Positions 1 through 64,000 of a DNA stretch of 64,000 nucleotides are shown here, one piece after another. The notes below the pieces were generated by a model that had not been told where the DNA came from, did not search any database, and was given only the letters and a program-made list of their open reading frames with translations. The DNA lies in assembly GCA_965226795.1 (NCBI GenBank), contig CBDDDZ010000005.1:640001-704000 (forward strand), read 5' to 3'. The DNA comes from Candidatus Latescibacterota bacterium (lineage in GTDB: Bacteria > Latescibacterota > UBA2968 > GCA-2709665). Within the stretch, counting starts at the first letter, position 1. Every line of letters begins with the position of its first letter. The position numbers and the translations under genes are program-made.

Positions 1-657
<657 letters not shown>

Positions 658-782
658 TTATGCAGGCGAATGCGATGATGCGCCGCGACAGTTGACGGGT
701 CGGAGCGCACCGTACATAATAACTTGCCTGCGTTTTCGGTCAAATCAACGGAACTGAAAACCGTCACCGGGGGATGTCGGTG

Positions 783-1820
783 TCAGCCGAAAAAGACGCT
801 TGCGATATCATAGAGGTCCATATCCACGGTGCGCAGTTTGGATACCGCGTCTTTCAGCGGTACCGGAACGATATTGGTGCCCCGCAACGCCACCATATTG
901 CCGAAATCTCCGGCGTACACCAGGTCGATTGCAGCAATGCCGAAGCGGGTGCCCAGGACACGATCGAACGCAGTGGGGCTGCCTCCGCGCTGAACGTGGC
1001 CCAATACGGTCACCCGGGTTTCAAATCCCGTTCGTTTTTCTATTTCGTCGCCAAGTACGATTCCAATCCCGCCCAGACGGACGTGGCCGAAGGCATCGCG
1101 TTGCTCGGACTGAAGGACGTGGGATTCATCGGACAGCTTGGCGCCCTCGGCAACCACCACGATACTGAAGGTCTTGCCGCGATCGTGTCGTTTCTGGATG
1201 GAGGCACAGACCATTTCCAGATCGACAGGCTGTTCGGGAATCAGGATCATGTCGGCGCCGCCCGCAATGCCGGCTTCGACGGCTATCCATCCCGCGTGAC
1301 GCCCCATCACCTCCACAACCATTACGCGGTTGTGGGACTCGGCGGTGGTATGCAACCTGTCGATGGCTTCGGTAACAATATTGATGGCCGTATCGAAACC
1401 AAAGGTCTGTTCCGTGCCGTCCAGGTCGTTATCGATGGTTTTGGGCACGCCGATCACGTTCAAGCCGTCTTCGTACAGCTTGCTGGCCACGCCTACCGTG
1501 TCGTCTCCGCCAACGGTAATCAGCGCATCCAGTCCCATCTTCAGTATGTTCTGTTTCACGATCTCGCTGCCGTTGGGCTCGTTATACGGGTTGGTCCTGG
1601 ATGTGCCCAGGATGGTGCCTCCTTTGGGCAGAATACCCGAGACAGCATTAAGGTTCAGCGGCATGTAGATCGACTCGAGCATGCCCTTCCAACCCTGCAT
1701 AACGCCCACGATCTCGTATCCGTAAGCGTCTATGCCTTTCCGCGTAACCGCACGTATTACCGCATTCAGCCCGGGGCAATCGCCGCCGCCGGTTAAAATG
1801 CCAACACGCATGCTCGCCAT
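783..1820 (-). CDS. pfkA: 6-phosphofructokinase (PfkA family, possibly PPi-dependent)
   Basis: GGGDCPGLN, GGTILGTSR, GGDDT, PKTIDND, MGRHAG and LGHVQRGG motifs. Confidence 0.93.
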   Translation of the reverse strand: MASMRVGILTGGGDCPGLNAVIRAVTRKGIDAYGYEIVGVMQGWKGMLESIYMPLNLNAVSGILPKGGTILGTSRTNPYNEPNGSEIVKQNILKMGLDALITVGGDDTVGVASKLYEDGLNVIGVPKTIDNDLDGTEQTFGFDTAINIVTEAIDRLHTTAESHNRVMVVEVMGRHAGWIAVEAGIAGGADMILIPEQPVDLEMVCASIQKRHDRGKTFSIVVVAEGAKLSDESHVLQSEQRDAFGHVRLGGIGIVLGDEIEKRTGFETRVTVLGHVQRGGSPTAFDRVLGTRFGIAAIDLVYAGDFGNMVALRGTNIVPVPLKDAVSKLRTVDMDLYDIASVFFG

Positions 1821-1925
1821 AGGTGCGCTCCGCGCCAGGTCCGATTGTAACGCATGAAATGTCGCAAGGACGGGGTCCGTTTACACGGCTTACTATCCGA
1901 AATACAATCCGTTCGGAACGGAGTG

Positions 1926-1954
1926 AATTTAAGACATCCCTCGCTTAGTGTCAA
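1926..1954 (-). promoter_or_regulatory. Sigma70-type promoter upstream of pfk
   Basis: Minus strand TTGACA (1954-1949), 17-bp spacer, TAAATT (1931-1926). Confidence 0.6.
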
Positions 1955-1990
1955 GCTGTTTTTTTTGTCAAAGTGTTTGGAATCAACGCG

Positions 1991-2812
1991 TTAGATGAAA
2001 ATATGGGAGCCCGGGTCGTCCACCCTGGCACCCGTTTTTTTCGCGTCAAAATACGGACATGCTACGGCCGCCACGACGACTTCGGATGCGCCCGCTTCCA
2101 GCAGCGCCGTGGCGCATGCATTGGCCGTGGCCCCCGTGGTAACCACGTCGTCCACGAGCAGGACCTGGCGGTTTCTGACCAGATCGCTCCGCCGCCCTCG
2201 GAAGGCTCCTTCCATGTTTATACCGCGTTCCGCCGAATCCAGGGCCGTTTGTGTCTCCGTGGCACGTACACGCTTCAGCGCCCGTTCCTCAACGGACAGA
2301 TCCAACACCCGCGCCAGCGCCCGTGCAATCAATAGGCTCTGGTTGTAGCCACGTTCCCGCAACCTGCTGCGGTGAAGGGGCACCGGCACCACGACCGGCC
2401 GGGCCTCCGAGAGCGGTTCCCCTGCCAGCATCCGACCCAATGCTCGGCCCAACGTCTGGCCGGCGACGGTCTGTCCCTGGTATTTCAAATTGTGAACCAG
2501 ACGCTGCACCGATTGGCTGAACGGTGTTAGCGCATACAACCGGGAAAAAACGAAATCCTTGTCCGCGCAATTCGTGCAGGGATATGTAAGACCGGGACAG
2601 CCGCAACGGCCGCATCGCGGGCCTCGAATTATGCCCAGCGTCTCCCAGCAAGCGGGGCATAGACCGTCCGATTCGTCCAGCGGCGTTCGGCACAGCAGAC
2701 AGTGCGGGGGGTATACGAACCCGAGTACGGATTCCAGGAGGGATTGAAGAAAGCGTCTGAAAGCGTCCGTTTTCACGTCATCACTATCGGAATGATGAAA
2801 AATGGCTTGCAT
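1991..2812 (-). CDS. comF: ComF family protein (double zinc ribbon + phosphoribosyltransferase domain); start uncertain
   Basis: CxxC repeats, VPVPLH..R..ERGYNQS, LLVDDVVTTGAT. Confidence 0.9.
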   Translation of the reverse strand: MQAIFHHSDSDDVKTDAFRRFLQSLLESVLGFVYPPHCLLCRTPLDESDGLCPACWETLGIIRGPRCGRCGCPGLTYPCTNCADKDFVFSRLYALTPFSQSVQRLVHNLKYQGQTVAGQTLGRALGRMLAGEPLSEARPVVVPVPLHRSRLRERGYNQSLLIARALARVLDLSVEERALKRVRATETQTALDSAERGINMEGAFRGRRSDLVRNRQVLLVDDVVTTGATANACATALLEAGASEVVVAAVACPYFDAKKTGARVDDPGSHIFI

Positions 2813-3115
2813 AACCGGCCTGTTAACAATACATTCTCACACTCGATATGATCGTCCGCGCACGGTCTGCGAAGCCCGCTTCGATTGAGCGTTTCCGTCT
2901 CCCCGCATCTGCACGGCCACGCCCCTTGCGTCCTGTCCCATAAATATGTCGCCATTCTCCCGCCGATTCATCCCGTCTCGCTACGTTGCCTTCTCTCGCC
3001 GACCTTGGGCAGGTCGCCTCACTCAGGCGCCTTGCGAGCCGGCCGACTCGTCGGCCGAATTTAGGCAATCTATTTCCGGGACAGAACACTTGACGCCCGT
3101 TCCCAATCGTCATTC

Positions 3116-5092
3116 ATGAAAAACACCCGCGCGATCATCTTCGATCTGGACGGTACACTTTTCGATCTGGATCCACTGGTTCAGGCGGCCCGAATGCGGG
3201 TCGCGCGCCATCTGTACGTCAATGGATTCTTCGCCTCCGAATCCTGCGCCCTCGGCCGGATCAACGACCTGGAACTGCGGCATGGGCCCTATTACTCTTC
3301 GTCTCCGTACTATTTCGCCTTCTACGACATCGCAAAAGCCCTCCAGCGCGACAAACCCGATCGACTTGCCAACTATATCAACAGACAGCGTCCCAACCAT
3401 CGAAGCCTGGAAGACACCGATACCATCGAAGCCTTCGTTGCGGAGCTCGAATACGTATACAACAGCGACGCGGTTGAAGACGTTAAGCTTTTCCCCGGCG
3501 GCGTCCAGACCCTCAAGGAACTTCGTGACGCTGGCTTCATGCTTTTTCTGGTGACATTCGGAAGAACGCTACGGCAGAAAAACAAGATTGACCTTCTCAA
3601 CATTGGGCACTATTTTCACGAAATTGTCAACGAAGGCCAGGCTTCTCACGACTACTGGTTCGCCGAACTCATCAAAGTCCATAAACTCTCTCCGGAGGAA
3701 GTCGTCTGCGTCGGCGACAGGGCCCAGGATGAGATTCGGGCGGGCAACCGTCTCGGATGCACAACGGTCTGGATGCGCCGCGGAAGATACGCAGAGGAAG
3801 AACCCGGAGAGGGCGACCGGCCAACCCATCAGATCCGGCTCCTCCCTCAGCTGTCAACCCTGATCCATCTGGCCCGCATGGACAAAGACCGGCGCCAGCT
3901 GAAGGTAGCTGCGCTCGGGGGCGGCACCGGGCTTCCCATCGTGTTGCGCGGCATCCAGACCTATACAGACAGCCCCACCGCCGTCGTGGCGGTAACGGAC
4001 ACCGGGGCTTCATCGGGCCGCATCCGCTGGAATCTGGGTGTTCAACCGCCCGGCGACATCCGCAATGCGCTGACCGCGCTGGCCGACCGACGCCGGGTCT
4101 CTCCCGGGCTCGTCCGGGTTTTCCAACACAGGTTTCCGGATAGCGAACGTGAAGCCGGGATCTTCCGAAATGACAATATCGGTAACTTCCTCATTGCCGC
4201 CTTAACCCAGCAGCTCGGGGATTTTCAGAAGGCCATCCAGACGGCCGGCGATATTCTGCGTATACGCGGGGAGATCTTTCCCGCCACAAACCAGAACGTG
4301 GACATTTGCGCCGAACTCGAGGACGGCGAGCAGCGATATACCGAGTGGATGGTACGCCAAACCGGCAAATCCCCATTAAAACGGGCGTATCTTGTCGCCA
4401 ACAGCGACATCCTTCGGGAATTGCAACAGCCGGACGGGGCCCTTTATCGAAAAGACGATTCCCGAACGGGCCAGGTCGAGGTCCACGCGAGGCCCGGAAG
4501 AGACTTCCGCCCCGAAACGTGCGAAGTCCGCTCGCCGCGTGGCGCCGTGCAGGCCATCGCTGACGCGGACATTGTGGTGCTCGGCCCCGGCAGTCTCTTC
4601 ACGAGTGTGATTACGAATTTGCTCGTTCCGGACATCAGACAGGCCCTGTGCGCCCGTCACCACGGAAAGACCTTCTACGTCTGCAACATCGTGACCCAGC
4701 CGGGTCAGACCGACGGATTTCGCGCATCGGATCATCTCCGCGCCATCCTGCGCCACTTCCCTGAGAGACATAACGGCTTCCTGGACCACATGCTTGTGCA
4801 GGAACCGGAAGGATTCAAAAGGCCCGGAGGCCGAAATTGGCGGCCGGTATTGAATGCCTACCTCAACGACGGCAAAGAACCCGTTTTCTGCGATCCTGAT
4901 GAGATCCGCCGTCTGGTAACCTACACAGTTACGGATCTGCTTGAGGACTACACGTCTGAGGTGAAGAGCCGCCGTGCGGGAGACTTCATCAGCCACAATC
5001 CGGACAGGGTGGCCGACGCCGTCTGCCGGATTTATTGCGGGTTGGAAGTACCGGACTACGGGGAAGTGGACAATGGCTCGTCGGCGGATTGA
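3116..5092 (+). CDS. Fusion of a HAD-family hydrolase and a YvcK/GlmR (CofD-like, UPF0052) domain
   Basis: N-terminal FDLDGTL and VCVGD motifs. C-terminal GGGTGL, PPGDIRNAL, VLGPGSLFTS and NIVTQPGQT. Confidence 0.85.
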   Translation: MKNTRAIIFDLDGTLFDLDPLVQAARMRVARHLYVNGFFASESCALGRINDLELRHGPYYSSSPYYFAFYDIAKALQRDKPDRLANYINRQRPNHRSLEDTDTIEAFVAELEYVYNSDAVEDVKLFPGGVQTLKELRDAGFMLFLVTFGRTLRQKNKIDLLNIGHYFHEIVNEGQASHDYWFAELIKVHKLSPEEVVCVGDRAQDEIRAGNRLGCTTVWMRRGRYAEEEPGEGDRPTHQIRLLPQLSTLIHLARMDKDRRQLKVAALGGGTGLPIVLRGIQTYTDSPTAVVAVTDTGASSGRIRWNLGVQPPGDIRNALTALADRRRVSPGLVRVFQHRFPDSEREAGIFRNDNIGNFLIAALTQQLGDFQKAIQTAGDILRIRGEIFPATNQNVDICAELEDGEQRYTEWMVRQTGKSPLKRAYLVANSDILRELQQPDGALYRKDDSRTGQVEVHARPGRDFRPETCEVRSPRGAVQAIADADIVVLGPGSLFTSVITNLLVPDIRQALCARHHGKTFYVCNIVTQPGQTDGFRASDHLRAILRHFPERHNGFLDHMLVQEPEGFKRPGGRNWRPVLNAYLNDGKEPVFCDPDEIRRLVTYTVTDLLEDYTSEVKSRRAGDFISHNPDRVADAVCRIYCGLEVPDYGEVDNGSSAD

Positions 5093-5765
5093 AGCCGTCA
5101 TCTTCGACCTGGACGACACCCTTTTCGACTGCACGGCTCAGTTGACCGAACCGGCGCGCCGCAGGGCGGCTGAAACACTTGCCGCGGCCATTCCGGATTC
5201 AACCGCGTCCGCCCTGCATCGTCTGCAGGCGGAACTGGCAGATCGATTCAGTTCATCCGACGCCATTCGAGAAATCGCGCGCCGCCACGGATTGTCCGCC
5301 GATGTTGTGGAAAGCGCGCTTTCGGTATACAATCGGGGCGAGGTGGAAGCCATTACGCCCTTCCCGGACACGCTCCCCACGCTGGATGAACTCACGGTCA
5401 GGACCTACCGCCTCTGCCTGGTGACGACAGGCCGCCCGGAACGGCAGCGGCGAAAGATACGCCGCCTCGGCCTTCGGGTCTATTTCAGCGAGGAAGAGGG
5501 CACGCTCTTTTTCCACGACGACCGTCGCGTCCGTGCAAAAGACGAGGCGCTTCGTCGGGCGGTCAGACACCTCGACCTTCCACCCGGCCGGATCCTTTCG
5601 GTAGGGGACAAGCTGAATTCGGAAATCTCCGCGTCGAAACGCCTGGGCATGCGCACTGCGCGCCTGCGCTTCGGCAGGCAAAAAAACCAGCGCCCTCGAT
5701 CCCCCGTGGAACGCCCGGACCACGAATTGAACCGTCTGTCGGACCTGCTCGAACTGTTGCCCTGA
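5073..5765 (+). CDS. HAD-family hydrolase
   Basis: FDLDDTL and SVGD motifs. ATG 5073 overlaps the end of the upstream gene. Confidence 0.85.
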   Translation: MARRRIEAVIFDLDDTLFDCTAQLTEPARRRAAETLAAAIPDSTASALHRLQAELADRFSSSDAIREIARRHGLSADVVESALSVYNRGEVEAITPFPDTLPTLDELTVRTYRLCLVTTGRPERQRRKIRRLGLRVYFSEEEGTLFFHDDRRVRAKDEALRRAVRHLDLPPGRILSVGDKLNSEISASKRLGMRTARLRFGRQKNQRPRSPVERPDHELNRLSDLLELLP

Positions 5766-5799
5766 AATGAACGCGCATTTACGCGGATTTCTTCCGGGT

Positions 5800-6570
5800 T
5801 CAGAAATCCACGGTGACCCGATCGCCTCGCCTCAACCCCAGTTTCTGCGCTGCATTGCCTCCGTTTATCGCAACCTCCAGCGTATCCTCGCTTCCGTATA
5901 GAACCAGGGCCTCGCCCTCCGGAACGTCGGTGTACGTGCGGAAGATACCGTCAAACACGTTTTTTCCGACGCGCACGCCCACCTCTCCGTGACCCACCTG
6001 TCGTCTGTCGAGATTGCTGATCCCGTTTCCGAAACGATCCACGTGCACGATCCGACCGACAACCACGTTGTCGCGCACCTGAATCGTCCATATATCCAGG
6101 CGGATCGGATCCGTAACCGGCGGCCCCAGTCCGGCCACGGGGACTCCGTTGCACAGATGCGCCGCGACCGGGCCGAAGATATCCCGGCCGTGAAAGGTGG
6201 GGCTCGCCGCGGACCTGAAAACCGCCGCATTCGTGATCTCAACGACATTCCACTTCGGCTCGCAGTGGAACACCCCGCTGAACAATCCGTTGTCCGGCCC
6301 GACAAAGCGGTAGTCCGGCGTTTCCACCGCGATTGCGCGGCGTTGGCTTCCTACGCCGGGATCGACAACTGCGAGGTGGACCGTACCCACCGGGAAATAG
6401 CGGTACGCGCTGAACAGGATATAAGCCCCGGCGGCCACGTCCTGTGGAGGGACCTGATGGGTGACGTCCACCAGCGAGACATCCGGCGCGATAGCGAGCA
6501 TCGCCCCCTTCGTCGCGGCCACGTACCCGTCGTGAAGCCCGAAATCCGTTGTCAATGTAATCAGGCCCAA
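5800..6570 (-). CDS. SAM hydrolase / chlorinase-fluorinase family (DUF62)
   Basis: ITLTTDFG, VVDPGVGS.RR, GPDNG, SPTFHGRDIF, VDRFGN. Confidence 0.92.
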   Translation of the reverse strand: MGLITLTTDFGLHDGYVAATKGAMLAIAPDVSLVDVTHQVPPQDVAAGAYILFSAYRYFPVGTVHLAVVDPGVGSQRRAIAVETPDYRFVGPDNGLFSGVFHCEPKWNVVEITNAAVFRSAASPTFHGRDIFGPVAAHLCNGVPVAGLGPPVTDPIRLDIWTIQVRDNVVVGRIVHVDRFGNGISNLDRRQVGHGEVGVRVGKNVFDGIFRTYTDVPEGEALVLYGSEDTLEVAINGGNAAQKLGLRRGDRVTVDF

Positions 6571-6862
6571 AAGAAACCTCCCCGGTCGGCTGCCACCGGA
6601 CGGTCATCGCACTTTGCGGAGAGCCTAAGGAAAAAGCCAGGGAACCGACCGCTACAATATAAAGCAAGGAAAGCGGTCGCGCGAAACCGGATTCAAGCCC
6701 GCTCTGCGCCTCTGAACCACCCATCCTCGTGCCCGGCGGCTCCCCGACGGAATTGTCGGTTTGGTGGCACGGGATCGGCGCATTCCGACAGTCGCTGGCT
6801 GAGGGCGGGCGCGGGCTACGCCCGGTCCTGGCTCCCGTAACCACGTGACCGTGTCTGTTTCG

Positions 6863-7552
6863 TCAGAAAAGTTCCGCCTCCTTCATACTCAGGAAACGCT
6901 CCGCTCCCAGAATGATGTGGTCCAGAACTTCGATGCCCATAATCTCACCGGCCTGCACCATACGGCGCGTCAGTTCAATGTCCTCACGGCTCGGCGTTAC
7001 GTCTCCGGACGGGTGGTTGTGCGCCAGGATGACGCTGGCCGCGCACGAGCCCACGGCAGGGAAAAATACCTCGCGAGGATGAACCAGCGACGCGTTCAGC
7101 GATCCCACCGACACCTCCTCCCTGCAGATGACCTGGTTTCGGGCATTCAGAAAGAGCGCCACGAAATGCTCTTTTCTTCGATCCTTGAACTCCGCTAGCA
7201 GCCCGACCGCGTCGGACGGTTTCGTTATAGAAGGCTCGATGCCCATCCCCTGGTTCAACGCCCGCCTCGCCAATTCGAACCCTGCCACGAGACCGGCGGC
7301 CTTCGCCTGCCCGATGCCCTTGATTGCCGTCAGTTCCGTCAGCCCCATCGCCATCAGCGCCTGGGGTGAATGCTGTTTCAGAATCCCCCCGGCAACCTCG
7401 AGGACATTCTTGCCTTCATAACCCGTCCGCAGAAGGACCGCCAGCAATTCCTCGTTCCTCAGCGCTTCCGCGCCAAGCCGCTCCAGTTTTTCCCGCGGCA
7501 GATCCACGTCCGCGACTCCGTCGATTCCCCTGCGCCGGGCGAGTACTTCCAT
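6863..7552 (-). CDS. radC: RadC family JAB-domain protein
   Basis: PREKL..LG, HPREVF, AHNHPSGD.TPS.ED, LDHII. Confidence 0.95.
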   Translation of the reverse strand: MEVLARRRGIDGVADVDLPREKLERLGAEALRNEELLAVLLRTGYEGKNVLEVAGGILKQHSPQALMAMGLTELTAIKGIGQAKAAGLVAGFELARRALNQGMGIEPSITKPSDAVGLLAEFKDRRKEHFVALFLNARNQVICREEVSVGSLNASLVHPREVFFPAVGSCAASVILAHNHPSGDVTPSREDIELTRRMVQAGEIMGIEVLDHIILGAERFLSMKEAELF

Positions 7553-7612
7553 TCTGTCGTTTTCCTTACTTAAGTCGACGGATGCCAGACCGGGCCTGAT
7601 CTGAAGAAGCTG

Positions 7613-7719
7613 TCAGCGATCAGCAATCAGCGGTCAGCAAAAACAGTAAGAGGCAAGACGCGAGACGTGAGAAAAGGCAAAAAAGGCGGCAAGAGGCGAG
7701 ACGGAAGAGGTTAGACGTG
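7613..7719. repeat. Degenerate heptamer tandem tracts
   Basis: TCAGCGA-TCAGCAA-TCAGCGG-TCAGCAA, then GTAAGAG-GCAAGAC-GCGAGAC-GTGAGAA and GCAAGAG-GCGAGAC-GGAAGAG-GTTAGAC. Confidence 0.6.
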
Positions 7720-8387
7720 TAGATATCCTCGACACATGACACTCCGTTTAGCAGACCTTCGCTAAGACGAAGCTTTAGCGATCTCGACGGGAGGGATACA
7801 AACGCGGGTTCGAGATCCGTGGGGAGAGGGGTGGACCTCTCACTTCTGGGGTCTCGCTTTTTTCCGGTTGTGGCCTTCTTCCCTCTGGCGTCTGCCTTCT
7901 TGCCGAATCTTAAAGGTTCACCGTTCCGTCCTGCGTTTCGTCGAATCAGGCCGATTTCCGGCAATAGAATGAAGCAAACGCCGTTCCGATACGAAAAAAA
8001 ACACGGTCGCCGCATGCTGCCGGGCTCCGCGCGTCCTCTCGCGTCTTTTCCGACGCCGCTCGCTGAACACGGTTTTCAGAGCGGCAGGGTCGTACGGAAA
8101 GATCCTTCCAATAGAAGGGTGAATGCGAGTACCGGGTTTTCATAAAACAATTCCGAAGAATTCGGCCCCTTTTGGTTAAATCTCGAACCGTGCATTCTTC
8201 GATTGTGATTGAATGACGTGAGAGCGAACCAATGGACACGGCACAAGCGGTGAGCTTGTTCGAGAAGAACTGGTTCCTGCGCCATCAGAAGAAACTGGAT
8301 CTGAGAGCCGCGGAGTAACGCGCGGCCTTTACGGCGCTTCCTCAGCCGGCCACCTCGGCATACGCAGACCGTGCGCACTATACAGCG

Positions 8388-9627
8388 CTAATCGGTGAAC
8401 ACCGCACTCGCACCGGACAGGAGGTTCTCGACCCGTTCGCCGGCTTTCATCACGCGTCGGATCTCCTGCAAATACGCCACTTCCTCCAGGGGGTTTCCTT
8501 CCACGGCGATCACGTCCGCCAGGTAAGCCGGGCGCGAGGCGCCCCAGCCGATCCGACATACCCAGCATCAGGGCCGTATTCGTCGTCACGGCCCTGATCG
8601 CGTCGGCGGTTGAAACGCCGAGGTCCGAAAGTGCCCTGGCCTCCCGCCACAACGTCGCGTGGGTGCTGTCCGTTCCCAGGCAGACCTTCACCCCGGCATC
8701 GACGGCTTCCGGCAGGTAGCGCGACGTGCGTTCCCTCGCACGCTCCACGCGGCGCCGCCACCAATCCAGGCGCCAGGTCTCGAAGGATTCGAATCCGACC
8801 TCCCGGTCAAAGAACAGTTGAAGATTGGGATCGCTCAGGTACGCGCCGGACTTCACGAACAGTTCCACGTCCTTGGCTTCGAGCAGATTGGCGTGTTCGA
8901 TACTGTCGATCCCCGCCTCCATCGCCCACCGCATGGCCGGCCCGCCGATCGCGTGGGCGGCAACCGGGATCCCCAGGTTATGCGAGACGCCGATGGCCGT
9001 CTCGATCTCCTTTCGGGAGTAGGCCGCCACGTCCGTAAGGTCTCCGCGGAGATAGTCCGCGAACGTATCGCCGTCTCTCACGTTGGTGATAAACAGCTTC
9101 GTCCAATCCGCGCCCTGCGACGCGTTCTCACGGATCCGGACGTCCAGTTCCGCATCGCCGTCGGCCGGAAAAGACAGAAAGGGCGCTGTGCCCTTCGTCG
9201 GACGCAGCGCCCGTACACATACCCTCAGCCGGGGTCCCACCGCCTCTTTTCGTTCGATCGCCTCCTGAAACGGCTTTTCGACGCCCGGACGATCTCCAAG
9301 TGTCCGCATCGTCGTCACCCCGGTGGCTAAGTCGCTCCTGAGGTTCATCGCCCCACGCAGGACCGCGGTTGTCGGATCCAGTTCGAAGTGGGCGTTCAGC
9401 GGAACGCGGAAGCGGTTGTTGGCCGTAATGTGGGCATGGGAGTCTATCAGGGCCGGCATCACCGTCCACGAAGACCAGTCCAGCGTTTCCCACGTTGGAT
9501 CCACGTTCAGGTTCGACGGCGCTCCCGCGCCCAGAACGCGCTTGCCATCGAGTATCACGATACCGCCAAGTATGGGTGGTGCGTCAGGGTCGGCGATGAG
9601 TAGCTTCGATTTGATCAGGGTCGGCAT
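8388..9627 (-). pseudogene. Metal-dependent amidohydrolase (Xaa-Pro dipeptidase-like) with a frameshift near 8525 (pseudogene or sequencing error)
   Basis: IDSHAH, AAHAIG, IEHA and GTDS motifs. The canonical C-terminus YLADVIAVEGNPL...VMKAG lies in another frame and ends at TAG 8388. Confidence 0.8.
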
Positions 9628-9666
9628 GGGCGGGTCAGTGCGCTCTTCGGGTGTTGGTAGTTGGCG

Positions 9667-10605
9667 TCAGACGCGGACCAGTTTGCGGAAACTGCGCATT
9701 TCTCTGGGTGGATCCAGTTGCGAACCGAAAGCGCTCCAGGACACTTCTCCAACGTAGATATCCCCACGCGAATCCACGGCCAACCCGTGCGGAGCCGTGA
9801 ACTGGCCGGGACCCTCGCCGGCCAGTGGGTCTCCCAACCTGGCCAGGCGGTTGCCCTCCACATCATGAATACTTACGCATGAGCCCACGTTGGGATAGGT
9901 TGCGTTGACGTCGAGTTGCGTGGGCAGCTGTCCGACGTAGACGAGGTCGCCGTCGATATGCAGGCCGCATGGGCGGTGGAGATTGTTCCACTGCGTAAGA
10001 TAATTGCCCTCGGGGTCGAACACCTGCACACGGTGGTTTTCCCGGTCGGCGATATAGACCGATCCGTGGCTGTCCGCGCAGACGCTGTGCACAAGGTTGA
10101 ACTGGCCGGGATCCGTTCCGTAGTTGCCCCAGGAAAAAAGGTGTTCGCCTGTCGACGAGAACTTGTGCACCCGCGCGTTACCGTAACCGTCCGAGATATA
10201 GAGATCTCCGATCGCAGGATCGAAGGCCACTTTGGTGGGCTGGTTGAACGGCGTCCCGCTTTGCGCCGGGGCGCCCCGACCGGGTGTTCCGATCACCATC
10301 AGCACCTCGCCATCCAGCGTGCACTTTCTGACACAGTGTCCCTGGTCGTCCACACAATATAGCATCCCGTCAGGACCCAGCGTCAGGCCGTGGGGGCGCG
10401 CGAACAGGCCTTCTCCCCATGAAAAAAGAAATTGCCCGTCCCGGTCGAACACGATGACCGGATGTTCTCCCCTGTTGAACACGTACACCCGGTCGTTTGA
10501 ATCCACCACCATATCCACCACCTCTTTAAACCGCCAGCCCTCGGGCAAACGCGCCCAGTCGGACTGTTCCTCATACTGGAATTTACCGCTGCCGAGAAGA
10601 GCCAT
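9667..10605 (-). CDS. NHL-repeat protein (peptidyl-alpha-hydroxyglycine alpha-amidating lyase family)
   Basis: Repeated F..PHG, DGYGNARV and ADRENHRVQVF blades. Start taken at MALLGSG. Confidence 0.85.
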   Translation of the reverse strand: MALLGSGKFQYEEQSDWARLPEGWRFKEVVDMVVDSNDRVYVFNRGEHPVIVFDRDGQFLFSWGEGLFARPHGLTLGPDGMLYCVDDQGHCVRKCTLDGEVLMVIGTPGRGAPAQSGTPFNQPTKVAFDPAIGDLYISDGYGNARVHKFSSTGEHLFSWGNYGTDPGQFNLVHSVCADSHGSVYIADRENHRVQVFDPEGNYLTQWNNLHRPCGLHIDGDLVYVGQLPTQLDVNATYPNVGSCVSIHDVEGNRLARLGDPLAGEGPGQFTAPHGLAVDSRGDIYVGEVSWSAFGSQLDPPREMRSFRKLVRV

Positions 10606-10882
10606 AGGGTACCCCTTTTGCCGTAGTTGATTGATGGACCGCCCACTGTGGGGGCCGCCTGCCGGAACCATGCCGTACCGCGATGTTCCCTGGATTTCAT
10701 GCGCGATTCGGTCTGTGTCCAGTATACGCCCCCGCATTCCGGCCTGTCAACAGGAACGCGCGCCATCCGTTTACCGCGCACAATGTTCTTGTATGCGTAC
10801 ATACACATGGCTATCTTTTGCCGCAAGCCGTTCGAACAGACAGCGAATTCTACGACCCGACGCACCAACGGAAACCGAAATT

Positions 10883-11155
10883 ATGGCCATTTCTCCCGTA
10901 CAGGTCGCCTTCCGGGGTTTTCAGTGCGACCTCCCCGATGCGCGCATCCTGAATTGCATCCAGCAGGCGCTGATTGCCGGAAGGGTGAAACGTCCCGTAT
11001 TCACGCGTTGGCCCGGGGGCGAACCGATCTCCGTCCACATCGGCGAGTCCCATCTGACGAACTGGAGGCGCCAATTCCACGAGGGCGTGAGCGTGGACAT
11101 CCCCGCAGACGTGTCAGAGAAGCTGGACGACATTCTCGGCGTACCACGTACATAG
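10883..11155 (+). CDS. Hypothetical protein (90 aa)
   Basis: Protein-like composition in an otherwise empty interval; no family recognised. Confidence 0.45.
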   Translation: MAISPVQVAFRGFQCDLPDARILNCIQQALIAGRVKRPVFTRWPGGEPISVHIGESHLTNWRRQFHEGVSVDIPADVSEKLDDILGVPRT

Positions 11156-11240
11156 ACAGGCGTCTAAGGCGCCTGCGACCTGCGGAAGGCCTGCGAGTTC
11201 GCTTCGAATGTCTCAGTCCAGCCAGCACAAGCATCGTACG

Positions 11241-11505
11241 TTTCGACAAGCTCAACGACCGCAATGCACACGACGAACATCAATTTGACTGCGCCCTGAG
11301 CCGCTCCCTGAGCCTGTCGAAGGGTCGGCGAAGGGGTATCTATAGGCGCAGAACGCATCGCGAAACGCGGGCATTTCGACAAGCTCAATGACCTCGTTTC
11401 GGCAAGCACGTTTCGATGGCCGATTTCGACAAGCTTGTTTCGACAGGCTCAACGCAGGCAATGACCGCGCTTCGACAGATTCGTTCCCACAAGCTCAACG
11501 CAAGC
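11241..11505. repeat. Cluster of REP-like TTCGACA(A/G)GCTCA motifs
   Basis: Copies at about 11241, 11374, 11424, 11438, 11471 and 11489, plus an inverted CCCTGAGCCTGTCGAAGGG at 11306-11324. Confidence 0.75.
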
Positions 11506-11560
11506 AGCACAGGCAACGCGGCCAGGCACGAGAACCGCCAACCCGGAAAAGGAGACCGCA

Positions 11561-12370
11561 ATGGACGACGAAGAGAGATATTTTTTTGATCTCAATGGCT
11601 ATCTCGTGGTTGAGAACGCCCTCTCCTCAGCGGAAGTTGCCGCATGCAACGAAGCCATAGACCGGAACGTCCTCCTCATCCGCGAACGGCCCGAAGAACA
11701 ATCCCTCTCGGGTAAATCCAGAACGCTTAAGGGTCAGCAGGGTCGCGGCGATCTCGGCGGCATGCTGACGTGGCCGAAGCCCTGGTGCCAACCCTTCAGG
11801 GATCTCCTGGCTCATCCCGGTATCGTACCGTATCTCAATGAACTGCTGCGCGAGGGTTTCCGCCTGGATCACCTTTATGGAATCATCATGCGCCAGGGAA
11901 CGGAAGGACACGTGCTTCACGGCGGCGGCACCACGGATGACCTGACCCATTTCTACCAGTTTCACAATGGAAAGATGCGTTGCGGCCTTACCGTTGTTTC
12001 CTGGATCCTTACCGACTGCGGCCCGGGAGACGGGGGATTCGCCTGCATTCCAGGGAGCCACAAATCCAACTACCCGACCCCGCGGGGCGTGGCCCTGCTG
12101 GATAGAGACATCGGCGTGGTGCGGCAGGTGGAAGCGAAGGCCGGCTCGGCCGTCATTTTCACCGAAGCCCTAACGCACGGCACGATGCCCTGGGCGGCCG
12201 AACACCAGCGGCGTTCCATTCTGTACAAATACGCGCCCGGACCACTGACCTACGCACGAATCTACCTGCCGCAGGGCGTTGAAGAGGTTCTGGAGGAATT
12301 CACGCCGCAACAGCGCGCCGTGCTGGAACCGCCGTACCGCACCCAGCGGCCGACACTCGCGGCCAGTTGA
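11561..12370 (+). CDS. Phytanoyl-CoA dioxygenase (PhyH) family protein
   Basis: YFFDLNGYLVV, GGFACIPGSHK, FTEALTHG..PW, RRSILYKY. AGGAG RBS. Confidence 0.88.
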   Translation: MDDEERYFFDLNGYLVVENALSSAEVAACNEAIDRNVLLIRERPEEQSLSGKSRTLKGQQGRGDLGGMLTWPKPWCQPFRDLLAHPGIVPYLNELLREGFRLDHLYGIIMRQGTEGHVLHGGGTTDDLTHFYQFHNGKMRCGLTVVSWILTDCGPGDGGFACIPGSHKSNYPTPRGVALLDRDIGVVRQVEAKAGSAVIFTEALTHGTMPWAAEHQRRSILYKYAPGPLTYARIYLPQGVEEVLEEFTPQQRAVLEPPYRTQRPTLAAS

Positions 12371-12469
12371 CCGATGGCCTGCGCCGACGCGCGGATGCCG
12401 CCGAAGGACATACCCTGACACGGCAATACCGGCGTGCCAACAGCCCGCAATCAGAACCTTCATCATGCG

Positions 12470-12500
12470 AAAGCCCCGGTCTGATTCGACCGGGGCTTTT
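12470..12500. terminator. Probable bidirectional intrinsic terminator
   Basis: AAAGCCCCGGTC-tgattc-GACCGGGGCTTTT between convergent genes. Confidence 0.75.
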
Positions 12501-12537
12501 GGCTGATCCTTAGTCGGCCGTCCCGCCAAAGCCGATC

Positions 12538-13686
12538 CTACAGATAATTCACACCATACCAGAGCGCCGGAATCGGGAACACCTCTGCCAGAATTTCGCC
12601 CGCACGACCTCCGGAATTCAGAAGCGACGCTTCGGCGCCGTCCAACGTGCCGAAAATCAACTGCACCGCCGCCCCCTGGTCGGGCGCCACCACGCGGTCG
12701 CCCCCATACGAGAAGATCATCTCGTCTCCCTGCTCATTGAAGACCAGGCTCCGGGCCTCCGTCTCGCCAACCACCTCTGCGAAATAGGGCCGCATCCGCT
12801 CCATAAACTGGACGAAATTGATCAGTGTGACCGTCCCCGACGAATTGGCCGGCGCACCGGTCAGGCCTCTCGCCTGAAGGCAATCCTGAAACCACCGATC
12901 GCAGCCCATAACGTGGAGGCTGAGCGCCTGGAGGTCCAGTTTCCGGATCAGTTTGCCCAGGGCGCCAGCCAGACACCGCCGGTCTCCCGCGGCCTCCTGC
13001 ACCGGTATCCTGTCGTCGCCGTCCCGGGGCTGCTGCACGATCATGTATCCACGCATTATCCCGGCTTCACACACCTTGAATACCAGCGCGGGTCGGTTCA
13101 TGACAAACCCGTTGAATGCGTGAGCGTAATCGGACGGCGGCCGCATCCACCGCACGGGCTCCTCACGGTACACCGAGGCCATTGCCGGTACGTCGTCCGG
13201 TGACGCATCGACGAGTTCCACGCCGGCGTCGTCGAAATCTCCGGCCTTGTCCGCCGTCAGCGAGAAATTCCAGTCTCGCCCGACGTACCGGCACCCGAAC
13301 CGGTGATACATCTTTCGATATCCGGACACCAGCATGAAATCCACCCCGTCCTCCCTGCAGACCCGCATCGTGTCCTCGAACAGGGCGGTCGCGTAGCCCT
13401 TGCCGCGGTATTCTTCGTACGTGGCCACCCCGCCCAGAGACGACGCGCGTACCGTACATCCGAATATGGACGCGTTCCGCCGCAGCGCGCCAATGTGCGA
13501 CACAACCCGCCCGTCCACCACCACCACCCGCATTTCCCCGGCGTGCGCCGGTGTGTAAAAGTGCGGGTATTCCTCGGCCAGGCCGGGGCGGAACACCGTG
13601 CCGACCAGTTCGCACAGACTCTCGAATTCATCCGGATGCAGGCTGCGCATGCCATCGCGCCACGAGGGTTGGGGGTCGATGGGCAT
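12538..13686 (-). CDS. GNAT family N-acetyltransferase (Eis-like)
   Basis: LGGVAT.EEYRGKGYAT acetyl-CoA motif; ~380 aa Eis-like length. Confidence 0.82.
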   Translation of the reverse strand: MPIDPQPSWRDGMRSLHPDEFESLCELVGTVFRPGLAEEYPHFYTPAHAGEMRVVVVDGRVVSHIGALRRNASIFGCTVRASSLGGVATYEEYRGKGYATALFEDTMRVCREDGVDFMLVSGYRKMYHRFGCRYVGRDWNFSLTADKAGDFDDAGVELVDASPDDVPAMASVYREEPVRWMRPPSDYAHAFNGFVMNRPALVFKVCEAGIMRGYMIVQQPRDGDDRIPVQEAAGDRRCLAGALGKLIRKLDLQALSLHVMGCDRWFQDCLQARGLTGAPANSSGTVTLINFVQFMERMRPYFAEVVGETEARSLVFNEQGDEMIFSYGGDRVVAPDQGAAVQLIFGTLDGAEASLLNSGGRAGEILAEVFPIPALWYGVNYL

Positions 13687-13750
13687 CGTGGCCTCCTTAA
13701 ATCAGCGAACCGGCGCTCACTGATGCGGCGGTTCATGATGTCGATTGAAA

Positions 13751-14757
13751 TCACAGGGTCGAAGGGTTCGGGGAACAGTCGAAATTCGCGCCAGTCCAGG
13801 GACGTGGCGGCCAGGTCTCGTCCTGCCCCATAAAACCCGGGACACTGAAATATCGTTCCGCCGAATCGCAGATCACCGTGGCAACGCGCCGGCCTTCGCC
13901 CAACTCCTCCGCCACCCGGAGCGCGGTCCAGACATTCGCGCCGGCCGAAATGCCGCTCAGGATCCCCTCCTCGGCCGCCAGCCGCCTGGAGGTTTCGAAC
14001 GCATCGGCCTCGGTCGCGCAGATCACGCGATCGTAGATCTCCCGGTTCAGGACCTCGGGAACGAATCCCGCGCCGATGCCCTGGATATCGTGAAGCCCCG
14101 GCGCGCCGCCGGACAGCACGTTGGACCGTTGCGGTTCCACCGCCACCACCAGCAAACACGGAAATTCCGCCTTCAGGACCTCGCCCACGCCCGTGATGGT
14201 GCCGCCCGTGCCCACGCCGGCCACGAACGCATCCAGCCGCCCCTCGACCGCCTCCAGGATCTCACGCGCGGTTGTGCGGCGGTGAACCTCCGGATTCGCC
14301 GGATTCACGAACTGCTGCGGCATGAACGTCTCGGCGGCGGCTTCACGCGCGATGCGCACCGCCTCGTCCACGGCGCCTTGCATGTCCTTGGCGCCCGGCG
14401 TCAGCACCACCTCGGCCCCGAAACTCTGCAACAGATCCCGCCTTTCGCGGCTCATGGAATCCGGCATGGTCAGGACCAGCCGGTATCCCTTCGCCGCCGC
14501 CACCAGCGCCAGGCCGATGCCCGTATTCCCGCTGGTCGGCTCCACGATTGTCATGCCCGGCTTCAGACTGCCGTCCCGTTCCGCCGCCTCGATCATCGCA
14601 TCCGCAATCCGGTCCTTCACCGAAGCCACGGGGTTGGCGGCCTCGATTTTAACGGCCACCTCGGCCATGACGGTTCCACGAGCCGGTTCAGGCGCACCAT
14701 CGGCGTCTCGCCGATCAGTTCCAGGATATCGTCCGCCACCGCGTTGGCCAATGGCAT
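13751..14757 (-). pseudogene. cysK: Cysteine synthase A with a single-base frameshift near 14669 (pseudogene or sequencing error)
   Basis: SVKDR, EPTSGNTG, GVGTGGT and IQGIGAGF motifs. The N-terminal DILELIGETPMVRLNR from ATG 14757 is out of frame with the rest. Confidence 0.85.
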
Positions 14758-14826
14758 GTCGTCCCTTTCTAACGCTTCAACCAGGACCCGTCAACCCCCG
14801 TGATCGGGCAATCTCAAATGCTTCAT

Positions 14827-15288
14827 TTATCCCGCTTCGCCCGCGCTCTCGACGCGAGTTGCCACGGCCTCGATCGCCATTTTCCCCAGGCGCTGGATGT
14901 CTTCGGCGATCGTATCGTCCTCCAGGTCGGCCGGGGCGCACCACCGGTATCCCTCTGCCTCGGAGGCCGCCACCTTCAGGCTGCCCCCCGTCACGCGCGC
15001 GAAATAGATCAGATCGATATGCTGGTGATCGGCTGAAATCTGTTCCAGGAGAATACATTCGGGGCGGCTCAGCACATCCACCGTGCCCATCCGGGAGCGC
15101 GGTGAAAGCAGGGCCACCTCCAGGCCACACTCCTCCCGGACCTCGCGGACGGCTGCATCGCACGGCAGCTCGTCCTTGTCGATATGCCCGCCCGGCGGAA
15201 GCCACAGCCGGAGCCGCTTATGGAATAGCAACAACGTCCTGCCGTCCTGAACGACGAACGTGGTTGCCGTAAAGTCCCGTGTGGTCAT
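14827..15288 (-). CDS. NUDIX hydrolase
   Basis: PGGHID..E....AAVREVREECGL Nudix box. Confidence 0.92.
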   Translation of the reverse strand: MTTRDFTATTFVVQDGRTLLLFHKRLRLWLPPGGHIDKDELPCDAAVREVREECGLEVALLSPRSRMGTVDVLSRPECILLEQISADHQHIDLIYFARVTGGSLKVAASEAEGYRWCAPADLEDDTIAEDIQRLGKMAIEAVATRVESAGEAG

Positions 15289-15362
15289 CCTTTTGAATAT
15301 ACCTTGCGAATTCCCAGGTGAAAAGGGGAAAAGAACTACTGTGATTAAGGCACGTGCGGCTT

Positions 15363-15657
15363 ACATGGATGGACAGGATGAAAAGGATGGAAACCAGGAA
15401 CTGCAAGACCGGTGTCTGCTGACTAACTATGTTAAAAAAAATACACCCCACGAGCCGTCCCAGACTCACGGGGAATTCTCAAACCAACACCGACAAACAT
15501 GGGTCTACAGGATCTACTGTCAATCAGCCATAAGTCACGCGATTACGTTATTTTATGTGATTGTGCCAACCGCGTGGACAGGGTGGTTAGAGGGTTCCCG
15601 AGATTTTCGCGACTGTCGGGTTTCAGTCTTTATCCTGTCTATCCTGTGCATCCATGT
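15363..15657. repeat. Inverted pair of the 26-nt 9-periodic repeat (MITE/REPIN-like unit)
   Basis: ACATGGATGGACAGGATGAAAAGGAT (15363-15388) ... ATCCTGTCTATCCTGTGCATCCATGT (15632-15657). Confidence 0.8.
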
Positions 15658-15718
15658 AAGATGTGTCGTCGAAAGGATCACCATCGCATAACCCGAAGTC
15701 CATCCGCGTCCAGTACGA

Positions 15719-15904
15719 TCACTCGTGTAGCCGGAACTTGATCTCGGCGATCGAAGCCGTCTCCAGGAATGATTCCAATTCTTTTTTCAGGTTTTCCTGG
15801 GCTTCGAATACAGTTTTTCCCTGGCTCGCGATGTCCAACTCGGGGCATAGAGAGACGTACCCATCGCCGACGCGCTCGATAATTGCCGTCAACTGTCTGG
15901 TCAT
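15719..15904 (-). CDS. HicB-family antitoxin, short and possibly truncated; no HicA adjacent
   Basis: LTAIIER.GDGYVSLCPELDIASQG.T..EA..NL. Confidence 0.75.
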   Translation of the reverse strand: MTRQLTAIIERVGDGYVSLCPELDIASQGKTVFEAQENLKKELESFLETASIAEIKFRLHE

Positions 15905-15937
15905 CACCAACTCCCGCATTTCCGATTCAAAGAATTA

Positions 15938-16294
15938 ACATGGATGTACAGGATAATACTGTGATTACCCTGATTACACTATGATTGCCATGATTAAGTC
16001 GGATGCGCGGACAGGAAAGACGAGCGAAATCCGACTTGGCATCTGAAACACGGAAAAAAGCCTGTCAGTACCTTAATTAAGGTGAAATGTATGATTACTG
16101 ATTACCGTGATTAAGGCGCGTGGTCGCGGAAGGGCAACAGCGGAAATCCTGTGCATCATGTTAACCACAGTGTCTATCCTGAACATCCATGCCTCCCGCT
16201 TCGCCGCTTTTGCCTCGAATCACAGTCCATCATTATAATCACACGAATCATAGTCGTTTTTGGTCTTCATCCTGTCTATCCTGTGCATCCATGT
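15938..16294. mobile_element. MITE-like composite repeat, copy A
   Basis: Ends are inverted copies of the repeat. Internal CTGTGATTA tracts and other blocks match 31506-31844. Confidence 0.7.
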
Positions 16295-16295
16295 T

Positions 16296-16907
16296 TCATG
16301 CCTTTTTACGAGGATCGCCTGTCAATTGTTCCCACGCTTTCGTGAAGGACTCAGGCTCGACACCGAGCGCATCGGCCACGCGGTTGATATAGTTGAAATA
16401 GCCGACGATCTGGACCGCGTCATGAATGGCGCGATCGTCGAAGCCGTGCCGGCGCAACCCGTCTATATCCTCCGCCGTTGAAGTCTGGGGATCCAGGCTG
16501 AGTTTTTCCGCGAAGGCACAAAGTGCGCGGTCGGCCGGGGAGAGGCGGGCCCCGCGCCAATCCGTGGCCAACTGATGCACCAGACGGTCGGCCTCGTCGT
16601 CGTCCTCAACGCCGAAATCTCTGGCGACCTCGGCACGGAGGTCGTGGGCGTGGGCGCGTATTCAGTACACGCAATGATTCGCGGCCGAAACCACCACGGC
16701 CAGCATCTCCCGCCGCCCGCGGCTGAGAGGGGAGGGGCCGTGCATCAGAATGCCATAAAAATCCAGCGAAGCCTTCATGACGGGGGGGTTGGGGCTCATG
16801 ATGGACACAATGCCCCAGATACGTCCGGCGCGGGACATCGCGGCGTCGTACAGCTTCTTCAACAGGCCGGTGGCCTTATCTGGCGGGATGACATTGATAT
16901 CGGGCAT
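16296..16907 (-). CDS. AhpD/carboxymuconolactone decarboxylase-like peroxidase-related selenoprotein (CxxU; UGA at 16664-16662)
   Basis: Two ORF-track fragments share one frame joined by a single TGA in NHCVY-U-IRAH. A SECIS-like hairpin follows. GGAGG RBS. Confidence 0.85.
16625..16644 (-). promoter_or_regulatory. Putative bacterial SECIS hairpin
   Basis: mRNA CGACCUC-CGUGCC-GAGGUCG, with the loop 24 nt after the UGA and G at loop position 2. Confidence 0.7.
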
Positions 16908-16972
16908 CACGGACCTCCAACCGAACACGGATCAACAGGGATATTCTAATCATACCAAAAACAAAACGACCT

Positions 16973-16998
16973 ACATGGATGGACAGGATGAACAGGAT
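16973..16998 (+). repeat. 26-nt 9-periodic repeat at the left edge of the AT-rich cargo
   Basis: ACATGGATGGACAGGATGAACAGGAT; a degenerate copy lies at 17108-17124. Confidence 0.8.
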
Positions 16999-17443
16999 AA
17001 AACGGGAAAAACTGGAAAATCCAGTACACCCTGGACCATCACGATGCTAAAGCCGACGATCGGACGTAGTGACGGATTTCGTAGAATCTCCAGAAAAACA
17101 CCAAGATACAAGGATAGACAGGATGGTTGTCCCCGCTCCGGATAAATCCTACTTGGAGATTACGTCCCTTTATTGTTGGACGTAAATCAGCAACTTGACA
17201 TAAGTCCGAAATAATACTATACTTTTGTGCAGTAATATCCAAACCACGAGGAACACTTGCAAATCTGATGCACTGTGGCACGAAATGGCTAGCGGTGATG
17301 TATCGTAAAGAGAAAACTGGGTTTGCGAATATGCAAATTGCTAATCTGCACTGCAGGCGACGATTGGTCGGTGGCATGTTAATCTAAGTTGCAGATTGCG
17401 CCGGGAAAACCGACGTTTGACGGCAAATACGACGAGGGACACA

Positions 17444-18733
17444 ATGGCGAAAACAGTAATGATATTTGGAGCAGGAGCGTCGATCCCATTTTTCTGCCCG
17501 CCCATTTCGACCGATGGATTGACTGAATTAGTACAGAATGAGACGAAATGGCAAAAGCTCCTGGATAGGTATAACGCAGAGATGCGTCGTGCGAGTCGCC
17601 TTTTGGTTTGTAAGGTCAAATGGGATCCCATATCGCGTTTAAGTCAACGGGCACGTGAAGTGAAAGGGTGTGTAAACTTCGAGGAACTCATTGGGTTTTG
17701 CGACATGTATTCATCATTCGTTTTGGACGAAACATATCTCGCAAACCCTGGAATTGGAAGAGAATCCAAACGTCAACATGATCTCTTAAGGTTTTTCAAC
17801 GTTAGACAGCCATTTCAATGTGGTCAGTACTGGCAATTTGTACCCTTCCTCTTCAGACAGCTGATTGCTGAAGAGATTGGAGAAAGGGATCGCCAATATC
17901 GATCAAATGACTTTTGCGACCTCCTGAGCAAACAATCGAGTTTGCTCTCGGGTCAATTGAAAGATGGGGATCTGTCAGTATTCACTTTTAACTATGATGA
18001 TGTCTTGCCTCAGACCGTGGAAGTTGCAACGATACCTCTGGAAACGGGTTTCTCGTCAGGATACTTTTGTAGTGAGAAATTCCTAAAAGCACCGTCAGTT
18101 CTGGCATTTCTACACGGCCATGCAAAATGGGCTCTGGAAGATTGCGGTATCAGGGAATTTGCATCAATCTCCGACGCCAACACTTGGCGACTTAAGCGCC
18201 TTTTTTCCGCGGAGTCGGCGTCGATGGAATTCGTCGATGAATCTGGTGCCTACGACTTCAATTCATTTTTGTCCACTGGCTTAGACAAGGAGCCATCATT
18301 CAACCGAAACCCCTATTGTGCGTACCACCAGCGTATAGCCCGCGACCTTATGTCTGCAGATGCCCTTATTGTCGCTGGTTACTCGTTCAGTGACCCCCAC
18401 ATTGACAGGTTACTATTAAACTTCCGAAACCTCCGGCCGGAGAATAAGATCCTGGCAATTGACCTGTCGAAACAGGACATTGAGATAACGGAGGAATATA
18501 AGAATTGTGAAAGATTTGTTGGCCGTTTACTCCAAGTATTCGACGTCACAACAATTCCCGTAGAGTCTAGGAATCTAAGCTACAAATACGCTGGCGCATT
18601 GAACTGTACAAACAGAAATGGCTACGGCTTTTTGTATCCTCAAATCTGGATCTACAAAAATGGTTACGGGGAGTTTCTTTCAGAATGGCAGACCGTTCTC
18701 GATAAGTGGCGACGCTCTCACGATCCGTATTAG
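17444..18733 (+). CDS. SIR2-like (SIR2_2) domain protein, putative defence NADase
   Basis: IFGAGAS, FTFNYD, FLHG and IVAGYSFSDPHI motifs; AT-rich context. Confidence 0.8.
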   Translation: MAKTVMIFGAGASIPFFCPPISTDGLTELVQNETKWQKLLDRYNAEMRRASRLLVCKVKWDPISRLSQRAREVKGCVNFEELIGFCDMYSSFVLDETYLANPGIGRESKRQHDLLRFFNVRQPFQCGQYWQFVPFLFRQLIAEEIGERDRQYRSNDFCDLLSKQSSLLSGQLKDGDLSVFTFNYDDVLPQTVEVATIPLETGFSSGYFCSEKFLKAPSVLAFLHGHAKWALEDCGIREFASISDANTWRLKRLFSAESASMEFVDESGAYDFNSFLSTGLDKEPSFNRNPYCAYHQRIARDLMSADALIVAGYSFSDPHIDRLLLNFRNLRPENKILAIDLSKQDIEITEEYKNCERFVGRLLQVFDVTTIPVESRNLSYKYAGALNCTNRNGYGFLYPQIWIYKNGYGEFLSEWQTVLDKWRRSHDPY

Positions 18734-18888
18734 TACGACCTTTTCCCTGTGACGTTGTTGCCATTGCGATCTTTTTTTAGCGACAGATGTAGGCATGACA
18801 CGGTCGGAAAAAACTGCTCTCAAGCAATACGTCGTCATAGGTCATGCCGACACGGGGACAGCACAAGTCTCGCGGGTTTGAACGGCCG

Positions 18889-19131
18889 CTAGTGCCTCTT
18901 GTCTTTGGGTGGGTTCGGGTCGTTACCGGGCGGTACCGTATCCGAATCACGCCAACGACCATCCCGTCCCTGAATGCGAACCTCTCCACCACCTGAGTTT
19001 CCAACAATCTCCTTTGCCCGTTGCTCGGCTTCGTACTGTGTGTCGTGAACAGAACTGGCTCTTTCCGAGTTTGGACCCTTTACAGCCCAGCCTCTCTGAT
19101 GCTTCGTTACATACCGTTCATTCCTTCCCAT
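18889..19131 (-). CDS. DUF2188 family small protein
   Basis: GWAVK...S.RAS..H.TQ.EA...A, EVRIQGRDG.WRD.DT...GNDP.PPKD. AGGAGG RBS. Confidence 0.85.
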   Translation of the reverse strand: MGRNERYVTKHQRGWAVKGPNSERASSVHDTQYEAEQRAKEIVGNSGGGEVRIQGRDGRWRDSDTVPPGNDPNPPKDKRH

Positions 19132-19208
19132 GTTGACCTCCTTGATTTGGTTGGTTCGTGTTTACCGATAATTACCGAACGATCAAAGAGCGTTGGTTCA
19201 TTAAGATT

Positions 19209-21021
19209 GAGCCCACTCCGAAAAGTCGTGTTTACTTAACCAGGAAAAAGTACTAAATTCGAGGTGTCAACAGGTTGCAATGTTTCAGATTGATGTTTGA
19301 TCACAAAGAAGCGAGGGACATATGTTTAGAAGGAGTGCCCCTTCAAGTCAGCCGGATCTGTTTAGCAGCTTCGAGTCGCATTTCAAAGGTCCGAAGCTGG
19401 ATCGGCTAAATGATCCGGCCGCCTGGAATAATCTGTTCTACGAGCACATCACGTCAAAGGTCGATGAGGATATTTTTCGTGTGGTGTTTGACCCTGACAT
19501 AGGCCGTCCCAATGCGCCGATCCGGCATCTGGTGTCGATGATGATCTTGAAGGAGGGCTTTGGGTGGAGCGATGCCCAACTTTTTGAGCAATGTCGGTTC
19601 AACATCCTGGTGATGGGGGCATTGGGGTTGGTGAATCTTACGGATGAAGTGCCTGTCGAGTCCACGTATTATCTGTTCAAGCAGGCTTTGTATGCGTATC
19701 AACTGAAGACCGGTCGCGATCTGGTAGGAGAGACCTTTTTCAGCTTAACAAAGACGCAGGCCAAGGCCTTTGGTGTATTGGGTCAACAAATCCGAATGGA
19801 CAGTAAGTTGATCGGCGCCAACATTGCCTTGTGTTGTCGGTTGCAGTTGGTGGTTTGTTGCTTACAAGGGTTCTGGAGGTCATTGGACAAGGATGAGAAG
19901 GGACGATTATCGGCAACGGATCAGCAGGTTTTGGAGGATCTGATCCAAGGGAAGCCCCATCAGGTTGTCTACCGTCTCACCCCTACTGAAAAAGGCGAGA
20001 AGCTACAGGAATTGGGGCGGTTATTGAGCAGGCTACAAGAGACCTATACCGAGAAAGACAGCGATCGATATGGTCTGATCGTGCGTGTTTTTGAGGACCA
20101 ATATACGGTTTTGTCTTCCCCCGAAGAGGTGCTACCCAAGCCGCCGAAAGCGATCTGTTCATCCTCGTTGCAGTCTGCCCATGATGACGATGCGGCCTTT
20201 CGCAGGAAAGGCGAGAATAAGGTGAAAGGGTATAATGTCAACCTCACCGAGACCTGCGATGAGGATGGCCTCAATTTGATCACGGATGTTGACGTCAAAC
20301 CGGCGACGAGTCCCGACAACGCGTTTGTCCAACCTGCCATTGAGCAGACACAACGCGTGGTGGGTGACGTCTTGGAAGTGTCAATGGATGGGGCCTATAA
20401 TGATCAATCCAACGCCGAGTACGCAAAAGAACAGGACAAGCAATTCTATTACAGTGGCCTGCAAGGAACCCCAGGGCGTTTCAGTTATGAACGCGCAGCA
20501 GACGGTGTCAAGGTCATTGATCAACAAACCGGAGAGGTTCAGCTTGCCCAAGAATACAAACCGGGAAAATACAAAATCATCATCGATGGCAAACCACGAT
20601 ACTTTAAAGAACAACACATCGACAGTTACCTCAATCGCAAACAGATCGAAGCACTCCCTGCCCATATTAGAAACAGACGCAACAATGTCGAGGCCAGCAT
20701 CTTCCAGTTGAGCTATTACACCCAAAATGGCAAGACGCGCTATCGCGGACTGATGCCACACCAACGGTGGGCCTGGTGTCGTGGCCTATGGATCAATCTG
20801 GTTCGGATCAAGAACTACCTCGCTACACCCCTGATGATCCCCGCATAATCGGGGATTTCTTGTGCAAAACCCTGATTGACAACACCCAGACCAACCTGGT
20901 GGCCTCCCTCTACGTTGATGCGCCGCAGGTCGCTGTAAAATCCCGGCACCACGATACATCCCTATACGCATCGCTGTCCACCAACACGAATCCTTCGCGG
21001 CCCCCTTTTCGGAGGCGACTC
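19209..21021 (+). mobile_element. Insertion sequence (IS5/IS1182-like), 1813 bp
   Basis: Imperfect TIRs GAGCCCACTCCGAAAAG / CTTTTCGGAGGCGACTC. Flanking direct repeat AAGATT at 19203-19208 and 21022-21027. Confidence 0.88.
19322..20848 (+). CDS. DDE transposase (DUF772-type N-terminus)
   Basis: GRP...L..M..LK..FGWSD, RMDS, MDGAY and RNNVEA motifs; lies inside the TIRs. Confidence 0.88.
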   Translation: MFRRSAPSSQPDLFSSFESHFKGPKLDRLNDPAAWNNLFYEHITSKVDEDIFRVVFDPDIGRPNAPIRHLVSMMILKEGFGWSDAQLFEQCRFNILVMGALGLVNLTDEVPVESTYYLFKQALYAYQLKTGRDLVGETFFSLTKTQAKAFGVLGQQIRMDSKLIGANIALCCRLQLVVCCLQGFWRSLDKDEKGRLSATDQQVLEDLIQGKPHQVVYRLTPTEKGEKLQELGRLLSRLQETYTEKDSDRYGLIVRVFEDQYTVLSSPEEVLPKPPKAICSSSLQSAHDDDAAFRRKGENKVKGYNVNLTETCDEDGLNLITDVDVKPATSPDNAFVQPAIEQTQRVVGDVLEVSMDGAYNDQSNAEYAKEQDKQFYYSGLQGTPGRFSYERAADGVKVIDQQTGEVQLAQEYKPGKYKIIIDGKPRYFKEQHIDSYLNRKQIEALPAHIRNRRNNVEASIFQLSYYTQNGKTRYRGLMPHQRWAWCRGLWINLVRIKNYLATPLMIPA

Positions 21022-21307
21022 AAGATTGTATCCAGGATACTCTCGGTGACGCCGCCGTGGAACCCCCGTAGAGAAAGCGATCGGGCGGTGACGAAATACG
21101 ACGCCATCGATTAAATGATGCGGTCAGATGTTCCCTTCTCATCAACTTCCCTATTTGTTACTTGCGATGTTGCATCTTTAGCCTTGGTTCAGGCTATCAA
21201 GGAAGGCCATGCATCTTGGAAGTCAGCGGACATTGGCACATAATTCCCCAAGTCGTCTATTCGGAAAGGAATTCCAGACGCAGAGGTTGGGATTTGCTAC
21301 CGGTACG

Positions 21308-21862
21308 TCATCTCTTTTTACCTAATTCTTCCAATGACATCTCATCGATCTCCTTCGAAATCAGTACCTGTATTCTGAATTTCCTTTTGTACCGCAGGAA
21401 CTTGGCATTCGGTATCTGCGCTGTATTACCCATACAAACAATGTATTTGTCCTGTATATTCTGGATTTTTTCGTTCGCCACATCAATTGAATGCTGATCG
21501 ATACACTTATCAAGAAAATCAGCTTCTCTAATCAAACCTCCCCATATTGCTACCGCCGACTCGTGACGAGCCACCTTCTCCGTCCATTTGAAAACGGTGC
21601 TGTCCAACGCCTGAACAATCGCTGTTAAAAGAGGTAACAGAAAAATGAGTGACAGAATCATATCGCCTGTCCATACACGTCGAAAATGGAATCCGATTAA
21701 CGCAGTGGAAACTAAGGATAACAATACAACGGAGAATTCTTTGCTACTACGAAAATTGTTATATCGTTCCTTTAGCTCTGCGTGACAGAATCGGCACAAT
21801 TCTGCTTTCTTTCTCAGTTTCTTGAGAACATCCCGACTTAAATTCACGCTGTTATTTGACAT
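21308..21862 (-). CDS. SLATT-like two-transmembrane protein, putative CBASS effector
   Basis: Basic N-terminal helix, two hydrophobic segments, helical tail. Overlaps the end of the AAA gene; last gene of the operon. Confidence 0.7.
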   Translation of the reverse strand: MSNNSVNLSRDVLKKLRKKAELCRFCHAELKERYNNFRSSKEFSVVLLSLVSTALIGFHFRRVWTGDMILSLIFLLPLLTAIVQALDSTVFKWTEKVARHESAVAIWGGLIREADFLDKCIDQHSIDVANEKIQNIQDKYIVCMGNTAQIPNAKFLRYKRKFRIQVLISKEIDEMSLEELGKKR

Positions 21863-22757
21863 TTTCGTCGATCCGCGGGCTTGGTTTCACGATTGACACA
21901 GTTTCCTTAAGTAATTTGAAAGTCAATGCACGGTCCGGAAAGGCCTGGGAAAGAGCTTCTGGATAAAATCGTAACCGAAAATCGGAGTATGAATATCCAC
22001 TTTCTCCATACAATCCCCTAGTCGAGGTGAGAGACGCTAATTCGCATAGCTCTTTAGGTGCCAGTTCTATTCCTTGAAGATCCTTCTTCAGCAGTTCTAA
22101 ACTCTCGTCTCTAGTCGGTCGAGAAAACTCCATGTGTAATGCAGCACGTCTAACAACCGCTTGATCGATAACATCTGCTCTATTGGTACACAGAAATACA
22201 ACGGCTCGACCGCCCACTTGGCGAATCTCATCGATTTTTTGTATCAAAGTGTTAACGGCAGCCTTTTCTTCCTGGTGCATTTGTTCTGTGGACCGAAGCG
22301 ATGCAATCGAATCTGCCTCGTCTATCAGCAAAAAGGACAGACGCTTCTTGCCCGCTTGAGTTTTCAGATTTTCGAAGGCCTCCTGGATGAGTTGGCTCAT
22401 CTCTCCATGAAGACCCTTACCTCTCACCCGGGTGCTAAGTTTGAGCAGAAAACCTTCTTTGTGCATCTCTCTCGTCAACCGGTCAGCGGTACACTCGGCC
22501 GTAACAGTTTTTCCGGTCCCAACATCGCCACTGAAAAGAAAAAGCGGATATCTTTGTCGAATAACGTTACATAAGGGAATAATTCGTCCGTAGTACTTCT
22601 TGCTCCATTCATCTATTTGATCGGGCATTAACATTGTGATGAGCTGATTTTTCAGTGTTTCATAACGTCTCTCGAATCCAACAAGTGTTTCAGCGATATC
22701 TTTCAAATCATTTGATGGTAGGTCTCGTACTGTGTCAAACGTATTTTGTGTCATCAT
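21852..22757 (-). CDS. cap6: CBASS TRIP13/Pch2-like AAA+ ATPase (Cap6)
   Basis: Walker A GDVGTGKT, RVRG.GLHGEMS, Walker B IDEAD, CTNR, D.AV.RRA; adjacent to HORMA. Confidence 0.88.
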   Translation of the reverse strand: MMTQNTFDTVRDLPSNDLKDIAETLVGFERRYETLKNQLITMLMPDQIDEWSKKYYGRIIPLCNVIRQRYPLFLFSGDVGTGKTVTAECTADRLTREMHKEGFLLKLSTRVRGKGLHGEMSQLIQEAFENLKTQAGKKRLSFLLIDEADSIASLRSTEQMHQEEKAAVNTLIQKIDEIRQVGGRAVVFLCTNRADVIDQAVVRRAALHMEFSRPTRDESLELLKKDLQGIELAPKELCELASLTSTRGLYGESGYSYSDFRLRFYPEALSQAFPDRALTFKLLKETVSIVKPSPRIDENVK

Positions 22758-22767
22758 CTCGCCCCGT

Positions 22768-23250
22768 TTAGTTCACAAATGTATCCCTGCGTAATCCGTA
22801 GGTACTGCTGGAATAGAGTCTGCCGTCGTCGTTTTGCATTTCCGAGTAATCGGTCGACAAGGATGACGGACTCCAACCTAGTTTTAACTTGCCTGAACTC
22901 TTGAGCTCTTCCGCCGTTTGACGATCAGAGTATTCAACTATCACGCATAGGCTGCCGTCCGGTAAGCATGGCCACCGATTGTCTCCCGGCCTTTCGGATT
23001 CCGACACAATGTCTTCTTTCACGGAATATCGATGAACCTTAGTGAGATTTTCCGTAGCGTCATACAATTGTAGGTGGACGCGCGTCAAACACTGTTCTTG
23101 TGCCATTAAACAGACATCATAAGCACACTTCTCTGCATGATCTAATTCCATTGCTTGTGTCCTTACAGCAAGCATTCGCAGGTCTGCCTGAAAGTTTTCG
23201 AAAACTTTACGGATATCTGTTCTGGTATATGTTCGCGTAATGGTGTTCAT
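22768..23250 (-). CDS. Bacterial HORMA-domain protein (Cap7-like)
   Basis: T.TYT.TDI.KVF..F.ADL N-terminus and YSS..YGL.R C-terminus; lies between the CD-NTase and the AAA+. Confidence 0.82.
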   Translation of the reverse strand: MNTITRTYTRTDIRKVFENFQADLRMLAVRTQAMELDHAEKCAYDVCLMAQEQCLTRVHLQLYDATENLTKVHRYSVKEDIVSESERPGDNRWPCLPDGSLCVIVEYSDRQTAEELKSSGKLKLGWSPSSLSTDYSEMQNDDGRLYSSSTYGLRRDTFVN

Positions 23251-23255
23251 TAGTA

Positions 23256-24206
23256 TTACTCCTCCTTAATATTGAAACTTGGTCCGAAAACTTCCTTCCA
23301 CAACTCCAATGTTTTTCCAGTCTCTTGCACCGCTTGTGCATAGGAAATCGTCTCAAAGCTTTGTTCGGTCATGTCAACAATCTCGTTCCACTCCCTATCA
23401 GACATCCTGATTGTATTGTTTTCGTTGTTGGTTGGATCCGCTATCCACGGGGCATTGCCGTCTCGTGGCCCAATAGCGCCCGAGAAATACACTTTAGCGG
23501 GATTACCGTTACCGAAGAACTCGAAGAAATTGATAATCGCCTGATTTATCGAAGATCCAGATACTACTCGCCCTTCCGCAACCAAATTGGCCACGGCCAA
23601 TTCAATGGAAAAGGAGGAAAGTTCCAATTCTTGGTAGTTTCTCCAGCTTTTTATTATACGGACGATAGAAGTGAAATTGGGACACTTGCCCTTTATTTTT
23701 CTGGCAAAATCCAGTTGCTTGTCAACGCTCGTCTTAAACTCACCTGAATTGAGTTTCTTTCGAGGTTGCCTTCCGTAAGTCGTATTTCCTTTTTCGGGTA
23801 TAAATGGCACTATATCTACCTCAAGGCCAGTGCCTCTGAACACAACACCGATGGTTTTTTGGCCGTCGGTAAAATCGGATCTTTGTTTGTTCGGGTACGC
23901 TCTACATAGGACGTCAATTATACCCTCTCTAAGATCCTCGGCGTTGAACAAAGTATCTTCTTCTACGTTCAGGTAAAAAACCATGTCGATATCGAGTGGA
24001 TAGTCTCCTCGTGGTGCCAAGGCAGTGCCTTTCTTCCACGAGCCCGTCCTTAGCACCTTCGTTACCTTAGTGTTCTCCATTTCTTTTACTGCTTCGAGAA
24101 CGTTATCTTTCAAATTGTCGATTTGGTTGCCGTAAGTGGACTTTTTCTCTTGGGTGAGCTTTATCCGGTTTACGTAATTGTTCAGTTGCTTGTTTGTATA
24201 TTCCAC
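23256..24206 (-). CDS. cGAS/DncV-like nucleotidyltransferase (CD-NTase, CdnC-like)
   Basis: GSWKKGTAL...DID, EVDIVP, VRIIKSWR, SF.IEL and DPTN..N motifs. GTG start with AGGAGG. Confidence 0.9.
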   Translation of the reverse strand: MEYTNKQLNNYVNRIKLTQEKKSTYGNQIDNLKDNVLEAVKEMENTKVTKVLRTGSWKKGTALAPRGDYPLDIDMVFYLNVEEDTLFNAEDLREGIIDVLCRAYPNKQRSDFTDGQKTIGVVFRGTGLEVDIVPFIPEKGNTTYGRQPRKKLNSGEFKTSVDKQLDFARKIKGKCPNFTSIVRIIKSWRNYQELELSSFSIELAVANLVAEGRVVSGSSINQAIINFFEFFGNGNPAKVYFSGAIGPRDGNAPWIADPTNNENNTIRMSDREWNEIVDMTEQSFETISYAQAVQETGKTLELWKEVFGPSFNIKEE

Positions 24207-24526
24207 GTACCACCTCCTGTTGTATTCTAAAAAGCCCTAAAAGAAAAAAAGCTCGATTGCGACTCTGGATGTTGTCGTAACTCGTTGTTCTAAATTATGT
24301 TACGGTGGTGAATTGATGGGAGCACGGAACCATTAATTTCACTTCTGATTTTCGTAGTTTCCCGGTTGGAAACAAACACATCTTGAGTCACAACTGCAGG
24401 ACAATCTAACGGAAAAACCACCTTATATCAAGGAAAAAAAAGCAATTTTGCTTTGTATTAAAAATCAATAGCTGCGGTTTTGTGTCGCGTTTGAACGATA
24501 TATTGCACAAATTCGCTTTTTATTGA

Positions 24527-24556
24527 TTGACATCTGGGATTCAATATACCTATATT
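24527..24556 (+). promoter_or_regulatory. Sigma70-type promoter for the HTH/peptidase pair (probably leaderless)
   Basis: TTGACA (24527-24532), 18-bp spacer, TATATT (24551-24556), ATG at 24564, no RBS. Confidence 0.55.
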
Positions 24557-24563
24557 CTTACGT

Positions 24564-24944
24564 ATGCGACGCCGACCTGAATCAGAGCGACTCTACGAGA
24601 TTGTGGGGCAGAAGGTGGAACGTAGGCGGCGTGAGGCGAAGCTCACGCAAGCCCAGTTGGCGCGGCTATGTGGCCTCGCACGAGGTTCCATTGCCAACAT
24701 AGAAAGTGGCAACCAGCGTCCAACAATTCATACGCTTTGGGACCTCGCAGATGCGCTTGAGGTCGATATGCGCTCACTTCTGCCTTCACCTGAAGAATTT
24801 CTGACGGATGTGGTGAGTACCGAGAGATCGGTTATCACAGGTCGGTTAGAGAAGGCGGCGGGGGGGAGCCGAAACCAGGTAGCTATCTTTATCGCTAACA
24901 GCCGAGCGGAGGTCATGCCAGATGTCTCTAGAGAGGCTGGCTGA
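24564..24944 (+). CDS. XRE-family HTH repressor (CapH-like)
   Basis: LTQAQLA...GLARGSIANIESG.QRP; divergent from the CD-NTase. Confidence 0.88.
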   Translation: MRRRPESERLYEIVGQKVERRRREAKLTQAQLARLCGLARGSIANIESGNQRPTIHTLWDLADALEVDMRSLLPSPEEFLTDVVSTERSVITGRLEKAAGGSRNQVAIFIANSRAEVMPDVSREAG

Positions 24945-25425
24945 GGGGCTACTCGCAAATGCAGGCGTCAAATCCGCACCGATTCGGTTGGATCGCGTCG
25001 CCAAACATCTGGGCGTAAGGATCCAGAATGCCGACCTCGGTGAAGATTGTTCGGGGGTGCTCGTTCGCAATGGGAACCGTGCTGTTATTGGCGTCAATGA
25101 GGATCACCATTCGAATCGGCAGCGGTTTAGCATCGCGCACGAAATCGCCCATTTCGTTCTTCACAGCGGGGATACGTACATCGACAAAGGGTATCGTGTG
25201 CAATTCCGCGACCTTGAATCAGGCTCTGGGACGAAACGGGAAGAGATGGAGGCTAATGCGTTTGCTGCGGCATTGCTAATGCCTGCCGCCTGGCTGAGGG
25301 ATGCCTTCCTGCGGCAGCCCTTTGATTTGACCGAAGACGATGACTTGGAGATGCTTGCTGAGAAGTTCGAAGTGAGTACTCAAGCAATGACCTACCGACT
25401 AATGAAACTGCGAATGATCGGCTGA
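24922..25425 (+). CDS. ImmA/IrrE family metallopeptidase (CapP-like)
   Basis: RQRFSIAHEIAH (HExxH) and EMEANAFAAALLMP. Confidence 0.92.
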   Translation: MSLERLAEGLLANAGVKSAPIRLDRVAKHLGVRIQNADLGEDCSGVLVRNGNRAVIGVNEDHHSNRQRFSIAHEIAHFVLHSGDTYIDKGYRVQFRDLESGSGTKREEMEANAFAAALLMPAAWLRDAFLRQPFDLTEDDDLEMLAEKFEVSTQAMTYRLMKLRMIG

Positions 25426-25577
25426 AAACCCGCTTTCTCCCGCACTCTAATTCTTTTTTGTCACCCACGCACCAATTCACCGCCTGACTCTTCCCCGCAA
25501 ACCCTTCTACTGACAGCCATTTTTCCGATACCATTCAGGCATGTTGTTTGACTGGGATCTGGCATCTTCGGTTTTCT

Positions 25578-25603
25578 GTCCTGCTTATTCTGTTTATCCA
25601 TGT
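25578..25603 (-). repeat. Degenerate 26-nt repeat at the right edge of the AT-rich cargo; contains the hsdM-S stop codon
   Basis: GTCCTGCTTATTCTGTTTATCCATGT. Confidence 0.65.
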
Positions 25604-28155
25604 TTCCCTTCTCCCCAAACCCTCCCAATGGCCGCCTGAATCCTTTTGTCAAATCGCTGGATCAACGCCCGGTTTGAATCCACGATCGATTGTTCGAGTT
25701 CTATCGCTCTCACGACGGCTTCTTGTGATTGTAGTGGTGGTAGCGGAATTTTGAATTCTGCCAGTGACTTCAAATTTATCCCGGCTTGGCCAATCCACTT
25801 ATTCGCGCGCGCAACGAAAGCACCGTTGCGCCACGCTGAGTGAAGACTAATCGCCAAGAACCCGGCATCACAGCGCTCCCTTGCAGTTCTAATACGGGTC
25901 ATGTGATTAGAATACCCGCCTTGAATTCCTTTCGAAATTACGCACGTCTTACCGACCAGTTCTTTGCTATTCGTATTGTTAAATAGAATGTCGTCAGCCT
26001 TGAGTGAGTAGTGCTCCTTACCTTGATATTTATCCGCGGGCAGGTACTTCATTCCTTCCCAAACAAACTGACCATCCTTTCCTATGTTCATTGGGCGGAC
26101 GTGCGGAACGCCTTCCGAGTCGGTGCTCGTTTTTCCACAGGCAAAGCCAGCTCTGAGCTCTCGTGAGATCTCACCAATCGTCACCATCGGCCAATCGGGG
26201 TCGATGGGAATATGGGGCCGGTAGTTGTCGATCACCGCGCGCGCTCCGTCGATCACCCGCTGGTACCCCTCTATCTCCGCCACAATTTCCCGCTGCACCT
26301 CCAACGGCGGCACAGGGATTTGAATTTGCGCGACCGCGGATGGGTTTGCGCGAGAAAGCGAACCACCAACACCGGTTATTGTCTGCATAAACCGAACGTG
26401 GAAGGTGTCGGAAACGAGTACACGCTGTAGGAATTGGGGTATGATCTCATTGCTGGAGAAAACCAACCATTCCGTGGAGGCAATTTGACGCCTATTGTAG
26501 GGGTCTTCTTTGACAACCCAAGCACGGCGAATGTGTGGAATAATTCGTGACAACAAGACATCTTTAGGATATACGGACTTTTTTGCCGAGCCGATATCAC
26601 GACCTGGAAGTATTTCTGGTCTTCCAGCATCAAAAGCGGGGATACTCCACAACTCGAATATTTCGTCCGGTGTGTTTCGAGGGTCAATGCTCTTAACCTT
26701 TGGTCTCAGAAAACGGCCTACGGGCACGAGATCGTAGACTGTGTTTAAAGTCTCACTCTCCCTGTACCGCTCCCCGCTTAGGTTATACTCCCCACCTGCC
26801 GCGATTTTGGTTTTTTCTACTATGAGGGCCGCGCCTTGCCGAACGAGTTCCGCCAACATTGACGATCTGGGGGCGGGGGCCGCTTTGTCTTTATCCTGTT
26901 TATCCTGTCCATCCATGTTCCCAACGTTGTCCATGTATTCCTTGACGGCATGCTCTGTTCCGGGCAGGTCGTTCTTGTCTATAGGTCTGCGCTGGGCGCC
27001 GAGGTCGAAGCCGTCGTTTTCGACCTTGAAGAATGCGATGCGGTCGGTTCTTTTCGCCAGGGCTCTGTCGAGGATCAGGATGGATGTTTTGACACCCGAG
27101 TAGGGGTTGAACACGCCCGCGGGGAGGGAGACGACCGCGACGAGGTACTCCTCGATCAGCATTTTGCGCAGCTGTTTGTGGGCGTTCTGGCTTTGAAAGA
27201 TGATGCCCTCGGGTACAATAATTCCGGCGCGGCCGGCTGGCGTGAGATGCTCGGCCATGTAGTCCACGAACAACACTTCGCTGCGTTTGGATTTCATGGA
27301 AAAGCGGTTGTGCGGGCGGATGCCGCCCTTCGGCGACATGAACGGCGGATTGGCAAGAATGACGTCGGCGTACTCGTTCCAGCGGTCGTCGCTGGTCAGG
27401 GTATCGTATTCGATGATGTGCGGCTCCGGGAATCCGTGCAGGTACATGTTTACCAGCGACAGGCGGACCATATCCGGCGAGATGTCATAGCCCTGCAAGT
27501 TGGCCGTGAGTCTTTCTCGTTCGTCGGGTGTAAGCGTACTGTTTCCCTCGTCATCGGTATTGGCGGCGATTATATGCTTGTACGACGAAATTAGAAACCC
27601 GGCGGTGCCGCAGGCTGGGTCGAGGACGGTTTCGCTCTTCTTCGGGTCAAGGACCGCAACGATGAAGTCGATGATATGGCGTGGGGTCCGGAACTGCCCG
27701 GCGTCGCCCTGTGATCCGAGGACCGAGAGCAGGTATTCGAAGGCGTCGCCGAGCCGCTCGCTGTGGTCGTAGGTGAACTCGTCGATAATCTTAAGGAAAG
27801 CTCGGAGCGTCTCCGGGTCGCGATAGGGGAGATAGGCGTTGTTGAAGATGTCCCGGAAGAGTACCGGGATACCCGGGTTCTCCGGCATCCTGCCAATGGC
27901 CTCGGCATAGAGATTCAGCATCTCGTGCCCGCCCAGGCCTGAACGCATCAGCTTCGGCCAGCCAAAGCGGGCGAACTCACCGGCAAAGAATTTCCGCGTG
28001 CCACCGAGTTCCTCACTTTCCGCGTCCATGTCGTCCATGAACTTGTAAATCAACGCGATGGTAATCTGTTCGACCTGGCTCTTGGGGTCGGGCACCTTAC
28101 CGACCAGAATATCGCGGGCCGTATCTAACCGCCGTTTTGTCTCGCTATCGAGCAT
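25594..28155 (-). CDS. hsdM: Type I R-M N6-adenine methyltransferase fused to a two-TRD specificity subunit (HsdM-HsdS)
   Basis: GQFRTPRH, DPACGTAGFL and NPPF motifs, followed by two TRDs each ending IP(V/L)PPL..Q. Start taken at MLDSETK. Confidence 0.9.
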   Translation of the reverse strand: MLDSETKRRLDTARDILVGKVPDPKSQVEQITIALIYKFMDDMDAESEELGGTRKFFAGEFARFGWPKLMRSGLGGHEMLNLYAEAIGRMPENPGIPVLFRDIFNNAYLPYRDPETLRAFLKIIDEFTYDHSERLGDAFEYLLSVLGSQGDAGQFRTPRHIIDFIVAVLDPKKSETVLDPACGTAGFLISSYKHIIAANTDDEGNSTLTPDERERLTANLQGYDISPDMVRLSLVNMYLHGFPEPHIIEYDTLTSDDRWNEYADVILANPPFMSPKGGIRPHNRFSMKSKRSEVLFVDYMAEHLTPAGRAGIIVPEGIIFQSQNAHKQLRKMLIEEYLVAVVSLPAGVFNPYSGVKTSILILDRALAKRTDRIAFFKVENDGFDLGAQRRPIDKNDLPGTEHAVKEYMDNVGNMDGQDKQDKDKAAPAPRSSMLAELVRQGAALIVEKTKIAAGGEYNLSGERYRESETLNTVYDLVPVGRFLRPKVKSIDPRNTPDEIFELWSIPAFDAGRPEILPGRDIGSAKKSVYPKDVLLSRIIPHIRRAWVVKEDPYNRRQIASTEWLVFSSNEIIPQFLQRVLVSDTFHVRFMQTITGVGGSLSRANPSAVAQIQIPVPPLEVQREIVAEIEGYQRVIDGARAVIDNYRPHIPIDPDWPMVTIGEISRELRAGFACGKTSTDSEGVPHVRPMNIGKDGQFVWEGMKYLPADKYQGKEHYSLKADDILFNNTNSKELVGKTCVISKGIQGGYSNHMTRIRTARERCDAGFLAISLHSAWRNGAFVARANKWIGQAGINLKSLAEFKIPLPPLQSQEAVVRAIELEQSIVDSNRALIQRFDKRIQAAIGRVWGEGKHG
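26893..26918 (-). repeat. 26-nt repeat inside the hsdM-S coding sequence
   Basis: ATCCTGTTTATCCTGTCCATCCATGT, translated in frame as MDGQDKQD. Confidence 0.8.
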
Positions 28156-28170
28156 AAGAAACCCCAACTT

Positions 28171-28352
28171 ACATGGATGTACAGGATGCACAGGATAAAG
28201 ATCGATAGTTCACAAACTACCCATTATCGGGGATCTGACGAACCGGGGGCTTTTGCCTCTCTCGAACAGTGAAATACACAGTCGCCTTTTCGGGATACAT
28301 TGCCCGAACCGACTGGTTTTGGCCTTATCCTGCCTATCCTGTGTATCCATGT
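28171..28352. repeat. Inverted pair of the 26-nt repeat
   Basis: ACATGGATGTACAGGATGCACAGGAT (28171-28196) ... ATCCTGCCTATCCTGTGTATCCATGT (28327-28352). Confidence 0.8.
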
Positions 28353-28764
28353 TTAGTCTTGTTTTTTCGGTGTTCGCGTAAACCGCTTAAACTCCAATTT
28401 GGGCTTCCCGAAGTTGATCAGTAGCCCGACCTCGAATCCGGTTGCGTTCAGGTAGTTGATGATCTGGGCTTTCATGTTCGCGCGTAAGCGCCTTGACTGC
28501 TTTGAGTTCGACGATGACTTTGTCTTCGACCAGGATATCCGCGATAAAATCCCCGACGGGTCTGCCGCGAAAACGCACGGCGATCGGTTTTTGCATCTCG
28601 TGTGAAACACCCGCATCCGATAGCGCAACGGTCAGGGCCTTCTCATAGACCGATTCCAGGAACCCGCTTCCAAGTTCATTGATCACCTCCAACGCACAAC
28701 CGATAATCTTGCGGGTCAAACCGCCGTGCAATAGCCCGTGATCCTGTTTATCCTGTGCATCCAT
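28353..28764 (-). pseudogene. GxxExxY protein (PD-(D/E)XK nuclease-like), frameshifted at about 28470
   Basis: LGSGFLESVYEKAL and ADILVEDKVIVELK in one frame; AQIINYL.ATG..VGLLINFG in the next. Confidence 0.9.
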
Positions 28765-28936
28765 GTTGTCCTACCTTGCGAACTGGTACAGGAGTAACGA
28801 CGCAATCCTGTGGTTATTTCGTTGTTTTTGTTGGCTATAGACCCAGTAACTGGATGATTCCTTTTGTGTTTTTGTGCCTTTTGTGGCCATTTTGTTTCAA
28901 GAAGTCCCTGATCCTGTCTATCCTGTGCATCCATGT
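28741..28936 (-). repeat. Two direct copies of the 26-nt repeat (28741-28766, 28911-28936) plus a GCCACAAAAGGCACAAAAACACAAAA tract
   Basis: Read directly. The 28741-28766 copy provides the first in-frame ATG of the GxxExxY gene. Confidence 0.8.
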
Positions 28937-28940
28937 AGGC

Positions 28941-31469
28941 TTACGCAGCAAACTGGTTCAAAGGTACGTAGTCTTTCACGTATTCAGGGACGAGTTCACG
29001 GTATTTCTCGGGCACGGCGCGCAGGTCCTGCATTGAGAGCACCGGGTTTGTGGCCAGGCCGGTGTAGTCCCGATTTTCGATGATGTGGCGGATTTGGTCG
29101 CTGGTCACGTACGCCTTGAAGTAGTTCTTGATCGCGGGGATGGCCTCGACCTCTTCCGGTGTGTAGTCGGCCACGAACTTCGCGAATTCCTCCTCCAGCA
29201 TTTCGTCTCTGGATTTGAATCGCGGTATCAGCCCGAATACCTTTTCCAGAATCTCGCGCAAGGTGATGCGGCGGTCCACGGCCGCTGCCCGGCGGAGCTT
29301 TTCCAGGGTATAGTACTCTTCGGGCCGGTCGAAAACCTCATGGTTGACGTAGTCGATGACCCGGTCCCACTGACCGGCCTCGACGGCCGCGGCGATGACT
29401 TCGTCCTTACGCACGGTATCCTCGAATTTCTCGAAGAACATGCGGTCGATCTTCATCCCTTCCGAACCGACGGCCTCGACCTTGATCGTGGACAGGATGT
29501 CCCTGCCCAGGTACTCGTAAGAGCCCGCGTCGGATCCGGGCGATTCCGAGCCCTCTCTTTCGTGGGCATCCCTGTAGACAGGGAGTTCCAACACTTCGTC
29601 GTAGTTGAACTCGGTTTCGAAGTATTCGCAATTGGCGAAGAAATCGAACAGTTTGAACGCCGTCTTATCGGGCTGGTCCACGTCCTCCGCCAGGTTCGGA
29701 TCGTGCAACTGGTCGAGGAAGCTGTGTTTTCGCGTACCGCGTCCCTTGATCTGGATGAAGTCGGTAGGGGAGAAGATGGGGCGGAACAGCACCAGATTCA
29801 GGATATCCGTGCAATCGTACCCGGTTGTCATCATGCCGACCGTCACGCAAACCCGCGCTTTACTCGTCCGATAGGAGGGGAGGAAGTTGCTCCAGCCGAG
29901 CAGGTTATTGTTTGAATAATTGATGGTTAACCGTTGGGCATCCGAAATCTGCGACGTGACCTGCACGGCAAAGTCCGACTGATAACGGCCGGGAAACATG
30001 ACGTCGGCCATCAAGTTGAGGATCTGCGCCAGCCTTGACGCGTGGTTCTGGCTGACGGCAAAGACGATGGACTTGCCGACTTCGCCGCTCACGGGATCCC
30101 GCAGCGCGTTCTCCAGGAAAGTCTTGCAGAAAATCTGGTTGGTCGCGTCGGAAAAGAAGCGCTTTTCGAACTCGCGCTGTTTGTAGGCTTCTTCCTGTTC
30201 TTCTCCCTCATCGTCCGTAAAAGATACGACGAATCCCTGCTCCGAGAGCAACTCGGTCGTCACCTTTGTGCGTGCATCCACGACCGTCGGGTTGATCAGA
30301 TAGCCGTCCTTCACGCCGTCGAGCAGGGAGTACTTGAATGTGGGCTGCCCGCTCTCGCACCCGAAGGTGCGGTAGGTGTCCAGGAGCAACCGGCGTTCGG
30401 CTTCGCGCGGGTCCCGCGTGGCAGGACGCGTTTCGTTGAATCCCTTGAGATAGTCGCGGGGGGTTGCAGTCAGGCCCAGCTTGTACCCCACGAAATAGTC
30501 GAATACGGACCTGGCATTGCCGCCTATCGATCGGTGCGCTTCGTCTGAAATGACGAGGTCGAAGTCGGTGGGGGAGAAGAGGGACTGATACTTGTTGTTG
30601 AAAAGCAGCGACTGGACCGTGGTGACGACGATTTCCGCCGAGCGCCAGTCGTCGCGCCGCTCTTTGTACACCACCGTCTGGAAGTCCGCCGAAAGCAGGG
30701 CGGAGAAGACCTTGCGAGCCTGCTCTTCGAGTTCCAGCCGGTCCACGAGGAACAGAACGCGGGAGGCGTTTCCGGAGCGAAGAAATAACTTGATTACGGC
30801 GGCGGCCACCAGGGTCTTTCCCGTACCCGTGGCCATTTCGAACAGAAACCTGTCTCTGCCGTCTCTCACCGCCCGCTGCAGAGCATGAACGGCCCGGAGT
30901 TGGTAGGGGCGGAGTAAACTCAGTTTATTGGATTTGATGAAGCCGGGGCGCTCGGCTTCGTTTTTCCAGGCGGCTTCCGAAGCATAATTCGGCCGCTGGG
31001 TGAGCACAATGTAGTCCTCGCGGACCCGCTCATCGACCAGGCGCTGCGGGTTGGGCTGGACTTTGTTATAGTCGGTTACGGACTCCGGCGTGGGGAAGGA
31101 TGTGACAAGGTATGGATTACCACGGTCGAGGTCCCAGAAGTAGTGCAGATTTCCGTTGGAGAGGATAACGAAACGGCAGTTCTGCGAGCGGGCGTACTTA
31201 CGCGCCTGTTCCTTTCCCACAAGAGGATTCTTGTCCTCGGACTTGGCCTCCAGAACGACGAGCGGGAAGCCCTTCTCGTTCAGGAGGAGAAAGTCGATAC
31301 GACCCGTCGCGTTCTCGAAGTCGTCGCCCAATGCGTCCAGGTCCTCGCGCTTCAGGACGACCTTCTGTTCGACGCGAATGTTGCCGGGCTTGCCACCTTC
31401 GTCAAAGAAGCGCCACCCTGCCGCCTCGAGCATTTTGTTGATCTTTATTCTCGCCGCTGCTTCATTCAT
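28941..31469 (-). CDS. hsdR: Type I restriction endonuclease subunit R (EcoAI/EcoEI-like)
   Basis: IDFLL...LEAK nuclease motif, MATGTGKT, DEAHRS, LTATP, MMTTGYD, QIKGRGTR. Confidence 0.92.
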   Translation of the reverse strand: MNEAAARIKINKMLEAAGWRFFDEGGKPGNIRVEQKVVLKREDLDALGDDFENATGRIDFLLLNEKGFPLVVLEAKSEDKNPLVGKEQARKYARSQNCRFVILSNGNLHYFWDLDRGNPYLVTSFPTPESVTDYNKVQPNPQRLVDERVREDYIVLTQRPNYASEAAWKNEAERPGFIKSNKLSLLRPYQLRAVHALQRAVRDGRDRFLFEMATGTGKTLVAAAVIKLFLRSGNASRVLFLVDRLELEEQARKVFSALLSADFQTVVYKERRDDWRSAEIVVTTVQSLLFNNKYQSLFSPTDFDLVISDEAHRSIGGNARSVFDYFVGYKLGLTATPRDYLKGFNETRPATRDPREAERRLLLDTYRTFGCESGQPTFKYSLLDGVKDGYLINPTVVDARTKVTTELLSEQGFVVSFTDDEGEEQEEAYKQREFEKRFFSDATNQIFCKTFLENALRDPVSGEVGKSIVFAVSQNHASRLAQILNLMADVMFPGRYQSDFAVQVTSQISDAQRLTINYSNNNLLGWSNFLPSYRTSKARVCVTVGMMTTGYDCTDILNLVLFRPIFSPTDFIQIKGRGTRKHSFLDQLHDPNLAEDVDQPDKTAFKLFDFFANCEYFETEFNYDEVLELPVYRDAHEREGSESPGSDAGSYEYLGRDILSTIKVEAVGSEGMKIDRMFFEKFEDTVRKDEVIAAAVEAGQWDRVIDYVNHEVFDRPEEYYTLEKLRRAAAVDRRITLREILEKVFGLIPRFKSRDEMLEEEFAKFVADYTPEEVEAIPAIKNYFKAYVTSDQIRHIIENRDYTGLATNPVLSMQDLRAVPEKYRELVPEYVKDYVPLNQFAA

Positions 31470-31505
31470 GGATAAGGCTTCTCTGATGTCGTTTAACAAC
31501 ATTTA

Positions 31506-31844
31506 ACATGGATGGACAGGATGAACAGGATAGACTGTGATTACCGTGATTAGACTATGATTACTGTGATTAAGGCAGATGCGCGGGCAGGAAGACGAGC
31601 GAAATCCGATTCACCACGTGACCCACTGTTAAATGCCTGCGATTAGTTCGATTAAAGTGCAGGAATGGACTGGGTGGGTAGGGTGGGATTTCGGTTCGCG
31701 CGATTGTCAGGTTTTGGTCTTCATCCTAATATCCATAGTTTCCCGCTTCTCCGCCGCTTTTGCCTTTAATCACAGCCCATCATTATAATCACACGAATCA
31801 CAGTCGTTTCTTGCCTTTATCCTGTCTATCCTGTTTATCCATGT
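31506..31844. mobile_element. MITE-like composite repeat, copy B
   Basis: Inverted 26-nt ends (31506-31531, 31819-31844); internal blocks shared with 15938-16294. Confidence 0.7.
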
Positions 31845-31872
31845 TCCCCAGTTTGCGCCCTCTATGGTATTT

Positions 31873-32370
31873 CTACCAGCCCCCCACCTGCGTCCGGTCC
31901 ACAATATCCCGTGTCAGGATCTCGAACGCCGCGCCGAGGCCCTCCAGGCGAACCTCTTCCCGCTGGCCGGCTGCGTTGTAGATGCCGTATCCTTTCAGGC
32001 GCTTCTCCTCCCACAGCAACTTCTTGTTTTTCGCATCGTAGCAACTGACATCCAGAAAAACCGATATCTGGAACTGATCCTCCTGGCCGCGGTAGGTGAA
32101 GGGGTCGTCCCGCACCTCCACAATCGTGCCGCGAAGCACGATATCCGCACGGTCCTCGTCCATCACGCGCAGCGCCGCATCCTGCAGGAACGCCTGGATC
32201 AGGCTGTCCGTGAGCGCCTGCTGGATTTCCGGCTCCAGGCTTTCGTTCTCCATCAGCGGAATGGCCACCGAACGAAAACCCGCCCCGCCGGTGGCCGATG
32301 TCGAATAGTACGCGCATCCGCCCAGCCAGAGCAGCAACAGTGCCGTGACAGGAAGAAGAGAACGGTTCAA
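31873..32370 (-). CDS. LptE-family lipoprotein
   Basis: Lipobox LGGC after a signal peptide; VAIP..EN.S, AD.VL.G.I pattern. Confidence 0.78.
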   Translation of the reverse strand: MNRSLLPVTALLLLWLGGCAYYSTSATGGAGFRSVAIPLMENESLEPEIQQALTDSLIQAFLQDAALRVMDEDRADIVLRGTIVEVRDDPFTYRGQEDQFQISVFLDVSCYDAKNKKLLWEEKRLKGYGIYNAAGQREEVRLEGLGAAFEILTRDIVDRTQVGGW

Positions 32371-32783
32371 TCCGACTCCTCCTTCGACTCCGCGGACGCC
32401 TCGTCCTTCGGCGCCTCTGCTTCAGCGGCTTCGGCAGCGTCGCCGCCGTTTTTCTCCGCGGGCGCATCGGCGTCGGCCGTGGGCGCTTCGGCCTCGTCCG
32501 GTACTTTGTTAACCTCGTCGATATAATTCATCCTCAATTCGTAAAGCGCGTGTTCCAGGAACTTCTGTTCGTTGTCGCTGAGATTGCCTTTCGTTTTCGC
32601 CTGCAGCATTCCAAGTATGTCAATGGTGTTTTTTGCCTGGGCAAGGTCCCGTTCCACCTTGTTGGTCGCAGGGTTCATCACCTTGCCTATGTGCTGCCAG
32701 GCCGCCCCCTGAAACATCAGCACAACCTGCATGAACAGAAACTCGTTAATCTGCTCCTGTGTAATCGGCTCGCTCTCACCCAT
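32367..32783 (-). CDS. DUF1844 family protein
   Basis: G...NP.T......L..AK.TID.L.ML..KTKGNL...E...L...LYELRMNY. Confidence 0.85.
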   Translation of the reverse strand: MGESEPITQEQINEFLFMQVVLMFQGAAWQHIGKVMNPATNKVERDLAQAKNTIDILGMLQAKTKGNLSDNEQKFLEHALYELRMNYIDEVNKVPDEAEAPTADADAPAEKNGGDAAEAAEAEAPKDEASAESKEESD

Positions 32784-32830
32784 GTCAACAACCTCCTTGA
32801 AATAAAAGATTTAGGGGCATGGACTACCAC

Positions 32831-32910
32831 CTTTTGCCTCTTGCTTCTTACGTCTCACCTCTTACATTTAACCGCTTTTTCCGTCTCACGTCTTGCTTCT
32901 CACGTCTCGC
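32831..32910. repeat. Degenerate heptamer tract (reverse orientation of the 7646-7719 type)
   Basis: Minus strand GCGAGAC-GTGAGAA-GCAAGAC-GTGAGAC ... GTAAGAG-GTGAGAC-GTAAGAA-GCAAGAG. Confidence 0.6.
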
Positions 32911-33532
32911 CGTGTAACGCGGTTTCAAGCCGCGCTATCGCCGATTCAGCGTTCGCCCATCCGCGAACGATGTCGATCTGCGCGTCGCCCCGCTTCACGA
33001 CCACGCTTGGAAACTCCCGTACGGCCATTGAGCGGCGCAGGTTGAAGCCCTCCTGCAATAGCGCTTCGATCTCAGCCGATCTGATATCCCTCTCAAACCG
33101 ATCCACGTCCAGTGACGGTGACAGCGTCCCGGCGACCGCCGTCAGCGTTTCGATATCCGAGGGGTTCCGCGCCTCCTGGTAATACGCCCGCTGGATGGCG
33201 TCGAACATATCGGGCACGGCGTCTTCACGCTGCGCCCTCGCCGCCAGCACCGCACGGCAGGCGGGGTAGGTCGACCGGCGGGGTTTGCATTTGCGCCAGA
33301 AGTCCCAGTTGAATTCCGCCCGCGTCGTTGCCGTAACGTCCCGCCAGTTCCGCTGCACGTACGCGCGCGTCTCGTCCGGCATCGGATCGTCCGAATCCCT
33401 CGCAAGCCCGCCCATCACGTACATCACCGGAACAGCCTCCGGAAGGGCCGAAACGATCTCCTGCAGCACCGGCCTGAACCCCCAGCACCACGAACACATC
33501 GGGTCTGCCACGTAATAAAGTCGGGAATTCAT
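32900..33532 (-). CDS. DsbA family (thioredoxin-fold) protein
   Basis: YVADPMCSWCWGF and cis-Pro EFPS. Start taken at MNSRLYY. Confidence 0.88.
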   Translation of the reverse strand: MNSRLYYVADPMCSWCWGFRPVLQEIVSALPEAVPVMYVMGGLARDSDDPMPDETRAYVQRNWRDVTATTRAEFNWDFWRKCKPRRSTYPACRAVLAARAQREDAVPDMFDAIQRAYYQEARNPSDIETLTAVAGTLSPSLDVDRFERDIRSAEIEALLQEGFNLRRSMAVREFPSVVVKRGDAQIDIVRGWANAESAIARLETALHGET

Positions 33533-33876
33533 TTTTCGTTCCTCTCGAGGCTTCGTACCGGAAGGCGAGCCGTGTCGATGGGACCGGCTTGAATCGGCGT
33601 AAACGGAACGGCGCTTGACACCGGCTGCAACATTCCCGGCACGGGTACATGGGTACAATATTAAAGACGCAGGCTGAAAAAGGCAAGCATATCGACCCTG
33701 TCCATGGCTGCGCAATGTCGATCCTGACGGCCATTCCGCCGGCCCGATAAAATCCGCTTGCGCCTGCATATCACTTGTGAGTACGTTTCTCTTGAATTTT
33801 CTTGCCAACCCCGTCCCGTACCGGGGTTCGGTGTCGGAACAGCGAAATCGGAAAACATACAAAAAGGAGGTCGCCC

Positions 33877-34341
33877 GTGAACGTGGAAGTCACAATTAAC
33901 GGCGAGCGACACAGCCACGACGTGGAGCCCAGGCTGCTGCTTGTGCATTATCTGCGCGACGTTGTCGGCCTGACAGGTACCCACGTAGGCTGTGAAACCA
34001 GCCTCTGCGGCGCCTGTACCGTGATGCTCAACGGGCAGGCGGTCAAATCCTGTACCCTGCTAACGGTACAGGCGAACGGCGCCGAAATCACCACCATCGA
34101 AGGTCTGGCCGAAAACGGCGAACTGCATCCGGTCCAGGAGGGCTTCTGGGAGTGCCACGGCCTGCAGTGCGGTTTCTGCACGCCGGGTATGATCATAGCC
34201 GCCCACCAGCTGCTGCAGCGCAACGCGCGGCCCACCGAGGCGCAGATCCGGCGCGGTATCGAGGGCAACCTCTGCCGCTGCACCGGGTACCAGCACATTG
34301 TGGACGCCGTCCAGTACGCAGCCAGAAAAATGAGACCCTAA
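33877..34341 (+). CDS. coxS: Molybdenum hydroxylase / CO dehydrogenase small (2Fe-2S) subunit
   Basis: [27 protein letters not shown] start with AGGAGG. Confidence 0.92.
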
Positions 34342-34354
34342 AAGGAGGTCTTCC

Positions 34355-36685
34355 ATGCCTGTCAGCAAGTCAGTAGGCGCCAGAATCAAGCGCAGGGAAG
34401 ATCCCCGGTTGATTCAGGGCCTTGCGGAGTACGTAGACGACATCCAACTGCCCGGAACGCTGCACGTCGCCGTCGTCCGCAGCCCGTACGGACACGCGCA
34501 CATCCGGGGCATCGACACCGCCGCCGCCGCAGGCCACCCCGGCGTGGCCGCCGTGGTTACCGGCAACGATCTCAAAGACAATATCGGCACCGTTCCCTGC
34601 GCCACCACCGATCCCGTAGCCTTTCCCGGCATCCAGGTCCCGGAGCATCCGGTTCTGGCCCATGGCAAAGTGCGTTTCGTAGGCGAGCCGGTCGCCGCCG
34701 TCGTGGCCGACTGTCCCTATACCGCCACGGACGCGGCCGAACTCATCGAGGTCGACTACGACCCGCTCGACGCCGTCAATTCTGCCGAGACCGCGCTCAG
34801 GGACGGCGCGCCCCTGCTGCACGAACAGTTCGGCAGCAACCAGGCCTTCACCTGGGCCATTACCGGTGGCGACATCGACGACGCCTTCGCCCAGGCCGAC
34901 CGTGTGGTCAGACAGCGCTTCGACCACCAGCGTCTGGTCCCGAGCCCCCTGGAGACCCGGGGCGTTGTCGCCCGGTTTCAACCCGGCGACGGGAAACTCA
35001 CCGTCTGGTCTTCCACCCAGATCCCGCATCTGCTCAAGACCCAGCTGTCCATCATTCTCAACCGGCCCGAACAACTCGTCCAGGTCATCGCCCCCGAAGT
35101 GGGCGGCGGCTTCGGCTGCAAGCTGAACGTGTACGCCGAGGAAGCCCTGGTGGGGTATCTCGCAATCCAGCTCAAAAAGCCGGTCAAATGGATCGAAAGC
35201 CGGCGGGAGAACTTCCTGCACACGATCCACGGGCGCGACCAGATCGGCGACGTGGAAATCCCTGTCAAGAACGACGGAACCATCCTGGGCCTCAGATACA
35301 CGGTGCAGGCCGACGTGGGCGCCTACTATCAACTACTGACCCCCGCCATCCCGACCCTCACCGGATTGATGCTCTGCGGCTGTTACAGGTTCCAGAACGT
35401 CTCCATGGAACTCACCGCCGCCTTCACCAACAAGATGGCCACCGATGCCTACCGTGGCGCGGGGAGGCCGGAAGCCACCTACCTCGTCGAACGCATGCTG
35501 GACTGCGTGGCCTTCGATCTGGACATGGATCCACTTGAGGTCCGCCGCAAGAACTTTATCGGCAAAGACGAGTTCCCGTTTACGTCCGGTACGGGCGTCG
35601 CGTACGACAGCGGCAACTACGACAACGCGCTGAACAAGGCGCTCAGGAAGATCGACTACGAGGGTTTCCGGAAGGAACAGGAAGAGGCCCGCGAACAGGG
35701 CCGGTACCTGGGCATCGGCTTCTCTACCTACGTGGAAATCTGCGGGATGGGGCCCTCGGCGGCCATGCCGGCAGGCGGCTGGGAAAGCGGCACCGTTCGC
35801 GTGGACCCCACGGGCAAAGTCACCGTTCTCACAGGGGTATCGCCCCACGGCCAGGGCCAGGAAACCACGTTTGCGCAACTCATCGCCGACGGACTGGGGG
35901 TGGACATCGACGATGTCCGCATCATCCATGGCGATACCGAAGCCGTTCAATACGGCATCGGCACGTTCGGCTCCCGCGCGACCGCGGTGGGCGGCACGGC
36001 CATGGTGATGGCCATGGAGAAGATTAAGGAAAAAGCCTTCAATATCGCCGCGCACCTTCTGGAGAGCAATCCTCAGGACATCGTCGTCGAAGACGGAAAA
36101 TACGGCGTCAAGGGTTCGCCCGACCAGGGCGTGACCCTGATGGAAATATCAATGGCCGCCCACGGGGGCGTGAATCTGCCGCCGGATACCGAACCGGGCA
36201 TGGTTGCCACCCACTTCTTCGAACCCTCCAACTTCACCTATCCGTTCGGCACCCACATTGCCATCGTGGAAGTGGACGGAGACACCGGCGAAGTGGCCAT
36301 CCTGCGGTATATCGCGGTTGACGACTGCGGCAAGATCATCAACCCGATGATCGTCGAGGGTCAGATCCATGGGGGCATCGCCCAGGGTCTGGGCCAGGCG
36401 CTTTACGAGGAAGCCATTTACGACGAGAACGGGCAGATGCTCACCGGATCGTTCATGGACTATGCCCTGCCCAAGGCGCACAACCTCCCGCGCTTCGAAC
36501 TGGACAACACGGTCACGCCTTCTCCCGTGAACCCCATGGGCGTCAAGGGCGTGGGAGAGGCGGGCACCATCGGCTCAACGCCGTCCATCGTCAACGCGGT
36601 GGTCGATGCGCTCAAGCCATTCGGCGTCCGCCATATCGACATGCCGCTGCGTCCTGAAAAACTCTGGAAGCTGATGCAGGCGTAG
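34355..36685 (+). CDS. coxL: Form II CO-dehydrogenase-like large molybdopterin subunit
   Basis: VGGGFG.K, active-site AYRGAGRPEA, HGQG.ET, KGVGEAG. Confidence 0.9.
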   Translation: MPVSKSVGARIKRREDPRLIQGLAEYVDDIQLPGTLHVAVVRSPYGHAHIRGIDTAAAAGHPGVAAVVTGNDLKDNIGTVPCATTDPVAFPGIQVPEHPVLAHGKVRFVGEPVAAVVADCPYTATDAAELIEVDYDPLDAVNSAETALRDGAPLLHEQFGSNQAFTWAITGGDIDDAFAQADRVVRQRFDHQRLVPSPLETRGVVARFQPGDGKLTVWSSTQIPHLLKTQLSIILNRPEQLVQVIAPEVGGGFGCKLNVYAEEALVGYLAIQLKKPVKWIESRRENFLHTIHGRDQIGDVEIPVKNDGTILGLRYTVQADVGAYYQLLTPAIPTLTGLMLCGCYRFQNVSMELTAAFTNKMATDAYRGAGRPEATYLVERMLDCVAFDLDMDPLEVRRKNFIGKDEFPFTSGTGVAYDSGNYDNALNKALRKIDYEGFRKEQEEAREQGRYLGIGFSTYVEICGMGPSAAMPAGGWESGTVRVDPTGKVTVLTGVSPHGQGQETTFAQLIADGLGVDIDDVRIIHGDTEAVQYGIGTFGSRATAVGGTAMVMAMEKIKEKAFNIAAHLLESNPQDIVVEDGKYGVKGSPDQGVTLMEISMAAHGGVNLPPDTEPGMVATHFFEPSNFTYPFGTHIAIVEVDGDTGEVAILRYIAVDDCGKIINPMIVEGQIHGGIAQGLGQALYEEAIYDENGQMLTGSFMDYALPKAHNLPRFELDNTVTPSPVNPMGVKGVGEAGTIGSTPSIVNAVVDALKPFGVRHIDMPLRPEKLWKLMQA

Positions 36686-36784
36686 GCTGTCTGCCCGGCC
36701 CATCGGGGGCAACGAAAACCGGGTGACGACCGGTTGAATGCGCTCGCGTGGAAGTTCAAATTTTCGATACCTGGAGAGATTACA

Positions 36785-37651
36785 ATGATACCCAGCCCAT
36801 TCGACTATTATGCGCCGAAGACACTCAGAAAGGCGCTCAGCCTGCTTCAGGAACACGGAGACGACGCGAAGATCCTGGCAGGCGGCCACAGCCTCATCCC
36901 GCTGATGAAACTGCGGTTCGCCTCGCCGGCAACCCTCATCGACCTGGGCGGTATCACGGGTCTGCGGAAGGTCGTCGCCGGAAACGAAACCATCTCCATC
37001 GGCGCCCTGGCGACGCACTACGCGGTTGAGAGCCACCGGCTGCTGAAGTCCAGGTGCGGCCTGCTCCCGGAAACCGCCTCGGCAATTGGAGACGTCCAGG
37101 TGCGCAATCGCGGTACGGTCGGCGGCAGCCTGGTCCACGCGGACCCGGCGGCGGACTGGCCCGCCACGATGCTGGCGTTGAACGCCGAACTCGACATCTC
37201 CGGCCCCGGGGGCGAGCGGAGCGTTGCCATCGGCGATTTCTTCGAAGATCTGCTCACCACCGTCATCGGCGACGACGAAATCCTCACCCGGATCCGCATC
37301 GCCACGCCGTCGGCCAACTCCGGCGGCGCGTACGTCAAGATGCACCAGTCCGCCTCGGGATTCGCCATTTGCGGTGTTGCCGCGCAGGTAACGCGGGACA
37401 ACGGCAGCTGCGCCTCGGTCGGCATCGGCATCACTGGCGTATCGCCGGTGGCCTACAGGGCTTCGGCCGTTGAAGCCGCGCTCCAGGGGGGGCCGCTGAC
37501 CAGCGAGACCATTTCGGCGGTAGCGGAAAAGGCCGCTGAAGGCGTCGAAGAGTTCCAGGAAGACCATCACGCATCGGGCGACTATCGCGCCCATCTGGCG
37601 CGGGTCTTTACCCGCCAGGCGCTTACCCTGGCCGCGGAACGGGCGGCCTGA
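36785..37651 (+). CDS. coxM: FAD-binding medium subunit
   Basis: LAGGHSLIPLMKLR, QVRNRGT.GGS..HADP. Confidence 0.92.
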   Translation: MIPSPFDYYAPKTLRKALSLLQEHGDDAKILAGGHSLIPLMKLRFASPATLIDLGGITGLRKVVAGNETISIGALATHYAVESHRLLKSRCGLLPETASAIGDVQVRNRGTVGGSLVHADPAADWPATMLALNAELDISGPGGERSVAIGDFFEDLLTTVIGDDEILTRIRIATPSANSGGAYVKMHQSASGFAICGVAAQVTRDNGSCASVGIGITGVSPVAYRASAVEAALQGGPLTSETISAVAEKAAEGVEEFQEDHHASGDYRAHLARVFTRQALTLAAERAA

Positions 37652-37756
37652 CAAGCCCGGGTCCATCGATTCGATGCAAGCGCGCCGTCGACGCAACCGC
37701 ACGTCTGGCGCGCGCTTGCGCGTACACACCCCACGGAGCGCGCGGAGGAGGCGCAT

Positions 37757-38266
37757 GTGAAAATCCAGGGCACCCATACGATCAATGCGCCGCGGGAACG
37801 GGTCTTCGAAATGCTCACCGATCCTGATGCTCTCGCCAGGTGTATACCCGGCGCCAGGGAACTGAAACGGGTCGATGAGAACATGTACGAATTGGAGATC
37901 AATGCGGGCGTCGGTCCAATCAGAGGCAGTTACAGCGGCACGGTTCGTCTGGAAGACCTGAACCCGCCCGTACACTATCGGATGATCGTCGATGCGAAGG
38001 GTAAGACCGGGTTTGTCAAGGGCGAAGGCAGCATCGATCTCGGCTCCGAGGGCGACGGAACGCAGGTTTCATACAGCGGCAACGTGCAACTGGGCGGCCC
38101 CGTTGCGGCGGTAGGCCAGCGCTTGCACCTGAGCGTTTCGAAGATGATGACACGACAGCTCTTCGGCGCCATCGAGGCCGAGGCCAATGCCGCTCCTGGC
38201 GAAACCGTGAAGCACGGCATCCTGCGGGACTATCTACGCGGCAAAAAGCCTGACGCCGGATTGTAG
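37757..38266 (+). CDS. coxG: CoxG / SRPBCC protein
   Basis: L.DP..L..CIPG, VGPI.G.Y.G, G..A.VGQR. Confidence 0.85.
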   Translation: MKIQGTHTINAPRERVFEMLTDPDALARCIPGARELKRVDENMYELEINAGVGPIRGSYSGTVRLEDLNPPVHYRMIVDAKGKTGFVKGEGSIDLGSEGDGTQVSYSGNVQLGGPVAAVGQRLHLSVSKMMTRQLFGAIEAEANAAPGETVKHGILRDYLRGKKPDAGL

Positions 38267-38373
38267 CGTTTCGCGCCCGGAAAGGCTCCGGCGATGACCG
38301 GCTGCCGCGCCGGAAAGACCCATATAAACGATGTACTTCATCTCACTTGCAATTTGCAGATCTGAGTTTCCGC

Positions 38374-38739
38374 ATGCCTCACATCGACTGGAAAGATATC
38401 CCTGTCAACGAACTGGCGCCGGGCGTGCGCATTCGGGCGCCCTATGGCGAGAATCTCATGATCTCGCTGCTGGAAATGGACGAGGGCGCGGTTGTACCGC
38501 TGCATCATCACCCGCATGAGCAGGGCGGCATTATGCTGGAGGGACGGGTCGAACTCACCATTGGCGACGTCACCCGTACGGTTGAGAAGGACGCCGCCTA
38601 TCTCATTCCGCCCAATGTCCCGCATCGGGCGGTCGCCGTGGACGGCCCCGCCGTGGTGCTGGACATCTTCAGTCCCGTCCGGGAAGACTACGTGGAACTG
38701 GGCAACCGCTACATCCCGCCGGACGACTCGCCCGGATAA
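38374..38739 (+). CDS. Cupin domain protein
   Basis: PLHHHPHEQ, IPPNVPH, DIFSPVREDY. Confidence 0.88.
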   Translation: MPHIDWKDIPVNELAPGVRIRAPYGENLMISLLEMDEGAVVPLHHHPHEQGGIMLEGRVELTIGDVTRTVEKDAAYLIPPNVPHRAVAVDGPAVVLDIFSPVREDYVELGNRYIPPDDSPG

Positions 38740-38778
38740 ACGCGCAGGCCGCCGTGTCGCAGAGCCTGATTCGAAAAC

Positions 38779-38813
38779 AAGAGAGGGTCGGGATTTAATC
38801 CCGACCCTCTCTT
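38779..38813. terminator. Perfect inverted repeat, probable bidirectional terminator
   Basis: AAGAGAGGGTCGGGATT-t-AATCCCGACCCTCTCTT between convergent genes. Confidence 0.7.
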
Positions 38814-39050
38814 CATGCATGATCAGGAAAATACACAAAATCCACATCTCTACAAATTCCCTGCCTTCGGCGGGTTTCTTAAAACCGCGAGAAGTAAGAC
38901 GGAAGAAGCAAGAAGACCACTCCGCAACCCACCGCTTTCGCGCCATCCTTCGTGATACACTCCTACTTTCCAGTTAGCGAGACTCCGGTTACGAAGGTGT
39001 CATATGACAAAGTTACCAGCCCCTCTCCCCTCTAGCCTCTCGCTGATTCA

Positions 39051-42000
39051 CTACCTCCAACCCCGTGTCTCTTCAACTTCTGGCGAAGAGAGAATAGTAC
39101 CTGCAAACCCCCTCAGGAACCCCCGCAGGTCATCCAGGTACGTATAAAACAGAGGCACCACGAATAGCGTCAATATCGTCGACGATAACAGGCCGCCGAT
39201 CATCGTGATGCCCAGCGGGGCGTAAGGTGTTCCGAGCATGGTCGCCGATCCGGCGGCCATCGGGAACAATCCGAAGATGGTCGTGAAGGTTGTCATCAGA
39301 ATGGGCCGAAACCGGTTGTACCCGGCCTCCTCGATCGCCTCCGCACGGCTCATGCCACGCACCCGCAACCGGTTAATCATATCCACAAGCACGATCGCGT
39401 TGTTAACCACCACGCCGATCAGCAGAATGATGCCCATCCGTGCCATTTCTCCCATCACCGTATCGGTCAGGAACAGAATCCAGTACACCCCCAGAAAAGC
39501 GAACGGAATGGACAGCAACACGGAAAATGGCAGGACGAACGACTCGAACAGCACGCCCATCAGCAGAAAAACACAGGTAATCGCCATGGTGATCGCAAAC
39601 GCCATCGTATCTTCCTGTTCCCGGAACCGGGAATAGGTCTCTCCCTTGTTCCAGGAATAACCCCGCGGCATGGCGAATCCGTCCATTGCCCGATCGATCT
39701 GGGCGTATAACCCCTTCATATCCTCCTTGGTGGTGTGCGCCCTCACCCACATCCGCATTTTGCCGCCCTCCCTTCGAATGGAGCCGCTGCCTTTCGTTAC
39801 ATTGAACGTGGCGAATGCCGAAAGGGGAACCTGGGTGCCGGTTTTCGACGGGAACGGAAAACTCTTCAGTTGCGCCAGCGTCTGCCGGTCGTTCTCATCC
39901 ATAAACAGGCGGACCGAAATCTCCCGATCTTTATCGTAATAGGGCGCCAGGTTGACCCCGCGCAGCTGATAGGAAATACTGCGCCCCACGGCCTGGGGTG
40001 AGATTCCGTAGGATCGCGCCTGTTCCTTGTTGATGAGCACCTGCACTTCGTTGTCCGCAAACTCCAGATTGCTGTCCACGCTCACGACGTCCGGAATGCC
40101 CTCCAACCGTTGCCGTACCGCCTCCGACAGCCCGCCCAGGACGTCGACGTCCTCGCCATAGAGAAAGACCGAAACGCCCGGGTCGCTGCGCCAACTGGTC
40201 TGTACCGACACCCGGACGCCCACAAAGCGGGGAATAAGCTTCTTGACATCCTCGATCACCTCTGCCCTCGTCATCCGCCCCTTTACGGGGAAACCGACCT
40301 TCTTTCGAACGCTCCTGTAGAACTGTTGCCACCATGTCCGGTTCGGCTCTTCTTGCAGATAGACCCGGATAAAACCGCGTTGTCGCCAGTAACCCAGCCG
40401 CACCGTTTCAATATGGTACGGTTCACGTTTCCTATCCAAAAACGCCTCGATCTGGCCTGCAACGCGTTCCATCTCGGCTTTCCTGAAATGTGGAGGTGCA
40501 GCGAACCGGATATAAAACTCATTATTCACCCGCGCCCTTCCGGTGGTTTCTTTAATATTCGCCGCCGGATAGAAAACCGAAGCAAACAGGATGATGAATA
40601 TCAAGGTTGCGTCCCGGCGGTGGCCAAGTATCCACCGCAACCCGACATGATATTGCCTTCGCAGCCCGCGGATCGACCTGGGGTCTTCCTTTATCGTATG
40701 CCTGCCGAGCGACTTCGCCGCCAGAGGAATGAATATCAGCGCCACAAAAAGAGAACCCAGGAGCGATACGACCACCGGAATGCCGATCCGCGTGAGTCTG
40801 AACGTTAACCACATGTCTCCCGTCATAGCCATCAGAGGCAGAAAGACGACCACCGTGGTCAAGGTCGCCATCGAAATGGCCATGCCCACTTCGCTCGCAC
40901 CCGCAACCGATGCCTCGCGTGCATCCATCCCCTTTGCCCGCATTCGGTAGATGTTCTCTACAATGACAATCGCGTTGTCCACCACCATGCCCATCCCCAC
41001 CATAAGGCCCATCATCGTCAGCAGATTCAACGACCAATCCAGGAAATAAAGCACGGAAATCGTCATCATAATGCACAGTGGAATCGAGAGCGTGATCAGT
41101 GCAGTCATCCTGATTGCACGCAGAAAAAACAGCAGGACCAGGGCCGCGAACAGGGCACCCCATATCCCGGTGTTGCGAATATTGGAAATCGAATCGCGTA
41201 CCGCCTTCCCCTGATCCCACATGATGTTGAACTTCGTCCCGGTATCCGCGTCGATCCGTTTCAGTTCTTCTTTCACGCGACCGGAAACACCCACCAGATT
41301 TGCGCTCGATTCCTTGTATACATCCAGTCCCACTGCTTCTTTGCCATTGATTCGCCACGATCCCGGATCCGGCGGTCTTCCATACAGCACGTCCGCGACA
41401 TCCTTCACCATGACCGGACCGAGACCGTCTGATCGTCTGATCGGAATCCTCCGGATCTCGTCCATGTGCCGGTACCGCGCCAGTGAGCGAACGAAATACT
41501 TTTTATCCCCTTCCTGTACGTACCCACCGGCAAGCGCGAAATTCTCCCCCCGTAACGACTCCACCGCGTCCCCGGGCCGGATGCCCAGCGAACGCATCCG
41601 TTGCTGGTCCATCACCACCATGATCTCTTTCCTGAATCGCCCCCAGAAAGAAACCTTGGCCACCCCGTCGATTCGCTCCAGACGCTTTTGAACCTGGCTT
41701 TCAATAAACGCCTGGACATCCTCCACGCCCGCCGGTGGCGCAACCCCCATCCAGATGATCTCCTGATCCGTCTCCTCGTTATACTTCCAAACGCCCATTC
41801 GATCGCGTAACTCAGGCGGTAACTCCAGCTTCAGGCGGTCCAGGCGGTCCATCACCTGGTTATAGGCCAGGGACATATCGGTTTCCGGACGAAACCGAAG
41901 ACCGGCCTGCGTCCAGTCTCTGCCCGCCCAGGTGCGCAATTCACGGAGGTTTTTCACCGTTCCGAAGTACCTCTCGAACAGCCGGCAGATTTCCTGGTCG

Positions 42001-42194
42001 TTCTCTTTTGGCGACGTATCCCGGCTCTCCACCCACACCCACAGCTGCTTCCGTTCCCATCCGGAAGGGAAGGCCTGCATGCGTATTTTCATGTAGGATA
42101 CGCTACCAATCACCAGCAGCGCCACCAGACACATCGTGACCGTTACCGGCCGCGATATGGAAAGCCGCGGCAATAGCGCATGTCGGTCCTTCAC
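39051..42194 (-). CDS. RND efflux transporter permease (AcrB/MdtB-C family)
   Basis: 1047 aa; GMVVDNAIVIVENI, GVVVNNAIVL and RFRPILMTT motifs. Confidence 0.92.
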   Translation of the reverse strand: MKDRHALLPRLSISRPVTVTMCLVALLVIGSVSYMKIRMQAFPSGWERKQLWVWVESRDTSPKENDQEICRLFERYFGTVKNLRELRTWAGRDWTQAGLRFRPETDMSLAYNQVMDRLDRLKLELPPELRDRMGVWKYNEETDQEIIWMGVAPPAGVEDVQAFIESQVQKRLERIDGVAKVSFWGRFRKEIMVVMDQQRMRSLGIRPGDAVESLRGENFALAGGYVQEGDKKYFVRSLARYRHMDEIRRIPIRRSDGLGPVMVKDVADVLYGRPPDPGSWRINGKEAVGLDVYKESSANLVGVSGRVKEELKRIDADTGTKFNIMWDQGKAVRDSISNIRNTGIWGALFAALVLLFFLRAIRMTALITLSIPLCIMMTISVLYFLDWSLNLLTMMGLMVGMGMVVDNAIVIVENIYRMRAKGMDAREASVAGASEVGMAISMATLTTVVVFLPLMAMTGDMWLTFRLTRIGIPVVVSLLGSLFVALIFIPLAAKSLGRHTIKEDPRSIRGLRRQYHVGLRWILGHRRDATLIFIILFASVFYPAANIKETTGRARVNNEFYIRFAAPPHFRKAEMERVAGQIEAFLDRKREPYHIETVRLGYWRQRGFIRVYLQEEPNRTWWQQFYRSVRKKVGFPVKGRMTRAEVIEDVKKLIPRFVGVRVSVQTSWRSDPGVSVFLYGEDVDVLGGLSEAVRQRLEGIPDVVSVDSNLEFADNEVQVLINKEQARSYGISPQAVGRSISYQLRGVNLAPYYDKDREISVRLFMDENDRQTLAQLKSFPFPSKTGTQVPLSAFATFNVTKGSGSIRREGGKMRMWVRAHTTKEDMKGLYAQIDRAMDGFAMPRGYSWNKGETYSRFREQEDTMAFAITMAITCVFLLMGVLFESFVLPFSVLLSIPFAFLGVYWILFLTDTVMGEMARMGIILLIGVVVNNAIVLVDMINRLRVRGMSRAEAIEEAGYNRFRPILMTTFTTIFGLFPMAAGSATMLGTPYAPLGITMIGGLLSSTILTLFVVPLFYTYLDDLRGFLRGFAGTILSSPEVEETRGWR

Positions 42195-42448
42195 AGAAGG
42201 CTCCTGCAGGAATCGGATTCGAACAACCCGTTTATCCGCATTGGTTCTGACAGAAGATATACATCCGGTGTATCTAAAAGCAAATCTTCAGTTCGCGCTG
42301 AGGATGTGGTCGTCTCCAAATTCGTTGGGACAACCCACTGAATTTCCCCGTAATGGCCCAGGCACGGGCAATTGATATCGCCAGGCCAAATCGCCAACCG
42401 GTTTCAGCCGTCCGCTGATTGCAATTTTCTGTTTTTCTTCCTTTACAC

Positions 42449-42477
42449 TTGACAGATTGCGTCCGAAATCCTATTTT
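42449..42477 (+). promoter_or_regulatory. Sigma70-type promoter of the pheST leader
   Basis: TTGACA, 17-bp spacer, TATTTT just before the T-box leader. Confidence 0.6.
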
Positions 42478-42487
42478 TTCACCCAAA

Positions 42488-42812
42488 GCAATGACGGAGG
42501 AAAGTAAGCCGTCCCCGACCGGAAAGGGAGGGGGCGCCCCGGACTGAAAGCGCCCTTGCGGCATGAACGGCCGAAGTTCCCTCTCGAGCTGCAACGTTGA
42601 ATGCGATTGCCGGATTCAGTCTCCGATCTGGAAGAAGGTGTGGCTGATCTCGCGGCAACCGTTACTAGGCGGCGCCGGTGACTCTCGCCGATAACAGAGA
42701 GGGGCGGTTGTGGCCGCCCGCTAAGCGGCGCCTATCCGGCGCAAATAGGGTGGTACCGCGGAAGGCATCACGTCCTTTCGTCCCTGCGGGGATGAAAGGT
42801 TTTTCTTTTTGT
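42488..42812 (+). ncRNA. T-box riboswitch, Phe specifier UUC
   Basis: Stem I with AGTA, GACTGAAA and GAAG-TTC (42577-42579). T-box AATAGGGTGGTACCGCG at 42744-42760. Terminator CCTTTCGTCCC..GGGATGAAAGG plus a T tract. Confidence 0.92.
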
Positions 42813-42885
42813 CGCCGGGGGTCGAAAACCCGGGGCCGTATCACCTTCCGCCTATCGCAGACCCCCGATTCATGGGAGCATTCAC

Positions 42886-44472
42886 GTGAAACAACCGATC
42901 GACCTGTCGTCTCTTCACGCCCTCGAAATCAAGACGTTGCGCGCCTTCGAATGTCGCGAGGACCATCAGATCACCGATGCCGGCCTTCCGGAAGCCGCAG
43001 GCATCGGCCCCGGCCAGATCCGGCGCGCCGTGGAATGGCTGCGTTCCAAGGCGCTCCTCGAGGTCGTCGGCGAAGCCACGGTCTCGACCGTCAGCCTCAC
43101 CTTATCGGGCGTCGCCCAGGCCGCCATCGGCGCCACTCCGGAAGGCGCGCTATTGATTCGGGCCGGAGAAGACCCCGCACCCACGCTCAAGGACATCCAG
43201 ACAGACACCCGCTTCGACCGGGGAGAATGGGGCAGCGCTTTCGGCGGCCTGAAGGCCGAAGGCACGATCCGGCAGGAGGGCGCCGCCATCCGCATCGCCA
43301 ATCCCGACAGCGCCGCGTTCTATACCGAAAGGCTTGTGCCGGGGCTTTTCGGGCGCTTTCAGGGCGCCGGCGACGAGGCGGTCTTGAGTCTCGGCGACTT
43401 TACGGACGAAATCCAGTCCTATATCCGGGAAAGAACGAGCAAACGCGGCAAGGGCAAGGCAGCCATCCGCGTGGACGAACGCCTGGAACGCACGTACAGC
43501 CTGACGCCGCCGGGCGTCCAGACGCTTCGCAGCATTCTGGAAACCAATCTGACCGGCGAAGAGGTCTCACGCCTCACGCAGGAAATGCTCCAGTCAGGCG
43601 ATTGGAAGAACGTCTCCTTCCGCCGTTACGACATCAGCATCAAACCCCCGCGAATTCTCATCGGCCGTCTCCACCCCTACCGCGCCTATCTCGACGGCGT
43701 TCGGCGCAAACTGCTCTCGCTCGGGTTCGAAGAAATGAAGGGTCCCCTGGTGGAAACCGAATTCTGGAACATGGATGCCCTGTTCATGCCGCAGTTCCAC
43801 GCCGCGCGAAATATCCACGACGCCTATTATGTCAGGGAACCCACCCATTCGAAGGAGAACGAAGAGCCTTTCCTATCGAACGTGGCTGAGGCCCACGCGA
43901 ACGGCGGAGCCACGGGCTCCCGCGGCTGGCGTTACGAATTCAGCCCGAAACGCGCACGTCGCCTGATCCTGCGAAGCCAGGGTACCGCGCTGTCGGCCCG
44001 TACGCTTGCTTCCGGCCCGAATATCCCTGGGAAATATTTCGCCGTCGCGCGCTGTTTCCGTTACGACGACGTCGACGCCACCCATGCCGCGGATTTCTTT
44101 CAGGTGGAGGGTATCGTACTGGGTGAGAGCATTAACTTCCGGAGTCTGCTCGGCCTGCTCAAACTCTTTGCGCTGGAAATCGCCCAGTCGGAGGACTGTC
44201 GGTTTGTGCCGGACTATTTTCCGTTCACGGAGCCCTCGGTTGAACTTCAGGCCAGGCACCCCTCGCTGGGCTGGATCGAATTCGGCGGCGCAGGCCTTTT
44301 CCGGCCCGAACTCACGCGTCCCCTCGGCGTCGAGGTTCCCGTAATTGCATGGGGTCTGGGCATTGACCGTATGGCGATGGTGGCCCTGGGTATTGATGAT
44401 ATCCGCGACCTCTTCAGCACGGACCTGGACCTGATCCGAAACGAAAGAGAAAACAGGCCGACGGCAACGTAA
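42886..44472 (+). CDS. pheS: Phenylalanine-tRNA ligase alpha subunit, archaeal/eukaryal type
   Basis: 528 aa; FWNMDALFMPQ.H.AR, CFR.D.VDATH, FPFTEPS, GAG.FRPE, AWGLGIDR. Confidence 0.93.
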   Translation: MKQPIDLSSLHALEIKTLRAFECREDHQITDAGLPEAAGIGPGQIRRAVEWLRSKALLEVVGEATVSTVSLTLSGVAQAAIGATPEGALLIRAGEDPAPTLKDIQTDTRFDRGEWGSAFGGLKAEGTIRQEGAAIRIANPDSAAFYTERLVPGLFGRFQGAGDEAVLSLGDFTDEIQSYIRERTSKRGKGKAAIRVDERLERTYSLTPPGVQTLRSILETNLTGEEVSRLTQEMLQSGDWKNVSFRRYDISIKPPRILIGRLHPYRAYLDGVRRKLLSLGFEEMKGPLVETEFWNMDALFMPQFHAARNIHDAYYVREPTHSKENEEPFLSNVAEAHANGGATGSRGWRYEFSPKRARRLILRSQGTALSARTLASGPNIPGKYFAVARCFRYDDVDATHAADFFQVEGIVLGESINFRSLLGLLKLFALEIAQSEDCRFVPDYFPFTEPSVELQARHPSLGWIEFGGAGLFRPELTRPLGVEVPVIAWGLGIDRMAMVALGIDDIRDLFSTDLDLIRNERENRPTAT

Positions 44473-44527
44473 CAACGTCGGAACTGGTATTCGCACGAAC
44501 GCAGTGCGCACGGATGAAGGAGCACGT

Positions 44528-46213
44528 ATGCCCACCATCACCGTCATCAGGAAAGACCTCGAGCGACTCGCCGGTCATACCTACGACCTGCCCGAACTCG
44601 AACGCGCCCTCGAGGCCGTTAAAGCCGAGGTCAAGGTCGAAGACGAATCCCGCTTGAGGATCCAGCTGAAGGATACCAACCGCCCGGACCTCTGGTCGTC
44701 CGAGGGGGTTGCCCGGCTGCTCAAGGGCCATCGGACCGGCCGGCACGACACCTATCCCTTTTTCGATGAACCCCCCGCAGAACTCGAACTCCGCGTCGAC
44801 CCGGCACTGGAACACATCCGACCCTTTATCGCAGCCTTCGCCTGTGAAGGGATTGCGGTGGACGAAGCGGCTCTGGAGCAACTCATCGAAGCCCAGGAAA
44901 AACTGGCCGACGGGTACGGACGCGGCCGAAGCGCGGTGGCAATCGGCATCTACAACGCCGCCGGTATGACTTTCCCCGTACACTATACCGCCGCCGACCC
45001 GGAGGCCGCCCGCTTTGTCCCGCTCGGGATGGAAACCGAAATGAACCTGCGTCAGATTTTGAGGATGCACCCCACCGGCGAGACATACGCACATCTTCTC
45101 GAAGGCTTCGACAAATATCCGCTCATCAGCGACAGCAGGGGAAAAGTCCTGTCTATGCCGCCCGTCATCAACAGCCGGAACCCGGGCGCCGTGGAGGTGG
45201 GGGACACCTTTCTCTTCTGTGAGGCCACCGGCACCGAACTCGACGCCGTGCTGCTCACCGTCGCCATTATGGCCGCCAACATGGCCGATCGGGGCGGCCG
45301 CATCCTCCCCGTTGACACGATCTATCCGTACGACACGCCGCGCGGACGGGAAGTCCGATGTCCTCTGGATATGACCGAACCGGTGGCGGTTGCCCTCGAC
45401 GACTTGAGAAACGTCATCGGCGGCGAAATCGACTCCGGGAAAGTCGAAGCCGCACTGGCCGGCATGGGGTACCGCAACATCACGCTCGACGGCAAACGCG
45501 TACAGGCGCGCCCCGCTCCGTATCGTGATGATATCCTCCATCCGGTGGACATCATCGAAGACGTCATCGTGAGCGTGGGCTTCGACAACTTCGAACCCGA
45601 AATGCCGCACGATTTCACCGTGGGAAAATCCGCGCCCGAGGAAGACCTCGCCGACCGCATCCGCGGCCTGATGGTCGGATGCGGATTCCAGGAACTCTTC
45701 CTCCCCATCCTTTCTTCGCGCGCGGATCTCACGGAACGCATGCACAACGTGGACGCCGCGATTGTCGAGATCTCCAACCCCATGACCGAAAATTACAGCG
45801 CGGTCCGCAACGCCCTGCTGCCCGGGCTGCTCCGGGTGGAGGGGACAAGCCGAAAGGCCGTGTATCCCCACCACATCTTCGAAGTGGGCGAGGTCTCCGT
45901 CATCGCCCCGGACGACGTCTATGGCACCCGTACCGAAATTCGACTCTCCGCGTTGGAAGCCCACGCTGAAGCCAATCTCTCGGGGATTCAGAGCCACCTC
46001 GAAGCGCTGGCCTACTACCTCGGATTTGATTACAGCCTCACGCCATGTGAGCATCCCACCTTCCTGCCAGGGAGGGCGGGCGAGATCCGGGTGGACGGAA
46101 AGATCTATGGCATTATCGGAGAAATCCATCCGGAAGTTCTGGAGAGCTGGGGCATATCCGTGCCCGCAAGCGCGTTCGAGGTCAACATCGATATCGCCCG
46201 GATACAACCCTGA
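44528..46213 (+). CDS. pheT: Phenylalanine-tRNA ligase beta subunit, archaeal/eukaryal type
   Basis: About 561 aa; MPTI, NRPDLWS.EG.AR, SMPPVINS, YRDDILHPVDIIED, GEIHPEVL. Confidence 0.93.
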   Translation: MPTITVIRKDLERLAGHTYDLPELERALEAVKAEVKVEDESRLRIQLKDTNRPDLWSSEGVARLLKGHRTGRHDTYPFFDEPPAELELRVDPALEHIRPFIAAFACEGIAVDEAALEQLIEAQEKLADGYGRGRSAVAIGIYNAAGMTFPVHYTAADPEAARFVPLGMETEMNLRQILRMHPTGETYAHLLEGFDKYPLISDSRGKVLSMPPVINSRNPGAVEVGDTFLFCEATGTELDAVLLTVAIMAANMADRGGRILPVDTIYPYDTPRGREVRCPLDMTEPVAVALDDLRNVIGGEIDSGKVEAALAGMGYRNITLDGKRVQARPAPYRDDILHPVDIIEDVIVSVGFDNFEPEMPHDFTVGKSAPEEDLADRIRGLMVGCGFQELFLPILSSRADLTERMHNVDAAIVEISNPMTENYSAVRNALLPGLLRVEGTSRKAVYPHHIFEVGEVSVIAPDDVYGTRTEIRLSALEAHAEANLSGIQSHLEALAYYLGFDYSLTPCEHPTFLPGRAGEIRVDGKIYGIIGEIHPEVLESWGISVPASAFEVNIDIARIQP

Positions 46214-46254
46214 TCGATTGCGGATGCCCCGGTTGCCCGGTTATGGCAGATAAC

Positions 46255-47613
46255 TCAACTTGTGTCCCCCACGATATCGTAGACCCTCGCGGGATGACGG
46301 TGGTCCCGGACTTTGCTGAACAGCGCTTTGGCTTTCCGCGCCATCCCGGCGCGGCCGTAGAAGTAGATAAGGTTGCCGGCTTCGTTCGGTCTGCCGGTGA
46401 GATCCCACACCTTTTCCTGCATGCCCACGGCCCGTTCCCAATCTCCCAGGTGAAATGCCAGATATGAACCCATCTGTCTGAGTGCGACGTACGCCCAGAT
46501 GGTCTTTATGTCCAGTCCGTACATCGTCTCATAGACAGGATAGGCCTGGTCCCATCGGTTTTGCCGGGCAAGCGACAATGCGAGGTAGTTCAGACACTTC
46601 TGGTCTCTCGGAGCCAGCTCGACCGCGCGCCGGGAAACCACTTCCATGGCCTTGAAATCCCGCTTCCACAGGAACATCTGCGCTTTCGCGGTAAGCGCGA
46701 CGATGTCATCGGAGATCTGCGCAAGCCGGGTATCGCACAACGCCATGCAGTCGTCAACCGCCCTGGCCTGCTCTTGCGGGTCGTCCCGCCGCGCGGTGGC
46801 GAGCGCCAACGCGACCTCTATTGAATTGGGCAGCGCCTTTGCGGCTCGTTTCAGGGTAGCCGTCTCTTCCTCGGACAGGACCCTGATCGGGTCGCCGGTC
46901 GTTCCCAGTTCCATAATCGCGTCGGGATGGTCGGGACATACTTCAAGAGCTTCACTGAATCGTGCCCGCGCCGCGTCTGTCCTCATGTACAATCGATCCG
47001 TCCTTCCCTGTTCAAGGAGACGGGCAATGGTCTCCTCAACGAACCCGTCGGGCAGGTCGTTCCTGCTACTTTCGTCTCGTGCCATGCGGATGACCTCCTC
47101 CTGAAGTTGCTTGCGCGCCCTGTAGAGGCGCTGCTTTACGGCGCCGTGAGTCGATCCGACCAGAGAGGCTATGTCCTGGATGGAATACCCGTCCAGATAG
47201 AGCAGCGTGAACGCCTGTACGCTCTTCCGCGGGAGTCGCGAAAGCAGTTCCTGCAACGCCGCGTTGCGAATGATCGGTGCGTCACCGTGTTGATCCCGAT
47301 CCGTCGCCCCGCCAACCGACTCTATCGTGGCCAGACGCCGGCGATTCTGTCTCAGCCTGTTCAGGCAGATGTTGCGAAGTATCCGGCTGACCCATGACAG
47401 AAAACGGGAAGGATCCTCCAGCGCTTCGAGCCGGATGAACGACGTCAGGAATGCTTCCTGGAGCGCGTCTCTCGCGTCCTCGTCGGCGTGCAGGTATCCC
47501 AGCGCCTGGCGGAAGAGGCGGTTCCCGTGGCGTGTCACCAGGGTCTCGAACGCGGCGAGATTGCCGGAACGTGCGGCGCCGGCCAACCGGGCGTCTGTGG
47601 GCGGTCTATCCAT
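46255..47613 (-). CDS. ECF sigma-70 factor with C-terminal TPR extension
   Basis: Region 2 (DA.D.LQEAF, F.SW..RI..N) and region 4 (VKQRLYRAR..L), followed by TPR-like helices. Confidence 0.82.
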   Translation of the reverse strand: MDRPPTDARLAGAARSGNLAAFETLVTRHGNRLFRQALGYLHADEDARDALQEAFLTSFIRLEALEDPSRFLSWVSRILRNICLNRLRQNRRRLATIESVGGATDRDQHGDAPIIRNAALQELLSRLPRKSVQAFTLLYLDGYSIQDIASLVGSTHGAVKQRLYRARKQLQEEVIRMARDESSRNDLPDGFVEETIARLLEQGRTDRLYMRTDAARARFSEALEVCPDHPDAIMELGTTGDPIRVLSEEETATLKRAAKALPNSIEVALALATARRDDPQEQARAVDDCMALCDTRLAQISDDIVALTAKAQMFLWKRDFKAMEVVSRRAVELAPRDQKCLNYLALSLARQNRWDQAYPVYETMYGLDIKTIWAYVALRQMGSYLAFHLGDWERAVGMQEKVWDLTGRPNEAGNLIYFYGRAGMARKAKALFSKVRDHRHPARVYDIVGDTS

Positions 47614-47767
47614 GGTTCAACTAAAAAGACACCGCAGGATGGCGGAAGGTAACACCGGAGGAGAACTTTGGCGAAAGTTGCACACGTTGAAGACGTAAGG
47701 GTGGTGGATTACCCTCGCTACCAAAAGAACCGTCGCGCATCGAAATCCACGTTAACCGCATCGCAGA

Positions 47768-47798
47768 AACGGGTTACGCCAAAACGACGTAACCCGTT
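47768..47798. terminator. Hairpin downstream of tRNA-Leu
   Basis: AACGGGTTACG...CGTAACCCGTT. Confidence 0.6.
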
Positions 47799-47804
47799 GT
47801 TTTT

Positions 47805-47892
47805 TGGTGCCGAAGGGGGGACTCGAACCCCCACGAGCACAAGGCTCACTGCGCCCTGAACGCAGCGCGTCTACCAATTCCACCACTTCGGC
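47805..47892 (-). tRNA. tRNA-Leu (CAG)
   Basis: GCCGAAG...TGGTAGAC, CTGCG-TTCAGGG-CGCAG anticodon arm, long variable arm, GGTTCGAGTCC, CTTCGGC-ACCA. Confidence 0.97.
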
Positions 47893-47964
47893 ATTTGATC
47901 CTGAGGCCTGCGGGTAGGAGCCACGCAGACGGGAAATCAAATATATAAAATCGCTATATGGTTG

Positions 47965-48399
47965 TCAAGATTTGTCAGGTGCAAACAGGGACCGGAATCT
48001 CTTGGGCATCCGCTTCGGTCTCCGTGTCGCGTAGTCCAGAAAGGCGATGCCGGTTTTTGCGCGGGCGATTTCCATCCCCGTATCTTTGTCCGAAATTCGG
48101 TAGTAGATGTCGCATCCGATGCGGCTGAGGCCGTCGACCGCGACCTGAAAGGTCAGGGTCTGGCCGTAAAAGGCTTCGGATTTGTACTGGATGACGGCAT
48201 CGACCATAATGATGCCGACCCCTTCCACGTCCAATTCGCTGAAGCCGTGGCTTTCCAGGAAACGCACCCGCGCCTCGTGGACGAGCGACAGGACGGCGTT
48301 GTTGTCCATGTGCCCGCCGTAGTTGATGTCGGAGACACGAAGCCGGATATCGGTTGAGAACACAAAGCTTTGCGGGAGACCGAGCTTGATCCGAGGCAT
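47965..48399 (-). CDS. Acyl-CoA thioesterase (4HBT/hotdog family)
   Basis: DINYGGHMDN...HEAR. Confidence 0.88.
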   Translation of the reverse strand: MPRIKLGLPQSFVFSTDIRLRVSDINYGGHMDNNAVLSLVHEARVRFLESHGFSELDVEGVGIIMVDAVIQYKSEAFYGQTLTFQVAVDGLSRIGCDIYYRISDKDTGMEIARAKTGIAFLDYATRRPKRMPKRFRSLFAPDKS

Positions 48400-48540
48400 G
48401 AGGGTGTTGATCGCTATCCTTTTTTGTAATTCCTGCGACGATGAAGCGTGATGCGGCGTCAGGTCAGCCCGGAAAGGAGGCCGGTCGGCGCGGCATCGGA
48501 TCGGCAGTGCGTCATATGGGAGGGTGCGGGGCAGAGATCC

Positions 48541-49230
48541 CTACACCGGTTCCGGGCGGGCGACCAGGAGACCGTCTTCCGGCGTCACGTTGATGGCAAA
48601 AGGGACGCTGTCGATCCTGAGCGCCAGGTCCCGGTCGCCGGGGTGAAAGTGGGGCTGGTCGGGGTCGTCGAATTTTTGGGATTCCGCGGCGGAGCGCACC
48701 AGGCTGCAGACGGCATCCGGATCCGGTGTGCAGCCAAGCAGGAGGTTGCGGAGGTAAAGCGCACAGAGTTCGTCCTCGTCGGTCCGCCCCCGCCCTTCCC
48801 AGCCCATGGCCACGAGGGTAACGGTATCGGGGTTTCGCTTCAATATCGCGCGCGCGGTGGCGGCGGCCACGGTCAGCGAGGCGGCGTAGATTCGCTCGGC
48901 CCTCCCCGCGGCTTCGACGCCCGTGGTCCCGGCGCGGGTGGAGAGGCAGAGGGTTTTGCCCGCCACGTCCGCGCCGCTGAGTTGAAAGGGGGAGTTGCCG
49001 AAGTCGAAGCCATTGGGCCGGATGCCGCCCACCTCACCGGCGCAGAGGTCGCACACACCTCGGCGTCGAAGGGCCAGGGCGTCTTCGATCCGGGCGACGA
49101 AGATGATTTTTTTCGCGTCTCGCTGGAACGCGACCGCAGCGGTCGTGAAAGCGCGGTAAACGTCGATGATAACGACCGTGCCGGACGCTTCTCGGGCGCC
49201 CTGAAGCAGGCTTTTGAGGTGTATTTCCAC
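48541..49230 (-). CDS. comB: 2-phosphosulfolactate phosphatase family protein
   Basis: VIIDV.RAFTT, GFDFGNSP, T..GT, EDELCA. Confidence 0.88.
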   Translation of the reverse strand: MEIHLKSLLQGAREASGTVVIIDVYRAFTTAAVAFQRDAKKIIFVARIEDALALRRRGVCDLCAGEVGGIRPNGFDFGNSPFQLSGADVAGKTLCLSTRAGTTGVEAAGRAERIYAASLTVAAATARAILKRNPDTVTLVAMGWEGRGRTDEDELCALYLRNLLLGCTPDPDAVCSLVRSAAESQKFDDPDQPHFHPGDRDLALRIDSVPFAINVTPEDGLLVARPEPV

Positions 49231-49293
49231 GGTTGGGTCCTGCCTCGTCGGGAGAGGCCCTTCTCAAAGACGTGGCGACAGCGAGGTACCGCC

Positions 49294-52200
49294 TCAGGGC
49301 AACGTTAACCGCCAGACGTCGTTTACGACCGGCCACGTGTTCCCCGCGACAACCCAGAGGCTGTTCCGGAAAACGTAGCACGTGGATTCGTGGCGGGGTG
49401 AAAAGCGGGTGTCGGGTTTGAATTCGTGCCACTCCCTGCCATCTTCGGTATACCAGACGTCCCCCAGGTTGACGGAGTTGGCGTTGTCGTACCCTCCGAT
49501 GATCCAGAGTCTGCCCGCGTAGACTTTCGAAATAAACCACATCCGTGGCGACCAGGGCGCGTGTTCGAGTACGCGGGTCCAGTTGACGCCGTCCTCCGAA
49601 CACCAGACGTCGTTCAGGGTCGTGTAGTCCGGGTAGCCCTTTTCGGGCGGGTCGTTGCGTTGGACGATGCGGCCCCCCATCACCCAGAGCCTGTCGTCGT
49701 ACACGGCCACGGAAGCCGCGGACCGCTCCCCGTAGGTAGCGTCGCGCACGGCGGGGACCCAGTCGAGCCCGTCTCCCGTATGCCAGACGTCACTGCCGCT
49801 GCCAAGCTGCCACATCCGGTCGCGGTGGACGACCAGTTCGCCGTAACCTCGCGCCCGGAAGGGGGTTTCTTCCAGTACCCGTGTCCATTCAATGCCGTTT
49901 CGGGAGTTCCAGACGCTCCCTTTGACGGCCCAGATTCTGTCCTTGTAGGCCGCCATTTCGCTGTAGCCGTCGTAGGGCGTGGCTTCGCTCACCAGATACC
50001 AGCTGATGCCGTCGGATGAATTCCAGAGATCCCGGGTGAGGATACCAGAGTGGTAGTAGGCGTTGCTGATCCAGAGTTTGTCCTGAAACACCACGTCTTC
50101 GGACGTGTCGCGCGGCGTGAACGGGGCGTTGTAAACCAGGTTGATCCAGTCGCCGGTTCTGGTGGCGTTGACGTCGGACGTGTTGATACGCAGGCTGGTC
50201 ACGGTGGGGATTTCGACGGTCGCCGGTCCGGTCCATGAGCGCCCGGGAAAGAATAGGAGGCGGCCGCCTTCCGCCGTGATTTCATAACCGGGGTCATCCT
50301 CCAGTTCCAGCTGGGTACCGCCTTCTTCGAGGTGTTGTATGGCTTTGATTTTGTGGCCGTAGGTAAATCCGTCGCCGTCCGTGACAATGGCGGTGAGGCC
50401 CACGAGATCCACGCCGGTTGGTAGATCGGTATCGATGAGGAGCCCGTCGACGTCGTCGCCCGCGGCCTTGCGCATGGTTTTGAGCACGGCGCCGGTACGG
50501 GTGCCCCGGCCGCCGAGCTTTCGGTTGCCCTTCTTGAGAAGCGTGCCCCCGATGAGGATCATCTGTTCGACTTCGCCGTTTCGCTCTCTGACAAAGCCGA
50601 CCCGGCCGCGGAAGCTGAGGTCTCCGGTCTTGAGCGTCCGGTCGGCGTCTGTCGCGGACAGGACGTGGTCGGTAACGTCGCCGGAGACGATTCTGAGCGC
50701 GGTATCCGTGTCGGTGCCGCCATCCAGGTCCGGACGATCCACGCTGCTGATGGCGGGAATGTCGCCGTGGGGTTCCAGGACGGTGCTGAAGAGGGTGGAG
50801 AGGTTCTCGCCGGTCCGGCGATGAACGAGCAACGGCATGGTGATCTCGTCGAGACGGGTGTCATCCTCGTCGGCATTGCGGACGGAGGGCGCCCGGGCGG
50901 TGAAGAGGTCTCCGTCGGGGCGGGTCAGGCTGTGCACGCGGACCGAACCCGCGGGCTTGGCCATGCTGGTGAATGTCGCGCTCCACGGCCGGGTGGCTTC
51001 GGCGCGCCGCACGTCGCGGATGAACGCATATCCCAGGTTGTGGCCCCCGGCGTCGCCCCTGACGCTCTCCCCTGTGGGAAGGGTGGCGGTCACGCCCGCG
51101 GGGAGCAGCGTGTTGCCATGGGGCTCGGCGGGAAGGTCGATTTCGACGGCGCCGTCGTGGTCCGCGTCGCCTGCGAGGATGTATTCGTGGCGATGGCCGC
51201 CGGCAACCCTGAACAGATCGACCACGTAGGTCTGTTCGGACGACAGGCCGATCTGGAGAAGCAGCCTCCGGTAGGTGGACGTGATGCCCGGATAGGCGCG
51301 GTCGCCTGAGGCTTCGATGGCCTGGAACGTGTCGCTGTGCGGGACGAAAAGCAGGAGGTTGCCGTCCGAGGGCGCGTTTTCGGAGCCGAATGCCTGGTCT
51401 TCGCCGTCCACGGCAACCGTATTGTGCGACAGTGTGCTGATCGTCCAGCACCGGTGGCGCGTGTGGGTGTAGCCGATGTCGCTCAGGCGCTCCTGGCCGC
51501 GTGCGTAGAGGGTGAGGCTCAACAGATCGGCATGCTGGTGGCCGTACCCGCCGGAGAAATGGAGGTACGTCTGGGTCTGGTCGTCGCCGCTTCCCATATT
51601 CAGGCGGGCGTGGCCCATACCCGGAAGGAGCATTGGACCGGACGTTTCAGGGGCGTCCCTCCGTTCTCTGGCCCAGGTGTCATGGGTGGGGACCACACGA
51701 CCGTTGGGATAGCGGAGAAGTTCCGGGATGCCCTTTGCCTTTTTCAGAATGGGAAAACGGGCGTTCAGGTCCAGATTGTCGTAGCGTTCGCCGTCAACGG
51801 GATGGACGTATCCGTCCGGGTCGCTGTAACCGTTCAGTCTCGCCATCACCTGCTGCAGCCCGCCGATGGTCTGATTGTGATAGGACACCGCGCCCTCTCG
51901 CCATGTGCCGTCCACGAGAAAGTTTGCGGCGACGAGTTTTTCGACGCGGTCCACGGCGTCGTGGATATAGTCAGGTTCCGCCAGGACCCGCCCGGCGGCA
52001 ACAAGGCCGCGCAGCAGCGTGGGATCCATGTTGCCGAGCGCCGGCGGAAAACCCCGTATAAAGGCCACGCTGGCGTGGAAGAATTCGTCTTCGATGCGCC
52101 GGACCGTCTTCTCGTCCAGTTCCCCGCTGTCCCGGATGAGGTCGTAGGCGTAGATCAGGTTTTCAGGAATGTCCATGTATGCCCACCAGTCCCACTTGGA

Positions 52201-52839
52201 GGCGCGGTAGTCCTGAACCGGATAGGGAAACCCCTGGTCGCCCGGGAAGATGATTTTCTGGCGGAAGGGCAGGTCGTGGTGGGCACAGTACCCCGGATAG
52301 ACTTCGGCGAAGCGGTTCAGAATGAGGGCCGCCCGACGGGCGAAGGATCGGTCTCCGGTCGCGGAATAGAGCGCGGCAAGGTCGTGGGCGGCGCTGGCGA
52401 AATAGGCCCGCGCCCGGTACCAGCCCTTGGCCTGAAAGAAATGTCTGTACCCGGATTCGTCCTCCCAGTAGGGATATTCCTGGGTCTCACCCACGGGGTT
52501 GACGACGCTCAGGATCCGGGTGTCCGGGAATTTCTCGTTAGGATATTCAAGGCCGCAGAATTTGCAGAAGACACGGTCCGGGTCTTCGATTGCCCAGTCG
52601 ATCTGGCCCTCCTGGGCCCCGCCGTCGCAGTTGGGACAGTCCACAAAGTAGATGCCCGCGCGGTCAGGAATGAGGCGCAGAATTTCACTTTCCGATAGTG
52701 AAAGAACCGGTCGGAGATTTCGACGCAGCCGTTCCGCGTCGGAATCGTCCAGGGCCGGTGGAAAGACCGGGCCGGCGCTGGCGGCGTTAGCCCGGAGCGA
52801 CAGGAGGGTCAGCACGAGGATAGCAGATAGTATGAGCAT
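49294..52839 (-). CDS. Secreted heparinase II/III-like protein with C-terminal Kelch-like repeats
   Basis: Signal peptide; DG.W.EG..SYH, GHQHAD.L, DIGY, SHNTV.VD. C-terminal repeated LW..GG...NDVW.S.DG..W. Confidence 0.75.
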   Translation of the reverse strand: MLILSAILVLTLLSLRANAASAGPVFPPALDDSDAERLRRNLRPVLSLSESEILRLIPDRAGIYFVDCPNCDGGAQEGQIDWAIEDPDRVFCKFCGLEYPNEKFPDTRILSVVNPVGETQEYPYWEDESGYRHFFQAKGWYRARAYFASAAHDLAALYSATGDRSFARRAALILNRFAEVYPGYCAHHDLPFRQKIIFPGDQGFPYPVQDYRASKWDWWAYMDIPENLIYAYDLIRDSGELDEKTVRRIEDEFFHASVAFIRGFPPALGNMDPTLLRGLVAAGRVLAEPDYIHDAVDRVEKLVAANFLVDGTWREGAVSYHNQTIGGLQQVMARLNGYSDPDGYVHPVDGERYDNLDLNARFPILKKAKGIPELLRYPNGRVVPTHDTWARERRDAPETSGPMLLPGMGHARLNMGSGDDQTQTYLHFSGGYGHQHADLLSLTLYARGQERLSDIGYTHTRHRCWTISTLSHNTVAVDGEDQAFGSENAPSDGNLLLFVPHSDTFQAIEASGDRAYPGITSTYRRLLLQIGLSSEQTYVVDLFRVAGGHRHEYILAGDADHDGAVEIDLPAEPHGNTLLPAGVTATLPTGESVRGDAGGHNLGYAFIRDVRRAEATRPWSATFTSMAKPAGSVRVHSLTRPDGDLFTARAPSVRNADEDDTRLDEITMPLLVHRRTGENLSTLFSTVLEPHGDIPAISSVDRPDLDGGTDTDTALRIVSGDVTDHVLSATDADRTLKTGDLSFRGRVGFVRERNGEVEQMILIGGTLLKKGNRKLGGRGTRTGAVLKTMRKAAGDDVDGLLIDTDLPTGVDLVGLTAIVTDGDGFTYGHKIKAIQHLEEGGTQLELEDDPGYEITAEGGRLLFFPGRSWTGPATVEIPTVTSLRINTSDVNATRTGDWINLVYNAPFTPRDTSEDVVFQDKLWISNAYYHSGILTRDLWNSSDGISWYLVSEATPYDGYSEMAAYKDRIWAVKGSVWNSRNGIEWTRVLEETPFRARGYGELVVHRDRMWQLGSGSDVWHTGDGLDWVPAVRDATYGERSAASVAVYDDRLWVMGGRIVQRNDPPEKGYPDYTTLNDVWCSEDGVNWTRVLEHAPWSPRMWFISKVYAGRLWIIGGYDNANSVNLGDVWYTEDGREWHEFKPDTRFSPRHESTCYVFRNSLWVVAGNTWPVVNDVWRLTLP

Positions 52840-52959
52840 GGCGGGGCGTCCTTTCGAATCGGAAGGTTCCACAAAGGCTGCGACGCACATAGCGATAACG
52901 ACCGGCGGACCGAGGGCTTTGCCGGCAATCTATTTCAGGGTCAGAACACTGGGCTCGTA

Positions 52960-54519
52960 TCAGCCCGTCGACGATGCGTTGCGACGCAGTACACGGCCCG
53001 GGAGCGCGCCGGTTGGGGCGCCGTCCTCCACCACCGGCTTTCCGTTGACCAGTACACATTGGATACCCACGGGGCCCCCTCTGGGGTTCTCGAACGTGGC
53101 AGTCGCGTTTATGGTCTGTGGATCGAAGATCACGATGTCGGCGGCTTTACCGGCGGCGATTTCGCCCCGATCGGAAAGGCCGAATCGCCGGGCGGGAAAA
53201 CCGCTCATTTTATGGATGGCTGCAGCGAGAGAGATCCATTTCTTCTCGCGGGCGAATACGCCGGGTACTCGTGCGAAACAGCCGAAGCCCCGGGGGTGGG
53301 GATGGCGCACGTTGTAGATGCCGTCGCTCGCGAGCATCATTCGTGGGTGCGTGACGGTGTTTTTTATGGTGTTTTCGATAATTTCGGGCGTGTCCTGCCA
53401 CGGGAAGATGTAGGTGGACAGGCCTTCTTCCTCCAGGATCAGATCGTAGGCGAAATCCTCCGGATAGACGCCTGCCCTGGCGGCCAGGTCCGAGAGGGTG
53501 GCGCCAACGTAGCAACCGGAGCGGGTGTGGCCGACCACCTGATTGCAGGCGCCCAGCCAACCCCGGAGATGGGGAAGTATCCGCTGCTTCACCGCGGGGT
53601 CGGACAGGTGGTCCAGAACGTCTGACGGAGCGCCGACCTGGTCTTCGACAGGCAGCATGATGGTCATGTGCGACATACCGGCAGGATAGAGGTAGGACTC
53701 GAAGCTGAGGTCGATGTCCTCCCTTTCGGCAAGCTCGAGAAGCTCGGCGCCTTCCCGGTCGGCCCGTTCGTGGGAAATGTGAACGGGAATGCCGGATCGC
53801 CGAAAGATCTCGAATGTTTCCTTCCAGGCCTCCGGCCGGCCGAGAATGTGGTTGCGGATGTGCGCCGCGTAGATGCCCCCGTAGGACGCCGCCACTTTGC
53901 CCAGTTCGACGAGTTCGCGCAGGTCTGAATTGGCGCTGGGCTGATAGTCCAGGCCCAGGCAGAGGCAGCCGGCGCCCGCTTCCATCCATTGCCGCACGAG
54001 GTCGGCCATGGCGTCAATCTGCGAATCGGTGGCCGGACCCGCCGACCAGCCGCAGACGTTGAGGCGCACGGCGCAGTGGGGCACCTGCGGGTAGACGTTG
54101 CAGGGGCTGTTCCCGGGATAGAGCTTCAGGTAGTCCTCGATGGTCTCCCAGGTGAGTTCGATATCCGCCGAGCCGGCTGCGAACCTGGTGTACTCCCACA
54201 TCTGGCTGCGCAGATCGAGAGGCAGCGGGGCCCATCCGAATCCGTCCGGCGCAAGAAGCTGCGTGGTGATGCCCTGTACGACGCCCGCAAACCGGTCGCT
54301 TCCGGTCAGCAGAGCGGGTTCGCAATGCACGTGGACGTCGACGAACCCGGGGCAGACCACGTGGCCAAGGGCATCGATCTCCCGTTCCGCGCGGGTATCC
54401 GCCAGATCGCCCACGGCGGCGATTCGGTCGCCCTGGACGGCGATATCCGCGGAGAAGGGTTCCCGACTACCTGTCCCGTCGACCACGAGGCCGTTGCGAA
54501 TAAGGATGTCGAAAGACAT
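52960..54519 (-). CDS. N-acyl-D-amino-acid deacylase family amidohydrolase
   Basis: IRNG.VVDGTG, PGFVDVHVH, SDG, PHPRGFG.F, G..AD.V.FDP. Confidence 0.88.
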   Translation of the reverse strand: MSFDILIRNGLVVDGTGSREPFSADIAVQGDRIAAVGDLADTRAEREIDALGHVVCPGFVDVHVHCEPALLTGSDRFAGVVQGITTQLLAPDGFGWAPLPLDLRSQMWEYTRFAAGSADIELTWETIEDYLKLYPGNSPCNVYPQVPHCAVRLNVCGWSAGPATDSQIDAMADLVRQWMEAGAGCLCLGLDYQPSANSDLRELVELGKVAASYGGIYAAHIRNHILGRPEAWKETFEIFRRSGIPVHISHERADREGAELLELAEREDIDLSFESYLYPAGMSHMTIMLPVEDQVGAPSDVLDHLSDPAVKQRILPHLRGWLGACNQVVGHTRSGCYVGATLSDLAARAGVYPEDFAYDLILEEEGLSTYIFPWQDTPEIIENTIKNTVTHPRMMLASDGIYNVRHPHPRGFGCFARVPGVFAREKKWISLAAAIHKMSGFPARRFGLSDRGEIAAGKAADIVIFDPQTINATATFENPRGGPVGIQCVLVNGKPVVEDGAPTGALPGRVLRRNASSTG

Positions 54520-54634
54520 AGGATTCACCGTCCCGTTCTTGGGATGCCGGTAGTACCACTTTGCCGGGGTGATTGAGGTTGCGGACAAAAGATAAGCACG
54601 TTTTTCTTCCGACGCATCGGAATTGTGGCGGTGG

Positions 54635-56611
54635 TTACCAGTCGTTCAGTTTGTGCCCGTCTCCGTTGAACCAGATGACGTCAGCGACGACCCCCAGACC
54701 CACGCCCACGAGATATCCCATGAACATACCCAGGAAAAGGGGAGTCATTCGCCTGTAGCTGTTGAGGCCGCCGAACTTCAGTATAAGGGCTTTGATGAGC
54801 CACGCGATGAAAATGGAGGTGACGCTGCTTCTAAGCACGTTGGATGCGGAAATGGTGAAGCCGATGGGATGGATGGGGAATCCCGGGAAGCGGTATCGCA
54901 GGAAAACGAGGAGGCCGGTGAAGGCGGCGCCGATGCCGAAGAATCCGACGCGGTCCCAGCTTGTGCCGGCGGTTCCCTGCTGGATGCGGGCGGCGGTATA
55001 TCGCCAGATTCCCACGGCGCCGTCACCGGAGCCGTTGAAGCTGACCACGCCGAAGTTGTAGCTGCCCACACCGTAATAACCGTGGTAGAGAATGAAGGCG
55101 ATCACGGAAAGGGCGCCGCCCAGGGCTCCCAGGAGAACGCCGGGCGCCAGCAGGCGACGTCGTTCGGGCCGCATGGCCATTCCCAGCCGGGGGATGTGTG
55201 CGAGGGCGGTGATCCCCCAGGTCTTGGCGTCGCAGAAAAACGTGTACGTCAGGCCCAGGGCAACCGCGCTGTGCGCGCCCATCCCGGAAATGCCGAAGAG
55301 GTGCCACGTGAATGCCTGGGCCGTGATCGGGCCGCGCAGATACACGAGGCCGCTCTCGACGATGATGCGCGCCAGACCCAGGTAGAGAACGAGGGTGGCG
55401 AACCAGAAGGCGAGCAGAGGGCCGGCGGCCATTCCGGCGCGGAAGAGCCACACCAGAAGGTACGCGCAACCGGCCAGGAGCAGGTACACGGCCGTACGGT
55501 ATGAGATGAGTTCGTTTGAGTCGTCGATGAGGGGGTCCGCGCCCCCGCGTTTGACACGCGCCGTACCCGCAAAGGCTTTCCTGAATACGGCGGCCAGATG
55601 GCTTCGGGCAACCCAGAGGCCCCAGCCCGTAAAAACAGTGAGACCGCCGAAACTCTGCCAGCCGATGGTGGGATCGAAGGAGCACCACATATCCGAACTG
55701 CCGATGCTGAATCCCGTGCGATTGAAGACGCCGACCTGCAGAATGGCCAGCAGGTGGAAGAGCCAGATGCTGAGCAGGACGTTGGATTCGGTGAAGTACG
55801 CGAACGCGATCGTCATCGGATGAACGGAAAAGGCAAAGTAGGGGAAGCCCTGGCCGATGCGGATAACTTTGCGGCTCAGGACGGTCATGGGCACATCCAG
55901 GACGGGTATGGCTCTTACGAACCAGGTCGCGATGTTCCAGCAGAAGATGGCGACGATCAGCCAGAAACCGAATCGGAACAGGCGCGACCGGATCAGGGTC
56001 GCCAGGCTGCTTTCCGTGCCGGCAACCCCCGTAAGTTCCAGGACGGCGGTGGCGATCGGGAACGTCAGGCGTTCGTTGTCCATCCACTGTTTCCGCAGGA
56101 TGACGACCAGGCAGAAGCTGACGGTAAGCACGGATCCCAGAAATCCGGCCCACCAGAAAAACGGCGCCGCCCAGGCGGCCCAGGGAAATTTCTGGCCCTT
56201 GAAAAGACTCTCATAGAAGCCGGTGGTGGCCGCCGGATCCGAGACAATAGCCCAGGATGGGACCCTGGCGAGCAGGTGGTCTGCCCATTGATTCTCGGGG
56301 GTTACGAAGTAGGTGGGTGCTGTAATCACACCAAGGAGATATCCCGAGAGCCATTCGCCCTGCATGGTTGCGGAAACCATTCCGATACAGCAGATGGCGA
56401 GCAATTCCGAGGCTGAAAGGCCACGACCGCGCCGATACAGCGGGAGATTGAGTCCCAGCAGGCAAATGAAGGGAATGAGCAGGGCCACCGACAGGTGCGC
56501 GTAGTCGGCCCGCGAAGAATGGGCGATCAGGCTGGTGTAGGTGGGCCAGAGGTTGACCCACACGGCCATGACCAGGCCAACGAGGAGTGCGCGCAGCGTC
56601 ATGATTTCCAC
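54635..56611 (-). CDS. Multi-pass membrane protein (DUF6785/DUF6784, OPT-like)
   Basis: Many TM segments; RKQW...ERL.FP, FPIHPIGF and W.IK..ILKFGG patterns. Confidence 0.7.
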   Translation of the reverse strand: MEIMTLRALLVGLVMAVWVNLWPTYTSLIAHSSRADYAHLSVALLIPFICLLGLNLPLYRRGRGLSASELLAICCIGMVSATMQGEWLSGYLLGVITAPTYFVTPENQWADHLLARVPSWAIVSDPAATTGFYESLFKGQKFPWAAWAAPFFWWAGFLGSVLTVSFCLVVILRKQWMDNERLTFPIATAVLELTGVAGTESSLATLIRSRLFRFGFWLIVAIFCWNIATWFVRAIPVLDVPMTVLSRKVIRIGQGFPYFAFSVHPMTIAFAYFTESNVLLSIWLFHLLAILQVGVFNRTGFSIGSSDMWCSFDPTIGWQSFGGLTVFTGWGLWVARSHLAAVFRKAFAGTARVKRGGADPLIDDSNELISYRTAVYLLLAGCAYLLVWLFRAGMAAGPLLAFWFATLVLYLGLARIIVESGLVYLRGPITAQAFTWHLFGISGMGAHSAVALGLTYTFFCDAKTWGITALAHIPRLGMAMRPERRRLLAPGVLLGALGGALSVIAFILYHGYYGVGSYNFGVVSFNGSGDGAVGIWRYTAARIQQGTAGTSWDRVGFFGIGAAFTGLLVFLRYRFPGFPIHPIGFTISASNVLRSSVTSIFIAWLIKALILKFGGLNSYRRMTPLFLGMFMGYLVGVGLGVVADVIWFNGDGHKLNDW

Positions 56612-56695
56612 CGTCGGATTTCAGGAACGGTACACGTCCGGCCCTGGAGACGCGGTCTACGCGTATCTAAAAGGTGTATATGCGCGGGAACGGTT

Positions 56696-57748
56696 CTACA
56701 GGCTTCCCGATACGGCGATTTTTACCGCATCCTTGCCGTCCAGACGGTAGCCGCCCGCAAGGGCGTTGAATCCTTCGGGCACTCGGTCCAGCGGGATCGT
56801 GTGACTGACCATATCGGCAAACGGAAATTCGTTTTTCTCCAGGATGGGCAGGCCGCGCACGAAGTGTTCGGGTGAACTCGCCCAGACGGCTTCGAAGCGC
56901 AGGTTCTTTCGCATGAACATGCGATTCGGGTTGCATTCGAATGACCCGACGTCGACGAAATGCCCCATTTCGACGTAGGTGCCGTCCTGTCGAAGATAGT
57001 CCAGACCCTCCGGTATGGCGGGCAAAAAACCCGCGCACTCAAAGACGACGTCGGCTCCAGTGCCCCTGGGGGTGCCTTCTCTAACCATTCGCTTGCGTTC
57101 TTCGGGATCCGGGACTTCGGCGATGTCGACGGTGACGTCCGCTCCCATTTCGCGCGCGAGATCGAGGCGACCGGGTGGGCCCCCGACCATGATGAGGCGC
57201 CCGGCGCCGCTGACTTTCGCGCAGATGAGTGTGACGAGGCCGATGGCGCCGGAGCCCTGAACGACGACGGTGTCTCCGAATTGAATCCTGGCACGCATGA
57301 CGCCGTGTACGCCGATCGTGAAGGGCTCGAGCATTACGGCGACCTCTGCCGGCAGATCGGTTCTGAAGAAAACGGTTTCCGGGTTCCAGAGATAGATGTA
57401 TTCGGCAAAGCCGCCGCGAAGATAGGGCTGTTCTCCTGCAGGTATGAAACCGTAGGCGCCCTGAGACGTACCGGGCACAAGGGCGATCCGGTCACCGGCT
57501 CTGACCGGGCGCCCCAGGTGGTCATGGGTCACGCCCTCGCCCAGTCTGTCGATAATCCCAACGTTCTCGTGCCCCAGAATGATTTCGTCTTCCATTCTCT
57601 GGTACTCCCAATTGTGCAGGTCGGTGCCGCAGATGCCGGCCAGTTCCTGTTTCAACAGGACCGTTCCAGGGGCCGGTTCCGGGACCGGGTACTCGCGGAT
57701 TTCAAATCGTTCGCCGACCATGACCGAGGCGCGGCCGGTTCGGGACAT
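56696..57748 (-). CDS. Zinc-binding alcohol dehydrogenase (MDR family)
   Basis: GICGTD, LGHE.VG, GSGAIG. Start taken at MSRTGR. Confidence 0.9.
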   Translation of the reverse strand: MSRTGRASVMVGERFEIREYPVPEPAPGTVLLKQELAGICGTDLHNWEYQRMEDEIILGHENVGIIDRLGEGVTHDHLGRPVRAGDRIALVPGTSQGAYGFIPAGEQPYLRGGFAEYIYLWNPETVFFRTDLPAEVAVMLEPFTIGVHGVMRARIQFGDTVVVQGSGAIGLVTLICAKVSGAGRLIMVGGPPGRLDLAREMGADVTVDIAEVPDPEERKRMVREGTPRGTGADVVFECAGFLPAIPEGLDYLRQDGTYVEMGHFVDVGSFECNPNRMFMRKNLRFEAVWASSPEHFVRGLPILEKNEFPFADMVSHTIPLDRVPEGFNALAGGYRLDGKDAVKIAVSGSL

Positions 57749-57976
57749 AAGGCAGTTCCTCCCTCCGGAACTTACGGAAGTTGTTATAAAATCCCGGGTG
57801 CGTTCTCGAGCGCGAGCGAAAGGGTGTCGGTTATGAGGCGCGAGGGGCGCGCTGTGCCGACGCGCAAGTCTGCCCATATCTAAAGATCGGGGTGGACTTG
57901 ACCCAACGCAGACCGACGTTTTTGCAGCCGCTCGAAGACGGCCGGGGGTTTTGAGACAGCTTCTCAGGTGTATGCG

Positions 57977-58777
57977 TCAGGAATGGGCATAGAAACGAAG
58001 TTCCGGGACGTTTCCGATGCAGCCCATTTCCACGGCGTACCTGTAAAAAAGGTTCAATCCCTCCTGTTCGGCACCGCCAAAGTCGTAACGGATCTTGTTG
58101 CCGAGGTAGTCGGCATAGAACCCGGCCGAACAGGGATGTGAAGCCGCATAGGCCTCCGCAATAAGCGGGATCTCCCGGACGCCCAGGGCCTTGGCCCGGA
58201 TCAATTGTCGGGTCTGATCGGGATTCAGCGCGTCCGACCGCCCCGTCCAGCAGGCGTAGACAAACGGAAGGCCGGTAAGCACGGTCCAGGCTTCACCCAG
58301 GTCCACGACACGATAGGGTGCCGTATCCAGGGCGAGCGCCGCGTCCCCGATGATGACTGCGGCGTCGGCGTGATCGAGCATGCGCCCGGCGTCCGGGGGA
58401 TGGTGGAAGATCTCGGGTTTGCATCGGAATTGTTTTCGCAACACGAGACGGCTGAGGACGGTGGACGTTCGGGAGTTGACGTCCAGGGCGAGCGTCCGGA
58501 TATCGGCCGGATCTTTTCGGTGCAGAAGCAGTACGCTTCGGACCGGGCCCCGGGAAGAGATACTGACGTCGGGTACGACGCTGTATGGATCGGGGCCGCG
58601 GGCGATTTCGATGGATGGGATGAGGGCCACGTCGGTTTCGCGGCTGTGAAGGTGTTCCGCGCAGCGGGAGGGCACGTCGTAGGTGAAATCGAAGCAGTGT
58701 TCGATGCGACCGGTTTCCAGAGCGTGCACCAGCGGATGGGTGTTCAGGAAAGAGACGACACCGAGGCGGGTTGCCAT
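57977..58777 (-). CDS. mqnA: Chorismate dehydratase (futalosine pathway)
   Basis: VSFLNT.PL, G.V.SV, SRTS, IGD.AL, DLG.AW...TGLPFVYA.W. Confidence 0.9.
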   Translation of the reverse strand: MATRLGVVSFLNTHPLVHALETGRIEHCFDFTYDVPSRCAEHLHSRETDVALIPSIEIARGPDPYSVVPDVSISSRGPVRSVLLLHRKDPADIRTLALDVNSRTSTVLSRLVLRKQFRCKPEIFHHPPDAGRMLDHADAAVIIGDAALALDTAPYRVVDLGEAWTVLTGLPFVYACWTGRSDALNPDQTRQLIRAKALGVREIPLIAEAYAASHPCSAGFYADYLGNKIRYDFGGAEQEGLNLFYRYAVEMGCIGNVPELRFYAHS

Positions 58778-58788
58778 TCGCGCGGCTT

Positions 58789-59889
58789 TCAGTTCACGAT
58801 TTCGTACCGGGTGTTGCGTCTCGCCGGCCTGTAGCCGGCGCCCCGGATGAGGCGCAACATGGCCGGAAGGCTCATGTCGTCGGTGTGGCTGGTACCGGCG
58901 GCGGAGACGACGTTCTCCTCCATCATGGTGCTTCCGAAGTCGTTGACGCCGTATTTAAGGCCGACCTGGGCAATTTTGGGACCCTGGGTCACCCAAGAGG
59001 CCTGAAAACTTGGGATATTGTCCAGGAAAAGGCGGGAGACGGAAATGGTGCGCAGGTAGTCGTAGCCGGTGGCTTTCTTCCCGTTCCAGCGGGTATTGTC
59101 TGCAGCCAGATCGGTGTCGTCCGGCTGAAAACTCCACGCAATGAAAGCGGTCAGGCCGCCGGTGTCGTCCTGGAGATCCCGGATGTATTTCAGGTGTTCA
59201 AGGCGCTGGTCGACGGATTCGACGTGGCCGTACATCATGGTGGCGGTGGTGTGCATGCCCAGTTCGTGCGCGGCGCGATGCACCTCCAGCCATTCGTGTA
59301 CCCGGTCTTTGCGGAAGCCGATGATGTCGCGAACCTCGTCCGACAGAATCTCGGCCCCGGCGCCCGGAATGGAATCCAGGCCGGCGTCCTGCAGGCGGCG
59401 AATACAGTCCGAAATGGACAGACGCGAGATGTGCGCGATATAGATGATCTCGGTGGCCGAGAGGCAGTGCTGGTGCACGGACGGATAGCGCTCGCGGATA
59501 CTGGAGAAGAGATCTTCATAGTAGTCGATGCGCAGCCTGGGATTCAGGCCGCCCTGCATCAGGATTTCGTTCGATTTTGGGGTTTTTCCGCCCGCGGCGA
59601 CCAATTCGTCGATTTTCCGGAAGATCTGGTCCCGGGGCAGGACGTATCCTTCCGAGGACCCGGGAGGGCGGTAGAACGCACAAAAATCGCAGCGCACCCA
59701 GCAGACGTTGGTGTAATTGATGTTGCGGCCGATATTGTAGGTCACCACGTCTTTCGGCCATTTTCGCATGCGCACGGTGTCCGCAAGCAGGCCCAGTTCC
59801 GTGACGTTGGGATGAGCCATCAGCCGCCGGGCATCGTCTACCGAGATACGCTGTTCAGCGTCGATCTTTTCGGCGATATCATCTATCAT
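58789..59889 (-). CDS. mqnC: Cyclic dehypoxanthinyl futalosine synthase (radical SAM)
   Basis: RNINYTNVC...C.FCAF, MQGG, QASWVTQG, NDFGSTMMEENVV. Confidence 0.9.
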   Translation of the reverse strand: MIDDIAEKIDAEQRISVDDARRLMAHPNVTELGLLADTVRMRKWPKDVVTYNIGRNINYTNVCWVRCDFCAFYRPPGSSEGYVLPRDQIFRKIDELVAAGGKTPKSNEILMQGGLNPRLRIDYYEDLFSSIRERYPSVHQHCLSATEIIYIAHISRLSISDCIRRLQDAGLDSIPGAGAEILSDEVRDIIGFRKDRVHEWLEVHRAAHELGMHTTATMMYGHVESVDQRLEHLKYIRDLQDDTGGLTAFIAWSFQPDDTDLAADNTRWNGKKATGYDYLRTISVSRLFLDNIPSFQASWVTQGPKIAQVGLKYGVNDFGSTMMEENVVSAAGTSHTDDMSLPAMLRLIRGAGYRPARRNTRYEIVN

Positions 59890-59986
59890 CGATCCGTTCT
59901 CCAATCCGTATGTCTCTTCACCGCTTATTCGAATTGGCGATTCTACGAAATGGGCGCAGGGAAGATCCAACGGCTCTGAGCCTGCT

Positions 59987-61138
59987 TCACGGAAGCACGG
60001 GCAACTCGCCGGGAATGGTAACGGTGTCCTCGTCTTCCGGGACTTCCTGTTCCGTGCGGAGTTTGTTGTAGAGATTATCGCGTTCCGCGGGTTCCCGTCC
60101 GGTTTCAATAATGCGTTCCACCAGCTGTTTGCGGGTGAGCACCTGGCGGGTTTCCTCGTACGTGCGCCTCGTGATTTCGTACTCCTGGATGGTGCCGTCG
60201 ATGTCGTCCGCGCCGTACCAGAGTGCGACCTGCGAGATTTCGATGGTGTTCATAATCCAGAACGATTTGATATGCTGGAAATTGTCCAGCATGAGTCGAG
60301 CGACGGCGATTTCGCGCAGGTCGGCTTCGCCGGTGGGAGCGGGCAGGTGTTCCAGTTCGGTGCGTTCGGGGTGGAAGGAAAGCGGGATGTAGGCCAGGAA
60401 ACCGCGGGTCTCGTCCTGGAGTTCCCGGAGACTGACCAGATGCTGAACCCGTTCATCCGGATTTTCGATGTGGCCGTAGAGCATCGTGGCGTTGGTGGGC
60501 AGGCCCTCTTCGTGTGCGGTACGGGCGACCCGCATCCATTCGTCGGAGTCGGCCTTGGTCCAGAACATCTCCGCATGGACCCGATCGCTGAAGACTTCGG
60601 CGCCGCCGCCCGGGATCGACGACACGCCCGCTGTTTTGAGTTCCTGCATGACTTCCCGGAGCGGTTTTTTGGCGGCCCTGGCGATCTGAACCCATTCGAT
60701 CGCCGTAAAGGCCTTTATGGCGACCTCCGGTCGGATTTCTTTCACGGCGTGTACGATGTCGATATAGTAGGAATAGGGCAGTTTGGGGTTGATTCCCGCC
60801 ACCATGTGGATTTCGGAGATGGGAACGTGCAGATATTGTCTCACGCGGTCCCGGATGTCTTCCGGCGAGAGGACATATCCCCTGCGGTCTTTCGGCGGCA
60901 CGTAGAAGGAACAGAATCTGCAGAGCTTGTTGCAGATGTTGGTATAGTTAATGTGCTGGTTCCGCACGTACCAGGCCACGTTGCCGCATAGACGCTCGCG
61001 TACGATATTGGCCATGTGCCCCACCGCGTTGAGATTCGACGTACTGTAAAGCCGTATACCGTCGGCGGCGGAGAGGCGTTCGCTGGCGATGACTTTCTCG
61101 AAGATGTCGTTGAGTTCGCTCGGAATTTTCGGTTTCAC
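59987..61138 (-). CDS. mqnE: Aminofutalosine synthase (radical SAM)
   Basis: N.HINYTNIC...C.FC, EIHMV.G, KAFTA.E, HIK.FWIM, GADDIDGT. Confidence 0.87.
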   Translation of the reverse strand: MKPKIPSELNDIFEKVIASERLSAADGIRLYSTSNLNAVGHMANIVRERLCGNVAWYVRNQHINYTNICNKLCRFCSFYVPPKDRRGYVLSPEDIRDRVRQYLHVPISEIHMVAGINPKLPYSYYIDIVHAVKEIRPEVAIKAFTAIEWVQIARAAKKPLREVMQELKTAGVSSIPGGGAEVFSDRVHAEMFWTKADSDEWMRVARTAHEEGLPTNATMLYGHIENPDERVQHLVSLRELQDETRGFLAYIPLSFHPERTELEHLPAPTGEADLREIAVARLMLDNFQHIKSFWIMNTIEISQVALWYGADDIDGTIQEYEITRRTYEETRQVLTRKQLVERIIETGREPAERDNLYNKLRTEQEVPEDEDTVTIPGELPVLP

Positions 61139-61204
61139 CGGGGAATCCTTCTCGTTGGGGCGGACGGAAACAACCCGCCTGGGGCGGGTCCTGCCGACGC
61201 AACT

Positions 61205-62905
61205 TCAATTCTGACTCAGCATTTCTCTCGCGTGTTCCATGGTAAGGGCCGATATTTTTTCCCCGCCCAGAAGTTTCGCAAGTTCCCGCGCGCGCTCATC
61301 TTCCTCCAGCTCGATTACCCGGGTGACGGTGCGGCCATTAGATACGGTCTTATGCACGGCCAGATGGGTATCCGCCATTCTGGCGATTTGAGGGAGATGG
61401 GTTATGCAGATGGTCTGGCGCGCACGCGACAGGCTCTTGAGCTTCCTGCCCACCACGTCGGCGATGCGGCCGGAGATGCCGATGTCGATCTCGTCGAAGA
61501 TGAGGACCTGTACCGGATCGGATTGGGAGAGCACGGATTTCAGGGCAAGCATGATCCGGGACACCTCGCCGCCGGAAGCCACCTTGACCAGCGGCCTGAG
61601 GGCTTCGCCAGGGTTCGTGGAAATGTGGAACTCGACGCGCTCGATGCCCTTCGGGCCCACGCGAAATCGCCGGTTGTCCAGGCTTACCCAACCGTCGGGC
61701 GACTCGTCCCGGATGAGTTCAACGCGAAAATCGGCCCGGGGAATCCCCAGGTCGCCGAGCGCCTCCGTTGTCTCGCGGGAGAGGTCGTGCGCGGCGGCTT
61801 CACGCGCTTTGGAAAGCCCGGCGCACACTTGCGAAAGTCTGGCGCGGGCCGAATCGATTTCCCCTTCGACCTCCTCCAGCGAACGGTCCAACCGCTCCGA
61901 TTGCGCCAGTTCCTCTTCCGCGTTCTCACGGTGCTCAAGCACCGTCTCAAGGCTGCCGCCGTATTTCTTCTTCAGGTGCGCCAGGAGATCCAGACGTCCG
62001 GCGACCTCCGCAAGGCGTTCCGGGTTGTGCTCGACGCTGCGTGCATAGTCCGAAAAAAAACGGGCCAGTTCTTCAATTGCATAACGCTGGGCGGCCAGTT
62101 CATCGGCCCGAAAGCGGAGCGATTCGTCCATCTGTACGGCGTCTTTCAGGAGATGCTCTGCGGCGCCCAGACGATCCAAAATGGAGTCGTCCCCCTGGTA
62201 GAGCATCGTTTCCAGGTGCATGGCGGTTTCGATCAGCCGCTCTGCGTGCGTAAGCATCGACCGTTCCTGCAGGAGGCGCTCGTCCTCGTCAGGTTCCGGA
62301 TCGGCCGAAACGATTTCCTCCACCTGAAATTCGAGAAGGTCTCGCCGGTCGCGCATCCGTTGCGCTTCGGCATCGGCGTTTTTCCGCTTTGCAAGGAGGT
62401 CGGACAGACGACTGTGCGCAATACCGACCGATTCGCGGAGTTTTCCCAGTCTGGCGAACCCGTCCAGAAAGTCGATATGACGTTCCGTGTAAAGAAGAGA
62501 CTGGTGATCGTGTTGTCCATGAAGGTCAACCAGGGCTCTGGCCAGGTCGAGCAGGCTGCGCAGGGGTACGGTGAGACCGTTGACGAAACAGCGGTTTCGG
62601 CCATTCGCGACGACCTCGCGGCGGATGATGAGTTCGCCCTGCTCGGCCTCGATGCCCATGGCGTCCAGGAGCGGCAGACACCGGTGATCGGGTTGTAACT
62701 GGAAAATGGCCTCGACGAGACACCTCTTTTCTCTGGTTCGGATCACTTCCGGGCTCGCCCGCATTCCGAGAACCAGACCCAGGGCGCCGATGAGAATGGA
62801 TTTGCCCGCGCCGGTTTCGCCGGTAATGATGTTCAACCCGGGACCGAGTTCGATTTCAACTCTGTCGATCAACGCGTAGTTGACGACAAGCAGTCGGCAG
62901 AGCAC
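61205..62905 (-). CDS. recN: DNA repair protein RecN
   Basis: TGETGAGKS, HGQHDHQ, ASGGE.SR.ML, FDEID.G, ITHLPQIA. Confidence 0.95.
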   Translation of the reverse strand: MLCRLLVVNYALIDRVEIELGPGLNIITGETGAGKSILIGALGLVLGMRASPEVIRTREKRCLVEAIFQLQPDHRCLPLLDAMGIEAEQGELIIRREVVANGRNRCFVNGLTVPLRSLLDLARALVDLHGQHDHQSLLYTERHIDFLDGFARLGKLRESVGIAHSRLSDLLAKRKNADAEAQRMRDRRDLLEFQVEEIVSADPEPDEDERLLQERSMLTHAERLIETAMHLETMLYQGDDSILDRLGAAEHLLKDAVQMDESLRFRADELAAQRYAIEELARFFSDYARSVEHNPERLAEVAGRLDLLAHLKKKYGGSLETVLEHRENAEEELAQSERLDRSLEEVEGEIDSARARLSQVCAGLSKAREAAAHDLSRETTEALGDLGIPRADFRVELIRDESPDGWVSLDNRRFRVGPKGIERVEFHISTNPGEALRPLVKVASGGEVSRIMLALKSVLSQSDPVQVLIFDEIDIGISGRIADVVGRKLKSLSRARQTICITHLPQIARMADTHLAVHKTVSNGRTVTRVIELEEDERARELAKLLGGEKISALTMEHAREMLSQN

Positions 62906-62907
62906 GG

Positions 62908-63774
62908 TCAGGACTCCTGAGGTTCGCGCCGGTCCAGGCTCCAATCCAATTTGCGCCTGAGCAACTGATAGAAGGAAAGCCCCTGGAGGTTGATCAGACG
63001 GGTCGTATGAGCGGCCTGTCGGATGTGAACGCGTTCTTCGGGCTGTATGGGTGAGACGATCTTGCCGTCGGCGGTTACCATGATATCGCTGTGTTCGGCG
63101 ATCACCTGGACAGTGATCGACTGATTGCCCGGGATGACCGCGGGACGTAGCGAGAGCGAATGCGCGCAGATGGGCGTGATAATGAATGCCCTCAGATCCG
63201 GATGGAGGATGGGACCTCCCGCAGAGAGGCTGTAGCTGGTTGATCCGGTCGGGGTGGATACGATAATGCCATTCCCGAAAAAGGAACTGAACGGCGTGTC
63301 GGAAACCCAGGACTTCACCTGGACGAGGCGGGCGAGCACCCCTTTTTCGATGACAATTTCGTTGAGCGCAAAGAAGGGTTTGTTTCCGATTTCCGCTTCG
63401 AGGGCCATGCGTTCTTCAAGCTGATATTCACCCCGCTTCAATCTTCCCAGACTCTCGCGCAACTCGTCGGGCGCGGCTCCCGCCAGAAATCCCAGTCGGC
63501 CCAGGTTGACGCCCAGAATGGGTTTTTGAGCGGAATCGACCAGTTTGGCCGCCCGGAGAATGGTGCCGTCTCCACCCAGGGCAACGACAATATCCGAGTG
63601 CGCGGCGAGGTCGGCGGCCGGGCGGAAAGTGACATCGTTGGAGAGACAGATTTCCCTTAACGGTTCCTCCAGAATGAGCTCGATGCCCTGGTCGTGCGCA
63701 AGCTGCACGAAATTCTGGATAATGGGACCGATGCCGTCCCGTTTGATATATGCAAGTATGCCAATGCGTTTCAT
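62908..63774 (-). CDS. nadK: NAD kinase
   Basis: LGGDGT.L, G.LGFL, ALNE, STPTGST.YSLSAGGP. Confidence 0.95.
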   Translation of the reverse strand: MKRIGILAYIKRDGIGPIIQNFVQLAHDQGIELILEEPLREICLSNDVTFRPAADLAAHSDIVVALGGDGTILRAAKLVDSAQKPILGVNLGRLGFLAGAAPDELRESLGRLKRGEYQLEERMALEAEIGNKPFFALNEIVIEKGVLARLVQVKSWVSDTPFSSFFGNGIIVSTPTGSTSYSLSAGGPILHPDLRAFIITPICAHSLSLRPAVIPGNQSITVQVIAEHSDIMVTADGKIVSPIQPEERVHIRQAAHTTRLINLQGLSFYQLLRRKLDWSLDRREPQES

Positions 63775-63870
63775 GGGGACCGGGAGCCAGCGGGGCGATT
63801 GTTCAGTTGAGCTGTATGAATGTAGCCTGAATTTGAAGATCTCGCAATCGGTGTTGCACGGGACAGGACA

Positions 63871-63999
63871 TCAGTCCTCGGCTTCCTCTGCGGCGTCCAG
63901 TTCCGTGAGCTGAAAGTCATTTCCGCTCTCGGCGGCCAGGACTTCGACACGCTGCTTGGCCTCTTCCAGCCGCGCACGACAAAGGTTTGACGCTTTCAG
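63871..63999 (-). CDS. xseB: Exodeoxyribonuclease VII small subunit (3' part)
   Basis: Manual translation LKASNLCRARLEEAKQRVEVL...; synteny with nadK-recN. Confidence 0.72.
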   Translation of the reverse strand: MKASNLCRARLEEAKQRVEVLAAESGNDFQLTELDAAEEAED

Positions 64000-64000
64000 T

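Follow-up and report, generated by a model that had tools for sequence, protein, structure and literature searches.

A periodic repeat arm and a predicted GxxExxY nuclease gene form a small cassette in a Latescibacterota defence hotspot

A close described counterpart of the element reported here is Ssn with its NTS/SRM repeats. Chenal et al. (2025, PMC11893778) describe a small nuclease of a single domain whose gene is bordered by cognate repeats; these repeats differ with the protein and also form genome-wide clusters around variable genes. The REP/REPIN/BIME–RAYT systems, REPtrons and TIRtrons are comparable in other respects, as described in PMC3116915, PMC3733652 and PMC1525189: their units pair as inverted doublets, their tandem clusters take in flanking DNA, the gene for the repeat-specific enzyme is sometimes missing from repeat-bearing genomes, and the repeats serve other mobile elements as targets. 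At a larger scale, Pseudomonas aeruginosa has core defence hotspots (cDHS), in which conserved genes flank defence content of highly variable size; the paper describing them proposes that target sites are seeded and that content is exchanged through homologous recombination (PMC10250203). Group IIC and IIC-attC introns, as presented in PMC7923331, insert behind stem-loops. GxxExxY proteins are a widespread family with a function listed as unknown in PMC3424549.

The window, a 64-kb stretch of a Candidatus Latescibacterota genome, shares features with each of these systems and departs from each. Unlike Ssn, a GIY-YIG enzyme in the account of PMC11893778, GxxExxY is predicted to be of the PD-(D/E)XK type and is known here from sequence and model; and unlike the NTS of that account, each of which is a hairpin, the GxxExxY arm is a triple word with a period of nine bases that does not fold alone. 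Unlike REP/RAYT, the system has neither a HUH/Y1 transposase nor a palindromic single unit, and the GxxExxY gene is patchy and swapped between clades, unlike RAYT genes, which are stably inherited as portrayed in PMC3116915, PMC3733652 and PMC1525189. A nuclease-linked repeat has been seeded here, in contrast to cDHS as described in PMC10250203. One group II intron subfamily, assigned by RT/maturase match, lies behind the arms in the manner of IIC introns, and its target is the GxxExxY arm instead of the terminator or attC described in PMC7923331. Our literature search found no published description of a GxxExxY cassette with a cognate arm.

The arm and the GxxExxY cassette

The 26-mer consensus has 12 full copies in the window at no more than three mismatches, and none in 100 shuffles. 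All 12 lie exactly where the initial annotation had placed them, and there are also partial ones at 15938, 16146/16167 and 17109; its statement that there are no others in the 64 kb also holds, as only noise matches with at least six mismatches occur outside the hotspot. The genome has 24 copies in total, half within the 16.5-kb hotspot and 12 outside. One arm alone folds at 0 kcal/mol and is not a palindrome in the folding test; paired arms do fold. The inverted pairs span 15363–15657 (295 bp), 15938–16294 (357 bp), 28171–28352 (182 bp) and 31506–31844 (339 bp), in line with the 180–360 bp first estimated, and arms abut stop codons as reported, with gaps of 1 nt (16296), 0 nt (28353) and 4 nt (28941). 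The initial annotation set the inverted pairs between genes; the copy at 26893..26918 (minus strand) is not intergenic and lies in frame inside the HsdM–S linker, where it is found in 5/5 alleles of the genus (one of them interrupted) and in 0/18 other alleles of the order. Two further periodic arm families, of the CTGTGATTA and CACAAAAGG types, occur in the same region.

On the left, an inverted arm doublet (15363..15657) adjoins the NUDIX gene. It is followed by a small truncated ORF (15722..15904, minus strand) with a weak HicB/UPF0150-like label (Pfam E 0.04), present in one to three copies per hotspot in relatives, and by a nested element of about 350 bp (15938..16294) with outer 26-mer arms and inner CTGTGATT arms. 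An AhpD-like peroxidase gene (16296..16907, minus strand), which has a conserved in-frame TGA, is a fixed anchor within the hotspot in all relatives; upstream of it, a full and a degenerate arm (16973..17124, plus strand) form the left border of the defence cargo. This cargo (17396..25425) is arm-free and comprises SIR2-like and DUF2188 genes, an IS1182-like element with 13-bp terminal inverted repeats (TIRs) of its own, a type III CBASS (cyclase, HORMA, TRIP13 and 2TM) and capH/capP.

To the right of the cargo, an arm with three mismatches (25578..25603, minus strand) provides the stop codon of hsdMS, which encodes a fused type I HsdM–S recognized by protein-domain matches (25594..28156, minus strand). 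An arm doublet (28171..28352; folding z = −5.0) separates it from the GxxExxY gene (TIGR04256/PF13366; 28353..28764, minus strand). As first noted, an arm (28741–28766) provides the first ATG of this gene, at 28764. That arm is one of two direct copies (28741..28936, minus strand), between which lie a remnant CACAAAAGG-type arm (about 28860–28900) and a second, degenerate version of the 3′ end of hsdR. Type I HsdR, identified by domain match (28941..31469, minus strand), is followed by a second nested element of about 340 bp (31506..31844; folding z = −9.1) between hsdR and lptE, which is 71% identical to the element at 15938–16294 and 96% identical to its copy in the relative G008. The 26-mer is the arm of a small cassette around the gene for the predicted nuclease.

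The GxxExxY gene of the window is frameshifted near 28470: its Pfam matches are split over two frames, and it has a single additional base relative to the intact G008 allele. The TIGR04256 model (cut-off 35) gives the window frame 95 bits and the G008 allele 142, and PF13366 is also matched. An intact allele was also recovered from reads. Among 95 aligned GxxExxY proteins, D69 and E79 are invariant and K81 is conserved in at least 90%. A sequence search found no solved relative. The predicted structure (pLDDT 89.7) resembles restriction-fold nucleases, with Cas4 SSO0001 and lambda exonuclease as best structural matches (E about 1e-4; structural alignment Z 8.5, rmsd 3.5, 99 aligned). The conserved D…ExK and the model match agree with the earlier assignment of a PD-(D/E)XK fold, and GxxExxY is predicted to be such a nuclease, not a protein of recombinase fold.

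Protein–arm co-variation and exchange of cassettes

Each GxxExxY clade bears its own periodic arm. All 23 sampled genes with the arm studied here fall on one 28-row branch spanning nine named phyla (bootstrap 99, SH-aLRT 97), and the arm occurs at 0/96 other rows, with labels that are hand-made patterns written after viewing the flanks and that leave 7 of 124 rows unlabelled. The co-variation of protein phylogeny with the flanking motif proposed at the outset is supported across phyla; three small arm classes did not cluster on the tree. An arm ATG is in frame with GxxExxY in 15 of the 23, and an inverted arm lies downstream in 20. Such co-variation would also follow from mere co-inheritance of gene and arms.

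Among 151 genomes of the phylum, the four with a gene at least 75% identical all bear the arm, whereas 12 of 15 genomes of the genus have arms and no cognate gene with this query. Among the latter is the arm-richest genome of the genus, G012, with 104 copies; of 20 dispersed copies examined there, five sit within a separate repeated shell of about 310 bp, which may move by other means. At other loci, the 37 genes near arms are a mix of metabolic, TPR, toxin–antitoxin and DUF5131 genes. The arm is present in five stretches on three viral contigs, and no GxxExxY relative was found among the viral contigs searched.

The junction between hsdR and hsdMS holds cassettes of different GxxExxY clades with their own arms, or none. 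Here the hsdM alleles are 85–94% identical, and their cassettes only 32–51% identical between clades, or absent. The GxxExxY gene moves together with its arms and independently of the operon that hosts them. The emptiest junction allele, in G031, resembles a deletion scar, and no clean target-site duplication can be read from empty and filled pairs because the relatives are only 80–90% identical.

Explanations for the spread of arms

From the sequences and the structural model, we lean slightly towards a reading in which the nuclease nicks DNA at arms of its own type, which it recognises, and host repair then copies arms into new intergenic sites, giving cassettes (arm, GxxExxY gene, inverted arm) and gene-less arm–loop–arm derivatives. 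Under this reading, GxxExxY likely spreads the arms. Arms would have settled in the short NUDIX–lptE gap, and local duplication with flanking DNA would then have multiplied them. Tandem units duplicate the arm together with the end of the upstream gene, and a difference between left and right arms is seen inside the hotspot and is absent from loci of other phyla, a confinement that fits local copying. This GxxExxY clade is often located inside a type I R-M operon, the likely vehicle of the clade. A broader proposal, which we advance only tentatively, is that a third class of selfish nuclease with cognate repeats, so far undescribed, stands beside RAYT/REP and Ssn/NTS in the form of GxxExxY cassettes. 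In it, a minimal PD-(D/E)XK enzyme would read the arm of period nine, and the clades would compete for operon junctions, ride type I R-M operons between phyla and seed arms. The clade-by-clade code linking protein and repeat gives the family a directly testable substrate and, as with Ssn, might become a source of numerous small nucleases with sequence or structure specificity.

It is unlikely that the arms are instead passive or RNA-level elements (starts, stops, mRNA structure) spread by host recombination or by riding, with the nuclease doing something else. In favour of such a role, arms abut stops and provide start and stop codons, and the 11 junction cassettes all point the same way as hsdMS. 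On the sense strand, G–U pairs would result from the left-arm variant that is common, and arms are abundant without a cognate gene and lie inside the shell in G012. However, this explanation leaves unexplained a distinct arm for each protein clade across phyla, and the strand asymmetry is missing at loci of other phyla. A structured RNA family was rejected as a candidate, as 14500–32500 has no Rfam match.

Less probable still is that the arms are MITE ends mobilised by a transposase of a known kind (DDE, IS110 or RAYT) whose gene lies elsewhere, with GxxExxY as cargo. Inverted ends with variable interiors, the two related copies of about 340 bp in the window, the repeated shell in G012 and three Y1 transposase matches in the genome would all accord with this, but none of the three matches in G000 has an arm within 1.5 kb, and the hotspot IS lies 2.2 kb from any arm and has TIRs unrelated to it; neither RAYT nor this IS found support as the cognate enzyme. 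Moreover, no transposase gene mapped in the hotspots of 13 relatives is framed by arms on both sides, and consistent framing by this arm is seen for one gene alone, that of a single GxxExxY clade.

Arms and the growth of the hotspot

Fixed flanking genes around variable defence content, as in a core defence hotspot, characterize the orthologous loci, which span 3–28 kb in 13 relatives of the genus. Empty alleles exist in relatives, as anticipated: two outgroup genera have an empty site without arms, and there are cassette-less hsdR–hsdMS junctions. Arms occur at 64/69 junctions among recurrent hotspot genes, at 14/26 core–cargo junctions and at only 6/54 cargo–cargo junctions. Contrary to the initial annotation, organisation by the repeats does not extend to the whole hotspot, as 17125–25577 (SIR2, IS, CBASS, capH/capP), with its 8.4-kb SIR2/CBASS block, is arm-free. 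Most read-based arm-to-arm joints were excluded from the analysis as likely products of one arm being mis-placed on another, and zero depth over the SIR2/CBASS genes in runs X3 and X6 was not counted as absence.

The idea that arms are integron-like landing sites at which defence systems are inserted or exchanged, with GxxExxY as the recombination enzyme, accords with the recurrent-gene and core–cargo junctions, the empty outgroup sites and the R-M operon, which in G000 and G013 has an arm on either side, but it is improbable given the arm-less cargo–cargo junctions, the nuclease fold, the CBASS and capH blocks common to relatives that end 1–4 kb from any arm, and the contig of a near-identical strain, which departs from the window a single base ahead of the start of capH, where the nearest arm is 1 kb away. 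HsdS divergence begins 134–136 nt beyond the linker arm in 8/10 pairs, and the arm was rejected as the crossover for specificity swaps. Unlike in an integron array, arms lie on both strands and most cargo junctions lack them, and no integrase was found among 38 ORFs of the window and 101 ORFs scanned from relatives' hotspots. Large defence systems mostly neither start nor finish at arms.

Under the nicking-and-repair reading, large cargo likely enters the loops via ordinary homologous recombination between conserved genes and by means of IS elements, and likely not by crossover at arms. In the tentative broader proposal, GxxExxY would, by seeding arms, provide the sites for recombination and intron insertion out of which a defence hotspot expands. 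The path from a 0.1-kb gap between two housekeeping genes to a defence hotspot of 3–28 kb can be followed through alleles that are empty, filled or deleted, and the locus separates the steps of growth that repeats explain from those they do not. Arms likely seed small deletions and intron insertions. Loss of a vapC-phd module is a deletion bounded by a direct arm pair, with a junction that switches template inside an arm (the left-reading arm at 15632–15657), and the insertion point of the group II intron subfamily coincides exactly with the end of an inverted arm, always at one base on its 3′ side.

A repeat partnered with a GxxExxY gene

The 26-base repeat ('arm') described in the initial annotation is a real feature of the window, with 12 consensus matches at ≤3 mismatches, all within 15363–31844, against 0 in 100 shuffles, and partial copies at 15938, 16146/16167 and 17109. 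It is built of three invariant 7-base words and two variable 2-base spacers. An arm by itself does not fold; a pair forms a long stem interrupted by regular internal loops (z −5.0 to −9.1). No Rfam family matches the arm region. Copies are not evenly scattered: 12 of the 24 found in the 5.41-Mb genome at ≤4 mismatches (22 at ≤2) lie in 16.5 kb of the hotspot, the variable NUDIX–lptE interval (binomial p ~2e-24). Each of the 14 genus relatives has between 14 and 104 copies of the arm.

We collected 128 GxxExxY loci, of which 125 passed the HMM and 124 entered a core-region tree (one duplicate removed). All 23 loci with the window's type of arm fall on one 28-row branch (bootstrap 99, not fully settled; SH-aLRT 97) spanning nine named phyla plus the window's order, and none of the 96 rows elsewhere has it, so that the proposed co-variation of GxxExxY phylogeny with the flanking motif held. 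One scan used an arm-encoded peptide and took the best 80 of 112 matches, over-sampling the window-type arm, a bias that would favour, not conceal, its presence in other clades. Across all 11 arm labels the tree requires 28 changes, compared with 79.6 when shuffled (0/200 shuffles that low); three small arm classes show no clustering. By this phylogeny, gene and arm are partners. Among window-type loci, the arm supplies an in-frame ATG in 15/23 and an inverted arm lies downstream in 20/23. In other phyla, this clade sits between hsdR and hsdMS at 6/20 loci, and other clades at 0/56.

The G008 GxxExxY structure model (an intact allele; pLDDT 89.7) matches Cas4, lambda exonuclease and restriction-fold proteins (E ~1e-4, best Z 8.5), and a sequence search for solved relatives returned none. 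In an alignment of 95 sequences, D69 and E79 never vary and K81 hardly does. The predicted fold is one expected of a nuclease and not of a recombinase, so the enzyme would nick, and host repair would follow. We infer that GxxExxY acts on arms. The closest known systems are Ssn/NTS, REPIN/RAYT, core defence hotspots and hairpin-targeting introns; the GxxExxY–arm pair works like a REP/RAYT or an NTS/Ssn pair, yet belongs to neither. One passage lists the function of the family (PF13366) as unknown (PMC3424549), and another literature passage mentions GxxExxY merely as a domain near an RT. Our literature search, which covered few subscription journals, turned up no account of these repeats.

Cassette replacement at the hsdM junction

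An orthologous hsdMS set comprises 23 loci from 20 of the order's 53 genomes. Upstream of hsdM lies a cassette (arm, GxxExxY gene, inverted arm) of the window's type in G000 (the window's genome), its relative G008 and outgroup G015, of the CACAAAAGG type in G013, G034, G039, G102 and G154, of the CACGAAG type in G030 and G090, and of the CTGTGATT type in outgroup G016, where no hsdR was seen at the locus. Hairpins without a gene occupy the position in G001, G012, G024 and G026, and 36–40 bases only in G025, G029 and G031; G022 and G089 were left unclassified. Whereas hsdM alleles are 85–94% identical within a genus, cassettes of different types are 32–51% identical (protein), and all 11 junction genes are co-oriented with hsdMS. 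These alignments establish cassette replacement at this junction. At the G031 junction the first unit of the arm is kept and is fused to the ribosome-binding region of hsdM, which is more suggestive of a scar left by a deletion than of a naive target. At the G015 locus, L036, the arm's 9-base unit has expanded into a tandem array of ~16 in the space that separates hsdR from GxxExxY.

Arms within the hotspot

From left to right, the window carries NUDIX, a small HicB-like remnant (a weak label), AhpD-like, SIR2-like and DUF2188 genes, an IS1182-like element, type III CBASS, capH/capP, fused HsdM-S, GxxExxY, HsdR and lptE. Downstream of stop codons arms read in the sense direction, and ahead of starts they are inverted. 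The HsdM-S linker contains one in frame, and another provides the hsdMS stop. The window's GxxExxY has one extra base relative to the G008 allele, at 28470. The break looks strain-specific, because contigs from sequencing runs X3, X6 and X7 are missing this base and no X1 contig (depth 11.7) has the deletion. The AhpD-like gene (16296–16907, minus strand) has an in-frame TGA (16662–16664) within a CxxU-like motif in 16/16 genus copies and likely encodes a selenoprotein; its downstream hairpin is weak (z −1.5).

We compared the NUDIX–lptE site in 13 of 14 genus relatives (G005 excluded as incomplete, G007 in two pieces) and two other genera. It measures ~3–28 kb within the genus and ~0.1 kb, arm-free, in G015 and G016, providing the empty alleles that had been sought. 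In 13 loci, with gene classes drawn after viewing the maps, arms mark 64/69 junctions between recurrent genes, 14/26 recurrent–cargo junctions and 6/54 cargo–cargo junctions, and 17125–25577 is arm-free. The initial idea that all of the defence cargo is organised by arms is thus unsupported. The vapC–phd pair, present in 13/13 relatives, is missing from the window, which around the arm at 15632–15657 switches from the HicB-side flank of G008 to its NUDIX-side flank; this places the loss at a crossover inside that arm. In G008, G010 and G013, tandem units repeat an arm jointly with 30–45 bases of the upstream gene end. A19 is changed to G in 49/71 left versus 11/70 right hotspot arms (not independent), whereas in other phyla left and right arms are alike (all A-to-G changes, 11 in 36 versus 9 in 24 arms). 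We read this hotspot-only difference as local copying of arms.

The evidence also speaks against arms as landing pads for defence systems. CBASS and capH blocks that the window shares with G001 and G012 end 1–4 kb from any arm, and HsdS alleles diverge 134–136 nt beyond the linker arm in 8/10 pairs. A 7,893-base contig from X3 and X6 (two samples, one study) matches window 24563–27018 with 12 differences and carries other DNA beyond, departing one base ahead of the capH start. Equal-depth contigs show a difference cluster in the 5′ half of ahpD, with 4 differences in 1,805 bases at 14600–16404. If the ahpD-side and capH-side contigs are one, as their depth suggests, they point to an exchange with anchors in ahpD and capH. 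capH/capP (24564–25425) is constant, and the divergent operon alongside varies (CBASS in G000 and G001, multiubiquitin–ThiF in G012).

Introns, shells and other arm carriers

A group II intron begins precisely at the inverted arm's 3′ end in 7/7 G008 copies of its identical subfamily, and in 2/3 copies inspected in G010, 4/4 in G001, 0/2 in G013 and 0/4 in G000. The arm is thus a genuine landing site, although for a single lineage of introns. A sister subfamily of this intron inserts after ATTCA (G000:C5:752246, C4:451045, C2:364397; L200, L205), which suggests retargeting within one intron family.

Among 151 genomes of the phylum, 22 have the arm. Four, each of them arm-bearing, have a gene that matches the G008 allele at ≥75% identity; searching with that allele found no cognate gene in 12/15 genus genomes. 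G012 disperses 98 near-perfect arms along its chromosome, and 5/20 copies examined lie inside a repeated shell of ~310 bp, which encloses one arm and has palindromic TGAATAATTCA-like ends of its own (L265, L266, L274, L276, L278); short shell remnants occur in G000. Arms can therefore persist, and perhaps spread, without the gene. PMC3733652 makes this observation for REPtrons too.

Three Y1 transposase hits in G000 have no arm nearby. At G000:C5:2123657–2124001, a partial arm precedes a short remnant that we take to resemble a RAYT N terminus. Short CCTGCC-type palindromes are inserted into arms at L187, near 529900 of G000:C2 and in the G001 HsdM-S linker (L064), the last leaving the reading frame intact. 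L001 (G000:C1:5368–5706) is an intact GxxExxY of another clade between CTGTGATT-type arms, of which G000 has 25, six in the hotspot; L004 is a GxxExxY remnant with CAGGATTT-type arms. On a viral contig (L282), an arm doublet lies beside genes that we read from their ORFs as HigA/HigB-like.
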